A DNA stretch of 62,741 bases, counting the filler, from Stramenopiles sp. TOSAG23-2 (taxonomy: Eukaryota): assembly GCA_900128395.1 (NCBI GenBank). It is 8 parts of 8 records of this genome, joined end to end, with 100 filler letters (N's around TTAATTAATTAA, not from the genome) between each part and the next. Parts side by side here need not be neighbours in the genome. Positions count along the whole stretch, not along the records: positions 26,574 to 52,895 come from LT649436.1; 7 more parts are not named here. One strand, written 5' to 3'. The number at the start of each line of letters is the position of its first letter. Within the stretch, counting starts at the first letter, position 1. The position numbers and the translations under genes were made by a program. The notes below the pieces were generated by a model, which had not been told where the DNA came from, made no database searches, and worked only from the letters and a program-made list of their open reading frames with translations. This document shows positions 1-62,741 of the stretch, in pieces.

Positions 1-216
1 AATCATACGACTATTTACATAAGGTCAAATCTTAGGAACTTAGTAAACAGTTTTAAGTAGAAAAAAAATCAACATAAGATACTGCTACTAAGCAGCCAGT
101 AGTAAGCACATAAATTCAATATTAATAAAGTATTTTTTGTTAAAATTTGTGTAAGAAAGATAAACATTCTGCAGGTGTAAGTAACTGTTGTTGGAACAAT
201 TGTATGTATGCTTAAA

Positions 217-510
217 ATACAATGGAGCAACAAGAAAAATTTTGGGATGAAGTCCATTGTCAAGATTCTCAAAATACTAAAGAACCCGATGATTGGATAC
301 TTTCATCGGCCGAAAGTATGAAAATTATTGAAACAAAAATATTACAACCAATGATAAAGACTCATACAATGGAGCAACAAGAAAAATTTTGGGATGAAGT
401 CCATTGTCAAGATTCTCAAAATACTAAAGAACCCGATGATTGGATACTTTCATCGGCCGAAAGTATGAAAATTATTGAAACAAAAATATTACAACCAATG
501 ATAAAGACTC
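217..510. repeat. 147-bp exact tandem duplication (probable assembly artefact)
   Basis: 217-363 is identical to 364-510 and includes the ATG. Confidence 0.9.
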
Positions 511-1448
511 GTAATAATAATAATAAAATAAGATTACTGATAGCTGGCTGTGGTACATCAAATCTTGGTATTGATTTATATAAAAAGTATTCGAATATTC
601 TTAATATTACTAATATAGATATATCAAATGTTGCTATTTCAACTATGAAAAATAAATGTCCAAATAATAATAATATGAAATTTTTCAAAGTTGATTGTTG
701 TAAATTAAAAGAATACTTCAACAATGATGATGTTAATAATCAAAAATTCGATGTAGTAATTGACAAAGGCACAGCTGATACATTATTATTTCGTGTAAAA
801 CGCAATAAATCATACAAAAAGATATGTCAATATTTTGATGGTGTGCAAGAAATCTTAGCTAATAATGGCCATTTCTTGATCATTTCACCTAGAAAAAAAA
901 TGTATAAATTAAATTCATATTGTTGGAATAATTTCTATACATTGAAATTTCAAAATAAAATTGAACATAATAATAATATGCTTGTAAAACAACGTCGATG
1001 TCAAGAAAATTTAGATCGATCTGTATATATTCATCATTGTATAAAAAGTGATGATACAAATAATTCTCTCCTTCACAATAATAATAAAGCAACTATTAAT
1101 ACAACAACAATGTTAAAAATGAAATACAAAAAAAAGTATATATTAATTGAGCATGAAATAATGAAAAGTATTCTTAATAATAATAGTAATACGTACAACT
1201 TAAACTCTTCGGATGAAGTTCAATATCTTCAATCAATATATAATAGATTTAATATAAACCCAAGTACAAAGGTAATAGAAGAAGATGATGAAAATAATTT
1301 TATAATTCAACAATTATTTGATCATCGATTAAAATGTCGTAAAAATAAAGAATATGATACATCAGATGTTTTACGTCTTTATTTGAAATGTAAATACAAT
1401 GTTTTAATTGAAGATAGAAAAGAAACTAGTATTTGGTGGAAAGTGTAA
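222..1448 (+). CDS. Class I SAM-dependent methyltransferase (METTL13/EEF1AKMT4-like) with a C-terminal CysRS anticodon-binding-like domain
   Basis: Motif I LLIAGCGTSNLG, NIDIS, and FDVVIDKGTADTL typical of METTL13/EEF1AKMT4 enzymes. The first 49 aa are duplicated by a 147-bp tandem repeat. Confidence 0.8.
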   Translation: MEQQEKFWDEVHCQDSQNTKEPDDWILSSAESMKIIETKILQPMIKTHTMEQQEKFWDEVHCQDSQNTKEPDDWILSSAESMKIIETKILQPMIKTRNNNNKIRLLIAGCGTSNLGIDLYKKYSNILNITNIDISNVAISTMKNKCPNNNNMKFFKVDCCKLKEYFNNDDVNNQKFDVVIDKGTADTLLFRVKRNKSYKKICQYFDGVQEILANNGHFLIISPRKKMYKLNSYCWNNFYTLKFQNKIEHNNNMLVKQRRCQENLDRSVYIHHCIKSDDTNNSLLHNNNKATINTTTMLKMKYKKKYILIEHEIMKSILNNNSNTYNLNSSDEVQYLQSIYNRFNINPSTKVIEEDDENNFIIQQLFDHRLKCRKNKEYDTSDVLRLYLKCKYNVLIEDRKETSIWWKV

Positions 1449-1556
1449 CATTATAAAAGAAAGAGGGGAGGGGAGAAAGAAAGAGATTTGTGTCGTGAGT
1501 GAGTAAACATTGTGAAGTTTGCTTATAAATGCAAAATTGGATTATTAATACACCTA

Positions 1557-1695
1557 TGATTACCAGGATTACCAGGATTTACTTGGATTATCAATACCTA
1601 TGATGACCAGGATGACCAGAATGACCAGGATTTAGATAGAAAGATTAAGATTATAAGATGCTCTGATGCTCTGTGATCTGGTGATCTGGTGATGT
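1557..1695. repeat. Cluster of short 8-9-bp tandem repeats (GATTACCAG/GATGACCAG, GATGCTCT, GTGATCTG)
   Basis: Directly visible in the sequence. Confidence 0.8.
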
Positions 1696-2294
1696 GTGTA
1701 ACGAGATTTCATATTAATATTTTCGGCTATAATATTATATTCAAAATATAATGAGTGCTTTAATTAGTCAAGTGCCAGTAGTGCCAGAGTGAGCATCTAC
1801 ACACTACACAGCACTATATAAAACAATATCTCTATTACTATCATCAAATCATCAAATCATACTTCACCAAATATATCACCTTAAAGCATAATGCTAATGC
1901 TATTGCCATATTATAAATGCTTTAATTCATTCTCAAATCTGGAAATCATCAACAAATCAACAAACATGCACACCCGACCATCAACAAAAAGAATTCGTAT
2001 ATAAAACTTATATGTAAACCAAGGTCAGATGATGGAAAAGAGAAATAGATGAACATTCATTACACAACGCAACAATATATATAAATTACGTATATTACGC
2101 TAATAAATAATAGTTGCTTTATACGGTGTGTTTGTAATATATATATATATATTATATGTAGAAAGATAAACGTGGCTTTGTACATATATATATATATATA
2201 AATAGTTTAATTAATATTTTTTTTAAATATACGTATATAGCTAACATAACGACTTTTTGTCCCCAACTGTTTTTTTGTTTATTTGCAAAAAAAA

Positions 2295-3908
2295 ATGGGT
2301 CAATTTTGTGTCAAACTTAATAATAAACGTTCGATTGATGAGCCATTACGACCACGTTCATGGTCATCCACTGCTGTATATACACCAAATAATAATAATA
2401 ATAATAATAATAACAGCAGAGGCTCACCAACACCTGAATTGTCTAAAGAAGAAGTTATATTTAATAAAGGTATTACAAAATTTAATATTAAACCAAAAGA
2501 TGGTATACAATATTTAATTAAAAATGAATTACTAGAGAAAGATCCTGATTCAATCGCGGAGTTTTTGCATAGTAAACGTCTTTTCCGTGGTAGATCAGAA
2601 TTACAAAGTGGACTTAGTAAACGACAAATAGGATTATACCTTGGTAGGTCTGGTAAAGGTAAAGAAGAAACAAGCTTTCATAAAAAGGTATTAGAAGAAT
2701 ATGTTGGTAAATTTAATTTCATCGGTAAAACTTTGGATTCTGCATTGCGTGAATTTTTAACATATTTCCGTTTACCAGGTGAGTCTCAATTAATTGATAG
2801 GATAATAGAGAAATTTGCTTGTCATTATCATCAACAAAATGAAGATATGAAAGCAGCAATATTTGCAAATCAAGATACTGTATATGTATTGGCATTTGCT
2901 ATGATTATTTTAAATACAGATGCACATAATCCAAATGTGAAAAAAAAAAATAAAATGACAAAAACACAATTTATTAAAATGTGTAGTGGAATTGATAAAG
3001 GGGATGACGTTCCAAAAGCAACATTGGAAATGTTATTTGATAATATAATGGATAATGAGATTGAAACTGGATGGGAAACAGATATCGTAACATTTTTTAA
3101 CCCAAGTTGCGAAGGATGGCTATCTAAACGAGCTGCACGTGGGACAAAGAAATGGTCCAAACGTTTTTTTTTATTAAATGAACATTGTTTATATTATTTT
3201 AAATCTGAACCGGAAAAGAGTAACGGGAAAGAAAATTGTCGATGTATTATACCATTAGAAAATTGTATAGTTGTTGAAAATGTCGAAGGTGACAATACAT
3301 TTGCGTTGCGTTCCAGCAATCCATTTGAAAAATCGATTAAAAGTGCAAAACGTTTGAAATCTGGTAGATTAAGTTTAACGGGTCATTCAGAATATATATT
3401 TCGTTGTGAAACTAAAATTGATTGTATACGTTGGATAAAAGCGTTGCGAAATGAACTGACGGAAAATCCTTTGTTAGATACATTGGCAAATCGAAGGGCA
3501 CAAGCACGTGGTGAGAAACGACGAAGAAAACGTATGAGTTGGGGACAAAGTCCATCTGTCCAATTAGATGATGAAATTGCTACTCCAAGCGGAGTTGTTT
3601 TTGATGATAATGATGATGATGATGATCGTAAAATCAAGACAAGGCCAAATGGTAGCGATAGTTTATCTTCCATTGGTGATTTAAAAGATTTAAATGTTAC
3701 AACGCCATTGGGTGATACAAACATAATGAATAGTAGTGCAAATTATAGTAACAATGATACAAATCCTTCATCCTCTCCATCTAAAAAAAGAATGATTGGA
3801 AATGGTAATCTGAATAACGGAAATACTAGTAATAATACGAATAATGAATCATCTGCCATTGGTGTCGGTGAAATCAAAGTAATGGATGAAAATGATATTG
3901 AAGGGTAA
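2295..3908 (+). CDS. Cytohesin-like Arf guanine nucleotide exchange factor (Sec7 + PH domains)
   Basis: Sec7 motifs FNIKPKDGIQYL, FRLPGESQLIDRI (catalytic Glu) and LAFAMIILNTDAHN; PH domain EGWLSKR..KWSKRFFLL..CLYYF..RWIKAL. The first ATG is at 2295 (MGQFC, possible acylation signal). Confidence 0.92.
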   Translation: MGQFCVKLNNKRSIDEPLRPRSWSSTAVYTPNNNNNNNNNSRGSPTPELSKEEVIFNKGITKFNIKPKDGIQYLIKNELLEKDPDSIAEFLHSKRLFRGRSELQSGLSKRQIGLYLGRSGKGKEETSFHKKVLEEYVGKFNFIGKTLDSALREFLTYFRLPGESQLIDRIIEKFACHYHQQNEDMKAAIFANQDTVYVLAFAMIILNTDAHNPNVKKKNKMTKTQFIKMCSGIDKGDDVPKATLEMLFDNIMDNEIETGWETDIVTFFNPSCEGWLSKRAARGTKKWSKRFFLLNEHCLYYFKSEPEKSNGKENCRCIIPLENCIVVENVEGDNTFALRSSNPFEKSIKSAKRLKSGRLSLTGHSEYIFRCETKIDCIRWIKALRNELTENPLLDTLANRRAQARGEKRRRKRMSWGQSPSVQLDDEIATPSGVVFDDNDDDDDRKIKTRPNGSDSLSSIGDLKDLNVTTPLGDTNIMNSSANYSNNDTNPSSSPSKKRMIGNGNLNNGNTSNNTNNESSAIGVGEIKVMDENDIEG

Positions 3909-4056
3909 GAAGAATGGAGAAAGAGAGAGAGGGAAAAAACATCAAATATACGGTATGATAATATTCATATCATTCTTTTACGACTTCGTACCAAAAAACA
4001 TTAAATTACTGTGCGGTGTGTGTCACATTTATACACACGCACAAAATGATACAGCG

Positions 4057-5710
4057 ATGATAAAAAAAGAGAATAATGATGACGATGATTTAGCAGATGC
4101 TTTTAACTCGTTAACGGTTAGTAATACCAACAACAACAACAAAAATAACGACGACGTCGACAATAGAAAGGTGGATATAATAAATAATGCTACAGAGAAT
4201 TTAAAAAGTTTAGCATTGTCTAGTAGTGATGATGATAGTAGTGATTTTAAAGTTGGCAATGAAAATAGTCCAGTATGTCTTGTATATGATAAACGTATGA
4301 TGTTACACGTAGCACCTATGGACCATCCAGAACAACCAAAACGTATTGAACGTATTTGGTCAGCATTTGTAGAAGATGGTATTGTAAAGTCTTGTCATCG
4401 AATACCATCCAGGTTAGCAAATGATGAAGAATTATTGCGTTGCCATCCACAAAAACATATTGATGTCATTGCCGATGTATTTTATGGTGTAGACCCAGGT
4501 GAATTAGAATTGAAAAAGCAATTTTTAGAACAGAAAAAATTTCAGTTTAGACACGATGACGATACATATGATGGCAAAAATTCAAATTTAGCAGCAAGAC
4601 TTGCTGCTGGATCGATCATGGCAGTGACAGAAGCAATTTTATCTGAGGAGAAAAAAAATAGTAAAAAATCTGGCTTTGCAGTTGTAAGGCCTCCTGGACA
4701 TCATTGTGAAAGCGAAACACCACAAGGATTTTGTTTATTTAATAGCGTAGCAGTTGCCGCTCGACATGCACAAACTTTTGCACCAAAAAAATGTAAAAAA
4801 GTTTTAATTGTTGATTGGGATGTACATCATGGTAACGGGACCCAAAATATATTTTATGATGATCCATCCGTGTTTTATGTCAGTATTCATCGATCGGATG
4901 GTGGTAAATTTTATCCTGGTACGGGATTTGCAAAGGAGCTTGGTAATAAAAAGAAACGTTCATTAGGAACTAATTTGAATATTCCATGGCCATGTAGAGG
5001 ATTAGGTGATAAAGAATATGCAGTTGCATTTGAAAAATTGTTAATGCCATTATGTAAAAACTTTAAACCTGACTTGGTATTTATAAGTGCAGGTTTTGAT
5101 GCTGCATTAGGTGACCCATTAGGGGGGATGAAAGTCTCGCCTGGTGGATATGCTTACATGACAAATGAATTGATGCAATTAGCAAATGGCAATGTTATCA
5201 TTGCGTTAGAAGGTGGTTACAATTTAACGTCTATTTCCGTAAGTGCAGTTGCATGTGCACGTGCTTTACTTGGTAAAAGTGTTGAAGGTCAAGATGAAAT
5301 ATATAAATTTGCTAAAGAATCAACAAACGTTGAATATGCCGATGAAATAGATACAAGGGCTTTGCGTAGTCTTAATCAAATGTTACAGTAAAAGTGTTGA
5401 AGGTCAAGATGAAATATATAAATTTGCTAAAGAATCAACAAATGTTGAATATGCCGATGAAATAGATACAAGGGCTTTGCGTAGTCTTAATCAAATGTTA
5501 CAAATACAAAGTGATTTTTGGGAAGAAACTCATGATGATAAAGATGGAAGAAAAAATCCTTTCAATCAACCATTAAAAGGTAGTATGGGGCGATCTAGGA
5601 AACAAACCAAAAAAATGCAAGAATCAAAATCATTACAAGAAGCATTTTTAGAAAGAAGGAAAAAGGCTGCTGCTAGAGCAAAAAAGAAAAAGAAAAAAAA
5701 GAAAACATGA
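4057..5710 (+). CDS. Class II histone deacetylase (HDA1/HDAC6-like), frameshifted near the C-terminus by a 115-bp duplication
   Basis: HPEQPKRI, RPPGHH, GFCLFN, DWDVHHGNGTQ, SAGFDA and LEGGY motifs. Removing one copy of 5273-5387/5388-5502 joins the ORF to the basic tail ending at 5710. The start codon is uncertain. Confidence 0.9.
5273..5502. repeat. 115-bp tandem duplication with one mismatch
   Basis: 5273-5387 vs 5388-5502 (caacaaacgt vs caacaaatgt). Confidence 0.9.
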
Positions 5711-5997
5711 GAGACGATCATCAGAGATGTTTGGTGAGAATATGATTGTTGTGTAGACGTTTAAATGTGTGAAAATTGGGGTGGTATAGAGAGCTATAGT
5801 GTGTGTTGTGTATTACGAAGTTCGTAATTATACACACACACACATCATTTGTAATGTATTTAGTTTCTTTAAAAGTTTTTTTTTTTTTATAAAACAGCAT
5901 CGTAAATATACGTATATTAGAAAGAGATACACATATATTATATTATAATAATGATACACATATATATATATATATTATTTCACGAACCGTATATTTT

Positions 5998-7164
5998 TTA
6001 TTCCTGTAAAACATCTTCCGCATATGTTTCATCTAATAAATCATCTAGATTATTACCATTATATGTGCAGAAAGAATTGGCACCGCAATCACGATTGGTC
6101 CGTGCTTTATATGCTCCTTTTGGAGCATTATATTTAATAAGTTTTGATGATAGAGTTGTTTTTATAGCGCATGTATATCCCGGTTTGCAATCTTCACACA
6201 GATCTTTTCCTGGAACACACCTGTACCATACTCTTTGGATTTTGCCTCTGTGTATTTTTACGATTGGGCCTCTTACAGGGTAATAATCATTTTCATCCAT
6301 TGGATATGGTAACCTGAACGTTGTCACAACTTGATTAGGGTCTTCTGGCTCATCACATTCTCGATAAATCGAAGCTACCCTAGGTAAATGTTTTTGTTTC
6401 TTCTTCTTCATGGGTGAGAATGGATCTCCAAAACCTGCGTAATGATGTACATTAAATAGCGCATGTGCTACGTTCTTGGCCGTTCCTAATAACGAAAACC
6501 TATTTTTCTCTGGCTCAAATACTTCATATGCTTGTTCTTTAGGTCCTTGATCTTTCTTACGCCATTCTTCCAATTTTTCTTTAAAAGTCTTCAGATTGTC
6601 CTTCATTTTTTTCTTCTTTTCCTTTGTTGCGCTGTATTTACGCTCGGTAACTGATTCTATATTATGACACCCATCTTTTTCCGTTTCAACATGGTTGTCT
6701 GGTTGCTTAATGTAATTTGGTTCCTTCGCATTTCTCCCTTGTCCACGACCATGTCCACGATTTTTGTCTATAACCTTTAGTTTCAATTTTGAATGTATTT
6801 CATTCTTGGAAACCGAGAAACCATTGCCATATGTTAGTTTGCCTGTTCCACCATCATAGTGTATTTGATTTGGATCGTTTCCCAAGTCCCACATATTTTT
6901 TTCTTTAGCAAATCGCACCTTTGTTGGTCTACCGTTGATATTGTATGTGACATGATCCTTTTTATCGAATTCACTCATACTATTGCCATAATTATAAGTG
7001 TTATCATTTGCGTTCCATGTTACAGTGTTTGAGTCGTCAAGACTTCCAAAAGTCCCAAAACTATCATACTTTTTAGTGTTTTTTGTTCTTAAGCTTTGCT
7101 TTGCATCTGCATTTGTAGCTATAATTAATAATACTATAGCAGTCACTTTTATGAATAACTTCAT
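5998..7164 (-). CDS. Secreted hypothetical protein with a Cys-rich C-terminus
   Basis: Signal-peptide-like MKLFIKVTAIVLLIIATNADA in a 397-codon ORF; several Cys near the C-terminus; no family recognised. Confidence 0.65.
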   Translation of the reverse strand: MKLFIKVTAIVLLIIATNADAKQSLRTKNTKKYDSFGTFGSLDDSNTVTWNANDNTYNYGNSMSEFDKKDHVTYNINGRPTKVRFAKEKNMWDLGNDPNQIHYDGGTGKLTYGNGFSVSKNEIHSKLKLKVIDKNRGHGRGQGRNAKEPNYIKQPDNHVETEKDGCHNIESVTERKYSATKEKKKKMKDNLKTFKEKLEEWRKKDQGPKEQAYEVFEPEKNRFSLLGTAKNVAHALFNVHHYAGFGDPFSPMKKKKQKHLPRVASIYRECDEPEDPNQVVTTFRLPYPMDENDYYPVRGPIVKIHRGKIQRVWYRCVPGKDLCEDCKPGYTCAIKTTLSSKLIKYNAPKGAYKARTNRDCGANSFCTYNGNNLDDLLDETYAEDVLQE

Positions 7165-7496
7165 TTTAATATTTATAGATATTTTCGACAAATTATATTT
7201 TGAAGAAGTAAAAACACTTTATAAAAACGATGTCAAATTTTGTGATGTTAGAAAGTTTTTTGTTTTTGGTTTATGAAATACCCTATATCGTGTTTTTCAT
7301 GGTTTCTTCCCCCCCTTTTTCTTTATTTATTTATTTTAGTTTATTTTAGTTTATGTTATATTATCGCCTGCTACAGCGCTATAATACAGCCCACAATTAG
7401 GAATTCTGTGAGCGCTATTCTCCGCCAGTGCTTCTCCCCCCTTTTATTCTTTTTGCGAACTCATGGGAAAATAATATTAATAGTTACAACTAACAC

Positions 7497-7714
7497 TACC
7501 ACCTGGTGTACCCGATACAATCGTGTATACTCGCTCGAGCTATACGTAAAAAAAAAAAAATAATACAAAATCTGATAGGGATATAAATTGATATAATGCT
7601 ATGTGTATATTATCTTCGAATACAATGATATACACATGCTATTTTTAAAAATCAATAGTGTATCGTTTTAATTAGACAGGATCGAGGAGCGGAGCGAGTA
7701 TACACCTGGTGGTA
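7497..7714. repeat. Inverted-repeat-bounded ~220-bp element
   Basis: GTGTATACTCGCTC (7523-7536) is the perfect reverse complement of 7692-7705; TACCACCTG (7497-7505) pairs with CTGGTGGTA (7706-7714) with one mismatch. Confidence 0.6.
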
Positions 7715-8026
7715 CTAGTGAGCAGAGCTAGCTCGCTAGCTCTACCTTAATCTGGTATTAAGGTATTTGAAATCTTAAATACAAATACTAAAACATAGAA
7801 TTGCAAAGTGCAAAGTGCAATTCATTCATATTCATGTAAAAAATAATATAATAAAAGATACATAGCACCACATACATAGTTATAATATCTAGAAACAGAA
7901 AGATACTGTACCAAGTAAAGCGGAAGAGATACACAAATACCGAAAAAAAAAAACCGAAAAGATAAGAGAAAAGAGATAGTAATATATATCGATATATATA
8001 TATATATTAATATCAGTATAAATACT

Positions 8027-9088
8027 ATGGCGTATTAACAAAAAAATATGGAGTCGATTTTGATGACAGTAGAGTAATTTTGGATGGAAAGAACATCTGT
8101 GATGAGGATTTACAAAATATAGGTGAAGCATTGAAAGCAAACAATACATTGACATACTTGGACCTACATAATAATAATATTACTGATGTACAAAGTATTG
8201 GTGAATTGTTAAAAGCAAACAATACATTAACGAGATTGTACCTAGATAATAATAATATTACTGATGTACAAAGTATTGGTGAAGGATTAAAAACAACTCA
8301 CGGATGAGGATGCATTAGCTATTGGTGAATTGTTAAAAACAAACAATACATTAACGAAATTGTACCTAGATAATAATAATATTACTGATGTACAAAGTAT
8401 TGGTGAAGGATTAAAAACAAATAACACATTAACATACTTGGACCTACGTAATAATAATATTACTGATGTACAAAGTATTGGTGAATTGTTAAAAGCAAAC
8501 AATACATTAAGGAGATTGTATCTAGATAATAATAATATTACTGATGTACAAAGTATTGGTGAAGGATTGAAAGCAAACAATACATTAGAGTACTTGTCCA
8601 TATGGAATAATAATATTACTGATGTACAAAGTATTGGTGAAGGATTAAAAACAAACAATACATTAAATATTACTGATGTACAAAGTATTGGTGAAGGATT
8701 AAAAACAAACAATACATTAAAGACATTGCACCTACATCATAATAATATTACTGATGATAGTGGAATACAAAGTATTATTGATGGATTAAAAACAAACAAT
8801 ACATTAACGGAATTGTCCCTACTTCATAATAATATTATTGATGTACAAAGTATTGGTGAAGGATTAAAAACAAACAATACATTAAAGGGATTGGACCTAT
8901 CTAAGAATAATATTACTGATGTACAAAGTATTATTGATGGATTAAAAACAAACAATACATTAAATCACTTGCGCCTACATCATAATCAACTTAGTTCTAA
9001 TATGAAATCACAATTAAGAGCTATACAACAATATAAACGGAGAGGATCAAACGGGTATCAACAAGTGAAAAGGATGTGGATAAGGTAA
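8027..9088 (+). CDS. Ribonuclease-inhibitor-like (28-aa) leucine-rich-repeat protein, frame-disrupted
   Basis: About 11 tandem 84-bp units encoding NNTLxxLxLxxNNITDVQSIGEGLKT. Frameshift near 8298, an internally deleted unit near 8665, and an ATG at 8027 that is out of frame with the upstream open frame. Confidence 0.85.
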
Positions 9089-9458
9089 AGGACATTATAA
9101 TTAATATATATATCTATATACTACCAACTACAATATCCCTATATAATATAATAACAGTACATAGTATCATAGTAATTATGTGTGTTATAATAGTAATTTT
9201 TTATTTAGGACAAAACTCATGCACTCATGCAGCTGCTCTAATCTAGGTCCTAGACTTTTCAAAGAAAAGTCTAGTTGGAGACATAGATTTAGTGCTGTGT
9301 GGCTTCTATTTTGAGTAAAAATCAGGGGGTTTTAAGGTTTTACAATGCTATTTTTAGCCTAAATACATGGAGTACTTCGTTTGATGATTTTTGCTGATGA
9401 AAAATGAAAATATTTGGATTTGCATTTAATCCAAGTCCATTTCCATCAAAATATATAT

Positions 9459-9824
9459 ATATTTACACTCCACAAATGGATTTACATATCATTTTCATTT
9501 ATAAAATTACATACTAAATATTTTATTATATTATAAATTATTTACCATTTTAGAAACTCAACATCATTTTAAAACACATTCCACAAATAATATAACTATT
9601 ACATACATATTAATAACCAAAATACAAACATTTTATCAAAAATATTTACACTCCACAAATGGATTTACATATCATTTTCATTTATAAAATTACATACTAA
9701 ATATTTTATTATATTATAAATTATTTACCATTTTAGAAACTCAACATCATTTTAAAACACATTCCACAAATAATATAACTATTACATACATATTAATAAC
9801 CAAAATACAAACATTTTATCAAAA
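9459..9824. repeat. 183-bp tandem duplication in intergenic DNA
   Basis: 9459-9641 is repeated at 9642-9824. Confidence 0.85.
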
Positions 9825-9975
9825 TATTGAAATATAAGGGGATCCAATCAAATATAATCCAATAATTCCAACATTTCATACGTGGTAAGAATACAATAAC
9901 TGAGACAATAATATCTATATGTACATCATAAAAAAATATATATACGAGTACGTACGACTTTGCGGTATTTTTTTT

Positions 9976-11103
9976 TTACAATTTACTTTGTTTTTTAATA
10001 TAATCCTCGCGAAATTTTTGATAGTCCTCTTTGTAATCATCATGCCATCTAGATAATGGTGGACGACTCATTGTTATATCGTTGGAGCCCCATTGAACAC
10101 CAGCATGCATCATATCGTTTGTCCGAAATTTTTGATAGTCCTCTTTGTAATCATCATGCCATCTAGATAATGGTGGACGACTCATTGTTATATCGTTGGA
10201 GCCCCATTGAACACCAGCATGCATCATATCGTTTGTCATGTCATTATCTGGGCACATAATATAGAAGGGAGCACCATTTTCAATTGCAGCAAACATTAAA
10301 TCCGTAGTTTGTTTTGGCGTCCATTGCCCTTCATGTTGTTTCCCTTCTTCATGAAATCGCACAGTTTTTTCATCAAATGAATCACCATTTAATCTTCGAT
10401 TTGTTTTATAGGAAAGCATTGAGTTTACCCAGCCTGGTATTAATAGAAAGGCAGTAATATTGCATCCTTCAGTGGAACGAAATTTATGCTCAAGTCCTTC
10501 TGTTAAAGTTATAACACCAGCTTTGGAAATATTATATGCTGTGTCTCCAGGTGGCTTGGTGATTCCTTGCTTGGAACCGGTGTTAACGACAACACATGGA
10601 TTATTTTGTTCAATCATAGACGGTACAAATGTATGAACAAAATTAATATATCCAAACAAATTTGTATTAATAACTTCATGCCATCTGTCAAAGTTTTCAA
10701 AGGGCCCACCACCACCTCCAATACCAGCATTATTGAAGAGAAGATTCACTTGACCAAAATGCTTATAGACTTGTTCTTTTACCTTTTCTACTGCACTTTT
10801 ATCTCGAACATCACAAATAACAGTCATTATATCTTCGTCATCTGCAATTTGTTGCAATTCAATTTTAGTTTTTTGTAACATTTTTTTATCAATATCACAA
10901 ATACAAAGTTTCATTTTACGTTTTGCACAATCAATTGCTGCAGCTTTTCCAATGCCACTTGAAGCACCTGTAATGACGGCAACATTCCCAGGCGATAGTG
11001 CTAAACGTGGTGTTCGCTTATCCGATGGTGGTGGTTTTGGTAGCTGATTCATCGTATTTATTTTGTGTGTCTTTTCTTTTTTGTTGACGACTTTTGTTGT
11101 CAT
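9976..11103 (-). CDS. Classical short-chain dehydrogenase/reductase, probably peroxisomal
   Basis: TGASSGIG, NNAG and YNISK (YxxxK) motifs; C-terminal SKL (PTS1). An in-frame 114-bp duplication (10010-10123/10124-10237) lies near the 3' end. Confidence 0.9.
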   Translation of the reverse strand: MTTKVVNKKEKTHKINTMNQLPKPPPSDKRTPRLALSPGNVAVITGASSGIGKAAAIDCAKRKMKLCICDIDKKMLQKTKIELQQIADDEDIMTVICDVRDKSAVEKVKEQVYKHFGQVNLLFNNAGIGGGGGPFENFDRWHEVINTNLFGYINFVHTFVPSMIEQNNPCVVVNTGSKQGITKPPGDTAYNISKAGVITLTEGLEHKFRSTEGCNITAFLLIPGWVNSMLSYKTNRRLNGDSFDEKTVRFHEEGKQHEGQWTPKQTTDLMFAAIENGAPFYIMCPDNDMTNDMMHAGVQWGSNDITMSRPPLSRWHDDYKEDYQKFRTNDMMHAGVQWGSNDITMSRPPLSRWHDDYKEDYQKFREDYIKKQSKL

Positions 11104-11703
11104 CGTCAATCTGTCTTTCTACAACTCTAACTTGGGAAATATATATATATATTTTCAAAAGCCTATTTTGGTATTATTATAACCCGGCTAATGCTATCTT
11201 ACACTAAAGATAGACATTAGGGTATGGAAAATACCAAAAAAAAGCGAGTACACAGCATGGTATAATGGCACATAAGATCATCCGACAGCTTTAAATCCTT
11301 TTTTTCGCTATTATTTATATACTTGCAAGTATACTACTATTAACCAAGTTAGACGGACAGACGGAAGACGGATGACGGATGACGGACATTATATAGGCGA
11401 TAGTGACTAAGTATACTAAATCTTATCACTTAAAAATGATTGATTTTTCAACTCATATATACATAGAAATGGAATCTAATCGAACAAATATAAATCAATT
11501 CAAAATGAATTGATGCAAAGAACATGATACAACCCATTTATAAAATCAGTAACAACAACAACAACAACAATAATAACAATTATCTTTTACATAACACATA
11601 ACAATTATCTTTTGGATCCGGTTGAAATATTTGTGAAATAAATTTTGTTGATTTTACTAAGTGTTTATATGCTTCTTTTTCCATTTCTTCCATATCAATA
11701 ACA

Positions 11704-14700
11704 ATGCAAGTGGTGGATAAAAATAATTTGAAAACAACGGTGGGCAAAAAATTACCACCAAAACCGCCGGCACGATGGAAATTTAGTTTTTTATCTCCGT
11801 GGACAATGTTTACATTCTCTTGGGTTTCTTCATTATTGACATATGGAAATGCAACAACATTAACTCAAGAGGATTTGCCTGAATGTTACGACGAGGATAC
11901 TCCACCATTTTTATTTGATAAATTTACAAAATCATGGAAACAACAGTTAGATAAAAAAGATTTAAAAAAAGCGTCATTTACTTTAGCTGCTTATAATGCA
12001 TTTTCATGGTGGTATTGTATTTTTCTTCCTTGTAAAACAGCATGTTTAATTGCAGCAACGCAATTTTTAGGAGCATTAATTGATTTTTATGCCTCAACAA
12101 ATAAAGATTTTCAACATGGTTTATGGATAAGCATTGGCTTATGTTTGTCATCATATGGTGTCGTGACATTTCATCATATATATTTTTTTTATGCATGGAG
12201 AAGAGGCTTGCAATTGAGAATAGGTTCATTAACAATGGTATACAAAAATTTACTATCATTACGTTTGGAAAGTTTCAATAAAATAAGCACAGGACACATT
12301 GTCAATTTGGCATCTGCCGATATTGAACGATTGCAAATGGCTGGTATTTTTGCTCCATTTATCATATGGGCACCAACAGAAGCTACGATTATCTTCATTT
12401 TCATGTTTATTGAAGTTGGCATTGGAAGTATTGTAGGATTTGCAATTTTATTACTAGGAATTCCAATCACATCTTATTTTGGAAAGATTTTCGCCGAAGT
12501 GAGGACATATGCAGCTGAAAAAACTGATGAACGGAATAAAATTGTAAGAGAGATCATTGATGGAATTCGTGTCGTGAAAGGCAATGCATTCGAAGAAGCA
12601 TTTTTTTCAAGAACTAAAGCTATACGCACAGATGAAGTTGAGAAAGTACATAAAAGGGCGAGAATGTTAGCACTAAATGAAGGAATTTTTACATCCATGC
12701 CATGTTTGGTTTTATTAGCAACTTTTTTTGTTGCATCTGCCCTTGGTGAACATGTCACATCACGAAAGATTTTTGTAATGTTAAGCTTAGCAAATGTTAT
12801 ACAATTAAATTTAACAAAATTTTTCACATTTAGTGTTCAAAATGCTGCGGAAGGTTTAATTACATTTAAAAGATTAAAAGAATATTTGATATTATCTGAA
12901 AACGAGTCTATTAAAAATTTGAAAAGAAATACTGACAATCCAATTGTATTGATGGATGGTAAAAAAAATAGTATACAAGATGAAAGTGTTGCTGTTAAGT
13001 TTGATAATGCTTCCTTTAGTTATGGAGATGGTGATAATCAGGAAGGAAAAATACGACAAATGATATTAAACAATTTAAATTTTGAAGTGAAATCAAAGGA
13101 ATTAATTGGAATTTGTGGAAAGGTTGGAAGCGGTAAATCTTCTTTATTATTATCAATTTTAGGTGAAATGGTTTTAGAAAAAGGCAATGTCAATGGATTC
13201 TGCGCGACAGGAACTGCAAAACCAATTGGATATGCTGCACAAGAGCCGTGGATGCGAAGTGCAACCATTAAAGAAAATATTTTATTTGGTGGAAAAATGG
13301 ATGTGCAGCGATATAATGAAGTAATTAAAGCTTGTGCACTGGAAGATGATTTAAATTCGTTTGAACATGGAGATCTTACAATAATCGGCGAGAAAGGTAT
13401 TAATTTAAGTGGTGGACAAAAGGCGCGGGTTGCATTGGCAAGGGCGTGTTATCAAAAAAGCGATATTTTCTTATTGGATGATCCATTGAGTGCAGTTGAT
13501 ACAATTGTTGCAGAGCATTTGTTCAATCAATGTGTTGTAAACTTTTTAAAATCAACTACAAGAATTTTAGTCACGCATCAAGTGCAATTTTTACCGCAAT
13601 GTGATCGTGTAATTATATTAGATGATGAAAATGGGACAGTTAAGCACATTGGTGCATATAGTGAATTAGTAAATGCAGGTGTAGTGTTTCCAACCACTGA
13701 AAAAGGGGATGATTCAGAAGATGATAAGGAAGGTGAAGAGACAAGTAAATCGAATGCAGAACCAGAAAGCAACTATGCTAATAATTCCAAATTGAAAGAA
13801 AAGAAAGATTCAATTTCAATAGATGATAAGCCAGAAAAGAAGGAAAATGTTCAAGGCAAACAACAAGGTAAATCAGTAGTACAAAAAGAAGATTCGGAAA
13901 CAGGTGTAGTCAGATTAGATACATATGTACAATTTTTTGCGGCTGGCTTATCAAAAGTTGGAATTATATGCCTCGTATTATTAATGTTGACTACACAATT
14001 TAATTTTGTAATTGTTCCATATTGGGTCACACTATGGGCAAAGCAAACCGTTGAAGAGCAACAAAATCATCAATATTGGTTTGGTATTTTAGCAATCATT
14101 GGAGGATGTTTAATTTTACAAGCATTTTTACGTTCGATATTATTTTTCAAGTCATGTATTGATAGCAGCTACAATTTATTCAACAGAATGTTACGTTCTG
14201 TTTTGTACAGTCCAATTGGATTTTTCGATAGCAATCCATCTGGTAGAATTTTGAATAGGTTTTCCAGTGATACAGGTCAAGTTGATGATTTATTGCCTCC
14301 GGCATTTTATGATTTTGTAGCATTGTCAATTAGTGCCATTTCATACATTATTATAACTTTGATTGTTGTACCCTTTACTGGTATAGTTTTAATTCCTGTA
14401 ATAATAGTTTTCATACGTTTGCGAAAAAAGTTTTTGCAAAGCTCCAGAGAAGTGAAACGGTTGGAGGCATTGAGTCGCAGCCCTGTGTTTACACACATCT
14501 CAGAGAGTCTTTCAGGTTTAGTCACCGTGAGGGCGTTTAAGAAGTCAAAAGATTTTCAAACTGATTTCTTTAACAAACAATATACAAATGTGAAAGGATA
14601 TTTTGCATTTATTGCAGTAAATCGTTGGTTTGGTGCAAGGCTAGACATGATCAATATGTTTTACTTGACCATATTTATATTCATGGCCATATTGTTTCAA

Positions 14701-15744
14701 CGCTTTCACAATGAATTTGGAATGAATTCATTGGATGATGGCTTAGTTGGTATGTCTTTGACATATATTTTATCTTTATGCGATGTGTTTCAATGGTGTG
14801 TGCGTCAAAGTGCTGAAGTTGAAAATCTTATGGTATCGACTGAACGTATTTTAGCATACATCAAATTGCCAAGTGAACCACCACACAAAGTACCAAAAGA
14901 TGCTGTAGTGAAAAAGCAAAATTGGCCGCAAAAAGGAGAGTTGGAATTGAAAAATTTAAGCATACGATACCGAAAAGATTTGCCATACACATTAAATAAT
15001 ATATCTTGTAAAATACCATCTGGTGCATCAGTTGCAGTAGTTGGAAGAACTGCTGCCGGAAAAACCACATTGGTGCAAGCTCTATTGCGGTTGATAGAGC
15101 CAAATGGCCCAGTAAAAAATAATTTATTCGTCGATGGGATTGATTGTGGTGAATTGGGATTGAAATTATTGCGTGAAAACATTATGTTGATAAATCAATT
15201 GCCATGGTTGTATTCAGGTACACTACGAGAAAATTTAGATCCATTTAATGAGTACACGGATGAAAGGATGTGGAAATGTTTAGAAATGGCTAGTGTTTCA
15301 AAGCAATTTCGTAATTTAAATGGTTTAGACACTGTGTTGAGTGAATCTGGGGGCAATCTTTCTGTGGGAGAGAAACAATTAGTATGCCTTGCACGTAGCA
15401 TTTTAGGAGAAAATAAAATTTTTATTTTTGATGAGCCGACTGCCAATATTGATATTCACACAGATAGAATTATACAAAATGCCATTAGGGAAATGGATGT
15501 TTTGAAAGAAGCAACAATCATCACAATTGCACACCGACTAGCGACCATTATAGATTATGATTTAGTAATGGTGATGGAAAATGGAGAATTGATTCAATTT
15601 GGTGAACCACATTTAATTCTAACTGAAAAGACTGATATTGTGTCTAATAAATTTTTATCAATGGTGAATGCAACTGGGCCAGATTCGTCGGAATTTTTGA
15701 AACGAAAAGCGAAAGAGGCATATGAAGGGAGAAGGAAGAAATAA
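11704..15744 (+). CDS. ABC transporter subfamily C (MRP4-like, TMD-NBD-TMD-NBD)
   Basis: NBD1 GKVGSGKS, LSGGQKAR, LLDDPLSAVD; TMD2 FFDSNPSGRILNRFS; NBD2 GRTAAGKT, NLSVGEKQL, DEPTA, TIAHRL. Confidence 0.95.
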   Translation: MQVVDKNNLKTTVGKKLPPKPPARWKFSFLSPWTMFTFSWVSSLLTYGNATTLTQEDLPECYDEDTPPFLFDKFTKSWKQQLDKKDLKKASFTLAAYNAFSWWYCIFLPCKTACLIAATQFLGALIDFYASTNKDFQHGLWISIGLCLSSYGVVTFHHIYFFYAWRRGLQLRIGSLTMVYKNLLSLRLESFNKISTGHIVNLASADIERLQMAGIFAPFIIWAPTEATIIFIFMFIEVGIGSIVGFAILLLGIPITSYFGKIFAEVRTYAAEKTDERNKIVREIIDGIRVVKGNAFEEAFFSRTKAIRTDEVEKVHKRARMLALNEGIFTSMPCLVLLATFFVASALGEHVTSRKIFVMLSLANVIQLNLTKFFTFSVQNAAEGLITFKRLKEYLILSENESIKNLKRNTDNPIVLMDGKKNSIQDESVAVKFDNASFSYGDGDNQEGKIRQMILNNLNFEVKSKELIGICGKVGSGKSSLLLSILGEMVLEKGNVNGFCATGTAKPIGYAAQEPWMRSATIKENILFGGKMDVQRYNEVIKACALEDDLNSFEHGDLTIIGEKGINLSGGQKARVALARACYQKSDIFLLDDPLSAVDTIVAEHLFNQCVVNFLKSTTRILVTHQVQFLPQCDRVIILDDENGTVKHIGAYSELVNAGVVFPTTEKGDDSEDDKEGEETSKSNAEPESNYANNSKLKEKKDSISIDDKPEKKENVQGKQQGKSVVQKEDSETGVVRLDTYVQFFAAGLSKVGIICLVLLMLTTQFNFVIVPYWVTLWAKQTVEEQQNHQYWFGILAIIGGCLILQAFLRSILFFKSCIDSSYNLFNRMLRSVLYSPIGFFDSNPSGRILNRFSSDTGQVDDLLPPAFYDFVALSISAISYIIITLIVVPFTGIVLIPVIIVFIRLRKKFLQSSREVKRLEALSRSPVFTHISESLSGLVTVRAFKKSKDFQTDFFNKQYTNVKGYFAFIAVNRWFGARLDMINMFYLTIFIFMAILFQRFHNEFGMNSLDDGLVGMSLTYILSLCDVFQWCVRQSAEVENLMVSTERILAYIKLPSEPPHKVPKDAVVKKQNWPQKGELELKNLSIRYRKDLPYTLNNISCKIPSGASVAVVGRTAAGKTTLVQALLRLIEPNGPVKNNLFVDGIDCGELGLKLLRENIMLINQLPWLYSGTLRENLDPFNEYTDERMWKCLEMASVSKQFRNLNGLDTVLSESGGNLSVGEKQLVCLARSILGENKIFIFDEPTANIDIHTDRIIQNAIREMDVLKEATIITIAHRLATIIDYDLVMVMENGELIQFGEPHLILTEKTDIVSNKFLSMVNATGPDSSEFLKRKAKEAYEGRRKK

Positions 15745-16012
15745 AAAAACACTAGTACCATTTCGATTGATAAATGAACAAAAGAAAAAAAAAATTCGAG
15801 AAAAATTTTATATATGTGTGTGTACGAAGTATGATATAATGATATGTGTGTGCATATTATATTACGACAGTAAAAAATATCTAAAAATACAATATTTATT
15901 AAAAATATATCGGGTATATCATTAAACTATTAATATGATATATTAAATTATAAAATACTTCGTACACATGTGTGTGTACTAAATACAAATATTTCAAATT
16001 CCCATTTATCCA

Positions 16013-18562
16013 TCATGCATCTACGCGTGGTCCCCACAGTCTAACAGTTTTATCAGCACTACAACTAGCAAAAATTGGACGAGATGGATGCCACGTAGCT
16101 CGTAACACTTTATTTCTATGATCACTATATGTACTAACAATTCTACGTTCCCATATATCGCAATCAGTTACATTGATGGAATTATCAAATGAACTGGAAA
16201 GCAACCATCGTCCATCACTGGAATAATCAACACTACGACATTCAGCACCATGTGCCTGTATAGTCCAAGACAATCGTTGGGCGCGCAGATCCCAAACGTT
16301 TATACTACCATCTTTGTGCCCACTCGAGACTGTCCATGGACTCATTGGATTCGTGGACAATGATAAAATATCACTAGCAGATGGCAATTCACTACTAGCT
16401 TCTAAATCAGTATCGCCTCCAACATTGCCTCCAATATTTCCCATGACAGAGACACATGTACCAGAGCGTAAATCCCATAATCGTATAGTCTTGTCGGCAC
16501 CGGCACTAAGAACCATTCGATTTCCCTCTTCTCCTTCAATATCACAATTTAATGCATATATACAATTTGTATGGCCTTTCATTGTCAACAAACATTCATT
16601 ATCCTCACTTGCTACGGAGACATCCCACACTCTAAGATGGAAATCCCCCGCTCCGCCAGAAACAAGTCGTGTGCTATCGCCGCAAAACGATACGTCTCTC
16701 ACCGTACCCTCATGACCAACAAATGTTATCATCCCATGCTCTTTCAAATTCGTCGGTGGTGGCTCATAATCCTCTTCCTCTTCATCATCATTATCATCTG
16801 TTTTTCTACTACCACGTGCACGCCGATCAAGATGACTACTGCCTAAACGAACAACTTTAACGGTCATGTCATTGGAAGCTGTTGCTATTAGTTTACCATC
16901 CTTGCTAAACGATGTTGCATATACGGAACCTAAATGCAAATCATCAAATACTTCAATGGTCTTTAATTTTAAATTAGCGGATATAGATCTATTCAATACT
17001 TTTGCAATCTGATCAAATTGCGATACACTTGGGACTGCGCATATTTTCAATGCACAACCATTCGTGCCAATAGCCAATGTTTTACCATCTGGTGAAAAAT
17101 TGACAGTGCGTATTGGTTGTGCTTCTGTGCATTGTGCCATACATTGCAATTTACGAACTCTTGAACTATCTAATGGGCCCTCCCGTTCACGCGGTTCTAC
17201 TGGCTTTTGTTTCTGTACAACTATTTCTTCTTCTTCGTCTTTCACTCCTTCTTCTTCCTTTTTCATATCATCATCCTCTTTTTGACTAAAATCAGTACTT
17301 TGACTTATTACTTCTTTCACTTTCATCGTATTAGTATTACGTTCTTGACTTTTGCCTTCCACGCTCCTGTTTGTGTCGCTCGCATCACTATTCATTTTTC
17401 CTTCATTTAAGTTGTTATTGTCATCTTCATCTTGGATATTTTTAACAATTTGATCTACATCGACTTCTTTCCCTTCTTGCTCATTTGATATTTCCCATTT
17501 TTGTGCTTTTTTATATTTCGTATTCGATTTCAATGGCAAAGGTTCTCTTGGTTTACCATATTCATCTACCATTTTTTTCACTTTGGATATTTCATGATGT
17601 GTTAAGCGACTGCTGCCATTTCCCCAGCCCCATGAACTACGCAATGGTTGCCCAGCTGTTGCACGGCCTGCATTTTTACTCGTAAGAGAAACATTATTTA
17701 TACGCGGGGATGCTTGTGGGCCTAATAAATTAGCACCTTCAATAACAACACCTGGTACAGGCAACGCTTTTCCAGTTAAACCACCAACACCTAATTTTCG
17801 TTGCATATGTCTCATGACATTTCCAGGAACTAATTTTGGCTCACCATGTTGTCTGCGACCAGGTGGACCAACTTGTTTGCCATTTGCGTCTAAAGGACGA
17901 AATGCTGGAGATAATACATCGAAGTGTATTGGGTTTGGTAATGTTGTTGTGGATGTTGCTGCCATGTAAAGACTTGCTTGGTATAGTGCACTTTGTTGAA
18001 GTAAAGTTATTAAATGATTTGGCTCCACACGAGCTGCTGCATCGCGTTGTGCCATCCATTCACCAGCAAAGACACGATCAAATAAAGAACGCACTGCCGT
18101 AAAACATTCTAAACGACCTTGGTATGGCGTCCACGAGGCATAGTCTGGATGATCATTCAAGGTTTCAAGTGTTAAACAATAACATAACTTGTTAAACTCT
18201 TCTTTCGAACAACGTCCTTCCAGCTGTTTCAAACCATCTGTTAAAGCATCAACAGCACCTGCTTGATCTCTACCATCAACTAATTCTAAAAAGCGTTGTT
18301 TGCGTATTTCAAACATAACACGTTGAAAATCAAAATCATTCTCTTGACTCTTCTTCTCCAACGGACTGACAAAATTTTCAGCATCATCCCATTGCCCATC
18401 TAATATTAAATTTCGTAAAAAGTCCATATCGTTCCCATAATTATCAACTGTAAGACCACTTTCATGTTCTAAACACCTCATTGATTCAATATATCCATTT
18501 GTCTTTAAAAAATCCAACACGGTCAGGAGTATATCCTGTTTTTTCAAATGTATCTTCACCAT
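16013..18562 (-). CDS. WDR47: WD repeat-containing protein 47 homolog (LisH/CTLH + WD40)
   Basis: N-terminal VLDFL..SMRCLEHESG..DMDFLRNLILDGQWDD matches the WDR47 LisH/CTLH pattern; multiple C-terminal WD40 repeats. Confidence 0.85.
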   Translation of the reverse strand: MVKIHLKKQDILLTVLDFLKTNGYIESMRCLEHESGLTVDNYGNDMDFLRNLILDGQWDDAENFVSPLEKKSQENDFDFQRVMFEIRKQRFLELVDGRDQAGAVDALTDGLKQLEGRCSKEEFNKLCYCLTLETLNDHPDYASWTPYQGRLECFTAVRSLFDRVFAGEWMAQRDAAARVEPNHLITLLQQSALYQASLYMAATSTTTLPNPIHFDVLSPAFRPLDANGKQVGPPGRRQHGEPKLVPGNVMRHMQRKLGVGGLTGKALPVPGVVIEGANLLGPQASPRINNVSLTSKNAGRATAGQPLRSSWGWGNGSSRLTHHEISKVKKMVDEYGKPREPLPLKSNTKYKKAQKWEISNEQEGKEVDVDQIVKNIQDEDDNNNLNEGKMNSDASDTNRSVEGKSQERNTNTMKVKEVISQSTDFSQKEDDDMKKEEEGVKDEEEEIVVQKQKPVEPREREGPLDSSRVRKLQCMAQCTEAQPIRTVNFSPDGKTLAIGTNGCALKICAVPSVSQFDQIAKVLNRSISANLKLKTIEVFDDLHLGSVYATSFSKDGKLIATASNDMTVKVVRLGSSHLDRRARGSRKTDDNDDEEEEDYEPPPTNLKEHGMITFVGHEGTVRDVSFCGDSTRLVSGGAGDFHLRVWDVSVASEDNECLLTMKGHTNCIYALNCDIEGEEGNRMVLSAGADKTIRLWDLRSGTCVSVMGNIGGNVGGDTDLEASSELPSASDILSLSTNPMSPWTVSSGHKDGSINVWDLRAQRLSWTIQAHGAECRSVDYSSDGRWLLSSSFDNSINVTDCDIWERRIVSTYSDHRNKVLRATWHPSRPIFASCSADKTVRLWGPRVDA

Positions 18563-18730
18563 CGTCGCTATATATATATATACTATGATGATAAGAACAA
18601 TAGAATTGCTGTTTCTTCTCTTTTTTTTTGAAGTACGTCCTAATTACAAATTTCTCTCTCTCTGTATTTACATTTTCATTTTTTGTTTTTTTGAATTGCA
18701 TATAACTGTTTTGCAATTGCTTTTCAATTT

Positions 18731-19750
18731 CAAAATATATGGCAAGATAGGGAAATACGATTTGATGTATCACCATCTTTATTAAGAACTAGACGTGGGG
18801 AAGTTGAAATTGATTCCATTAACAGTGTAGAGGATACAAAAGGAAATAATGGGCAGAAAGGTTTTTTAGTCGTGACAAACTTACGGTTAATATGGTGCAG
18901 CCATACGAATGCCGAAACAAATTTGAGCATTGGTTATAATTGTATGACTGGCATATCTATTAAAAATGCAAAGTCAAAGTTAAAAGGTTCACAACAAGCT
19001 TTATATATTTTATCTAAATTTAAAAAAGGACGTTATGAATTTGTATTTACAAGTTTAGTAAATAAAAGTCCACGGTTATTTACTACTGTGCAAGCTGTGG
19101 TGCGTGCATACGAAACTAGTAAAACATATCGAGATTTGAAGTTGCGCGCAGCTATCATTCGAGATCATCAATTGGTACAAGTGCCCGATGAACAAATTTA
19201 CAACCATGAGCAAGGCGTATGGAATTTAAGTTCAGACCAAGGAAATCTAGGTGCATTTTTCATCACTAATATAAGAGTAGTATGGCATGCACGTCTATCC
19301 CCTAACTTTAATGTTAGTCTTCCATACTTACAAATTAAATCACTGACAGTTCGTAAATCCAAATTTGGTATGGCTTTAGTCCTCGAAACCAGGCCAGAGG
19401 CAGGTGGTTATTTACTTGGCTTCAGAGTTGATCCAGAAGACCGATTAAATAATATATTTCGTGCTATCACCAGTTTATATCGTGTGTATGCTGCAAAACC
19501 AAATTTTGGAATACGTTTCGAAGTTGAAGAGAAACCAAAAACTCCATTAGACAATTTAGCTGAACGAGTGGAAGACAACATTGAAATTGTAGATCATGCT
19601 GATGAAGCAATGGAATCATTATCAGCATATTATGCAGATCATGGCGGTCAAGCATCGAATAAAGAGATTGTATATAATGAAGATTTAGGCTTAGCAATAG
19701 AAAAATTACCAGATGGATTTACTCCACAAAATTTGTGGTTGTTGTATTGA
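18731..19750 (+). CDS. BBS5: Bardet-Biedl syndrome 5 protein (BBSome subunit); start codon unresolved
   Basis: The frame extends upstream of the listed ORF to WQDREIRFD..VEDTKGNNG..VTNLRLIW; also GVWNLSSDQGNLG, GGYLLGFRVDP and LGLAIEKLPDG. Confidence 0.93.
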   Translation, partial: QNIWQDREIRFDVSPSLLRTRRGEVEIDSINSVEDTKGNNGQKGFLVVTNLRLIWCSHTNAETNLSIGYNCMTGISIKNAKSKLKGSQQALYILSKFKKGRYEFVFTSLVNKSPRLFTTVQAVVRAYETSKTYRDLKLRAAIIRDHQLVQVPDEQIYNHEQGVWNLSSDQGNLGAFFITNIRVVWHARLSPNFNVSLPYLQIKSLTVRKSKFGMALVLETRPEAGGYLLGFRVDPEDRLNNIFRAITSLYRVYAAKPNFGIRFEVEEKPKTPLDNLAERVEDNIEIVDHADEAMESLSAYYADHGGQASNKEIVYNEDLGLAIEKLPDGFTPQNLWLLY

Positions 19751-19856
19751 ACACGAGAGGGAAATATGGAACAATAATAAAAATATGATATCATTAAAAG
19801 ATTTACACATATTTATTCGTATATAAAGTACACACATATTACTCGTATTATATTCA

Positions 19857-21152
19857 TCATTCGCCACACCATATTTTTAAAGGTGGCTCTTTACCATAAC
19901 TATAATAGTTCAAATAACAATTTCTTGTTCTATCATCATCATTATTATTATTATTATCAGAAGACCGACGACCAAAGTTTGATAAAAAAAACTTATCCTT
20001 CCTTATTTCTGCTGATATTTCTTCTTTAGATAAATTTTTAACAACTTGATTGGTTTTAATATCGATAACTTTTTCATCACTAGTAGTAGTATGCATTAAC
20101 TTATACCTATACATTTGATCTAACTCAATATTATTATTATAAAATGAACTATTTTCAAATACATCATACATAGAATTGTATTTATCTCTTATGTATTTTT
20201 CATAAGATATATTTGTTTTTTCATATATTTCACAAATCATTTCCTCGGAATTTAATTTAGGTGCATTATCAATTGATATATTTAATTCTGAAAATTTTGT
20301 TAATGTATCCAACACATATTCAAGAACAAAGCATCTACCAGGCATGAAATGACTTGTATTGCAATTCCATCTATCCGGTTCCACAAATGGGAGAAAAATA
20401 AATTGCAAATGAAGTTGAAATTGACTTGGAGGTAAATTAAAGCAACAGACGAAATGCTTTCGAAATTGCTCAGAAAAATTAGCAGACGAAGATGATGTTG
20501 TTGTTGTCGCTGCCGTTGTCATCGTCGTGGTGGTGGAGCCTTCATAAAAATATTTTTTTATTTCATCATTTTTTGATAAAAATTGTGTTTGAAAAATTTT
20601 AATTCCTAGGGATACCATGCGATTCACAAGTTTTAAACCTTCTTTTGGATGTTTATATAAATGTCTTACATCAGGTACATAAAAATTAGTTGGGACAATT
20701 AGCAAATGACATAAAGACATTGCATTCAAATCATCCATAACAATAAATTCTTCAGATTCATATCGTAAACTTATTGATAAAGGTCTATTACTATTGAATT
20801 TTTCAACACTACAAATAAAAAGGGTAAAAACGTTCGGTGTATAGCTGCATTCTATTTGCCGTATATCATGACCACAACCATTACATTGAACCATTGTCTC
20901 CCCACACGATTTTAAGCACTTCGGGCATTTTTTAACACGGTTTTTTAATTGCTTGTCTATCATTGCTTTAGAATTTTCATTATTATTATTTTCAATATAT
21001 ATATTTTTGAAATCTTCAAACGTACATTTGAATTTGGCAACAGCAGTTCCAAGATTTTCTGGAGTATCAACGGCATATAATGGTTTCTTTCCAATATAAC
21101 CAAATCTAGAAAAATTTATCTTTGGTGGTGGCATGGTTGGTATCGAAGCCAT
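19857..21152 (-). CDS. HIT-fold (aprataxin/DcpS C-terminal-like) protein with an N-terminal CxxC..CxxC zinc ribbon
   Basis: CPKC..CNGC; FIVMDD..SLCHLLIVP; FNLPPSQFQLHLQF resembles the FHxPPSxxHLHLH HIT signature. Confidence 0.6.
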   Translation of the reverse strand: MASIPTMPPPKINFSRFGYIGKKPLYAVDTPENLGTAVAKFKCTFEDFKNIYIENNNNENSKAMIDKQLKNRVKKCPKCLKSCGETMVQCNGCGHDIRQIECSYTPNVFTLFICSVEKFNSNRPLSISLRYESEEFIVMDDLNAMSLCHLLIVPTNFYVPDVRHLYKHPKEGLKLVNRMVSLGIKIFQTQFLSKNDEIKKYFYEGSTTTTMTTAATTTTSSSSANFSEQFRKHFVCCFNLPPSQFQLHLQFIFLPFVEPDRWNCNTSHFMPGRCFVLEYVLDTLTKFSELNISIDNAPKLNSEEMICEIYEKTNISYEKYIRDKYNSMYDVFENSSFYNNNIELDQMYRYKLMHTTTSDEKVIDIKTNQVVKNLSKEEISAEIRKDKFFLSNFGRRSSDNNNNNDDDRTRNCYLNYYSYGKEPPLKIWCGE

Positions 21153-21237
21153 GTTTATTTCGTTAACGTGAGCCGTTGTAAATTGCTACGACAAATATTT
21201 CTTGGTTATAAATCTTACAACAACATCATCACTTTTT

Positions 21238-22596
21238 ATGATAATATATTTGTATTTAAAGTCATTCTCTTTGATTTGTATTGAGGAGGAGCAAGAAGAG
21301 GAGGTAATTGTTGTAGAGAAAGAAACAATCACAACAACCTCTGCCACAACTACCATTCCAACAGATGTAGAAATTAAGATGTTACAGATGTTAAAAGATG
21401 AATGCATAGCTATCGGCGAGACAGAGCTAGGTGATTGCACTGCTTCGATGATGCGAAAGAAAATCGAAAAGAAGTTAGGAATTAGTTTAAAGGCTAAAAA
21501 ACAAATTATAAAAGACACTTTAATTGAAATAATTCATAATTTTCCAAAGCAAAATGAAGGTAAAGGTAGTAGTGACAATAATAATTATAATAGCAACAAC
21601 AACAACAACAACAATGGCAATAACAATGGCCATAGTAAGAAGAGACAAGCATCATCAGATGATAACAGTAGTCAAAATAGCGGGAAAAGGCGTAGAAGAT
21701 GGGTCAGTGATGATGAAGATGATAAAAGATGGGTCAGTGATGATGAAGATGACGATAATTACAATAACAATAACAACAATTATGATGCTGGGGTTGTGAA
21801 GCGTACAGGGTCATTTTTTACAAAGCCAAAGCCAGTATTAACAAAAAATAATAACAACAACCAAAACAGAAAATCCCACCAAAATAACAACAGTAGCAGC
21901 AGCAGTGATGACAGAAACAACAACACAACCGCCACCACTACCGCTACCACTACCACCACCACTACCACCTCTACCAGGACTGATTTCACAGATAAGTTTT
22001 TAGAAGATGCAACATTATTGAAACGTAAAGGAGATGCACATCTACGAGATGATAATGTAAATTATGCTGCTAAGGCATATTTGGAATCAGGTATTTTATA
22101 TATGAAACATTGCAATAAGTCAATGGTTAATGGAAATAAAAGCAACAAAAAATATTATAAAATATTGCGCCAAACTGCTAAGATTTTAATAACATCTGGA
22201 AAATTGTTTGAACAAAGATCATTATGGAATGAAACTGTTCTTGCATTTGAATCTTCTGCTGCATTATCTTTAATATGTTCCAAGGAAAATTTAAGCAAAA
22301 TGAATATGATACGTAACACAATATTGAATAAGAGTGAATTAAAAAAAGAACATCGAAAACTTGCATATGAATATATAAAGTATACAACAGATGTTCTAAA
22401 TTCACAACACTATTATAATAAAGCACAGAAAATATTGGAACAGCACAAGGTAGTCATTGTTGGTTATCAAAATGATACTAATAGCAATGATGCAACGGTA
22501 AAATCATATTTAAGTATGTTTGCAGATTATAATTTATCATATTATGTTGATCGAATTGAACATTATTATTCTGAATTTAGTAGTGCAGGTATTTGA
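21238..22596 (+). CDS. Nuclear protein with a DEK-C-like domain, an Asn/Thr-rich linker and an AF4/FMR2 C-terminal-like helical domain
   Basis: CTASMMRKKIEKKLGISLKAKKQIIK (DEK_C pattern); FLEDATLLKRKGD..AAKAYLESGILY (AF4 C-terminal-like); KRRRR NLS-like. The start is uncertain. Confidence 0.5.
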   Translation: MIIYLYLKSFSLICIEEEQEEEVIVVEKETITTTSATTTIPTDVEIKMLQMLKDECIAIGETELGDCTASMMRKKIEKKLGISLKAKKQIIKDTLIEIIHNFPKQNEGKGSSDNNNYNSNNNNNNNGNNNGHSKKRQASSDDNSSQNSGKRRRRWVSDDEDDKRWVSDDEDDDNYNNNNNNYDAGVVKRTGSFFTKPKPVLTKNNNNNQNRKSHQNNNSSSSSDDRNNNTTATTTATTTTTTTTSTRTDFTDKFLEDATLLKRKGDAHLRDDNVNYAAKAYLESGILYMKHCNKSMVNGNKSNKKYYKILRQTAKILITSGKLFEQRSLWNETVLAFESSAALSLICSKENLSKMNMIRNTILNKSELKKEHRKLAYEYIKYTTDVLNSQHYYNKAQKILEQHKVVIVGYQNDTNSNDATVKSYLSMFADYNLSYYVDRIEHYYSEFSSAGI

Positions 22597-23465
22597 TTAA
22601 TGCATGTGATGGTGAACATGTTTTTTATATACGAAGCGTAATAATATAACCTTGTAAAAATTTTGGATTGTTTGTTGGGACTGTAGAATATTTTTTGTTT
22701 TTGAATTCATTTTCTTTTGTGTCCAAATAAAAATTTAGATTTCATTATATAAAATAATTTATATTTTTATAGACAATTGTTTCTCTTCTAAGAATGTCTT
22801 GATACTTGTTTTGTCTTTGGATGGTCTTCTACATTTCAAAGAATAAATTAAAACCTTTTCATTAATAGGCAATTTTCTCTTTTCATATTCCAAATACAAT
22901 TGTTTGAATTTTTCTACATCCAATCTCCTTGGCACCTATTTGCAATATATTTGAATCAAAGTACTCGTAGTCGTCTACCAGTTAAAAAATATAAAAAGAA
23001 TATGACTACTCTCGTATAAAATAATACGAGTCGTATGTATCATACATTACCTTGAAGATATACTTAAAAATCGATTTGTTATGTGATGGAAAAAAGAAAA
23101 TATCCTTAAATAGGTTTGAGATTTTACTTGCCAGTAGAAAACTATAGAGACTATAAAAATAATTTATATTCCATCAATGGTCCTTAAATGAGGTGCCATT
23201 ACTTACTAGTATAATAGTTGCACTACTGCATCAGTTATACGTTTTACACACATGTATATTATAAAATATTAGACAGCTTATTCGTATCAAGAGGTTTAAT
23301 ATAGGACGTAACGAAGCTATACCCTACCACAGTTCGATGTATCCGCCATCGATTAAAATTACTTCGTTGCATTTCATTTTCGAGGCATTGTTACCCGGTA
23401 CAACATTTTTCTTTTTTATAAAATGGATTTAAATAAAAATATCATACTGAATATTAAAAGTTTAA

Positions 23466-26400
23466 TCACAGTCTACCTTTTACTGTAATTTTGTTGTCTT
23501 TAAGTAGTGCGACATGTTCAATTCTGGCTTCGTTTGTTACTTTCAGAGAAGACATGATGTCATTTTGAAAACCCTTGCCTATCATATCATCCATATTATA
23601 CGCCCCTGCATTAAAAGTGACATGCTTCCCTCTAAACTTATCATGTTGATACATAGTAACTTGGCATCCTGCAGGTACTTTCAAGGATGACATGATGTCG
23701 TTTTTAAAACCCTTGCCTATCATATCCTGCAATTCGTATTCACCCTTTGCAAATTCAACCTTTGTACCATCAAAAGAACTGTGTTGAAAGACAGAAACTT
23801 TTCCATTACATTTTGCTGATCCAACTTCTGCATTTACATCAGTTCCTATGCTGTCTTGCAAAATGGTTTTAGGATCAAAATTAAGACAGCATTTAATATT
23901 TTCACTCCCATCACATTTATTTGTAGATATGCTTTTACCATCGCACATTTCGAACCGTAAATCAATACAATCTCCATTTATACCTTTACAAGGTACAGCA
24001 CCATCAAGCGGCTCTTGACATTTTTGCCATGCATGCAGCAAGTTTTGGTTATTTTTGGCAGCACGGTCATTATTTAACTTAAATGATTTAGCAATTTTTG
24101 CTTGATAATATTTCATATCTTTGCCAAAACATTCAAACATTGTTTTTGCATTTGGGCAACTGGGTTCACATATCAGACTTGAGGGGTTGTTTTTTAGTGG
24201 AATAGTTCCAACTCCGAGGAGGTTTTTTTCTTCTGTTGTTAGATGGTAATATTCAAAGAATTCAAAAACATCCATAATATCTTTATTTTTGAATTTTTTA
24301 CCCATGATACCAACGATAGTCTCTTTGGCAAGTTTTGCATTTTCTGCCACTTCGAGTGTATCCTTTATTTTTCTGACAACCTTTATAGAAGTTTTCAGTG
24401 CATGTCTACTCTTCAAACTTAGACTGTTAATTTTTTTAATTAATCCGTTTGTGTCTCTTGTCAACACATCAATTTTTTGTTTCCATGCAGTTTGCGACAG
24501 CGGCGTTTGACCATGTTTAAGCTTGTGCTTTTTGTAATTGGTGTATGTTTTATGCTTAGCTTTTTGTCGATTCTTCATTATTGTGCTATATTTCTTGGTC
24601 CACTTATCTCTTGTCAAAGCAGGTTTCCCTTCCTTTGCCTTTCTTGCACAATATTTGCTGTATTTTTTTGTTAGTATTGAGACATGATGCTGCTTTGTGT
24701 TTCTAGGTTTAATGCTGTGTTTCTCCATTAATGACTCTTGATCATCCATTTGTTTCTTCAATTTTCCAGCTACTTTTTTACGTATCTCTTTCGCTCTTTT
24801 TAACACTTCTTTTGATGTAAAAAAAGATTCTACAATTAACCCAACTTGAGTACCCCATTGGTATGATACAACTTTTCTACAACTTTTACAATCGGCGTAA
24901 TCACTAAAAAACTTGCACCCATCTGTCTCACATGTACCACTATCGATTTTTTCTTGTGCTATATTTTTCAATTGTTGAGTTACTTTAAATGTTGGTACAT
25001 TTTGTATTAAATTTACAACACCCATGACAATTTTTACCACTGCTTTCACCCAACCCGCTCCAGGAACAAGCAGTAAGCCGGCATTAACTGCCACAGCTTT
25101 TAGGTATATAGGTAGCATTTCCATCAAATCAGTTACAAACATACAAAGACCAGCCACAGCATCTGAATGTATTTTTAATTTTAAAATGAATCTAAATGTT
25201 AGTGTATATTTTTGTAAATTAGAAATCAGCAAATTATTTACTCACCAACATTTGCAGCTGTCATCTTCTTCCAAACTTCTTTATTATCTTTTGATGATCT
25301 CGAAATAAATTCTTCCTCGTTTGCCCCCAAATTTAACCAATTACTGACGTATCGTTGAATTAAATCCCTAGCCCATGGTCCAACTGCGGTCCCAAGAATT
25401 CCACCACATGATTCTGGCTTTTCTTCATGAACTTCCATCCAATAATCATATTCCATCTGAGCAAATATTTCCGAATTTTTTTTGGTTGCAGGCAAATCAT
25501 ACATTTCTATTGCTTTTTGGGAGTTAAAAAGTGTACCAATAGTAGCTTGGCAATCACAATGCAATAACGCCATTATAGACCCAATTGAGTTATGTAATAC
25601 GTAACCCATTGTGCCTTTCGCATACCCTTCGGTAGCCTTATAAGCTGCTAGACGATTTGTTGGGTTGTTAACTTCGCACAGCTTTTGCGCTCCTAAAATT
25701 TTCTTTAACAATTCCTCTCCAAGAACTTTGATATTTTCACCAAAGCTCTTAACGATGTTCGAAATTCCCATTCCAAAAGCTTTAATTTTGGCTTTCAGCC
25801 AATCCCATCCCTTTTTCAGTATTTCAAAACCTTTCTCCAAGATTCTTTTACCTGCTAATAACGCCTTCTCGCCAAATTCAATTACATCTTCGGCAACGTC
25901 CTTTACAATTTTTACTCCATCGTTAACAACATCTACTACAATATCTTTTACTTCTTCAGCTTTTTCAGCAACCCATTCCACTCCATCTTCTACTTTCTTT
26001 ACAGCCACCTTTACAACTGATTCCGCTGCGTCGTATACCTTTGATACACCTGTTTCTAGAGTATCCCAAGCATCTGCCCCAACGTCGCGGACCGCGGAAA
26101 ACGCAGTTGAAACCTTCGAACCCACGTCTGAAAAGAAGTCACCGACACTACCCCACTTGACCATTTGACGTGACTTTGAAATTTGCACTAATGCCATGGC
26201 ACCAGCTTCCTCAATATTTTCTACAGCCTCGTCTTTATTTTCCATTAAATACTCCATATCTGTAGTCATCTTATTTTTGGCTCTTCTTAGCGCCTCTGAA
26301 TTCTCAAATGCCGTATTAGCCATTGTCGAACATTGTTTCGATGGATCATCATTCCAAGCACGCCATGCTCTTCTATCAAAAACACCGTCAGCTAAACCGA

Positions 26401-26473
26401 ATGCAAATGATCCAACACTATCCGAGATAGTACCTTTGTCGCCTGACATAACCTTGCCCAAATGCTTTTTTAA
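23466..26473 (-). CDS. Large 5'-truncated two-exon protein: amphipathic helical repeats, Lys-rich segment, Cys-rich module and C-terminal beta/gamma-crystallin domain
   Basis: ORFs 25238-26461 and 23466-25232 join through an intron at 25163-25245. Crystallin motifs VFQHSSFDG..NDIMSSLKV and MYQHDKFRG..NDIMSSLKV. Confidence 0.75.
25163..25245 (-). other. 83-bp spliceosomal intron (phase 1)
   Basis: Donor G|GTGAGT, branch ACTAAC, acceptor TTCAG|AT; splicing restores the frame (ANV-D-AVAGLC). Confidence 0.85.
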
Positions 26474-26573
26474 NNNNNNNNNNNNNNNNNNNNNNNNNNN
26501 NNNNNNNNNNNNNNNNNTTAATTAATTAANNNNNNNNNNNNNNNNNNNNNNNNNNNNNNNNNNNNNNNNNNNN
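26474..26573. other. Artificial contig spacer (44 N + TTAATTAATTAA + 44 N); the same linker lies at 52940, 54583, 56225, 57867, 59507 and 61147
   Basis: Identical 12-mer with stop codons in all six frames, embedded in N runs. Confidence 0.97.
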
Positions 26574-28546
26574 TAAAGCCATACAACTGCATCCTTCAGA
26601 GCATTAAAAAAATTCAAGATATTGTCAATTGTTTTGTAAAATGTAGATGTATTACCTATTTTCTCATCTTTTTTTTCATTCAAGTTGTCTTCTGCATTTC
26701 GTTCGCAGCTTAATGGTCGTGGTGGACAAGTTGTAACTTCACTCCATTCACTGGTGCCAAAGCTACTCCATGATCTTATTCGAAATTCAATTATACCGCC
26801 TTTCTCCTCACCGACGTATTTAGTAGATGAAAAGCTACGATCGTTATGACTACTTATTACAAAGTCATTCCATATATTTATACGACTTAAACGCTCTTGC
26901 AATTGATAAGAGTGGGGTTTTAACATTTTATTATTATCACTATTACTGTAATCATCATTCAGAGTCCAAAACACTTCAAACCTGTCACAATGTGACTTAC
27001 AGTAATGCATTTTAACTATGTTTGGTATTTTGTGTAAACCAAGTAATCGTGCTTTCAATGATCTTCGAAATTGCAAAATATGCAATTCATTTGTTATTTC
27101 CAATACATTTTTTAAAAAATGTTTCTTTGTCAACAATGTTGGCAAAATATCGCCTGTGATGGAATTAGAACGAAAATTATCTTCATATTGCTTTAATTGC
27201 AATCCATACTTCACCCAATCAGCTATTTCATCAATGGTTTGCAAACCATCCATTTTTTCCCAAAATGCTTCGAGTTCAGCGTGTGAGATCACGCCATCGC
27301 CACCTAAATCCATCGTATCAAATGCATTATCAACACTGTTGCTGATTTCCTTATCCTCATCGAAATTTTCAGATTTACCTAGACTTTCACGAATGAATTC
27401 ATTTAATTCTTCTCGTCTAATTTCTAAATCATTGCTACCTTCCGTCGTCCATTCAATTTTGTTCATAAAATTTGTCACGCGTTTTTGATCTGATGCTTTT
27501 TTTTTCTCAATAATTTCTTTACATTTTAATGGTATAGGTGGACAGTTGATATGTTTGGTCCATTTACTTGCACCAAATAAATTCCATGATTGCATTTTGT
27601 AACGATATATCATACCGGGAACATTCGCATTTTCATCGAAAAATGGTAATTTTTTACATGTTTGATCCTTATCCACAAATGTTTTATGGTTTAATCTTTT
27701 TTTCATTTTGCTTTTCATACCTTTCGGTGCATTTTCAATCATCAAACGTTTTATTCGATACAAATGGACAGGAATTTGTTCTTGTGATGTTGCTTCTGCG
27801 TCTTGCATGATGGATTCAACTACTGCTAAAGATCCTTCTTCATTGTCGTCATCCTCATCGTGATTTGCTTCTACATCCCAATCAATCTCTATACCATTGC
27901 AATTTGGCAATAGATAACAATACATATTATTGATCGGTGGTGGTATTTTGCCAATACCTAGTAAACGCGTAGTAATGCTGCGTAAAATAATTTTCCGATG
28001 CAATTTATTTTTGATTCCTAAATCTGTGTTTAAAACATCTCCTTTCCCTTCCAATAAAGACGGTAAATCATACCCGGTAATAGCATTATTACGGAAGTTA
28101 TCTTCATATTGGGGTAGCAGCACGGAATATTTTATCCAATCCGCAACATCATCGACGGTTTTTAAATCATTTAATTTATCCCAAGAACTTGTCAGTTCCG
28201 TCAAACTAATAGTGCCATCACCACCAACATCTACATTCTCAAACGCTTGGTTCACACCAACTGTTACTTCACTATCGTCATCAAAATGTTCACTACCAAG
28301 TTCATTTTTTAAATAATCTTCTAGTTCACCACGACTCATTTCATGATTATCTACCCCTTCAGTTTCCTTTTCGAAACCACTCAAAAATTTTGTTGCTCGC
28401 TTATTTTCCCCTGTCGGTTTCTTAAGCGACGCATCATCACCTGTATCTTTTATATTTGCAAATGCATATGTTATAACTAATAACAATACAGTTATTATTT
28501 TAATTGACAAAAAGTAGCTATTATTGTTTTGGAAATTTATCCTCAT
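26574..28546 (-). CDS. Secretory-pathway protein with two tandem EF-hand/SAM/FN3 modules (STIM EF-SAM-like); 3' end truncated by the contig end
   Basis: Hydrophobic leader IKIITVLLLVITYAFA; EF-hands DVGGDGTISLTE and DLGGDGVISHAE; SAM TVDDVADWIKYSVLLPQYEDNFRNNAITGYDL; FN3 ends YRYKMQSWNLFGASKW and EFRIRSWSSFGTSEWS. Confidence 0.8.
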
Positions 28547-28850
28547 AATATATATATATATATATACAATCAATTGATGAACCTCGTTTACACTGATGTA
28601 TTGTATCAAGATTATATACAAAAAATTATAGGCAAAGGGATGGGGGGAACGGTGGGTTCATATACTTAGTACTATTATCTATACATCTGTATTTATTTTG
28701 ATATGTCTTGTATCCACTTTGCTAGTTAGAGATCATAAAATATATATATTTATCTATTCGTATATTCGATCAACCGTGACAACCAGGACAACAACAACAA
28801 GAACAACACTTCTTCACCACTTCTAGAAGAAAATGACAAGATGAGAAGCA

Positions 28851-28976
28851 AAAAATATTTATAAGTATGAATGTTGTATACTATAATATTCCAATTTGAC
28901 CAAAAATCATATTGATAGGAATATTAGTATACGAAAGTCATACTTATAATATTTTTAAAAAAGTAGGACACCTTTT
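28851..28976. mobile_element. Hairpin/MITE-like element, copy 1
   Basis: Imperfect palindrome TATAAGTATGA..GTATACTA..TTCC..TTGACC..ATTGATAGGAAT..TAGTATAC..TCATACTTATA; homologous to 55144-55274. Confidence 0.6.
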
Positions 28977-29246
28977 GATTTTTTATCCTTGCGTAAGATG
29001 TTATAAAATGTACACATCTCATCGTGCCATTTTTTATTGAATTTTATTGAATTTATATATATATATAATTATTGATATCATCGACCACTACTGTGTATAT
29101 TACAATCATAGAGAGATAGAATAAAACTATTAACAAACGTACATATATATATATATATATATACGCAGAGAGAGATAAATTTTATTAAACCACGGACATA
29201 AATACCGATATACTTGTACAGATATATTCATAGTAACGTCAAACAG

Positions 29247-30100
29247 ATAAATTATCACTAGAGAAACAACTATCAACTTATGAAAACAATTTAAAAACTA
29301 TTTTATCACGTATTGAAAGTGAAAATACAACTAGAAAGAATCTTTTAAACGAAATTGCTGAATTACATGAAAAAGGTGTGAATATGCAAAGAGATAAAAC
29401 ACAATATGAGGAAGAATTGAATAATTTACAGAAACAAAATAAACAAATGTATTTACAAATTATAAACGAAAGAGAAAATTTTGAAGTCTTAAAACGTAAT
29501 GCGGAAATATCGAAAAAATTATTGAATAATGAAAGATCTATTGCGACGAAACATTTAAAGAATTTATCAAAATTAAAACATTTACAAGAACAAATTGTAC
29601 AAGATACAGCTAGTAGCCCACCAGATCAAGAAAATGACCATATCGTAAATCATTCACATGTTACACCTCGTGACGATTACATGAAAATGGATATTAATGA
29701 TAATCATAATACTTTTAACAATGGTAATAATGATAATAATGATCTTGATATTGGAAAAGAAAATCATACATATGATGATATTATTGATGACGATATTGTA
29801 TTGCAAGTAATACCATCTAATACACCACATCGAAAAAGAAACAAACGTGATCATCAAAGTGTTAAAACGACCAAACGTCCTACTGTTTCAATTGTCAAAA
29901 GCAAATTGGGAAACAATAATCGTAGAAATAAAAAATCTAGATTGACATTTGGAAGAAAAGTTGACCATCGTCATAATAATAATAATACTAATAATCATAA
30001 AGCACAGAAAAATATTAAAACCAACAGACAACATGTTAAAAAGAAGAAAACAAAAAAAAGACGTAAAGTAAACTTTTTAGGACTTTTTGAAGAGTTATAA
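29247..30100 (+). CDS. Coiled-coil hypothetical protein with a basic C-terminus (5' part not identified)
   Basis: The frame is open from ~29237; a candidate acceptor AAACAG ends at 29246; heptad-rich N-terminal half. Confidence 0.5.
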
Positions 30101-30391
30101 AACGAGGATACGGCCGTATTGGTAGTATGAAAGTGTATACTACTTCGTACCATTTTAACACATCTAGAATAGATCGTTTACATTACGGTAAATATTTAAT
30201 AAAATGTGTAAGGGAGAGAGAGTGAAAAATTTTATAAAATTTTTTAGAGAAGGGTGTATAAAAAAGCTTTTTATGATTAGGTACAACTTCGTATCTCTAA
30301 ACAAATGGACTCATATGATATATTCTCTCTCATTACGTAAAGAATGACGAACGTAATTTAGATTAGTTCGTGGCACGAGTACAGATTAATC

Positions 30392-33300
30392 TCACCGTGT
30401 GCCATATTTCTTTTTCACTAACTTCATTTTACGTCTTAAAATTTCACTTTCCATTAATTCTGGTGCTTCTAGCTGTATCTTGTACAATTTGTTCTTGTAA
30501 ATGTTTTTATTTCTTTTTCACTAACTTCATTTTACGTCTTAAAATTTCACTTTCCATTAATTCTGGTGCTTCTAGCTTCTTCTTTTTTTTCTTCAAACTA
30601 CCCGAACCATCGAGTTTAGGCAATTTGCCACTATTTTTCTTCCTACTTGATGATGTCGCTGGATTTAAAATATTAAAATTACTTTTTGCTTTGAGTTGAA
30701 TCGCACGTTTAGCTAATAATCTATGTTCATTATCATCCAGCACTGCAACAGAAAGTGCTTTAGCTTGATACGGTTTTAACATTGTTTTTATTTCAGCATT
30801 ATTTTTTTTTACTAAATCAATTGCTAGTTTGGCTTTATGATTTGGAGTTGCTAGTAGGTGATAAAAATCCGACATATCTGTATATTTCAAAAATTGTCTA
30901 ACTGTACGTCTATATCCAGCACGAACAGCAATATGCAAAGCGGTATCACCATGTGCGTCTTTGATACACATAGTTGCCCCATGATCAAGTAACATTGCGA
31001 TCATATCTGGTCTATCAACAGATGCAGCTATATGTAACAATGCTGTTTTATTTATTTTGTTGTCTATTAGATCTGGATTTGCACGCATTTGTAATAAATA
31101 TTGTAATATATTGATTTTTCCAAATAAAACCGCATTTCCTGGCATCGTTTCCCCCGTTTCAGGGCATTTATCATTGATTGTAAATTGCTTTTTTTCTTGA
31201 TAAAGTTGCCGTTCCATTTCACCTTGTAACAATTCGCGGAATATAGTTGGTGTGATGTCTAATCGTATTGCTTTCCATGGTGATGAAATATCTCGTGCTT
31301 TTTTTATTATAGCATTGTTACGTTTAATAGTTGCTTCTTTTAGTTTTTCTTTCAACTTATTTTTTTCCTCTACTGACATTTTAATTTTATTTTCTTGTTC
31401 AATTACTTTTTTTTCCTTTCCAATAACCCATTTGTCTTGACACATAAGTACAAATGCTTCATGTTTTGCTTTTTTTTCAGCTCGTATTTTTGTTAACAAT
31501 ATGTACGATCTTTGTTTTGCCTCTTCTTTTTTTTCCTTTCCAATAACCCATTTGTCTTGACACATAAGTACAAATGCTTCATGTTTTGCTTTTTTTTCAG
31601 CTCGTATTTTTGTTAACAATATGTACGATCTTTGTTTTGCCTCTTCTTGCCTCATTCTTAATAATTCCACTTGGCTAATACGCTTATCCATCAACTCCCC
31701 AGAAACTTGCATAAATGAATTCGTTACATATACAGCTTGATATACTTTTTTAATAACTTGTCTCAATGTCTTTGCAAATACTGCATAGTTTCCTTGAAAT
31801 TTTCTACGTTTTCTTAATTTTGTCAATGCATATTTAGTTTCACCCATTGATTGGAAGCTTAGGACTGCGTGTTTTGCTTTATCAACTTCTGTACGCACAC
31901 CTAATAATGATTCATCCGTATCATCTAATCCAGGGGTTTGTAATTTATATATGTCTAAATTTATTAAATCACGAGGACTGCGTGTTTTGCTTTATCAACT
32001 TCTGTACGCACACCTAATAATGATTCATCCGTATCATCTAATCCAGGGGTTTGTAATTTATATATGTCTAAATTTATTAAATCACGTAAACGATTACGAA
32101 TAATGCGAAACATGTCCATTTCCTCGTTAATAACAATTGGAATTGCATTTTCTACTTGATCCGTAAACATTGTTATTACATTTTTTACTTCATCTACTTC
32201 CTCATCATTGACGTTATTTCCTGTATTTTTTTCTAAATTTCTATATTTAACTTTGATATCTTCGAGTAAAAATTTCAAATCAAATATCATAGAACGAGCT
32301 CTTACGCTTTTTCTGGTGTATCGATGGCGATACATTTCAGAAAAGTCACGTACAGCGCTTTGGAATGCATTGTACATTTCATTTTCTTCTAAGTTTTCCT
32401 CTGGGTTGAAAATTAATGGCATTGTAATTGGGAATTTTCTTACAAGAAATTTGTCGTTATGCCTATTGCAACGAGATTGAAATGCACGAAATGCTGCTTG
32501 TATTTTTATAGCAGCAGAAAATTGTTTATTGCTTCCTCCTGGGGTATAATTATCAGGCATTTCATATTTTACTTCGCCAACAATCGGTTTATAATAATAC
32601 ACTTTCTTCTTGAATGGATCATATGCTTTAATCCAACGATTCATATCCGTGCGCATTTCCATCGGGCGCTTCCATATTACAGCATTAGTTTCAGTATTGT
32701 GAAAGTATTTTCGACGTACTTGTGGATCAAATGCTTCGACCCAGACTTGTTTCGGTGCTATTTGCAATTTTTTCCCTCGTTTCCTTCGTATTTTTCGTTT
32801 TGCAATAAATATACGTACCATACGCTGAATCTTTTGAGCACTTTGACTACGTACATATGGTGCAGGTGGTGCCCAAAGTCTTTCCTCAACTCTATAGTCT
32901 AAACCAAAATCAAATGGTTGTTTCCACTTAATTTTACTACTGAAATTGTTGTAATAAAAAAAATTATGTGTATCTACATCGTATAATCTTTCCCATTGCG
33001 ACCAGTCTGATAAATATGTTGTTTTTTTCTTTTCAATAATTTGATCTTCATTTGCACCAGTTGGTTGTTTGGTCTTTTTTTTTGCATTTTCTCTCATTTG
33101 ATTAACAATCTCTGGGATTTCAGATGCATCTTGTCCATCCTCATTCATTACACCAAGACACTGCATTGTTACCGTTCCTGAGATACTTTTATCTTTCCCT
33201 ATTTTATCGTCCTCTGGCCTTAAATTATATATTTTCGGTGTTCGAGTTAATAAAAATTCTAATAATTCTAATCCTTGTAATTTCAATTGCCCGAGAAAAT

Positions 33301-33994
33301 CATGATCTCCAACTTTATCATAATCGTAGACTATTGTTTTTATTTCTCCACTACCCAAATTTGCAATGTTACCATCAGCAATAGGTATTTCAAAGTTTGT
33401 TTCCCAAATTGGGTTTAGATTCTTTTTTATAATTTCCGTTTTACCATGCATAGTATCATTGAAATATAATGCTGCATATGCATCGCTTTTTCCAAACATA
33501 TCTGCTTTCTTCAAGTCTTTTGCACGTATTAACCGTATTATAACCATATTTTTTTTATCTTTCATTGTTAAATAGGATTCTTCATCTTTTGTATATGAAA
33601 TAAATTTTATAGTTATACTCCCTTTACCTTTACTATTATTTTTTTCCAACAAATCAAAGGTTTTATTTGTATCAGTTGGTAACTTCAGAAAATCTAATAT
33701 AGCATCATTTTTCATTTCATACTTTCCTAAAAAATCGTCTGATCCAATCAAATCCTTATCAAATATTTCGAAGCGTATATTTGCATTCTCTATTTTTGTG
33801 TCACCATCTTCGCTCTCTTTCAGTGTTATTTCAAATTCCGCATTCCATTCTGGATCTAATGTTTTTTTTATTACTTCTGTTTTACCTACTGCATCATCGT
33901 TTGAAAGCACTTTACAAAAAGGATCAGACTTACCAAATGTATCTGCCTTTTTTAAACCTGCCGCGGAAACCACAAGCAATTTCAATCGTCCCAT
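30392..33994 (-). CDS. Multidomain protein: 2x C2, WW domains, IQ motifs, coiled coil, ankyrin repeats (split by duplications)
   Basis: C2 GLKKADTFGKSDPF and DLKKADMFGKSDAY; WW-like W..YYN..KWKQP; IQ motifs KIQRMVR and KIQAAFR; ankyrin GDTALHIAV. A 113-bp duplication (31861-31973/31974-32086) causes the frameshift, and a 120-bp in-frame duplication lies at ~31407-31647. The native stop is probably at 30392-30394 (..KKKYGTR*). Confidence 0.85.
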
Positions 33995-34668
33995 GTCGGT
34001 ATTCTATTTCTTTAGATATGTTTCCTTTGTCTATATTGTATTGAAAAGTACAAAGGTTTGATCGGGTATTTGAGATATCTGTGTTATGTGTATATTTATA
34101 TTAAATTGTGTGTGTGTGTTTGTGTAAATTATTTTTATTATTATTTTTTCTAACGGTTTGCAAACCACCACCAGCAAACAACAACTATAATACTATCCCT
34201 ATTATTTCTATCAAATCCAGTGGTATAAAATAACAAAATAACACTATTGACTGATGACTATTGAAATAGTATATAATACTAAATAATACTAATTACTAAT
34301 AGTATACCACTTAAACAAAATAAAAAGGCTGTTGTCAATCCAGGCAATCCTATCACGACCAATTTTATTCTTATACTAAGGCCATATTTTTATAGTTATT
34401 AGAATACATTATAATATATGAATACTAATACCACACCACACAACTCAACATCTACATAATAGTATCATTCAACCACTCAAACACATCAAAATGAATAAAA
34501 GTATAGAACAAATATATCAAATTGAATCGCATGTAAGGAAATGTATTTGGGATTTTCAACATTTTTATATTATATACATCATTGCTGTGCATATTCATCC
34601 ATATAGCAATATAATAAAATAAGCACTTTATTGTGTTAATCTATATATATACGTATCATAGTATTAAT

Positions 34669-35178
34669 ATGGTATATTTAACCATTGAAACATTAAAAAA
34701 TGCACGTGGATTTGTCAATCCTTGTAAAAAAAGAGAATTAGATTTACGTGATTTATCACTAGATACGATTGAAAACTTAGGTTTAACTTTGGACCAATAT
34801 GACGTAATTGATGTTTCTGGTAATTATTTGAAACGTTTAGAAAACTTTCCCACCTTGCAGCGTTTAGAGTGTATTACTGCGCATAATAATTCTATAGCTA
34901 CTATTGATTCCGATATGTTTTCCCGATGTTTGCCTTCGTTGAGAACATTATTATTAACAAATAATAATATATCTGATATTAACGAAGTGAAAGGTTTAAA
35001 TAAATGTGAAACATTACAACATTTAAGTTTGTTAGGAAATCCAGTCACTGGCATATCAAATTATCGTTTATTTGTAATTGCTGCATTGCCATTCTTACTA
35101 ACCTTGGATTTTAAGAAAGTTACCCAAACAGAGAAAGAAGCTGCTGCAAATGGATTTGATAGTACAGTAGCAACCAAT

Positions 35179-35209
<31 letters not shown>

Positions 35210-35889
35210 TTAATAGTAATAATAATATGGAAGTCGACGAAAAACCTTCTCAAAATAACAATAATAGTGATAAAAACAACGAAAAAAATAAGAATAAATT
35301 AAAAGCAAAAAAGAAAACAATTGATAAAGATTTATTGCAACGAGCAATTGGAATGGCAAATACGCCAGAAATTTTAGCTGCATTAGAAAAGGCATTAAAA
35401 AATGGAACCTTTAATGAAGATTTTGTAAACAGTATTGGTGGTAATAATGATAATAATAATAATAATAATGATGGCGACACAAGAAACAATAAAACCGCAA
35501 CACCAAACAACAATATTGAATTAAATAGATCAAAAGAAAAAGAAGAGGAAGAAACCAAAAAAGTAGGAGAAAACGCACCAATGCAAAAAACAGAAGAAAA
35601 AGAAAGCCCAAAAGAAGTAGCAAAGGAATCAATGCAACCTGATGACAATATGGAAGAGGAAGAGGAGGTTCTTACAAAAGCTATTTTAATGAAAATGAAA
35701 AAAGATACATTGATTGGATTGGCTAAAAAATATAATGTCAGCGAAACCGGCACAAAAAAAGTTCTCTCTAATAATATATTCAACGCATATGAAAGTAAAC
35801 AAAAGGGTAATGGTAAATCAAAACGCAAACGTTCGGATAGTAATGTAAGCAATAGTAGTACTGGTAGTAAGAAAAAAGCAAGACGATAA
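34669..35889 (+). CDS. SNRPA1: U2 snRNP A' protein with a long acidic/Asn-rich tail and a SAP-like motif
   Basis: FVNPCKKRELDLR..IENLGLTLDQYDVIDVSGN..LENFP..LSLLGNPV..NYRLFVI..LDFKKVTQTEKEAA. Confidence 0.9.
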
Positions 35890-36193
35890 AGCACTAAACG
35901 ATAAAACGTACGAATGATAAAAATTTTTTTCGCACATTTCATATATATAAATATATGAGATATATGATATGTATGCATATGATATTTTTCTTGGATATTT
36001 AGATGTGACTAAGGTGCTAAGCCTAAAATATTTTAAAAAAATATATATACGAGTATATGCACACATGTGTTAATTTCATTTTTTTTTATATCATAATATG
36101 ATGTATGAGATTACGTATTTTTTTATTAATATAAAAGCTAATTAATACACACCCCAGATCGCCACTCGTCTTCTCTCTCTTGTTCGTGTCCTT

Positions 36194-38515
36194 TTAAAAT
36201 TTGCCTTCTTTCCTACTTGAACCTCTTGAATCAGCTATTCGTTCCTCTTCTTCATGTTCCTTCGCTTTTTTCTCAGCAATTGCATCTTCATTAATTTCAA
36301 CTTCGGCAAATAATTCCTTAAACCTTGGTTCCTCCTCACTTCGATTATGACTTGTTAAGAATTTTTGTCGATAATACAAAACGGTATCAATATGTTTCTT
36401 ATGACTTTCAGCTATTTGTAATGCGCGCTTCCATCTGAATAAACGTATATTCATTTTAATCGCACGGTAAATTAATGGGGGATTTGCTTGTAGCAAAATT
36501 CGTTCGGCTTCATCTGGTCGCCTTTGATATAATGCAATCTCTGCATTTTGACCTTCCTCTAATGGAATATCTTTGATATATAATATGTAATGCAATTTAT
36601 CAACCTCTTTCATGGCAGCAAGTGCTATTTCCGCTGTGTCCAAGTGCAAACTCCCAATTGCACCACCAGCCAATGCGGCCCAAAGCGGATCACTTTTCAC
36701 AAAACGACATAAACGCACTGCTTCTTCCCATTGTCTTTTTTTCACAAATTTATCCAATTCAATTGGGTATGGAGAAACGCTTGCTGTCATTAACGCACCA
36801 TCGGCACGTCTTACTTTCAAATGCGAGCCGAAAAACGATATGATATTGGAATGTTTGCCAAATAAAACACCTTCTTGCTCATCCTTGGATCGATTCAAAA
36901 GGGTTTGATCCACTTGGACTACGTGTGGATTGTACCATGTGATTAATTTACCATCAGCAATTGCTACTAGTAAATCACTACCATCGTTCCATGCCATCGT
37001 ATCTACCATGGTTGCTAATTTAAATGGTGTTTTCACATCATCTCCTATATCTGTCATGTACAAATCTCTGTTTTTATCAATAAACGCTAATAGCGGTTTG
37101 TTGCGATTGTTTGTTGCTTTGGAAACAGCAATTTCAGCAATTTCTAATGCGTGCGTGCATGTCGATAAACTATTCCCATTTTGCGATGTTGCGCTAAAAC
37201 AGCGAATACTCCTTGAATCACTTAAATCCAATATACCAACAACTTCATCAGTAATACTTAATACTTTTGGATTTAAAAACTCCGTTCGTAAACCTGGAAA
37301 GGTTACATTGCAAAGTAAACGGCCTTCGAAGGAATATAATTTCACACCTGGATGTACATTATCCACTAATGCAAAATGTGAATGAGATAATATAATCAAT
37401 TTTACTGGATTTCGCAGATCAATTTGAGTCAATGGTGTATTAAAATTGCTAGTGTTGTAAACAGCACATTGCAATGCTGTTGCTGCTACTAAGTGATCAT
37501 AACCTAATTCCCATTGGATAATTCTATCACGTAATTCCACTTGATCAACTTGTTCATTTGCAATGTCTAATACACGAATAGTATCACTTTCCGTTTGCAC
37601 GGCACTAAAACGCGGATCCTCGCTAGACCTTTCCACAACTTGTGCAAATACAACTGCACCATTGCCGCCTGCACATGCCAATTGCGTCCCATCTCTTGTC
37701 CATGCTTGCTGCATGATAGATCCACTTTCTGGGCGTTCACGGCAATAACTCCATCCAGTTTTATCACATAAACGTAATAAATTATATGAACCAACGCTGA
37801 AAAAATCACCACTTGGACACCATGCTACACTTGTAACCACATAATCAAAAGGACGACTTTGAAACAATTGCCTGCCATATGTATCCCATACTTTGTAACG
37901 TCTGTCTTCACCGCCAGTTACTACTAAATTTGTGACTGGATTCCAATCCGCTTTCATGACTATGCCATCATGCGCCGTCCATTGTACTTGTTTACGGTCA
38001 ACATTAATAGATTTAATAATACAATTAGAACCACTACCGAAAAGTAATTGGTTGCTATCTGGACCCCATGCTAAAGTATAAATGGCAGCACCTTGCTGCG
38101 AGAAGTTATTTCGCAACATCCCTGATCTAGACCATATTTTGACACTACCATCTTCGCCACCAGATGCTAAAGAATTCCCATCAAAACTCCATTTCAAGCA
38201 AATAACGGCACCACCTGAAGCTTCTTTAATTTTTTTCTGTTCATTACCACTTTTTGATAATAAACGTATAGTCCCATCCGAGCAAGAAACGGCAAACATA
38301 TCAGAAGTTTGTTGTCCAGCACTTGGAAACCAACTCATGTCGGTAACAAATGCATCTAAATCGCATACTTTACCTAAATGTTCACCTTGCAAATTCCATT
38401 TCATAATAACTTTATCATCGCCACAAGTATATAATTCATTGGATGGTGTCCAACAAGTAGCAGTTACCATTTGCTTATGGACATTAACTGGTTGTTGTGT
38501 CGTTTTAAATTTCAT
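36194..38515 (-). CDS. IFT80: Intraflagellar transport protein 80
   Basis: GGEDGSVKIWSRSGMLR, GGEDRRYKVWDTYGRQLF, LRLCDKTGWS, WEEAVRLCRFVK and HIDTVLYYRQKFL. Confidence 0.96.
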   Translation of the reverse strand: MKFKTTQQPVNVHKQMVTATCWTPSNELYTCGDDKVIMKWNLQGEHLGKVCDLDAFVTDMSWFPSAGQQTSDMFAVSCSDGTIRLLSKSGNEQKKIKEASGGAVICLKWSFDGNSLASGGEDGSVKIWSRSGMLRNNFSQQGAAIYTLAWGPDSNQLLFGSGSNCIIKSINVDRKQVQWTAHDGIVMKADWNPVTNLVVTGGEDRRYKVWDTYGRQLFQSRPFDYVVTSVAWCPSGDFFSVGSYNLLRLCDKTGWSYCRERPESGSIMQQAWTRDGTQLACAGGNGAVVFAQVVERSSEDPRFSAVQTESDTIRVLDIANEQVDQVELRDRIIQWELGYDHLVAATALQCAVYNTSNFNTPLTQIDLRNPVKLIILSHSHFALVDNVHPGVKLYSFEGRLLCNVTFPGLRTEFLNPKVLSITDEVVGILDLSDSRSIRCFSATSQNGNSLSTCTHALEIAEIAVSKATNNRNKPLLAFIDKNRDLYMTDIGDDVKTPFKLATMVDTMAWNDGSDLLVAIADGKLITWYNPHVVQVDQTLLNRSKDEQEGVLFGKHSNIISFFGSHLKVRRADGALMTASVSPYPIELDKFVKKRQWEEAVRLCRFVKSDPLWAALAGGAIGSLHLDTAEIALAAMKEVDKLHYILYIKDIPLEEGQNAEIALYQRRPDEAERILLQANPPLIYRAIKMNIRLFRWKRALQIAESHKKHIDTVLYYRQKFLTSHNRSEEEPRFKELFAEVEINEDAIAEKKAKEHEEEERIADSRGSSRKEGKF

Positions 38516-40116
38516 CTTTATGTATATAATATTATAATTCAAATGATATATATATATATTAAATATATATTATCTTGTTTTGATAATATATTTTTTCTCT
38601 TTTGGAAAATACAAATGAAGAAAAAGGATGATAAGTTTGGTTATATTGCTCAAACGTAGCTAACAGAAAGACACAGATATCGTATAACATATACTTTTAT
38701 ACATATATAGTCACTGTTATTATTATATTAGTAGAAGAATTCATCAAGTGAATGATGTGTGAAATCTAAAATTCGTCGCTATATAATATGAACACACCAT
38801 TGCAAGCCAAGGCAGCATTTCAAAAATCACAACAAAAAAATAATAAAAAATACAAAAAAATTTAAAAAAAAATTATTTGAAAAACTTGAATTGTGCAATT
38901 GGTACAGTAATTGGTATCCCGTGCTCCCTATCATCATCCTTTACAGGAAAAGTTGACTGAGGATAGCATATAAATAATATTAAGTACTATATATATGCTA
39001 AATAGGTATACATAAATCACACAAATCGATTAAAACACCTTAAATATATCATACTTCTTCAGACTAAGAGACGATACAGAGCTACCTACATTAACATGGT
39101 ATAAAAAAAAAAAAGTTGTTGTTGTTGGACACAGAAAGAAAAAAAAAGGTTTATTTTTTTATAGCTTTATACATTTGTCTTTATCTGTGCGTGCTGTTGT
39201 AAAAACATATTACAAGATATAATTATGGCAATCACTGCATCGACTAGGTATTTACAATATGTCACTTTTCACAGTGCATTTCGTCTATTTGCATATATAG
39301 TAAACAGGGAACGAGTTACGAGAGTTAAATTTTCTGATGTGGCTGTAAGTATTCAAAAATTTAAATTTGAATCATTAAACCCGAAAGGTAGAAATTCTCT
39401 CTCTAACACAACATATACTCTTGCATATATATATATATATATTACTGTCCATAGTGGGAAAATCCTATCACAAGACAAGCTGCTTATGCATATACTGGAG
39501 TGATACGAAGTTTATTTATATTTAGGGTCTGTATTTATTTTTGGGGTTCATATTTAGAAAATAAAAAAGATAGGGATAGACTGTCTATCATTTCATTTCT
39601 ATTTGATAGCCAAATGATGTATGGTATCTTGTCGAAATCATTTTTACAAGGTGGTGTTGATATTGTCAAAAGTACACAAACACGTGCATTGGTTCATAGT
39701 CAAGGTTGGGTGCCATTGTCCATGCAAGCATCTCGGATTCTAGCTGCTTTTATTGCTTTTTTGTATGAAATGTATTATTGAGTAATGCATCAACGAAAGG
39801 GGGTATATTAATACTACTATATGAGAGTTACCACCAGGTGGTAGTAGTGGAGATAATACTATTTATATACTACCAACTATAATATCCTATATATATATAA
39901 TTCTTGTAAACTTTATTTTTATTATGGATATTTGAATAAATATATATATATATAAATACACACACACTGGCGGCACACACATACAGATGAGAACAAATAT
40001 ATACATATATATATAGAAGTATACACATCAGATTCTATATTGAAACCATCTATTATTATTATTAATAATAATACCTCTCTGTCTCTCTCTCTCTCTCTCA
40101 CACACACATATATAAA

Positions 40117-41148
40117 ATGGTCAATACGAAATATATGTTACGATCAATCTTCATGCCATCATTTTTCATTTATTATTATTGTTTTATAACATCATTTGTC
40201 TTAATAAAAAAAGTTGAAGCAGCAACATATGCAGAGCAAACAACATGGTGGAATTCAGATTTTTATGGTATGCTAGGTGTTTCCAAAGATGTTGAAACAA
40301 GAGAATTGAAAAAAGTATATCGAAAACTAGCAAGAACATTTCATCCTGACAAATATGAAACGAGTGGCCCCGAAATCAAACAAGTATTTACAAAAGATGA
40401 AGCAGCAAATAAATTTTTAGAAATTAGTGGAGCATATGAAATATTAAAAGATGAAGATAAAAGAAAAGAATATGATGAATTTATTGCTTCCATTCCAGCA
40501 CGATTCCGCCCAGTATATGGTGAAAGTCGATTAGCCAAAGCTGATGTATGGGTTGTGATACTTGGTTTTTTGTTGGCATTGACTGGAATACAATACGTTT
40601 CACAAAGATTTAAATTTAATTCGTTTGTAAAATTTTGGAAGACACGAGATGATGTACAACAATGGGGGATGGAACAAACAGAGGAGGACTATCAAAAACA
40701 ATTAAAAACAATGAAAAAAATGACAAAACAAGATAAACGCATTTTAAGGGCACAACTTGTTGATGATTTTTTAACATTGAAATCAAAAGATTTGGATGTT
40801 AAAGGTGGATATAAAAAATTGGTATGGCATGAATTAATAATCGTGCGTTTCTTTTGCTCCCCATATACGATACCTAGGTGGTTTTTTGCATTATTGTCAT
40901 ATACTTTAAGATTATTAAGAAATACACCAACGGAGGATGATAAAATATATTGGACAAAAGGTGCTTTAAAAATGAAAGATACACAATGGGAGCAATTAGA
41001 TGATGAAGATAAAGAAGAATATGTATCAAAGGAATTATGGATATCAGCAAATATGGCAAAATATCAAAAAGAACAGCAAGATGAATATATGAAATCAAAC
41101 CCGGCTCAGATGAAACGATATTTAAGATGGAAAAAGAAAAATCGATAG
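40117..41148 (+). CDS. DNAJC25: Membrane DnaJ co-chaperone, DNAJC25-like
   Basis: Signal/TM leader, J-domain with HPD, KADVWVVILG TM segment, C-terminal KELWI..MKRYLRWKK. Confidence 0.8.
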   Translation: MVNTKYMLRSIFMPSFFIYYYCFITSFVLIKKVEAATYAEQTTWWNSDFYGMLGVSKDVETRELKKVYRKLARTFHPDKYETSGPEIKQVFTKDEAANKFLEISGAYEILKDEDKRKEYDEFIASIPARFRPVYGESRLAKADVWVVILGFLLALTGIQYVSQRFKFNSFVKFWKTRDDVQQWGMEQTEEDYQKQLKTMKKMTKQDKRILRAQLVDDFLTLKSKDLDVKGGYKKLVWHELIIVRFFCSPYTIPRWFFALLSYTLRLLRNTPTEDDKIYWTKGALKMKDTQWEQLDDEDKEEYVSKELWISANMAKYQKEQQDEYMKSNPAQMKRYLRWKKKNR

Positions 41149-41432
41149 AACGCATGTGTTTTATACGAACCGTTCGTATTTTTACGTGTATATGTGTGTG
41201 TGCCGAGAAGAGTGAAGAGTGAAGAGTGAAGAGTGGAGAGTTTTGCACACACACTCATACTTTTTTTTGTAGTACACAGTGTATTATATGCATATTTTTT
41301 TAATATTTAAAAAGTATTTTTTTAGTTTTTTTTATAAAAAATATAAAATGAGTAAATTAAAAAATAAGTTATGCATTAATTAATTATCGTAATATATACG
41401 CCTCGTAATAAAAAAAAAGACTTTTTTAAAAT

Positions 41433-43301
41433 TCATTTATCCAAACCGACAGTTCGATCATCATAATCTTGTTGAAATTCTGCTTGTTTCTCCAATGTCG
41501 GTAATAACAATGCTTCTGTATATGCATTTAATTGAGATCGTAATTTGATATTTTCATGCAATATTTCAATTAATGTCCTGGAAATATCAGCAGTCAAGAC
41601 TTGATCATCATCAGTTGCTTTTCTATTTTGCAATTTCTTAAAATGTCGTTCACGCATAACACCAACACTCTTTTCAATACCTTCCAATGCTTTGTCACTA
41701 TTACGAATTGCATTTTTTACATCTAAACTTTGATTATTACCTCCTTCGCCCATGCTACCATTAATTGCGCGTAAATTTGTTGAACGAGCTTGGACCCAAA
41801 TAGTTTTTACATTCTTTAATGTACGTCTTAAATCCATTAAATTTAATCCTTCCCTATCTGCTTTTAAAACCTTTGCAGCTTCCAAAGCATCGTTTACACG
41901 TTTTTCTCGATTTTTTTCTAACTCCTTCAAATGTTCCAATTCTACTTCTTTTAAATGCTTATCAAGCAATTTTTTGCCAGCTTCGACTCGATCTTGCCAA
42001 TCTTGCAACATATATTTATCTTGAACTTCCATTTTATGTTTTTTAATTTTTGTTTGATATTTTTTAATTGTTTTTTCAATTGCAATTGTACGTGCATCTT
42101 TTCTCGCTTCTAGCTTTTTAAGTCTCTCTGCTCTTTTTTCATCAAGCTCCTGTATAACATCTTTATCTGTACTAATTTCATTTTCCAATTCTTGATCATA
42201 ATTAATTGTATAATTTGTATATTTTTTCATACTATTTTTTTTTCTTGTTTCATTTACAACTTTTTCTTCCGTGTTTTGTTTCAATTTACTTGTTGCTTTC
42301 TGTTTGCGATTAGTAGATACACCTGGAACGTCCAATGCACCATTATCTGTTGTAGATGGTGCATGTTTTGCATAATCAAATTCTTCTACTTCATCATTTT
42401 CTGTTAATATTTGTTGCTCCGAGTTGTTGTTTGTTTCATTGGTATTCTCATCATCATTTGCTTCATCCCCATTTGCATTTTCTTCTTTTGCTATATCTAT
42501 AATAGCAGAAGTATCACGGTCATCTACATCAATAATGGATTTATAACCAAAAATTACATCATGATCTTGTATAAATGCAATCATTAAAAATACAGCAGCA
42601 GCTGGTGGAGCTTCGTTGTAATTTTCTTTATGTTGATTTAAGATTAAAATACGTGCAAATCGCGGGGCTAAATTTCTACGGGTATCATCAAATCGTCGTG
42701 CTGGACGAATAGCAACTTCCCATGGTCGATGGACATGACAAAACTTTCTAACGACTGCAGAGACTTCTCTAATTAAGCGCACATTTGATCGTGACATCAT
42801 ATCTATTAAATCTTTTACCATTCTGATATTTCTTTTCTTCATTTCTATTTTGTCCCTAGTCCTATTGCTACCAGAAATCATTGCTACGTAACTTGTTTCA
42901 TACATTCCATAAACTTCTCTAGGTATTATTGTTGATCCTATATTTTCAAGACCAATAAGCATCGCTTTACAAATAACATTAATTCTGAAACTATCAAGCT
43001 CCACTTGCCGTGAGAATGCAAACGCATTCATTAATTTTTCTAATTCCATTTTACTAACTTTTGCTAAACTTTCAAATAAATCTTTTGGATAACTTCTTTT
43101 TTGCTGTAAATACCTTGCAGTCTGCAAAACTACTCTTTGACTTCTTAAAACACTATCTCTATCAATGTCTCCTGATAACGCTGAATTATGATCAATTGGT
43201 GTATCACCTGGTTCTCCAATAATCATACTATCTGGTTTGTATATCATATGTGGAACTAGGGAATATCCTAAATCTTCACAAACGAACAAAAAAAATAGCA
43301 T
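41433..43301 (-). CDS. Hypothetical protein with a possible degenerate RhoGAP-like region and C-terminal coiled coils; 5' end doubtful
   Basis: 624-codon ORF; STIIPREVY..DLIDMMSRSNVRLI..RNLAPRFARIL loosely resembles RhoGAP; heptad-rich C-terminus. Confidence 0.45.
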   Translation of the reverse strand: MLFFLFVCEDLGYSLVPHMIYKPDSMIIGEPGDTPIDHNSALSGDIDRDSVLRSQRVVLQTARYLQQKRSYPKDLFESLAKVSKMELEKLMNAFAFSRQVELDSFRINVICKAMLIGLENIGSTIIPREVYGMYETSYVAMISGSNRTRDKIEMKKRNIRMVKDLIDMMSRSNVRLIREVSAVVRKFCHVHRPWEVAIRPARRFDDTRRNLAPRFARILILNQHKENYNEAPPAAAVFLMIAFIQDHDVIFGYKSIIDVDDRDTSAIIDIAKEENANGDEANDDENTNETNNNSEQQILTENDEVEEFDYAKHAPSTTDNGALDVPGVSTNRKQKATSKLKQNTEEKVVNETRKKNSMKKYTNYTINYDQELENEISTDKDVIQELDEKRAERLKKLEARKDARTIAIEKTIKKYQTKIKKHKMEVQDKYMLQDWQDRVEAGKKLLDKHLKEVELEHLKELEKNREKRVNDALEAAKVLKADREGLNLMDLRRTLKNVKTIWVQARSTNLRAINGSMGEGGNNQSLDVKNAIRNSDKALEGIEKSVGVMRERHFKKLQNRKATDDDQVLTADISRTLIEILHENIKLRSQLNAYTEALLLPTLEKQAEFQQDYDDRTVGLDK

Positions 43302-44680
43302 AGTCAAAATAGCCTTTTTAACTAGTAAAAATGACCATGTACAAGTTGTTAAAATTGATAGTAATAAATTATTTAATAAGGACGTCCAAAAATTTAGTAA
43401 AGTTCAGAAATTTAGGAAAGAAATTAGCTTAGCATTAAAAATTGATGATGACAGTCTTCATGACGAGACAGGTGAAAATTTAAAAAAAAACGTCCCATGG
43501 GGTAAACGACCTCGATGGCAAATATATTCCAAAGATGGTCTACATAGATATCACGATATAAATTTGTTGATATCAGGTTCCATTGAAAATCCTAGTGGAA
43601 CATCTTTGCTTTTTACTGGAGGTGTTTTTTTTTGGCCTGGTGTAAAAATTGGATATGAACGATTAATAAACGATGTGGAAGGGTTTGGAGAAAAAGAAGG
43701 CAAACAGTTGTATTTAAAAACACTGAGTATTCGCCCATTAATCTTTGAAATTCATGATTTTATAGCAATGGAAGAATGTGATCATTTAATTGAAAAATCA
43801 CGAACACATATAAAAAGTTCTGTTGTAAAAAATATGGATAAAGATATTGGGAAAGCTGATACATTGTGGAGGACTAGTAAAACGTATTTTATGCCAAAAG
43901 GATCAACAGAGACATTGAAAACATTGGAGAGAAGGGTTCGAGATATAACACGCATACCATTAAGTCATGGCGAAAGTGCTCAAATATTACGGTATACAAA
44001 GACGGGGCATTATTACACACATCATGATTACTTTGATCCAGCAAACTATCAAAAGTCAAAATCAACTCTCAACATGGTGGAAAATGGTGCGAAGAATCGA
44101 TTGTCAACTGTTTTTTGGTATATGTCAGACGTTAAATCAGGTGGTGAGACTAACTTTCCACGTTTCAATGGTGCAGCTAGTCCTGCGGATACTAAATCAT
44201 GTTTACAAGGTTTAAGTGTTAAGCCAAAAAAAGGCAAAGTTATCATTTTTCACAATATGCATCCAAACGGTGATCAGGATCCATTAAGTTTACATGCTGG
44301 ATGTTCAGTTGGTGAAGGGGATAAATGGTCAGCAAACAAATGGATATGGAATAAACCATTTAATTTAAACACATGGAATGGTGATGATATAGATATAAAT
44401 AAAGAGAAACAAATTGATTTGCATCTTTCGAATGGTGAAATGTATACAGATGAAACTCATCAACAAATTGATAATGGTGTTAGTAGTAGTAGTAGTTTTT
44501 TTTGGGACCATACTAAGTGATGGCAATATGATGATGTTGAATAATCAAAAACATAGATTCGATAGTCAATATGCATACAATATTTTACTTGTTATTTTTA
44601 TTGTTGGTATTTGTATGTGTTGGAGATTTTTATATCATGGGAAGATTGGTATGACGAAAAATAAAAAAGATAAATTGTAG
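43290..44680 (+). CDS. Prolyl 4-hydroxylase (2OG-Fe(II) dioxygenase), 5'-incomplete; probable C-terminal TM tail beyond a homopolymer frameshift
   Basis: LSIRPLIFEIHDF..ECDHLI, RTS, QILRY..HHDYF, GGETNFP, SLHAGCSV..KWSANKW. The annotated stop is at 44520; an alternative frame continues to 44680. Confidence 0.85.
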
Positions 44681-44833
44681 ATAGAGAGAACCCAAGAGTG
44701 TGCGTGTGCGTGTGGGGATATTTGTCAAAAAAATCTCGGTGTAACACACACAACACACACACTATTAATACATCAGTGTAATTAAAACAATTTTTAAATA
44801 TATTACGAGTCGTAACACGCAACACGCTACGAA

Positions 44834-47713
44834 CTACACTCTCTCCCTCCAAAACTCTTTCCCCCTACACAGTACCGAACCATTTATCTTTATCTGCATG
44901 GATATAATAATTTCTTGCTCCCCATCATCCTTTTTTCTACTGTAACTTTTGCCTGCTGAACTTGGTACAACGCATTGAGCATGTATAATTTTCATTGATT
45001 CTGGAATTTTAACTTGCATATTTATTGTTTCATTTTCTTTTCCAGATAAAATCAATATTAAATCAGTGGAATTACTTATCAATTTCATTATACGAGAATT
45101 AGATACTGGTATAAATTTATTTGCTTCTCCTAATAAAATCCAATTACCATTTAAAATTGGGGCGATTAAAACATATGTTGCTTCCGTTCCTAATGGTTCT
45201 TTCCAATTTGCTGATAATATAGATAGCGAATCTTTATCGTCATTAAATGGTAGAAGAGACATTTCATTAGTTTGCTGAAATGGCCGATCACCAGACCAAA
45301 AATATGCCACATAGTTACCATGATGATTCTTCAGTTCATATTTGTTTGTACTATTGGTGGATGATGTCGTTCGTAGGATACCAACATCGTTTGGAGATAA
45401 TTTAAATTCAGTATTATTAATTATGCTTACATACCGCCATACGTAATCATTGTTTATTACAGTCATTGCAACGGATGTTTCGCCAACTGATGTGTCTCCA
45501 AGCCAAACACGATCTATATACATAGCCGGAATAGATGGTTTTAATAATTTACCATTTTCATTACAACTCATCATAAGAAGTACACGATCGGCATCACCTA
45601 TTGGCCCACCCGGAGCAAAACCACCTCCACTTAATGCAGATACCAATGCTTGTGTAAATGGTAAAGACTCGTATCCACCATAATCCTCCGCAAATGAATT
45701 TTTGACACGTGAGGATGAGTTGGAATAAAATGTATCTTTAAATGGCCACAATCCTAGAGACCAAAGGAGTGTACTTTCACCACCAAAGCCTTTCCAATTA
45801 TCAAATGGAAATCCATGTGAATTGTGACGTAAATGGCTATCCGTAGAGCCACGTCCATGCGTCATGGCTATATGATTGACAGAATGCATCAATACATTTG
45901 GAAAAGACATGCATAACATAATACTCACATTATTTTTATAAGCAGATGTACCAAGGCCATCTAGATATTGCTCGGCTACATTTACATCGGTCACCATATC
46001 AAGTATACTATTTTTTGCAATTGAGCGATTACGTTCACCTGGTTTACATTCTGTTCCACCACAATTTGGAACGCTTGCATCACCTCCTAATACTACATCT
46101 AGGACATGATCCATTTTCAAAACAGACATACTCCATTCATTATTGGATTGAAATATATGGTCAAAAGCAGGATTTGTTTCACTATTATTATTATTATTAT
46201 TTAGACCAATGAGCACCAAATTCTATTCCCAATTTTTTTTGAAAGGTTTTTAATGTCTCTGGAAATATTAAGCCAACTTGTTTTGGAATATCTTCAAAAT
46301 ACAATGAATATGGTTCATTGTCCCCATGATTATTATATGCATGCCACCATGAATCAATTAAAAACCAATTGTATGGTATTTTTTTTTCTATTGCATCTTG
46401 GTGAATGAGATACAAATTATCTTGATATGTATGACAATCATTGTCTTTTCCAGATGATGGTGGACAACCCCATCCAATAGAATTATTAACGCAGTCACAT
46501 GGATTGTAATGATAAATTCCGGTAGTGGAATATCCTAACTTTGAAATCCAAACATTTGAATTAGGCAATGTCCGCTGATTTTTACCATAACTTTTTTGAA
46601 TCAATATATCTCCCCATTGTGAGAAACTCTGAGCAATTCTACCTATATGTTGATTGGTAATTTCTATATTTTCCAATATTTGTTTTGTTTTTTTTAACGA
46701 TGTTGTACTTAGAACAAATTCAATTGTATAATTGCGTGGAATATTTTCAATTAATCCACCTACCCCAAATCCTAATAGATTAACTTGATTATTATCTTTA
46801 ATAATATTAGACATTCCAACCATGTGATGCGTTAACGTGGACATGATGATTACATTATCAATTTTGTTATTATTACTACTATTCTCATCTTCTTTGCCGA
46901 AAAGAGCTACAGGCCCACCAAGATACCCTCCTTTATATGCATCTGGCCATTTGCCATATAGCGTTGATTTTGCTGCATTTTGCCCTAAAAATGTTGCAAC
47001 ATGTACATGATTATTATTAACATTAGTAGTAGTAGTAGTACTTGTCTCTATCACACGAAAAGATGGAAAAATTGTTGATGGAATATCAATATCTCTTTGG
47101 TCATTAATATAAGTATCATGTGTAAGTCCGTATGGAAAATATTGCTCGAATGTTATAAACACATTTGGTAATAGTTTCTGGTTGTTGTAACATTGAAATG
47201 ATGTTATCCATACGTTATTTTTGTTTGTACCCCATGTCCAGTAAAGGGATATTTTTTTATGATAATCAAATATTTCAATATTATTATTATTTTTATTTAT
47301 TATTGTTGTAACATTTTGCAAGTTTAACTTGTATTTTCCATTATTTGTGTTATCATACCATATGTTGTTGTGTAATATGCGATATGAACTACTGTACAAC
47401 ATATTCAAATTTGATGTAGGGTTCAAATATATTGTATAATTACCAAGTTGATCATCTATAATAATTTTTTGTGCTGATGGTGTTATTGAATCATTTATTT
47501 TATTATTATTGAAGTTACAAATAATATCTTTTGAATGTACATTACATATTGTTATTATAAATGTAATTATTAGAAACGTCCATGTATATTGTTGTTTCTT
47601 TCATTTATTTTATTATTATTGAAGTTACAAATAATATCTTTTGAATGTACATTACATATTGTTATTATAAATGTAATTATTAGAAACGTCCATGTATATT
47701 GTTGTTTCTGCAT
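44834..47713 (-). CDS. Secreted glycoside-hydrolase-like protein (clan GH-D-like TIM barrel, inferred), disrupted twice
   Basis: Signal peptide MQKQQYTWTFLIITFIITICNVHS from ATG 47713; WFLIDSWW, IMLCMSFP, LWSLGLWPFKDTFYS, LSGGGFAPG, GKLLKPS and WILLGEANKFIPVS. A 110-bp duplication (47491-47709) and a frameshift at the (AAT)n tract near 46200 break the frame. Confidence 0.6.
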
Positions 47714-48335
47714 GTTTCAACGTTTCTTATTATTATCGTTTGTTTTAATTTTTTGATCTTGTTGGTTTTATGTAATATTTCTCTTTATTATTTGCCTCAC
47801 TTCTTTAAAAAATATACACGTCGTTGTTCTATATCTTTATTAGAATTAATTATATATTATTTTGAATGTGTACCAGGTAGTGCACCCTAGAGTATGTATT
47901 AATAATAATATTATAATAAAAAAAAAGAAATTAATACTGGCCATAGTTATAGTGCAAAGTTACTCTGGACACCAGAGATTTTCCTTGCCAGTACCCTGTA
48001 GGTCCTTGCCTTTCACACGGCACTTGGCATCAAAATTGAAATTAATTCAGGGGGGAGGGGGGGGTAAAAAATATTTCAGCAAAAAAAATCAAAAAAGTCT
48101 TCAAGATATTTCCTGGATTTTTTTCATGTCATACTTTGTTGTACTATTAATAATATTAATATGCAGTACTCAAGCGAATAATAGGATCGGATCCTCTCTA
48201 CCATAGTTGTTATATAGTGGGAATGTTTCTACACAAGATGCATTTTGTATTAGTCACTTCAAAATTTCATTTACACATTCACCAAAAAGAAAAAACAACT
48301 CGAGTAATAACAATATTTAAAGAGATATAAAAATC

Positions 48336-48749
48336 ATGAAAGCCTCCCTCACAGTCCTACTTTTAGTCGCTGCCACAGTTCTAATTGGTGTGCCGACTGC
48401 CTATGGTAATAATTGCCAGCGGTGCTTAGCGTACAATTATAATAATTACAACGCGTGTAGTTATTTCTGCAGAAGAAGATTGAGTGAAACAGACGAGGAC
48501 GTCGTGTCGCCTACCTCATCTCGACGACGACTTAATAATTGCCAGCGGTGCTTAGCGTACAATTATAATAATTACAACGCGTGTGGTTACTTCTGCAAAA
48601 GAAGATTGAGCGAATCAGACGAGGACGAAACGTTAGCGCTGGATGAGGACGAGATGGTGTTTACCAAATCCCGACGACTTAATTATCAATGCCAGCTATG
48701 CAAAGTGCGAAATCCTGGATATCATTCAGCGTGTAGTTGGGTCTGCTAA
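48336..48749 (+). CDS. Secreted multi-core precursor of three Cys4 peptides separated by RRL sites
   Basis: 24-aa signal peptide; cores NNCQRCLAYNYNNYNACSYFC, NNCQRCLAYNYNNYNACGYFC and NYQCQLCKVRNPGYHSACSWVC; spacers of the form (R/K)RRL-acidic-RRL. Confidence 0.85.
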   Translation: MKASLTVLLLVAATVLIGVPTAYGNNCQRCLAYNYNNYNACSYFCRRRLSETDEDVVSPTSSRRRLNNCQRCLAYNYNNYNACGYFCKRRLSESDEDETLALDEDEMVFTKSRRLNYQCQLCKVRNPGYHSACSWVC

Positions 48750-49034
48750 AGAAGAATGCTGAGAATGACCCAGTCTAACCTCTAAGAAGGAAGAAGAAAG
48801 GTTTTGGAGAGATAACACATACCCAGGCGAAACAGCACGATGAGAAAAACTGTGCATTACAAAAGATATTGTGTGCGTAATAATAACTCGTACGAGTATG
48901 CATAATCCATATTATCAATCTAGTGTATTCATCACACCAGATGTAAAATTAAATTATTATACGAAGTAAAATTTAATTTAAACGCATAATTTACGACTCC
49001 ATGTGTCTCCATTTTTATTTAAAACATGACGTTT

Positions 49035-49412
49035 TCAATAATATTCATTTAATAAATCATTGAAACTTTCTTTATTTCTTTCAATTCCAACTTTTACTTT
49101 CACTTTACCTCCATCTAAACTCCAAAGTTCATGCGATATACTTGATAAGAAGCTTTGATTATGACTAACTAATAAAACTGCACCTTGAAAATCGTTCAAT
49201 CCAATAGCTAATGCACGCAAACTATCCATATCTAAATGATTTGTCGGTTCATCTAATATTAATATATGTGGCTTTTTCCACATTACCACTGCTAATGCAA
49301 GTCTTGCTTTTTGTCCACCGCTTAATAACCGAACTGGTTGCAATGCTAAGTGTCCAGCAAGGCCAAAACTACCTAAATGTGATCTTGCTTCCATAAGTGA
49401 TATACCATTTCG
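49035..49412 (-). CDS. ABCF-family ATPase, C-terminal fragment (second NBD)
   Basis: ARSHLGSFGL..LSGGQKARLALA..PHILILDEPTNHLDMDS..GAVLLVSHN. Sequence upstream of ~49412 is unrelated. Confidence 0.85.
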   Translation of the reverse strand, partial: RNGISLMEARSHLGSFGLAGHLALQPVRLLSGGQKARLALAVVMWKKPHILILDEPTNHLDMDSLRALAIGLNDFQGAVLLVSHNQSFLSSISHELWSLDGGKVKVKVGIERNKESFNDLLNEYY

Positions 49413-49416
49413 CCCA

Positions 49417-49869
49417 ATGAAGATCTGTCCAATTGATTGCGACAAAAACCAAAACTGGGTCGTGTCTGTCGATTTCAATACTGCAGAAGATGAACTTGGA
49501 ACTCTTGTTTGTTCGAAAGGAACTGAAGAAGACGCAAAACGCGATGGGGAAAAGATTCCAAATGGGTACACCCGTACCATTATTGGGTCATTCAATACGG
49601 GTGATCACAACAGAATCGCATTGGGTGATCCGTGTGCCTTTTCCAACTCCGACAATTGGTATGACTCCGATTCTGCGTTGTACAAAATGAAACAATTCGA
49701 TGGTACTGACGGTGTTTATTTTTCAACAAATCATTGTGACGGAATGTATCCCGTCATTTGTTTGTATGAAAATCAAGCAGCACAAATGGCAAACAAGCCG
49801 AATTCATTTCGTGTAACCTTTACTCAGCCATGTCATAACGCATTGTGCGACGCGTTGGGGATGCCTTAA
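49417..49869 (+). CDS. Hypothetical protein (probably a 3' fragment)
   Basis: 150-codon ORF, GC-richer than its flanks; no family recognised. Confidence 0.4.
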   Translation: MKICPIDCDKNQNWVVSVDFNTAEDELGTLVCSKGTEEDAKRDGEKIPNGYTRTIIGSFNTGDHNRIALGDPCAFSNSDNWYDSDSALYKMKQFDGTDGVYFSTNHCDGMYPVICLYENQAAQMANKPNSFRVTFTQPCHNALCDALGMP

Positions 49870-50340
49870 AGGTATTGGATGGCCTAGAATATTTCGAGGG
49901 ATTTTTAAAAAACTAAATCTGGTTCAAAGGTGAACTTGCCTCTAAACCATCGCTGCGATCGCGTTTCCGTATCATTGAATTGAAAACAGTAGATTGTCCC
50001 CCTTCGGTTTTAGAAATTCCTTACGCGGTAGAAACAGCAACAATTCCGGCCAAGAGAATTGCAGGTGCCACTGGAACAGCGTTATATTTTCGTATTTTTT
50101 TATATATGATACTGCTATACGTGCATGATTATCATATATTATGACAATATACTAGCAGTTCTTATTACTTTCCTAATTTTCAAATAATAGATCTTTTGGT
50201 TTCTCCCATTGAACTACGTTTGATATCACATTTGATAATATGGTTTACCACTATTTTCATCAATATATTACCTGGTAAACCCTTAATAAACTCATCTGGT
50301 CACATCATCATCTGTTGTTGTGATCTATCTGTTCATTCCT

Positions 50341-50766
50341 AATCGGGTCCATTATCCATAAAAGTGGTGCGCCTACACAGCACTGGTTATTTGTTCATTG
50401 CCAATAACCAGTCCTGTGTACCTGTTAATCCGGAAATCGGTAGGAAAATATCATATATTGAAGTATAATAATTTGTAATCTAAATCACACAATAAAATAT
50501 TACCTTAATTTACTGTAGAATTGTCGCTTCTCTCTGTGGCTTTTCATTGAAATTTTGCATCAAAACATCAAAACCCAAAACCTCTAAATTGAACTAAATT
50601 AAGGTAATATTTTATTGTGTGATTTAGACTACAAATTATTATACTTATCTATATGATATTTTCCTACCGATTTCCGGATTAACAGGTACACAGGACTGGT
50701 TATTCGTAATGAACAAATAACCAGTGCTGTGTAGGCGCACCACTTTTATGGATAATGGACCCGATT
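50341..50766. repeat. Long foldback: 172-bp inverted repeat arms with an 82-bp loop
   Basis: 50341-50512 is the reverse complement of 50595-50766 apart from a few substitutions. Confidence 0.95.
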
Positions 50767-50895
50767 CCCGATTTGGTTCATTTATAGTTCATTCATTCAA
50801 AATAAAAAGATAGAAGATAATGCAGATACATGACATCGAAACACAAAATCAAACAGATGATATATAGACAACAATAATCTATAAATAGAAGCGAC

Positions 50896-52895
50896 ATGGC
50901 ATTATCAATACAATGCAGTATTAGAATAATCAGTATTGCGATATACGTACTTACCATTCATACAGTTGCTACAGCGAAAGCTACTAAAAGTGTTTTTTAT
51001 AATGTTAGTCATATTATTTCAAATTTGTCATATAACGAGCAATCATTAATATATGCAATTCAAGGAATTGTGAATAAAAACAAAGAACCAGAATTGTTTC
51101 TAAATACTGGTCATATGGATTTAGATTTTCCAAAATCAGATTTATTGTGGAAAGAATATTTTGAGAAAACACGAAACATAGAATTTGATACTACCATCGA
51201 AACAAATAATTTATGCAGTTTAATTAATCATTTTCAAGACAAATTCAAAAATGGTATTGTTATTTATAATGAAAGTGATAATTTTACACTTTACCCATCG
51301 TTGACACTTGCAGGTTTAAATAGTGTATTGCCAATATCTGATGTAATATATGAAAAGTACTATGATTCATGTTTACGAAATTTTCCAATCCATTTAAATT
51401 TAACCAAAATGGAATTTTCAAATAAATTTGAAATGTATCGTTGGGCAATTGATACGTTATTACCTAATTGCAGCAAAACAATTTTATTTAATGCAGACAA
51501 TTATCCGAATGCAGTTGCACAAGCAAAATTTACAACAATTATGTCAGTTGATTATGCAATTTCACAAAGAGCATTTATAATGAATTTATGTCCATTATGG
51601 AAATGTCAACCAAAATTATGTGGAACAACTAGAAAGGCAACGCCAAAAGATACGGAACTTTTTATTGAAATTATAAAAGCATCTGATAAATTAGTTTCTG
51701 TGTTTGGTTGGAGTGATCCTGAATACAGTTATACGAACATTACATCCCATGCTGGAGGTGCTGTTTTTTGTTCATTTAGCACACCAAATTTATCATATTG
51801 GGATGCTATTTCTAAATATTTCAATAACATTACATCCCATGCTGGAGGTGCTGTTTTTTGTTCATTTAGCACACCAAATTTATCATATTGGGATGCTATT
51901 TCTAAATATTTCAATGTCAAACCATTACCATTACCAATAAAAGACAATGATCTTCAACATATGTTAGATGCATCTAAAACATATTTAATATTTGAAACAA
52001 ATGAAGGCGACACGCCAAGGATATTGTCTTCACAATTTACCAGTGCTTGGGTTTCACCAAATCGTGGCAGCGTTCCAATTGCATGGGCAATCGATCCATA
52101 CCTTGGTATATTATTTCCAGAGTTGTACAATTATTATGCAAATAATACTACAAGAAATGATACATTTATAAATGGTGTCGTAGGTGCTGGTTATGCATAT
52201 ATTAGTAGTTTAGGAGAGAATGCACAGGTTTATGAAAAACGGAGTGGGAAAATTATGCAAATGCTTGGTCCAAATGTTGTAGATGTAAGTAAATTTCGAT
52301 TCCTATACTATTAAAGACCTATATAGTATACAGCCCTGGATATATCCTCCCTCTCTAACAATACATCCCTCTCTTTCATTTAAATACGTTTACAGGTCGG
52401 TGTCCCAATGAATAAATGGCCCGCAACACCTATTGATTTAATAGAAGAATATGTTGTTCATGCTAGAAATACAGGAAATAACGATGATAAAACAACGATA
52501 ACGTCACCAGAGGCATTTGTGAATGCATGTGGCACTACATATGGACAAGATATTAATATTTGTTTAAATGATGGTACCCCTGTTATCAATTCAGTGTGTG
52601 TCGGTCCAAAAAATAATGATACAACCGATGGACATTATTTATATTATTATAGAGATCATTTAAATAAAACAGATCCTGTACATGATTTTGTCGAGAAAGT
52701 GAAATGGGCATCAAATCATTATAAATCAAAAGATCAAGCCTTGTTTTTATTGGCATATGGAGGTTTAGGATTATATGGAGGACATAATGATATATTCATA
52801 TTTATTCAAAATGTTATGAGGGAGCTTGGGGAGGATTATATTGTCATTGGTGCTCAAGAGATGGTGAGGTTAGCGAAGGAGCAATGTAAAAAAAA
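50896..52895 (+). CDS. Secreted GxGYxYP-family putative glycoside hydrolase; one intron; runs into the contig end
   Basis: Signal peptide, AIQGIVNK, NEGDTP, SPNRGSVPIAWAIDP and GVVGAGYAY. In-frame 90-bp duplication 51736-51825/51826-51915. Confidence 0.8.
52285..52395 (+). other. 111-bp spliceosomal intron (phase 0)
   Basis: GAT|GTAAGT donor, CTCTAAC branch, TTTACAG|GTC acceptor; joins in frame to the ORF at 52408. Confidence 0.85.
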
Positions 52896-52995
52896 NNNNN
52901 NNNNNNNNNNNNNNNNNNNNNNNNNNNNNNNNNNNNNNNTTAATTAATTAANNNNNNNNNNNNNNNNNNNNNNNNNNNNNNNNNNNNNNNNNNNN

Positions 52996-54425
52996 TATGT
53001 GCTATAATGGCTCATCAAGCTTTGGCAGATCATTTTTTTTTCATATCTTTATTTTGGTACATCTTCTCTGGAATTGGTACAAGGTCGGGAGAAGCAAGCT
53101 TAGTTGAAGTGTATCCATGGAAAGAAGAACGTTTGGAATTATTGCAATATCGTCCATGGATCGGAGGTGCATTTTTTACGTTTTATCTAATATGTAATGT
53201 AATGATTACATCAGTTAATGAACAGACAACTGATATTAATGGATCGATTGGGTTTCGAAATATTATTAGTATAATTTATCCTATAGTTTGCTGCTTCAGT
53301 TTTTTGAGCGTTATTGCAATGAAAGATGCAAAGCAAGTTTCTAGGAAAGATGAAAAAGCAGTAAATATTTTGGTAGAATACAAAGATATTTTAATTGGAC
53401 CATCTGCAAAATATGTACGCTGGATATGGGTACTGGCTATACCAGGCTCAATTTACGGTTCGTTTTTTATCAATTCAATCCTATATTTTATATTTTATGT
53501 CATTGGCATTCCACCAGAAGATATGGGTATTTTTGGGCTTGTATCGTACAGCACAGGATTGGTCGTGTCATGTATTATGACTCCATTCATGGGTTGCTTA
53601 TTTGCAAAGAAATCAAAGGACGGGCGTGAAAAATCGAGAAATCCATTAAATATTGCAATAGGATGTGGTATTTTCGATCAAATCCTTGCTCTTGGTTTAG
53701 CCGCTTTTTGGTTTCAACCAATCGATCGTAAAATTCTAAAAAATGGTGGAAAAGGAAAGTGGGAAATACTTTTCTTATGGGGATTCATTACTGGATTTTT
53801 TGGATTTCCTATGGAATACTGGCGGCGAGCTGCAACTACATGGGCAATTGATTTTGATAATCAAGCACGGGAAAAAACTGGGCATAAACGTCGTGAAGCA
53901 ATTATTTATGCAATGAGTAGCACTTTATATGGATTATGCGGGTTGATTGGTATTGCAATTGCGCAATCATTTGTTATTGGAGACGATCCATTGTGCAATA
54001 CGACATTATCAGCAGCGGAGATGCCAGATAAATGTACTTGGACATTGTATTATTGTTACATGTTTCCACCATGTGCTATCATGATCTGGACGGTCACATG
54101 GACGTGGTTTTTTCCACTCAAAGGGAAAAAATTGGAAGACCTTTACAAAACACAAGGTCATTATCAAAAAGCTGTTTCAGGTACAGATGCTTGGAATACT
54201 GTGGGCGGTGGAGCAGAATATCAGGCAAATAACAATGTGCAACTTGTTAGTGGAAGTGCTGTTACAGTTGTTACTGCTGCACCAAAATTTATTGATATTA
54301 CAATTCCTGAAGGTGCAGAGCCTGGAATGCAATTAGCACAAACATTATCAAATGGAAAAACAATTACCTTTACTATTCCAGCAGATAAAAAAGTTGGTGA
54401 TGTGATTCAAGTTCCATTGGAATAA
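52996..54425 (+). CDS. MFS transporter (GPH/MFS_2-like), 5'-partial
   Basis: Many TM helices; AIDFD..TGHKRREAIIYA resembles the GPH D..GxRREG motif; WFFPL after the last helix. Confidence 0.7.
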
Positions 54426-55143
54426 AAATTTGAGAAGATGTTATCAAAAAAAGTACAAATTTTATCGTATTTAATATGTGTGCGAGATGTATGCATATGA
54501 AAAAACTAATTTGAAGGGCTAATCAATGCAAATTAATTNNNNNNNNNNNNNNNNNNNNNNNNNNNNNNNNNNNNNNNNNNNNTTAATTAATTAANNNNNN
54601 NNNNNNNNNNNNNNNNNNNNNNNNNNNNNNNNNNNNNNACTCGTTGAACGCGCTGGACGTCGGGATCATTCGAAAACGGTGAGGTTGTCGAAGTGAAAGA
54701 TCCTGTTGTGAACAACAACCGGTAACTATCCGGATAAAGATCTTGAAGTGCACGGTTGTGGCAAAAAGCCGCGGTTTTGATCGCTTTAGCTTGTAGGTTT
54801 CTACAAGTTTCATCGACCCATTGTGCTTTGAGCCAGTTTAAAATAATTAATACGAGTCGTATTTATTATTTTAGATTCTTATGACTTTTAGACTATTATA
54901 GCATATATATATATATCAAATATTGTATATTCTCCCATGGTGGATTATTAGTGCATTACCTGGTAACATATCAGTAGCAGTATAGGTAATAGTGTAATGT
55001 TGTGTTCATCTACCTTTTTAATACGGAAGGCTGTGTCTATACTATTTCGTTTTAATAGCTCGAGATGTGAAAAATGTGTCGACTTGTTGTATCAAAGATA
55101 TATGATTAGCACATAACAAAATATTCCCTTTATCCGCAAAAGT

Positions 55144-55274
55144 TGTCATACTTTTTTAAAATTATTATAAGTATGAATTTTGGTATACTAAAATTCCTAT
55201 TTGACCTTCACATTGATAGGAATGTTAGTATACCAAACTTCATACTTATAATTACAAAAAAAAAGGAGGTGACA
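55144..55274. mobile_element. Hairpin/MITE-like element, copy 2
   Basis: 37-bp stem 55164-55200/55216-55252 with two mismatches and a 15-nt loop, extending imperfectly to TGTCA...TGACA ends. Confidence 0.65.
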
Positions 55275-55573
55275 AAAGACAAAAAAAACGAAAGTAAAAA
55301 AAGTGGGGAGATATTTATCTTTCAGCACCATATTGGATTTTGTGTTTGAGTGCTATTTCCATAGTAAATAAAGACTAAATATTAGTGCAACAGATAATAA
55401 CAATATGTATTATACTATGTTTTAAACATAAAATAAAATATATAGATACGTAGATATACATATACATTATACATACAGATATATAAATATATAGACAACT
55501 ACATATTCATATATATATTTCGATATAAATAATAATCATCAAACATTTAATAATAACAAGTAAAGAAAAAAAA

Positions 55574-55759
55574 ATGAAACTAGTAGTATTAGCATTATTA
55601 GCATTAATTGCAACAGCAAATGCAGCCAATATCAGAACTGGTGCTGAACCAGAAAAAGAAACAGCAGAAGCAAAAGAACACGATACAAAATATTCGCCAG
55701 ATCTTAATGCACATGAAATCGCAACCGAACCAAATTATTTTATGATGATGATATTGTAG
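55574..55759 (+). CDS. Small secreted protein or truncated N-terminus of one
   Basis: AAAAATG start context; signal peptide MKLVVLALLALIATANA followed by an acidic segment. Confidence 0.5.
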   Translation: MKLVVLALLALIATANAANIRTGAEPEKETAEAKEHDTKYSPDLNAHEIATEPNYFMMMIL

Positions 55760-56280
55760 ATGTAATATGATGTACATATGTATTAAAGAAGTACGTAATA
55801 TACAACTTGTATTTACTGTTCTATAATGGCACAATGTAAATTATATGAAGAACATGTATGCACGCTCAAATGTAAGAAATACAAACCAATTGTTGTAACT
55901 ACTTGTAACGTTTTTTTTAATAATTGCAATTGTTGTGATGTACCAAGACACCTCGTTCACATGGATATACTAAATACAGTACTGAAATAGTGTCTATATA
56001 CCCTATATACAGTTATAATGATATATGGTTCGATGATGCCATGCCGGGCATGCCCAGTCTGTGCATTAATTACTTACGGAAAATTTAGCACTACATAGCA
56101 CTAAAAACAAGATTTCAGGTGAAAATATTTTCCGTAAGTAAATGCATTATTTCTATACCTTGGTTTTTTAATTATGGAAGNNNNNNNNNNNNNNNNNNNN
56201 NNNNNNNNNNNNNNNNNNNNNNNNTTAATTAATTAANNNNNNNNNNNNNNNNNNNNNNNNNNNNNNNNNNNNNNNNNNNN

Positions 56281-57822
56281 ATAACATTGATGATATAATT
56301 TATTTTCCGAGGGTAATAAAAGCACCAATTATATCAAACAGGACTTTGAAAGTGCTCGTTCCAAATGGTGTTACGGAGAACATTCCTGTAAATTGCAACA
56401 AATCGCCACAAATTTGCGAAAAAAAAATGGTGAAAATACGTAGTTTGAAAGATTATGCGGAGTTAGGAACATATTCGTATGTTTTATGCATTAATGAAAA
56501 TATGGTGTGGCAAACACTTCTAGCTGGCGCAATTCCAGTTTTGGTAATGAAGGAAAGTAGATTTAATAAAAATGGCCTTGATTTACCAATTGTGCTCATT
56601 GAATTTATAGAAAATTTAAATCGCTTGGATATAAAGACGCTAAAGCAAATAAGAAAAAGTCTGATTCCATATTTCATTAATGTGGCTAAACGTCAAAAAA
56701 TAGTGGAGTATATGCTTGTGGATTACTGGTGGAATCAAATCCATAATACTATTCACCAAATTCATTCACGCCCATTGCAACATTATAGCGGAACTTCGCA
56801 TGTATACATTGACTTTAAAAACGAATTCGTTATCAAAATAGGTAAACGATTTAATGCATTCACTCCTATTAGCCGAGAAATTTGTATACTCAAGAAATTA
56901 CGAAATTACGATTGGTGTCCAAAGATAATTTCTTATGGCAGAAATTTTATTGTGACAAAGTGGGCCGGGGTTCCTTTAAGACAGTACAATATCCCAAAAG
57001 ATTTTGATTCACAAATCAGACGCATTTTACACGATTTAAAGGAAGCTGGTGTACAACATAATGACATTACCAAACGAAAGAATGAAATTGATATGTTAGT
57101 CAATGAAAAACGTCATTTAATGCTGGTCGACTTCGGTTGGGCCACAGTTTCATATAATTCNNNNNNNNNNNNNNNNNNNNNNNNNNNNNNNNNNNNNNNN
57201 NNNNNNNNNNNNNNCGATCATATTCTTGTAGTGATGTGGGAGTTGAGAGAGTTTCAAATTTTGCACCGTCGTGGTTTTTACCGACAGAAGATAGGCACGT
57301 GATTAGTGTTTTAAGAACACTCGCCAAGGGTGGTAGTATTTCCCGTTACATGGATCCACACAGAAACACCGGTTCCCAAAGCGAGATCCCACAATTACTG
57401 CTGTCATCTAACAGCTTGAGCGTTCGTGGTTACCAGAGATTTTCACTTACAACTGATGGAAGACTGGTCATTGAAAAGAAAAAAGAAAAGTTCCATATCA
57501 TTCTTCATGTTCTTAAATCGCTGCACGAGACGCATAAATGCAGCACATTTCTTGATATAGGTTGCAATGCAGGTTTAACATCATTTATTGCAAAGCGAAA
57601 TGGGTACAGCAAGCGTGTCATAGGTTTGGATCACGACTATGAATATGTAGAGATGTACAACCGGATAGTTGCTCGGGAAAATATGTTAAGAATTCGTGCG
57701 GAATTATTTTCATTTGGAGATCCGTTGCCGTTAAAGTACAGAAGTGACGTTGTCTTTGTCGGGGCTTTGATTCATTGGATTTATACATGCACGGCAAAAT
57801 TCAAAAACTTTGCGAATATATT
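56281..57822 (+). CDS. Partial multidomain ORF: exostosin-like C-terminal motif, small-molecule-kinase-like domain and class I methyltransferase
   Basis: YSYVLC..WQTLLAGAIPV; VIK..REICILKKL..HNDI..LVDFGWA; FLDIGCNAG..GLDHD..VGALIHW. An N gap at 57161-57213 separates the kinase and methyltransferase frames. Confidence 0.6.
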
Positions 57823-58196
57823 NNNNNNNNNNNNNNNNNNNNNNNNNNNNNNNNNNNNNNNNNNNNTTAATTAATTAANNNNNNNNNNNNNNNNNNNNNN
57901 NNNNNNNNNNNNNNNNNNNNNNCACCACTGTTAAGAAAGAAACTATAAAGAATGTTAATGTCGTATAGATTGTAAGAAATGCTTGCACATCTTCTATATA
58001 CAGCATGTCGTCTTCAATTCTATCATCTATCTATATCTTTCTATAATCGAAAAATTATTAATTTTTTCTTCATGCTGAAAACCAATCATCAAGATAGGAA
58101 TAGCATTAGGAAAAAAAGATATTGGTTTTGGTTTTTTCGCTCATCCTTTCTTTTTTAGACTATAATATTATATCTTTGCACAATTCTATATTATAG

Positions 58197-58405
58197 CAGG
58201 CAAACCGATCAATGGCAAAGTTGCTGTTTTTGAGGTTTGTTCAAAAGATGTAGATTCCAAAATAAAGGTAGGAATGTATTTGAATAAAATAAATCATATA
58301 CAAGTTCCATATATGATATATGAGCATCAATATAAAGAAGTGATAGATCAACTCAAGAAATTTAGAACGAAGGGTAATTTAGTTATTACCTTTGATTTAC
58401 CCTAA
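58197..58405 (+). CDS. Terminal exon encoding a PDZ-like fragment
   Basis: After TTATAG the frame reads GKPINGKVAVFEVCSKDVDSKIKVGMYLNKINH..YKEVIDQLKK..LVITFDLP*. Confidence 0.4.
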
Positions 58406-58620
58406 AAGACGGGGGAGAGTTAAAAAATGCGGCAAAATGATGTACGAATCGTACTACGAAATGTATTTTTTATAAAATTTTTTTAGAGAGAGAGTGTTTT
58501 TTTCTTTTTAAATTCCATTCGTACAGTTTTAAATTCGAATATTATTATTTTTTAAATTATAACATGTTACACACACTTTCATGTGGTGTTTTAAATAAAT
58601 CTCTCTCTCTTTTCTGACGG

Positions 58621-58895
58621 TCATATTTTTACAACGCAAGTGCAACTGTTTATCGATTTTGCAGTCGAATCACATTTTAAATTATAAATATCACCCGAGA
58701 CAGTCACTCTGTAATTGGCATGATGCCCATGCCCTGTTTTTGTGCACCCATGACCATAAAACCCATCGCTACACATGCATGTGCCACCGTTATGGCAATA
58801 TGCTGCATCATTATCTCCCCCTTCGTACATTTGTTTTTGTGGTGGTCCATCTGAATCATTTTCATCCACACCATTATAACGACAGTCTTCATGCG
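58621..58895 (-). CDS. EGF-like motif-containing fragment
   Basis: YCHNGGTCMCSDGFYGHGC; no clear start codon. Confidence 0.4.
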
Positions 58896-59365
58896 TACGC
58901 TGTCCTTACCAACTGTTAAAGGATAAAGTGAGAGGCTTGGTTAGAACACTTTGGGATTGATTGGATGAAATCACAAGAAAATAACATATCAGTTTCTGAT
59001 ACTACAAACAATACTAATGGAAATTCAAACAATACACAGCCAACATACCAGCTGTATGATAAACAACAACAAATATATACATATATACAGTAGGTACAAT
59101 TAGGAAAACAAATACCACGGGAGAGATGTGGTCAATTTTCATGGTGTTCCAATTAGGGTTATATCTCAGCTCAGGATGATGACGCATCCATCTCAAAAAA
59201 TATATACACACCACACAAAATACACAAATACAAAAATGTATCTATCATTGTGACAAATCATAACAGCACATATCAATTATCAATATTATATAACAACAAT
59301 ATTTACAAAGCTTAACAACAACAACAGTAGCCGTCCTATATTTTTAAACAAATTATTTTTTAACT

Positions 59366-59462
59366 ATGTCAAAACCAAGTACACTTGCATCTATTGGTCT
59401 AGGTGGCAGTGCAGCTGTCATAACATGTAATTTTACACATCCAATAGAATTAGTTAAAGTTA
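59366..59462 (+). CDS. Mitochondrial carrier family protein, 5' fragment
   Basis: MSKPSTLASIGLGGSAAVITCNFTHPIELVKV contains the Px[DE]xx[KR] signature; cut by the contig end. Confidence 0.8.
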
Positions 59463-60715
59463 NNNNNNNNNNNNNNNNNNNNNNNNNNNNNNNNNNNNNN
59501 NNNNNNTTAATTAATTAANNNNNNNNNNNNNNNNNNNNNNNNNNNNNNNNNNNNNNNNNNNNAATGTGTATGGTATATACCACCCTGGTAGATACAAATT
59601 GTTTTTTTTTTGTTTTTTCTTACCAAGGATATATAAATACGATGGGAATACAATGGCGATCGGAACCTTCTGAGCGTATTCATCAAAGGTTTCTGGATAT
59701 GGGTGAATTTTTAATAAATTTCTGGCTGATTTTTATTAATTCTGGTCAAAAACTCAGGCGGTAAAATCATTTATCTCTATTCCTGAAATATCAATTTACA
59801 TATTTATCAACATAAAAATATCCATAAAAAAGGTGCAAAATATTTTTTTTTCAAAAAAGGAGCAATTAACTAGGAAGCTATGCTAAGTAGTATACGCAAA
59901 ATGTATGAAATATATTATTTCATGAAAAAAATAACACTAATCATAATGGAGGAAGGTTCCCAATTTGATCAGAGTATCTCCAGCTCTCATCTCATGATGT
60001 TGCTCATCATCATCAATTTATTTATTATTATTACTACTCATAAATACATACATGTATGTTATTTTAAATTCAATATAATAATATAAATAATAATTTATAA
60101 TTCTTCGATCAGAGTATTTTAGAGGCGAAGAGGCCTATACACTCTGTACATATATATATACATATATGGATATGATCTTCCAGCAGATAATAAATGTCGA
60201 TCGATCAATGGTATGGAGATGGTAATAAAAATGGCTTTCATCATTGATTTCATTGTTGGTCTTTTTGGTTGCTTTTCTCCTCTCGTCTCACGAAATGTTG
60301 GCCTTTCTTCATGCTATATGTATATATTCTAATTGGTCAAAAATCGACGTAAAACCTTAAAATTACCGTACTTCACAGAAATGTTGTATGATTTTTACCT
60401 ATTTATCTAATTTAGTATGATAAGTATAAATAAAATCTGATATTATATTTATATATTAATCTGTGGCATATATTATCCTCTGCACCTCTCTCAATTTTTC
60501 TTATAGGATTATTAATTATTAATTATGGTCGTCAAAAATCTAGCGAAAAGAGAAACCAATATATATGTGTATGAATTACGAATTACGAATCGTAATACCC
60601 ACCCGGTGCTCCCGTGCTATGATTATATTATTGATTTTAGGTGATAAGCCCACACTTACACACACACTTATCAGGATAGTATTTAATTAATTATTAAAAT
60701 TCTCATTTTCTTGTT

Positions 60716-60943
60716 TTATACGATAACATCCAAAAGGTATCTGCATGTGTTTGTTTCATGATACCGCAATATGCCACGCCTTTTCAATTCTTTTCTTTGC
60801 AATGCTCCATGATCTTTCATTAATTTGATAATATCCCATTTAAGCTCACTTTTATTCTTATAAATTGCGTTATCTAAAGGTGTTTTCCCAGCATTATCAG
60901 TTGCATTAATGACCTTTTTGTCCTTCAGATTTTTTAAAGTTAT
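60716..60943 (-). pseudogene. Ankyrin-repeat C-terminal fragment
   Basis: Reads VINATDNAGKTPLDNAIYK..DIIKLMKDHGA; no upstream repeats or start codon identified. Confidence 0.55.
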
Positions 60944-61667
60944 GCTCGCTGGGCTCGCGCAGAGTGGTCAAGTGCAGGTCCAATATTTAAGGTTTTATTT
61001 TGTACGCAGACGACTATCAGGGTGGGTGGGATCTGGATCTTAGCACCTTCCTATAGGGGTGCAAAAACCTGGTCCATCGTATTCACCTGCTATAGTGGAA
61101 AANNNNNNNNNNNNNNNNNNNNNNNNNNNNNNNNNNNNNNNNNNNNTTAATTAATTAANNNNNNNNNNNNNNNNNNNNNNNNNNNNNNNNNNNNNNNNNN
61201 NNTGTTTCAAAAAAAAAAAAATAGAATATTTTTTGTTTCTTCTTGTTTTTTGTATTACTAATATATATATATATGTTAATTGAATGCTTTAATCTTTCCC
61301 TTTGATAATATAAAAATGATCAATATCATCCAAATTCTTATTTATATATATATATATATATTTATGATTCTCGTTTCTATTACCAATAAAAGATAGTTCC
61401 CATCCTATCTTAATTAAGGACAATGTTAAATGTCACTATTTTATAATATACGGTGGTAATAATACGTATATAGTAATTATTCTTAATTTATAAACTAGAT
61501 ATAAATATAATATCCTTAAACTATACATTTAACATTGTCATATCATTGTAATTGTGGAGAATGAGATCAAAAAAATTCCTCAATCAATTTTATATTTCCC
61601 TATCAAAAACCAGGTAAGTTATACGTGAAAGGGGAATTAGAATACTAGAATTACAGATCCATAGAAG

Positions 61668-62118
61668 TAAATAGCAGGTAAATAGCATTATAACATGGGA
61701 ATAGCATTATATACGAAAAACTACATATAAGGTGTTTTTATGCGAAGATTCGATATTTTGAGTATATACACGAATGGTCTGGTAACCTTAATCCAATAGA
61801 GTTAGAGTCAATAGTGTGTATTGTTATTTTAAAATAGCATGTAAATAGCACTATAATATAGGAATAGCATAATATACGAAAAACTACATATAAGGTGTTT
61901 TTATGCGAAGATTCGATATTTTGAGTATATACACGAATGGTCTGGTAACCTTAATCCAATAGAGTTAGAGTCAATAGTGTGTATTGTTATTTTAAAATAG
62001 CATGTAAATAGCACTATAATATAGGAATAGCATAATATACGAAAAACTACATATAAGGTGTTTTTATGCGAAGATTCGATATTTTGAGTATATACACGAA
62101 TGGTCAGGTAACCTTAAT
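61668..62118. repeat. 163-bp tandem repeat, ~2.75 copies
   Basis: GGAATAGCA..TACGAAAAACTAC recurs at 61698, 61861 and 62024; the outer ends are slightly diverged. Confidence 0.9.
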
Positions 62119-62741
62119 TAAACTTGTTTTTTCAAAATAGAAACGTTGGGGCGTTGGGGACTGTTTTTATGATTTTGGTGTGCGAAAATCCCAGGATTTG
62201 TATAAAAATAGCAGGCGCACACCATTGTACCCTCCACCAAAATCGATCATTTTTTAATATTTTATTCGGATTGCTGTTGGGTGTGTGTAAATATATGTAG
62301 CTGATGCAAGAGTGTGTGTGTGTGTGTGAAAAGTAAATTCTCTTATAATATAAAAAAGTAGGTACCAATCATCCTTTCTACAGATAAAGAATTGTACATT
62401 GGTTGTGACTTTGGATAATAGTTTATACTTTCAGTCATATATATATTTAATATTATTTTTGTTTTTTTTTAATTACCCCGTAGTAGAGTAATAATCAACA
62501 TTTTGGTGTGGTGAATATATTGGAAAAAAATAATCATAGAAGAAACGGCTGCTGTTATATAATTATAATATATTATAAAAAAATAACATTACATTCTTCC
62601 CATTCCCTTTTCGACACACAGACACGCGAAGAATTAAAAAACGGCAACGCAATATGTCAAAACGTAGTTCGAAATCCTCCAACGGTTTCAATTCAGAAAT
62701 GTTTCCAGATTTACATTTAAAAATGTCGAAAAAAATTGCAA

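What the first reader, a model, noticed from the sequence alone, without database searches (positions are those of the whole stretch)
8130..9000. LRR array with near-invariant scaffold and hypervariable concave-face codons
Seen: the 84-bp units are nearly identical in DNA outside the xxLxLxx strand, which reads TYLDLHN, TRLYLDN, TKLYLDN, TYLDLRN, RRLYLDN, EYLSIWN, KTLHLHH, TELSLLH, KGLDLSK and NHLRLHH. One unit has lost this strand (~8665) and a frame break lies at ~8298. Known: these positions form the ligand-binding face of LRRs and are diversified in plant NLRs, lamprey VLRs and brown-algal LRR-ROCO genes. Inference: a modular recognition or immune-like receptor family diversified by repeat shuffling, with homogenised scaffolds acting as recombination substrates.
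Basis: partly seen in the sequence, partly recalled or inferred. Interest (0 to 1): 0.72.

Follow-up and report, generated by a model that had tools for sequence, protein, structure and literature searches.

The report
Shuffled LRR sensor cassette, marine protist
This is a broken, probably mis-assembled copy of a real gene family in a marine single-celled eukaryote, in which one leucine-rich-repeat module with fast-changing surface residues is attached to many immune-type proteins; virus-like DNA carries the same module, which hints at a host-virus arms race.

Summary
The hypervariable strand is real, but units are 78 bp (26 aa), not 84. This copy is a mosaic: three junctions occur nowhere else in the fetched loci, and two perfect duplications in neighbouring DNA are assembly artefacts. 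The family is real: 319 scaffold copies and about 100 C-caps in the genome. At the variable codons the first two bases are saturated while silent third bases stay fixed. That points to positive selection, not DGR-type mutagenesis. The cassette has sharp DNA borders and is fused to TIR, NB-ARC, MLKL-like, CHAT, kinase, helicase, XK and U-box proteins. One locus sharing both flanks between two assemblies has a wholly different array. Three virus-like contigs carry stand-alone copies with scaffolds 92-95% identical to the host's; no viral hallmark gene was seen. It works like fungal conserved-repeat NLR sensors and brown-algal LRR-ROCO but belongs to neither. Function is untested.

The parts
7771..8031 (+). 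5' flank and start codon (8027-8029) shared with type-B paralogs
   Evidence: 85-90% identical matches in C617, C5425, C3031, C1576, C804; same start context as L082
8031..8033 (+). Junction 1: start codon joined out of frame to the N-cap; the N-terminal domain found in paralogs is missing
   Evidence: junction unique to this copy; paralog sequence on both sides
8033..8139 (+). Type-B N-cap of the LRR cassette (VLTKKYGV...IGEALKA)
   Evidence: translation; paralogs
8140..8296 (+). LRR units 1-2 (TYLDLHN, TRLYLDN), 78-bp period
8296..8341 (+). Junction 2 (frame break) followed by the helix of a type-A N-cap (LTDEDALAIGELLKT)
   Evidence: junction unique; paralogs carry the type-A N-cap before this point
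8342..8653 (+). Four standard 26-aa units (TKLYLDN, TYLDLRN, RRLYLDN, EYLSIWN)
   Evidence: Pfam LRR_4, LRR_6, LRR_1, LRR_8
8654..8707 (+). Strand-less 54-bp unit, an exact tandem duplication (junction 3), probably an assembly artefact
   Evidence: similar duplications at 5273 and 10010 are skipped by independent contigs
8708..8950 (+). 29-aa unit (KTLHLHH) and two standard units (TELSLLH, KGLDLSK)
8951..9088 (+). Last unit (NHLRLHH), C-cap with a final variable strand, stop codon
   Evidence: 101 matches in the genome; terminal strand in the model of P0022
9117..9134 (+). 18-nt non-coding motif marking the 3' border of the cassette
   Evidence: 101 matches in the genome, control 0; 61 of 89 copies in hand follow a C-cap; shared sequence fades within about 10-15 nt

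Best explanation
The window holds a defective or mis-assembled member of a cytoplasmic innate-immune sensor family of a marine protist. The sensor is a portable cassette: N-cap, usually 3-6 RI-like 26-aa LRRs, C-cap, stop and a short 3' motif. Step 1 (shown): five surface codons per repeat change amino acid far faster than silent sites, i.e. positive selection. Step 2 (shown as a pattern, mechanism inferred): the 63-nt scaffold is uniform family-wide, as gene conversion and unequal crossover would make it; the same process swaps, adds and drops units, so alleles of one gene carry different arrays. Step 3 (borders shown, mechanism inferred): the cassette has been grafted by ectopic recombination onto the 3' ends of unrelated signalling and cell-death proteins. 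Step 4 (inferred): the LRR binds foreign proteins, most likely from giant viruses or other intracellular parasites, and releases or oligomerises the attached effector or sends the target to ubiquitylation. Virus-like genomes carry effector-less copies, taken from the host.
For: Family size: 212 matches (lower bound), 319 scaffold 24-mers with control 0, 101 C-caps. Entropy 3.1-3.6 bits at x2-x4 against 0.5 or less at most scaffold positions, 200 unique units. pN 0.51 at variable codons vs scaffold pS 0.078; silent third bases fixed (x2 68 of 69, x3 50 of 52, x4 73 of 73), while at x2 the third base changes in 52 of 130 codons outside fourfold boxes; repeated in 165 metagenome cores (50 of 53, 41 of 45, 56 of 57). 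Units within a contig are no more alike than between contigs (scaffold 0.942 vs 0.944). N-cap DNA is 87% identical between genes with unrelated N-termini and 47% upstream of the border (155 pairs). N-terminal domains: TIR+kinase, TIR+helicase, CHAT+helicase, NB-ARC, kinase, SAP/U-box/Ank, Ank, XK-related, MLKL_N, SidE_PDE, PF00656 on P0127. L213 and L085 share 2 kb upstream at 98.5-99.3% and the 3' flank, yet no strand is the same and the unit number differs. Type-B clusters: 4 of 112 and 0 of 12 strands identical. Model of P0022, pLDDT 85.6, puts x2 and x3 on the beta strands; fold matches are Lmod/Tmod, NOD2 and NLRP1 LRRs.
Against: No ligand, expression or phenotype was tested. 14 of 30 N-termini scanned had no Pfam match and one matched only LRR; the commonest type has no recognised effector. 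CHAT passed Pfam's cut-off in 1 of 3 proteins and the stonustoxin-like match in none. All array orders come from short-read assemblies, and this copy is probably a mosaic. Some arrays are frozen: L188 vs L060 identical; cluster of P0132, 57 of 63 strands identical. Nei-Gojobori pN/pS within the variable codons is only 2.4, and 0.94 at x1, because multi-hit codons inflate pS. No codon-model test was run. L203 and L061 share only the upstream flank. The test for unlinked neighbouring units has low power (18 arrays).
Confidence: 0.65

Rival explanations
1. Same genetics, other job: the variable LRRs recognise prey, endosymbionts or kin (self/non-self, mating), or are substrate adaptors for ubiquitin ligases, not antiviral sensors.
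For: The largest subgroup has a short N-terminal domain whose Atlas neighbours include F-box-named clusters (scores under 0.9, leads only); one member has a U-box. Tetrahymena LRRs were proposed to sense bacterial food (PMC6564038 section 27).
Against: TIR, NB-ARC, MLKL_N and caspase-like partners are death and immune effectors by established knowledge; virus-like contigs carry the cassette.
Confidence: 0.2
2. A dedicated mutator (DGR-like adenine mutagenesis, or a deaminase as in lamprey VLR assembly) writes the variable codons.
For: x3, x4 and x5 look like NNC/NNT and x1 like NNG, the pattern an AAC/AAT template gives (DGR rule recalled). Silent divergence is very low for so many replacements.
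Against: Silent adenines are untouched, also between the variable codons: L9 191 of 198, V17 196 of 196, T3 189 of 195, x2 68 of 69. Third bases change where they change the residue (TGG, TAC, TTC, CAC). All four bases occur at first positions, unlike a deaminase spectrum. I did not search the genome for a reverse transcriptase or template.
Confidence: 0.05
3. The cassette spreads as a selfish mobile unit (retrocopy or Helitron-like cargo) and the fusions are mostly accidental.
For: Sharp borders on both sides; the 3' motif also stands alone in 23 of 89 places; an earlier unchecked note reports a Helitron2-like copy with an LRR gene.
Against: No series of 5'-truncated copies (3 partial of 89) and no common poly-A tail. 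Fusions are long open frames with immune-type domains. Selfish spread does not explain selection on surface codons.
Confidence: 0.06
4. The diversity is an artefact of co-assembling many cells or of chimeric short-read paths.
For: The window's assembly has false duplications and this copy has three unique junctions; 16 of 231 units are exact duplicates within a contig.
Against: Each variable segment is 21 nt, shorter than a read. The codon pattern repeats in other assemblies. Assemblers reproduce frozen arrays. In L213/L085 the last variable strand differs within about 30 nt of a shared unique flank.
Confidence: 0.04

Closest known systems
Fungal NLR repeats of high internal conservation (Podospora nwd/het-d/het-e WD40; also ANK and TPR; PMC4986451, passages read)
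   Same: Near-identical repeats in concerted evolution within and between genes, a few positively selected surface positions per repeat, repeat-number polymorphism, varied N-terminal effectors.
   Different: Repeat is a 26-aa LRR. A central NOD is mostly absent (NB-ARC in 2 of 30 N-termini scanned). The host is unicellular. The cassette carries its own caps and 3' motif.
[quoted passage not shown]
   Same: Candidate pathogen receptors with positively selected concave-face LRR residues and shuffled repeats; the window's host groups weakly with stramenopiles.
   Different: There each 24-aa LRR is a 72-nt exon at the N-terminus of a Roc-COR GTPase. Here units are 78 nt, intron-less, C-terminal, and no Roc-COR was found in the N-termini scanned.
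Tetrahymena 90-bp-exon LRR genes (PMC6564038, abstract and section 27 read)
   Same: Unicellular grazer with a large, young, recombining LRR family proposed to act in recognition.
   Different: Exon arrays with phase-2 introns, 30-aa units, mostly purifying selection by the paper's Ka/Ks; no portable capped cassette described in what I read.
Jawless-fish VLRs (as described in PMC3341825 passages; otherwise recalled)
   Same: Capped LRR solenoid with a hypervariable concave face built from interchangeable modules.
   Different: No evidence of somatic assembly from donor cassettes; intracellular, RI-like fold, fused to effectors.
Poxvirus viroceptors / giant-virus virologs (PMC10583209, passages read)
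   Same: Host-derived receptor domains kept by a large DNA virus without their signalling part, as the stand-alone copies on L185, L193, L204 would be.
   Different: Viral identity of these contigs and any decoy role are inferred only.

Membership tests
NLR / STAND receptors | Central NACHT or NB-ARC domain | tested here: not met
   NB-ARC in 2 of 30 N-termini scanned (of 49 with 70 aa or more); none in the window's copy or type-B paralogs. Those two members do qualify.
NLR / STAND receptors | C-terminal repeat sensor plus N-terminal effector | tested here: met
Fungal HiC-repeat NLRs | Repeats over 85% internally identical, homogenised within and between genes | tested here: met
   scaffold DNA 94% within and between contigs; measured on DNA without the variable codons, not by the paper's protein criterion
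Fungal HiC-repeat NLRs | Positive selection at a few surface positions per repeat | tested here: met
   counting tests only; positions on or next to strands
Fungal HiC-repeat NLRs | WD40, TPR or ANK repeat type in a fungus | tested here: not met
   LRR; host is a protist with ciliary BBS5
Brown-algal LRR-ROCO | Roc-COR GTPase domain | tested here: not met
   no Roc/COR Pfam hit
Brown-algal LRR-ROCO | One 72-nt exon per LRR | tested here: not met
   78-nt units in continuous open frames
VLR | Somatic assembly from donor cassettes | not testable with these tools
   needs clonal cells and long reads
Diversity-generating retroelement target | Adenine-specific mutagenesis including silent sites | tested here: not met
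   silent adenines fixed
Diversity-generating retroelement target | Reverse transcriptase and invariant template repeat | not tested
   no search made
RI-like LRR class | LxxLxLxxN strand followed by a helix, RI/NOD2/tropomodulin fold | tested here: met
   unit is 26 aa, shorter than the usual 28-29 (recalled)
Nucleocytoviricota (for L185, L193, L204) | Hallmark genes such as major capsid protein or family-B polymerase | tested here: inconclusive

The most novel reading that the evidence does not exclude
An uncultured marine flagellate runs a population-level, VLR-like antiviral repertoire without a NOD core: one capped LRR cassette, re-randomised on its binding face and grafted onto a dozen death and signalling effectors. 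Its giant viruses have captured the cassette, and a host ankyrin module, as effector-less decoys or as re-aimed binders. Host alleles and viral copies could then be followed together in ocean metagenomes as a direct record of the arms race.
Probability: 0.3. Interest if true: 0.87.

Novelty: new variant of a known kind. Interest (0 to 1): 0.68.

Why it matters
How single-celled eukaryotes recognise fast-changing viruses is largely open. This family gives a concrete, testable candidate: a standard sensor module with five variable residues per repeat, wired to known effector types, with allelic turnover visible in public metagenomes and apparent viral copies. It also shows the fungal conserved-repeat strategy realised with LRRs and mostly without a NOD. 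The window's own copy is uninformative as a gene.

Tried and rejected
84-bp period: rejected. DGR-type mutagenesis: rejected. Retroposition by 3'-anchored truncated copies: not supported, 3 partial of 89. One large mobile element spanning about 7500-9900: not supported, since the upstream and downstream repeats match different contigs and only about 250 nt upstream and 60-95 nt downstream travel with LRR genes. L171 vs L186 as proof of in-place change at variable codons: not used; the 25 differences are spread over scaffold too, cluster, and look like errors. '35 of 35 arrays distinct' is biased by 90% clustering, so I checked within clusters. Copies in IMG/VR: none; five cassette scans gave no cassette copy (one search gave one conventional LRR at 38%), and two neighbour-gene scans were empty. 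Atlas search for an L204 orphan: no usable hit. MutH-like gene in PDB: nothing. Contig depth over the array (10,700-15,000 vs 25 in X1) is no copy number and is not relied on. No listed contig bridged the three junctions, but 2875 pieces were not shown. Lineage: BBS5 tree groups the host with two named stramenopiles at support 0.84 while four named oomycetes fall outside: weak. The search term MAST-4 was a guess. The complex predictor was not used: no candidate partner.

Full report
Observation. Over the 8 full units, 35 of 120 nt in the five variable codons differ from the majority, against 18 of 504 in the scaffold. The window is eukaryotic, AT-rich and intron-poor, with ciliary genes, in a 33-Mb assembly of 9146 contigs. 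Runs holding it are marine. A BBS5 tree places it weakly with stramenopiles.

This copy is unreliable. It has three lesions: the start codon is joined out of frame to the N-cap (8032/8033), a type-B array is joined to a type-A N-cap helix (8296/8297), and one unit is an exact 54-bp duplication. None of the junctions occurs in another fetched locus. The window has about ten perfect or near-perfect 90-183-bp tandem duplications, several inside ordinary genes. The one at 5273 is skipped by contigs of 4 of 4 runs and the one at 10010 by the run covering it, so the assembly makes such errors. Full type-B relatives in other assemblies have 2-5 detected strands (35 proteins, search limited to 389 aa), though arrays of 7-9 exist. 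A real pseudogene is not excluded.

The family is real. The genome gives 212 protein matches (62 not listed), 319 scaffold 24-mers and 101 C-caps. From 130 loci I extracted 400 cores on 98 contigs: 232 standard, 61 long, 72 terminal, 35 set aside. Among 200 unique standard units, x2, x3 and x4 of LxxLxLxxN carry 16-18 residues each (3.1-3.6 bits); x1 and x5 about 2 bits. A model of an intact relative (P0022, pLDDT 85.6) has x2 and x3 on the strands and matches leiomodin/tropomodulin, NOD2 and NLRP1 LRRs. That these positions form the binding face is established LRR knowledge.

How the diversity arises. In 199 units, pN at the variable codons is 0.51 and scaffold pS is 0.078. Where the third base is silent it is fixed (x2 68 of 69, x3 50 of 52, x4 73 of 73; x1 is mixed); outside fourfold boxes it often changes, giving Tyr, Trp, Phe, His. 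Silent adenines between and around the variable codons are fixed, which rejects DGR-type mutagenesis. 165 cores from 47 metagenome loci repeat this, and only 11 of their 163 segments occur among the genome's 284. The plain Nei-Gojobori ratio inside the variable codons is 2.4 and no codon model was run. Scaffolds are as alike between contigs as within, as family-wide gene conversion predicts, though mosaic assembly would add to this.

Shuffling between alleles. L213 and L085 share 2 kb upstream (98.5-99.3%) and the 3' flank, but have three and four strands, none alike. Within 90% clusters of type-B proteins, 4 of 112 and 0 of 12 positional strands are identical; P0392 and P0395 differ by three internal units. 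Against a general rule: L188 and L060 have identical arrays, and one host-like cluster is frozen (57 of 63). These controls also show that assemblers can reproduce arrays.

A portable cassette. Type-A N-cap DNA is 87% identical between genes with unrelated N-termini (155 pairs) and 85% between related ones (35 pairs), falling to 47% upstream of a short A-rich tract. An 18-nt motif lies 23-79 nt behind the cap in nearly all capped copies; it has 101 genome matches, and of 89 in hand 61 follow a cap, 3 a fragment, 23 none, 2 could not be judged. Of 30 N-termini scanned (of 49), 15 had a non-LRR Pfam match: TIR+kinase, TIR+helicase, CHAT+helicase, NB-ARC, kinase, SAP/U-box/Ank, Ank, XK-related and a weak stonustoxin-like hit. 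A laxer rescan added MLKL_N above cut-off; further loci gave SidE_PDE and PF00656 (caspase family, name recalled). The window's copy is of the type with a short, unassigned N-terminal domain.

Virus-like carriers. Nine of the proteins fetched by then end in a distinct tail whose DNA has no match in the genome; they are short, mostly stand-alone LRRs. Three metagenome loci carry such genes: L185 beside a Met/Ile/Leu tRNA cluster; L204 beside a RING gene and a P450 whose one IMG/VR relative lies on a GVMAG record (45%); L193 among a Dam methyltransferase, a weak MutH-like gene, macro, GIY-YIG and ankyrin genes (its LRR gene runs off the contig before the tail). L193's flank has no DNA match in the genome. 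These three alone have GATC observed/expected of 0.05-0.25; the other 41 metagenome loci scored give 0.44-1.18 and the window 0.87. Their standard units are 92-95% identical to the host scaffold (L185, L204). One such cluster is near-clonal (98 of 112 strands; one member on 36 contigs). An L193 ankyrin gene has 171 relatives in the host genome, up to 78% identical. No viral hallmark gene was in the DNA held, and IMG/VR had no copy, so 'giant virus' is an inference, about 70% likely in my judgement. Direction of transfer and decoy role are untested.

Comparison and novelty. It works like fungal conserved-repeat NLR sensors (PMC4986451, passages) and brown-algal LRR-ROCO (PMC3341825, passages) but lacks the defining NOD in most members, Roc-COR and exon units. 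Tetrahymena's LRR arrays are exon-based and mostly under purifying selection (PMC6564038, abstract and section 27). Six searches of the held library, read as listings only, showed no paper on this family; subscription papers and supplements were not seen. Earlier notes of this scan describe the same family on other DNA of this genome (8 of 136 shown); look-ups for cassette grafting and for P0001 returned nothing.

Verdict. Observation partly confirmed. The locus is a damaged or mis-assembled copy; the family is a new variant of a known kind, most likely an innate-immune sensor repertoire (0.65). Interest 0.68, carried by the allelic turnover, the grafted cassette and the virus-like copies.

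Noticed in passing
window 217-510, 5273-5502, 9459-9828, 10010-10237, 31406-31648, 31861-32086, 47491-47709, 51736-51915, 61669-62118: Perfect or near-perfect 90-183-bp tandem duplications; two shown to be absent from independent contigs. Other findings in this genome that rest on such duplications should be doubted.
   Followed up: partly
window 7523-7705: MITE-like repeat with 14-nt perfect inverted arms; many copies in the genome.
   Followed up: partly
window 9239-9888: A second dispersed non-coding repeat, not tied to LRR genes.
   Followed up: partly
L193:7291-8022 and genome-wide: A second large host repeat family (ankyrin, at least 171 matches) shared with the virus-like contig; hypervariability not examined.
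   Followed up: partly
L167:200-2248: SidE-type phosphodiesterase domain followed by a region that by eye resembles an ADP-ribosyltransferase (not tested), fused to the LRR cassette.
   Followed up: partly
L166:3264-3767: Type-A N-cap joined to conventional 28-aa RI-like repeats: possible ancestral or reverted form.
   Followed up: no
P0121: 1078-aa protein with a biotin-lipoyl domain, 26-aa cassette units and conventional LRRs; origin unknown.
   Followed up: no
L131-L150, L157-L162: Solo copies of the 18-nt 3' motif in intergenic DNA, some sharing a short downstream extension; role unexplained.
   Followed up: partly
window 23466-26449: Two adjacent ORFs on the minus strand, one with a beta/gamma-crystallin domain, one without Pfam match.
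   Followed up: no
window 26474 onward: Only 1-26473 maps to contig C811; 15 short N runs follow.
   Followed up: no

Follow-up and report, generated by a model that had tools for sequence, protein, structure and literature searches.

A putative secreted precursor of small four-cysteine peptides, most likely cut out at Arg-Arg-Leu sites, in Stramenopiles sp. TOSAG23-2

The RXL motif has been proposed as a general endopeptidase motif of diatoms, and the account that makes this proposal describes mature silaffins as lacking the C-terminal RRIL or RRNL of their repeat units (PMC4557024), so the silaffin and silacidin precedent invoked in the preliminary description of the locus analysed here holds on that account. 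The RXL domain of Sin1 ends in RRL, and the R-x-L protease of diatoms was still given as unknown in 2017 in the report that describes this domain (PMC5525289). The RXLR proteins of oomycetes are reported to be cut after the leucine (between L and R) before secretion, in a disordered region (PMC11754927). Among small disulfide peptides, plant alpha-hairpinins are defined by the 4C motif CX3C-X4-20-CX3C and come from modular precursors (PMC11591084, as there summarised), and protists offer a described precedent for antimicrobial precursors holding several peptides in the saposin-like naegleriapore B (PMC11542183). Judging from its sequence, the gene reported here most likely encodes a precursor from which three four-cysteine peptides of ~21 residues would be cut out at Arg-Arg-Leu sites.

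The gene (CDS 48336..48749, plus strand, as are all features below) is an intronless open reading frame (ORF) of 137 codons with an ATG start and a TAA stop. Coordinates are those of the window, i.e., the whole stretch of 62,741 nucleotides, filler included, that was analysed. The GC content is 0.447 in the ORF versus 0.31 in its 500-bp flanks. The N-terminus is a predicted signal peptide (residues 1-24, MKASLTVLLLVAATVLIGVPTAYG, 48336..48407), the prediction being made from hydropathy and the -3/-1 rule only: Kyte-Doolittle nine-residue means are 2.4-3.0 across residues 3-11, and the cut, placed after AYG, has small residues at -1 (G24) and -3 (A22), with three further -3/-1 candidate sites present. 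Core 1 follows (residues 25-45, NNCQRCLAYNYNNYNACSYFC, 48408..48470), with the pattern C-x2-C-x10-C-x3-C, and its fourth Cys is adjoined by an RRRL junction (residues 46-49, 48471..48482). Acidic spacer 1 (residues 50-62, SETDEDVVSPTSS, 48483..48521) leads to a second RRRL (residues 63-66, 48522..48533) immediately N-terminal to core 2 (residues 67-87, NNCQRCLAYNYNNYNACGYFC, 48534..48596), which has the pattern of core 1. After a KRRL junction (residues 88-91, 48597..48608) come acidic spacer 2 (residues 92-112, SESDEDETLALDEDEMVFTKS, 48609..48671) and an RRL (residues 113-115, 48672..48680) immediately N-terminal to core 3 (residues 116-137, NYQCQLCKVRNPGYHSACSWVC, 48681..48746). Core 3 is divergent, keeps the C-x2-C-x10-C-x3-C spacing, and has its fourth Cys followed by the stop. 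This layout is exactly that of the preliminary description, down to the divergent third core ending at the stop and the single residue (S to G, 1/21) that separates core 2 from core 1.

The codons of cores 1 and 2 are the same from 1 to 17, and between codons 18 and 33 the two units show two synonymous (TAT/TAC, AGT/AGC) and five non-synonymous differences. Hence, the copies are similar but not exact, and had rightly been set apart from the exact tandem duplications elsewhere in the window (110 bp x2 and 90 bp x2, 100% identity). A search of the six frames of the window with the regular expression C-x2-C-x6-12-C-x3-C gives five matches, three of which are the cores, whereas the remaining pair lies in different frames, in low-complexity strings rich in Cys and Phe. 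Within the window, tblastn finds no second copy of the gene, and nothing is matched by Rfam or tRNA scans. Comparison of the two neighbours (46200-47402 and 50878-52311) shows no relationship (E 7).

Among the 5.8 and 1.84 billion proteins searched, 15 are true relatives, all of them without a known domain: three close relatives, then P0006-P0008 from an exhaustive profile search, then P0009-P0017. Two tandem-repeat proteins were judged spurious, namely P0004, with 25 stretches matched over 1745 aa, and P0005, with five over 400 aa. Both match a single short stretch of the profile, with scores judged to be inflated because of repetition, and have neither signal peptide, RRL junctions, nor Cys framework. 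The relatives fall into two subfamilies that share one architecture (signal peptide, core, xRRL, acidic spacer, RRL, cysteine cargo, stop), and the four Cys columns are invariant across both (4/4). Their cores start with CxxC, CxxxC being found only in P0013. The signal segment is identical to that of P0003 at 23/24 residues and is similar in subfamily 2, where RRLVQ follows core 1 and where a near-invariant leader and pro-region precede at least three unrelated cysteine-rich cargos. P0002, with two cores, could represent a genuine shorter allele, or else cores 1 and 2, whose first 51 nt are identical, may have been collapsed during transcript assembly; this protein was left out as evidence for copy-number variation. 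Pattern matches on metagenome contigs number 202, with a single confirmed homologue (L001, intronless), and none of the 30 pattern matches on viral contigs was confirmed.

The suggestion that the family was undescribed agrees with the databases. In Pfam-A the window protein has a sub-threshold best hit to DUF6472 (18.6 bits versus a cutoff of 27, E 0.0022), and among the relatives Pfam gives no hit for P0009 and P0011 and only Ntox16 at E 0.092 for P0007. The family profile retrieves noise from the PDB sequences (best E 2.1, RNF168), and the ESM Atlas holds no usable match to the family. Literature searches on RXL or cysteine-rich stramenopile, flagellate antimicrobial, and MAST-4 secreted peptides returned no prior description. 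The family is small, previously unnamed, and lineage-restricted, with a precursor of a known kind.

RRL occurs four times in the 137-aa precursor, once at each of the four junctions, and twice in the 13,935 residues of the other long ORFs of the window, from which one would expect 0.02 occurrences in the precursor by chance. In 16/16 family proteins (window, P0001-P0003, P0006-P0017), every RRL is positioned at a module boundary. An xRRL lies directly C-terminal to every internal four-Cys core, and a stop lies at, or adjoins, the end of every terminal one. The RRL-delimited architecture noted at the outset recurs in the second subfamily, which is 29-35% identical overall, and the Leu is kept in both, with varying residues before (C/S/N/P/V) and after (S/N/V/R/F) the junctions. 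In the window the junctions read RRRL-S, RRRL-N, KRRL-S, and RRL-N. At the predicted cut of the signal peptide, core 1 starts as NN-C (in subfamily 2, NP-C), and the cores placed after RRL start as NN-C, NYQ-C, or SFA-C.

The reading that we favour, with a confidence slightly above even, is that of a prepropeptide which is cleaved C-terminally to the Leu in RRL and loses the xRRL tag, releasing two-disulfide peptides. Signal peptidase would cut after AYG24 and expose core 1 with the N-terminus NN-C, and an endoprotease of the ER or Golgi recognising R-x-L would cut after Leu at all four junctions, so that cores 2 and 3 would start two to three residues ahead of their first Cys, like core 1. 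An activity of this type has been inferred for the precursors of diatom silaffins, silacidins, and cingulins and demonstrated for oomycete RXLR effectors. The C-terminal xRRL left on cores 1 and 2 would be trimmed, on the model of the mature silaffins without RRIL/RRNL, and the fourth Cys would then be the last residue of all three peptides, as the stop codon makes it in core 3. The expected products are three peptides of 21-22 residues folded as helix-turn-helix hairpins with two disulfides each, the likeliest pairing being C1-C4 and C2-C3. The two acidic spacer peptides would also be freed, and are probably pro-regions that balance the basic junctions.

Since a dibasic RR lies inside every RRL, with RR or KRR at 4/4 window junctions, a cut before Leu by a Kex2/furin-type subtilisin stays compatible with the sequence. 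The same peptides would result if cleavage after RR were followed by trimming by a carboxypeptidase and perhaps, for the Leu, an aminopeptidase. This is the order of events in the yeast alpha-factor pathway, where the Kex2 cut precedes carboxypeptidase and aminopeptidase trimming. C-terminal trimming of basic residues alone would end cores 1 and 2 at the fourth Cys, like core 3, and tandem-copy signalling-peptide polyproteins are presented as a widespread design (PMC5850478). Such a route nevertheless seems unlikely to us, because a dibasic protease has no need of a Leu after RR, and this residue is invariant at every junction of both subfamilies despite the varied flanks. A cut before Leu would moreover leave one more Leu at the N-terminus of cores 2 and 3, unlike in core 1. 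The affiliation of the organism also argues for R-x-L recognition, as such cutting is documented among stramenopiles (diatom silaffins, oomycete RXLR effectors). In a tree of IFT80 the organism groups with all 11 named stramenopiles (SH-aLRT 100), in line with the protist origin first suggested; as this tree is built without alveolates, rhizarians, haptophytes, and cryptophytes, the placement is a leaning.

Cleavage itself is deduced from the sequence, and the precursor might instead be an uncut secreted protein, made of three disulfide-stapled hairpins with flexible acidic linkers, in which RRL would serve for binding or sorting. Structure prediction, one of the checks suggested at the outset, bears on this. 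The AlphaFold model of the whole precursor is of low confidence (mean pLDDT 52, pTM 0.23) and shows each core as helix-loop-helix and the two spacers as disordered, the pLDDT of each spacer being <50. The model of the core-3 unit, built on five alignment rows, reaches a mean pLDDT of 77, with a helix at 4-18, a turn, and a short helix at 23-26. There is thus moderate AlphaFold support for a helix-turn-helix fold of the cores. The first helix of the unit model passes through the RRL site, a point in favour of an uncut protein. The 106-residue, 12-Cys cargo of subfamily 2 also fits an uncut protein: it consists of three modules without RRL between them, so that not all modules of the family are separated. 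Yet RRL sits strictly at every core boundary, the terminal cores stop exactly at the fourth Cys, and the signal-peptide cut and the RRL site are equally placed relative to the cores. The protein matches no structural protein family, and disorder and exposure are predicted for its linkers, as described for the region where oomycete effectors are cut (PMC11754927). An uncut protein is rated a little below the dibasic route.

Comparisons of the core-3 unit model with known structures give a best E of 6.6 in Foldseek against the PDB and, in a wide VIA-align search, 0/48,161 chains at Z ≥ 5 (best Z 3.2). The disulfide hairpin of p8MTCP1 is among the VIA-align matches (Z 3.0, rmsd 1.4 over 28 residues), within background. 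Without the tag, the cores have a net charge of +1 to +2 and are rich in Asn and Tyr, a weak cationic charge and a composition that are atypical for classical cationic antimicrobial peptides.

One may also suppose that the functional products are the RRL-bounded, Ser/Asp/Glu-rich spacers, as silacidin-like phosphopeptides involved in mineral or polyamine handling, with the cores as accessories. Silacidins are indeed described as Asp/Glu/Ser-rich peptides freed from a precursor that is repetitive and has RXL where its repeats end (PMC4557024). The spacers of the window protein and P0003 (12/13 and 18/21 residues identical) have diverged less than their cores 1 and 2. However, the spacers are only two, short, and unlike each other, and the feature kept across both subfamilies is the cysteine framework. 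A Pfam scan of 14 window ORFs (the four around the gene, plus 10 out of 39 listed with ≥150 aa) found no silica-related gene, and a toxin-like family would equally be expected to have variable cargo behind conserved pro-regions. We hold this explanation to be very improbable.

The ORF is a real gene present in RNA libraries. The gene stretch occurs in RNA runs, eight among the 24 runs listed, from four studies. Contigs were compared along the locus for three marine RNA libraries of three studies; poly-A or oligo-dT priming was used for two of these. The contigs span about 48252..48935, likely an mRNA of ~680 nt without intron, which is assigned to the plus strand from the ORF because contigs cannot show strand. 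Starts are at 48276 (X10), 48277 (X13), and 48252 (X14), ends at 48935, 48892, and 48818, respectively, and no joints are reported within these contigs over the locus. The contigs of the DNA run X3 (48157-48539, and 48557-48949 onward) extend past both RNA-contig ends. The RNA contigs of two studies start ≤1 nt apart with no loose end listed, where the DNA run continues, a weak hint that the shared start is a transcript end. The RNA evidence consists of assembled contigs, from which neither strand, level, nor true ends can be read, and DNA may be present in RNA libraries; the absence of RNA-contig cover at 48026-48238 and 48949-49160 is likewise not evidence of silence. Among marine runs, the ORF has three synonymous and three non-synonymous natural variants. 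That the ORF might be an artefact of assembly or amplification in a single-cell-type assembly, as the exact duplications mentioned above and two small DNA runs flagged as a possible source could suggest, is hardly credible given the same sequence, with natural variants, in independent marine DNA and RNA runs of several studies, the near-identical and divergent homologues in public protein sets, and the 7 differences in the first 33 codons of the two similar units.

If the precursor is processed at RRL as we favour, the peptides would act extracellularly or in a secretory or digestive compartment, as antibacterial, anti-competitor, or anti-grazer agents, or as a signal. By analogy, a role in defence or feeding is slightly favoured, because one near-invariant leader and pro-region of the sister subfamily carries several unrelated cysteine-rich cargos. 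A fixed leader and pro-region with a variable cysteine-rich cargo is the pattern of venom and host-defence peptide families. A wider reading is possible, and is put forward tentatively: R-x-L secretory processing may be ancestral to stramenopiles, instead of being restricted to the biosilica proteins of diatoms or the effectors of oomycetes, and an uncultured marine heterotrophic flagellate may use it to free two-disulfide mini-peptides of a hitherto unknown class from cassette precursors, for use against bacteria, competitors, or grazers. Leader and pro-region would have remained fixed as cargos were swapped and diversified, giving an open-ocean protist counterpart of the venom and host-defence superfamilies. 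Overall, the interpretation of the preliminary description appears largely right and is partly supported.

If the peptides are released, they would add a family of small peptides stabilised by disulfides, new to science, from abundant uncultured marine flagellates, organisms about whose chemical interactions almost nothing is known. The precursor would also be a simple and soluble substrate with four sites for finding the R-x-L protease, and for testing whether one enzyme is shared by the R-x-L cutting of diatoms, oomycetes, and heterotrophic stramenopiles. The peptides are short enough for direct synthesis and assay.

Among known systems, plant alpha-hairpinins are described as short four-Cys, two-disulfide, helix-loop-helix peptides, freed by proteolysis from precursors with a signal peptide and 2-12 modules (PMC11591084). 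The window precursor shares with them the four-Cys units, the signal peptide and the modular cassette, and its cores may have a comparable two-disulfide fold. The likeness proposed earlier has limits: alpha-hairpinins belong to the plant lineage, are in some cases vicilin-linked, and have neither RRL junctions nor sequence similarity to the window protein. The first pair is CX2C in 3/3 window cores, which are therefore not alpha-hairpinins, these having CX3C. Oomycete RXLR(-EER) and apicomplexan PEXEL proteins are described with R-x-L after the signal peptide and an acidic stretch next (PMC11754927, PMC4740378). RXLR effectors use the motif once, in a host-targeted effector, whereas it occurs here repeatedly along one chain and delimits small peptides. 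The suggested resemblance to RXLR-dEER is retained for the R-x-L element with its proposed cut after Leu and for the acidic stretch, but the window protein does not belong to the RXLR-dEER effectors, as no window junction has Arg after Leu, there is no EER, and Pfam finds no effector domain (e.g., WY). The PEXEL consensus is RxLxE/Q/D, and 2/4 window junctions fit it (RRLSE twice), RRLNN and RRLNY not doing so.

Tandem-copy prepropeptides cut at basic sites, such as yeast alpha-factor and naegleriapore B, give several similar small products per secreted precursor (PMC11542183, PMC5850478). Both are unrelated to the window cores, since the saposin fold has three disulfides in ~80 residues and alpha-factor has no Cys, and the junctions of the window family differ from theirs by the invariant Leu. 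Conotoxin superfamilies associate a conserved signal and pro-region with hypervariable cysteine-rich peptides, usually one per precursor, in an animal lineage; the pairing of a single leader with three or more unrelated cargos is a conotoxin-like trait of subfamily 2, a likeness by description only. A close counterpart in proposed processing is offered by the diatom RXL precursors (silaffin Sil1p, silacidins, cingulins, Sin1), described as sharing a signal peptide and units closing with a basic R-x-L tetrapeptide (RRIL/RRNL/RRL) that the mature peptides lack (PMC4557024, PMC5525289). All are stramenopile proteins, and the silacidins among them are acidic Ser/Asp/Glu peptides from the same kind of precursor (PMC4557024). 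Diatom products are low-complexity, Lys/Ser or Ser/Asp/Glu, and tied to biosilica, whereas the units of the window precursor, whose spacers are Ser/Asp/Glu-rich, have four-cysteine cores that are not low-complexity and show no sign of a link to mineralisation. In conclusion, although it has no sequence homology to the diatom precursors and is not of a homologous family, the window protein appears, by its signal peptide and its junctions, to fit the diatom-type RXL processing class.

The stretch 48336–48749 (+) is a single ORF of 137 codons, from ATG to TAA, and its translation matches exactly the layout given in the preliminary description: a signal-like N-terminus, three cores, and RRL junctions. 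The hydrophobic N-terminus (residues 1–24) is followed by core 1 (residues 25–45, NNCQRCLAYNYNNYNACSYFC); by a junction RRRL, spacer 1 (SETDEDVVSPTSS), and a second RRRL; by core 2, which is core 1 but for S42 to G; by KRRL, spacer 2 (SESDEDETLALDEDEMVFTKS), and RRL; and by core 3 (NYQCQLCKVRNPGYHSACSWVC), with the stop codon right after it. The spacing in each of the three cores is C-x2-C-x10-C-x3-C. Searched in six frames with a regular expression, the window has five matches to this pattern, namely the three cores and, in other frames, two low-complexity strings rich in Cys and Phe; the tblastn search proposed earlier, run on the window, finds no second copy of the precursor. RRL occurs four times in the 137 residues, versus 0.02 expected from its 2 occurrences in the other window ORFs of at least 150 aa (13,935 residues). 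The G+C content is 44.7% in the ORF versus 31% in the flanks.

At the DNA level, the core 1 and core 2 units share their first 17 codons and then differ, in codons 18–33, by 2 synonymous and 5 non-synonymous codons. Hence, they are diverged copies, as had been claimed, unlike two tandem duplications whose paired copies are 100% identical, one of 110 bp at 47491–47709 and one of 90 bp at 51736–51915. These duplications probably represent the artefacts of amplification or assembly alluded to in the preliminary description, and the first of them sits in the 5′ part of the neighboring minus-strand gene.

The precursor reading had been made to depend on a transcript, and the stretch is found in contigs of RNA libraries from several studies. 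A word-index search listed 24 public runs, 20 with at least part of a 901-base stretch and 13 with at least half of the words sampled from it; two small DNA runs, flagged as the possible source, were left out of the support. The habitat label is marine, seawater, or aquatic metagenome in 18 of the 20, i.e., in all but the two possible-source runs. Eight of the listed runs are RNA, from four marine metatranscriptome studies, several of them poly-A or oligo-dT primed. Contigs over 47600–49700 were compared for three RNA runs (three studies) and one DNA run. The RNA contigs cover 48276–48935 (X10), 48277–48892 (X13), and 48252–48818 (X14), without joints, and no intron is seen in the precursor gene in these three runs; the DNA-run contigs go past both ends of this cover. 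RNA contigs of two studies start at most 1 base apart, with no loose end listed there, which hints weakly at the end of a transcript. Because contigs show neither strand nor level, and RNA libraries can hold DNA, we keep to stating that the peptide gene is present in RNA libraries, likely as an mRNA of about 680 nt. This length fits the 634–784-bp contigs carrying the three nearest database proteins. Natural variants in the RNA contigs comprise 3 synonymous and 3 non-synonymous changes within the ORF, and the variants Y35H and S94T reproduce the database protein P0001.

A word-indexed search of 5.8 billion clusters finds three close relatives: P0001 (99%), P0002 (two cores), and P0003 (79%). 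The profile search that had been called for was run on public protein sets; with HMMER, exhaustively on 1.84 billion representatives, it gives seven matches at E ≤ 0.001, namely two close relatives, three genuine distant ones (P0006–P0008), and two unrelated tandem-repeat proteins (P0004 and P0005), rejected for matching a single short stretch over and over. A further word search, using a widened profile, brings the relatives to 15, one of which also occurs on a public contig of 2,075 bp (L001), as an ORF lacking introns. No relative was found among viral contigs, and no ESM Atlas neighbor was found. Compared with the window protein, P0003 is identical at 23 of 24 positions of the signal peptide, at 12 of 13 and 18 of 21 positions of the spacers, and throughout core 3. 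Its core 1 is reshaped (a loop of 8 residues versus 10), and its middle core is swapped for a core-3-like module (15/22 identical to core 3).

The 12 distant relatives (subfamily 2) have 29–35% identity with the window protein and its plan in common. A similar signal peptide comes first, then NPCTWCRVSHSSGYCAPLC and directly after it NRRL; next are a long, internally repetitive acidic spacer, VVRRL-RAPRRL, and a Cys-rich cargo ending at or beside the stop. Leader, first core, and spacer are near-identical, yet the cargo varies: a 4-Cys core in five proteins, a 106-residue 12-Cys triple module in three, another Cys-rich module in one, and none or a truncated one in three. The triple cargo (P0011, P0013, P0016) is built of 4-Cys modules of the form C-x10-C-x9-C-x7-C, three in tandem; RRL is absent between these modules, and Pfam gives no match. 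Judged by sequence, its unit is a second unnamed cysteine-rich module. The acidic spacers of P0010, P0011, and P0017 hold one or two copies of a ~30-residue repeat (EEAGGFSAEAGYEKDGYNAKIKWEQDQ...), so that proteins nearly identical elsewhere differ in spacer length by whole repeat units.

In all 16 family proteins, RRL is always at a module boundary, an internal 4-Cys core is immediately followed by xRRL (RRL with one preceding residue), and terminal cores stop at the fourth Cys. The first Cys of cores after RRL lies 2–6 residues in, and likewise that of core 1 after the predicted signal-peptide cut (between AYG and NN-C in the window protein, ASA and NP-C in subfamily 2). The RRL site is thus positioned like a signal-peptidase site, which favors a cut after Leu over one before it. 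The junction Leu is invariant while its flanking residues vary, more than a purely dibasic protease would demand. Both the register and the Leu argue against Kex2-type cutting of the same precursor, which we consider unlikely.

Precedents come from published accounts. Mature silaffins are without the RRIL or RRNL ending each precursor repeat, and RXL at repeat ends of frustulins, cingulins, and silacidins was proposed to mark a dedicated endopeptidase (PMC4557024), in agreement with the RXL processing named earlier for silaffin and silacidin precursors. In Sin1, the RXL domain has RRL at its end, the protease being unknown at that time (PMC5525289), and Phytophthora RXLR effectors are cut between Leu and the next Arg, before secretion (PMC11754927). 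All these documented R-x-L precedents are stramenopile proteins. Together with the module regularities and the invariant Leu, they suggest an R-x-L processing model. Signal peptidase would cut first, an R-x-L-type endoprotease would cut after each Leu, and the xRRL tag would then be removed, giving three 21–22-residue peptides with two disulfides each and two acidic spacer peptides. We give this model as a whole slightly better than an even chance. With no Pfam domain in any relative and no PDB sequence match found, nothing assigns the family to a known unprocessed structural protein family; a modular secreted protein that stays uncut seems somewhat less probable even than Kex2-type cutting. 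That the acidic spacers are themselves silacidin-like products is quite improbable, and an assembly artefact is scarcely credible for copies diverged in this way.

The AlphaFold model of the whole precursor is poor (mean pLDDT 52, pTM 0.23), with a helix-loop-helix in each core and both spacers disordered (pLDDT <50). A 30-residue unit (8 upstream residues and core 3), modeled from an alignment of units with five rows, has a mean pLDDT of 77, a long helix at 4–18, a turn at NPGY, and a short helix at 23–26. From these models, a disulfide-stapled helical hairpin is a plausible fold of the core. Structure searches gave nothing above background with Foldseek (best E 6.6) or VIA-align (best Z 3.2; Z ≥ 5 in 0 of 48,161 chains).

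The trimmed cores have a charge of only +1 to +2 and are Asn- and Tyr-rich, which would count against a classical cationic antimicrobial role. A signal or pheromone that acts by dosage would fit the near-identity of cores 1 and 2, and an antagonistic role would fit the cargo swapping of subfamily 2; for the predicted peptides, we slightly favor defense or feeding over signaling. Venom and host-defense peptide superfamilies have a constant leader and a variable cargo, as in subfamily 2.

The window has ~31% G+C, is gene-dense, and the standard code reads long ORFs. It encodes a full IFT80 in a complete single-exon gene, 36197–38569 (−), and hence the organism builds a flagellum. Among the matches listed, the best named relatives of IFT80 (48–50% identity) come mainly from oomycetes and ochrophytes, and some from green algae; unnamed environmental proteins reach 53–55%, 84%, and 99%. 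In a quick maximum-likelihood tree of 34 rows (the window's IFT80, 10 unnamed, and 23 named, picked from 120 listed), it falls with five environmental rows within the clade of all 11 named stramenopiles (SH-aLRT 100), and green plants, animals, and Physarum lie outside. Because the tree is without alveolates, rhizarians, haptophytes, and cryptophytes, this single-gene phylogeny is a leaning toward stramenopiles. We read the source as an uncultured marine, flagellated, stramenopile-like protist.

Just downstream of the peptide gene, on the opposite strand, 49035–49580 (−) encodes the C-terminal part of an ABC ATPase (ABC_tran, E 1.2e-9), with conserved segments (49225–49392) matched by many contigs of other organisms; no functional link between the two is evident. 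Of the two flanking genes, 46200–47713 (−) codes for an Asn-rich protein that matches nothing in Pfam and whose first exon resembles a signal peptide, and 50878–52311 (+) codes for a putative glycoside hydrolase of the GxGYxYP family; their products are unrelated to each other. At 47955–48025 (core 47961–47998), ~38 nt are at depth 229 in the marine DNA run versus ~4 in the neighbors. In RNA and DNA contigs, unrelated sequence borders this element, and each of its sides has loose ends. It contains a hairpin (CTCTGGACACCAGAG) with a T-run after it; Rfam and tRNA scans gave no match, and the window has no complete second copy of it. Either a conserved fragment or a short element shared widely may be behind it. 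Paired 44-N runs, 12 bases apart, recur every ~1,641 bp at 52896, 54539, 56181, 57823, 59463, and 61103 (52896–61202), which suggests a masked element in a ~1.64-kb tandem repeat with a period beyond the repeat finder's maximum; the records of the window are themselves joined by 100 filler letters, N's around a short sequence. N runs also occur at 26474–26573, which is such filler, and at 57161–57214. At 61669–62118 lies a tandem repeat with a 163-bp unit (2.8 copies, 97% matches).

Multi-core cysteine-peptide precursors are a known kind, and nothing relevant to this family was found in the literature, subscription journals and supplements aside. By its sequence, the window protein belongs to a new, unnamed family with R-x-L-type junctions, from a free-living marine stramenopile-like flagellate. 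Two comparisons of the preliminary description do not carry over. RXLR-dEER identity is ruled out, as the Leu has no following Arg and there is neither EER nor an effector domain. The modular precursors of alpha-hairpinins are alike in design, but the CX3C-Xn-CX3C that defines these peptides is not found in the cores, where the first pair is CX2C in 3/3. Alpha-factor-like or naegleriapore-like precursors have the general tandem-copy logic in common and differ in fold, and diatom RXL precursors differ in composition and have the processing logic in common with the window protein, where cleavage is predicted.
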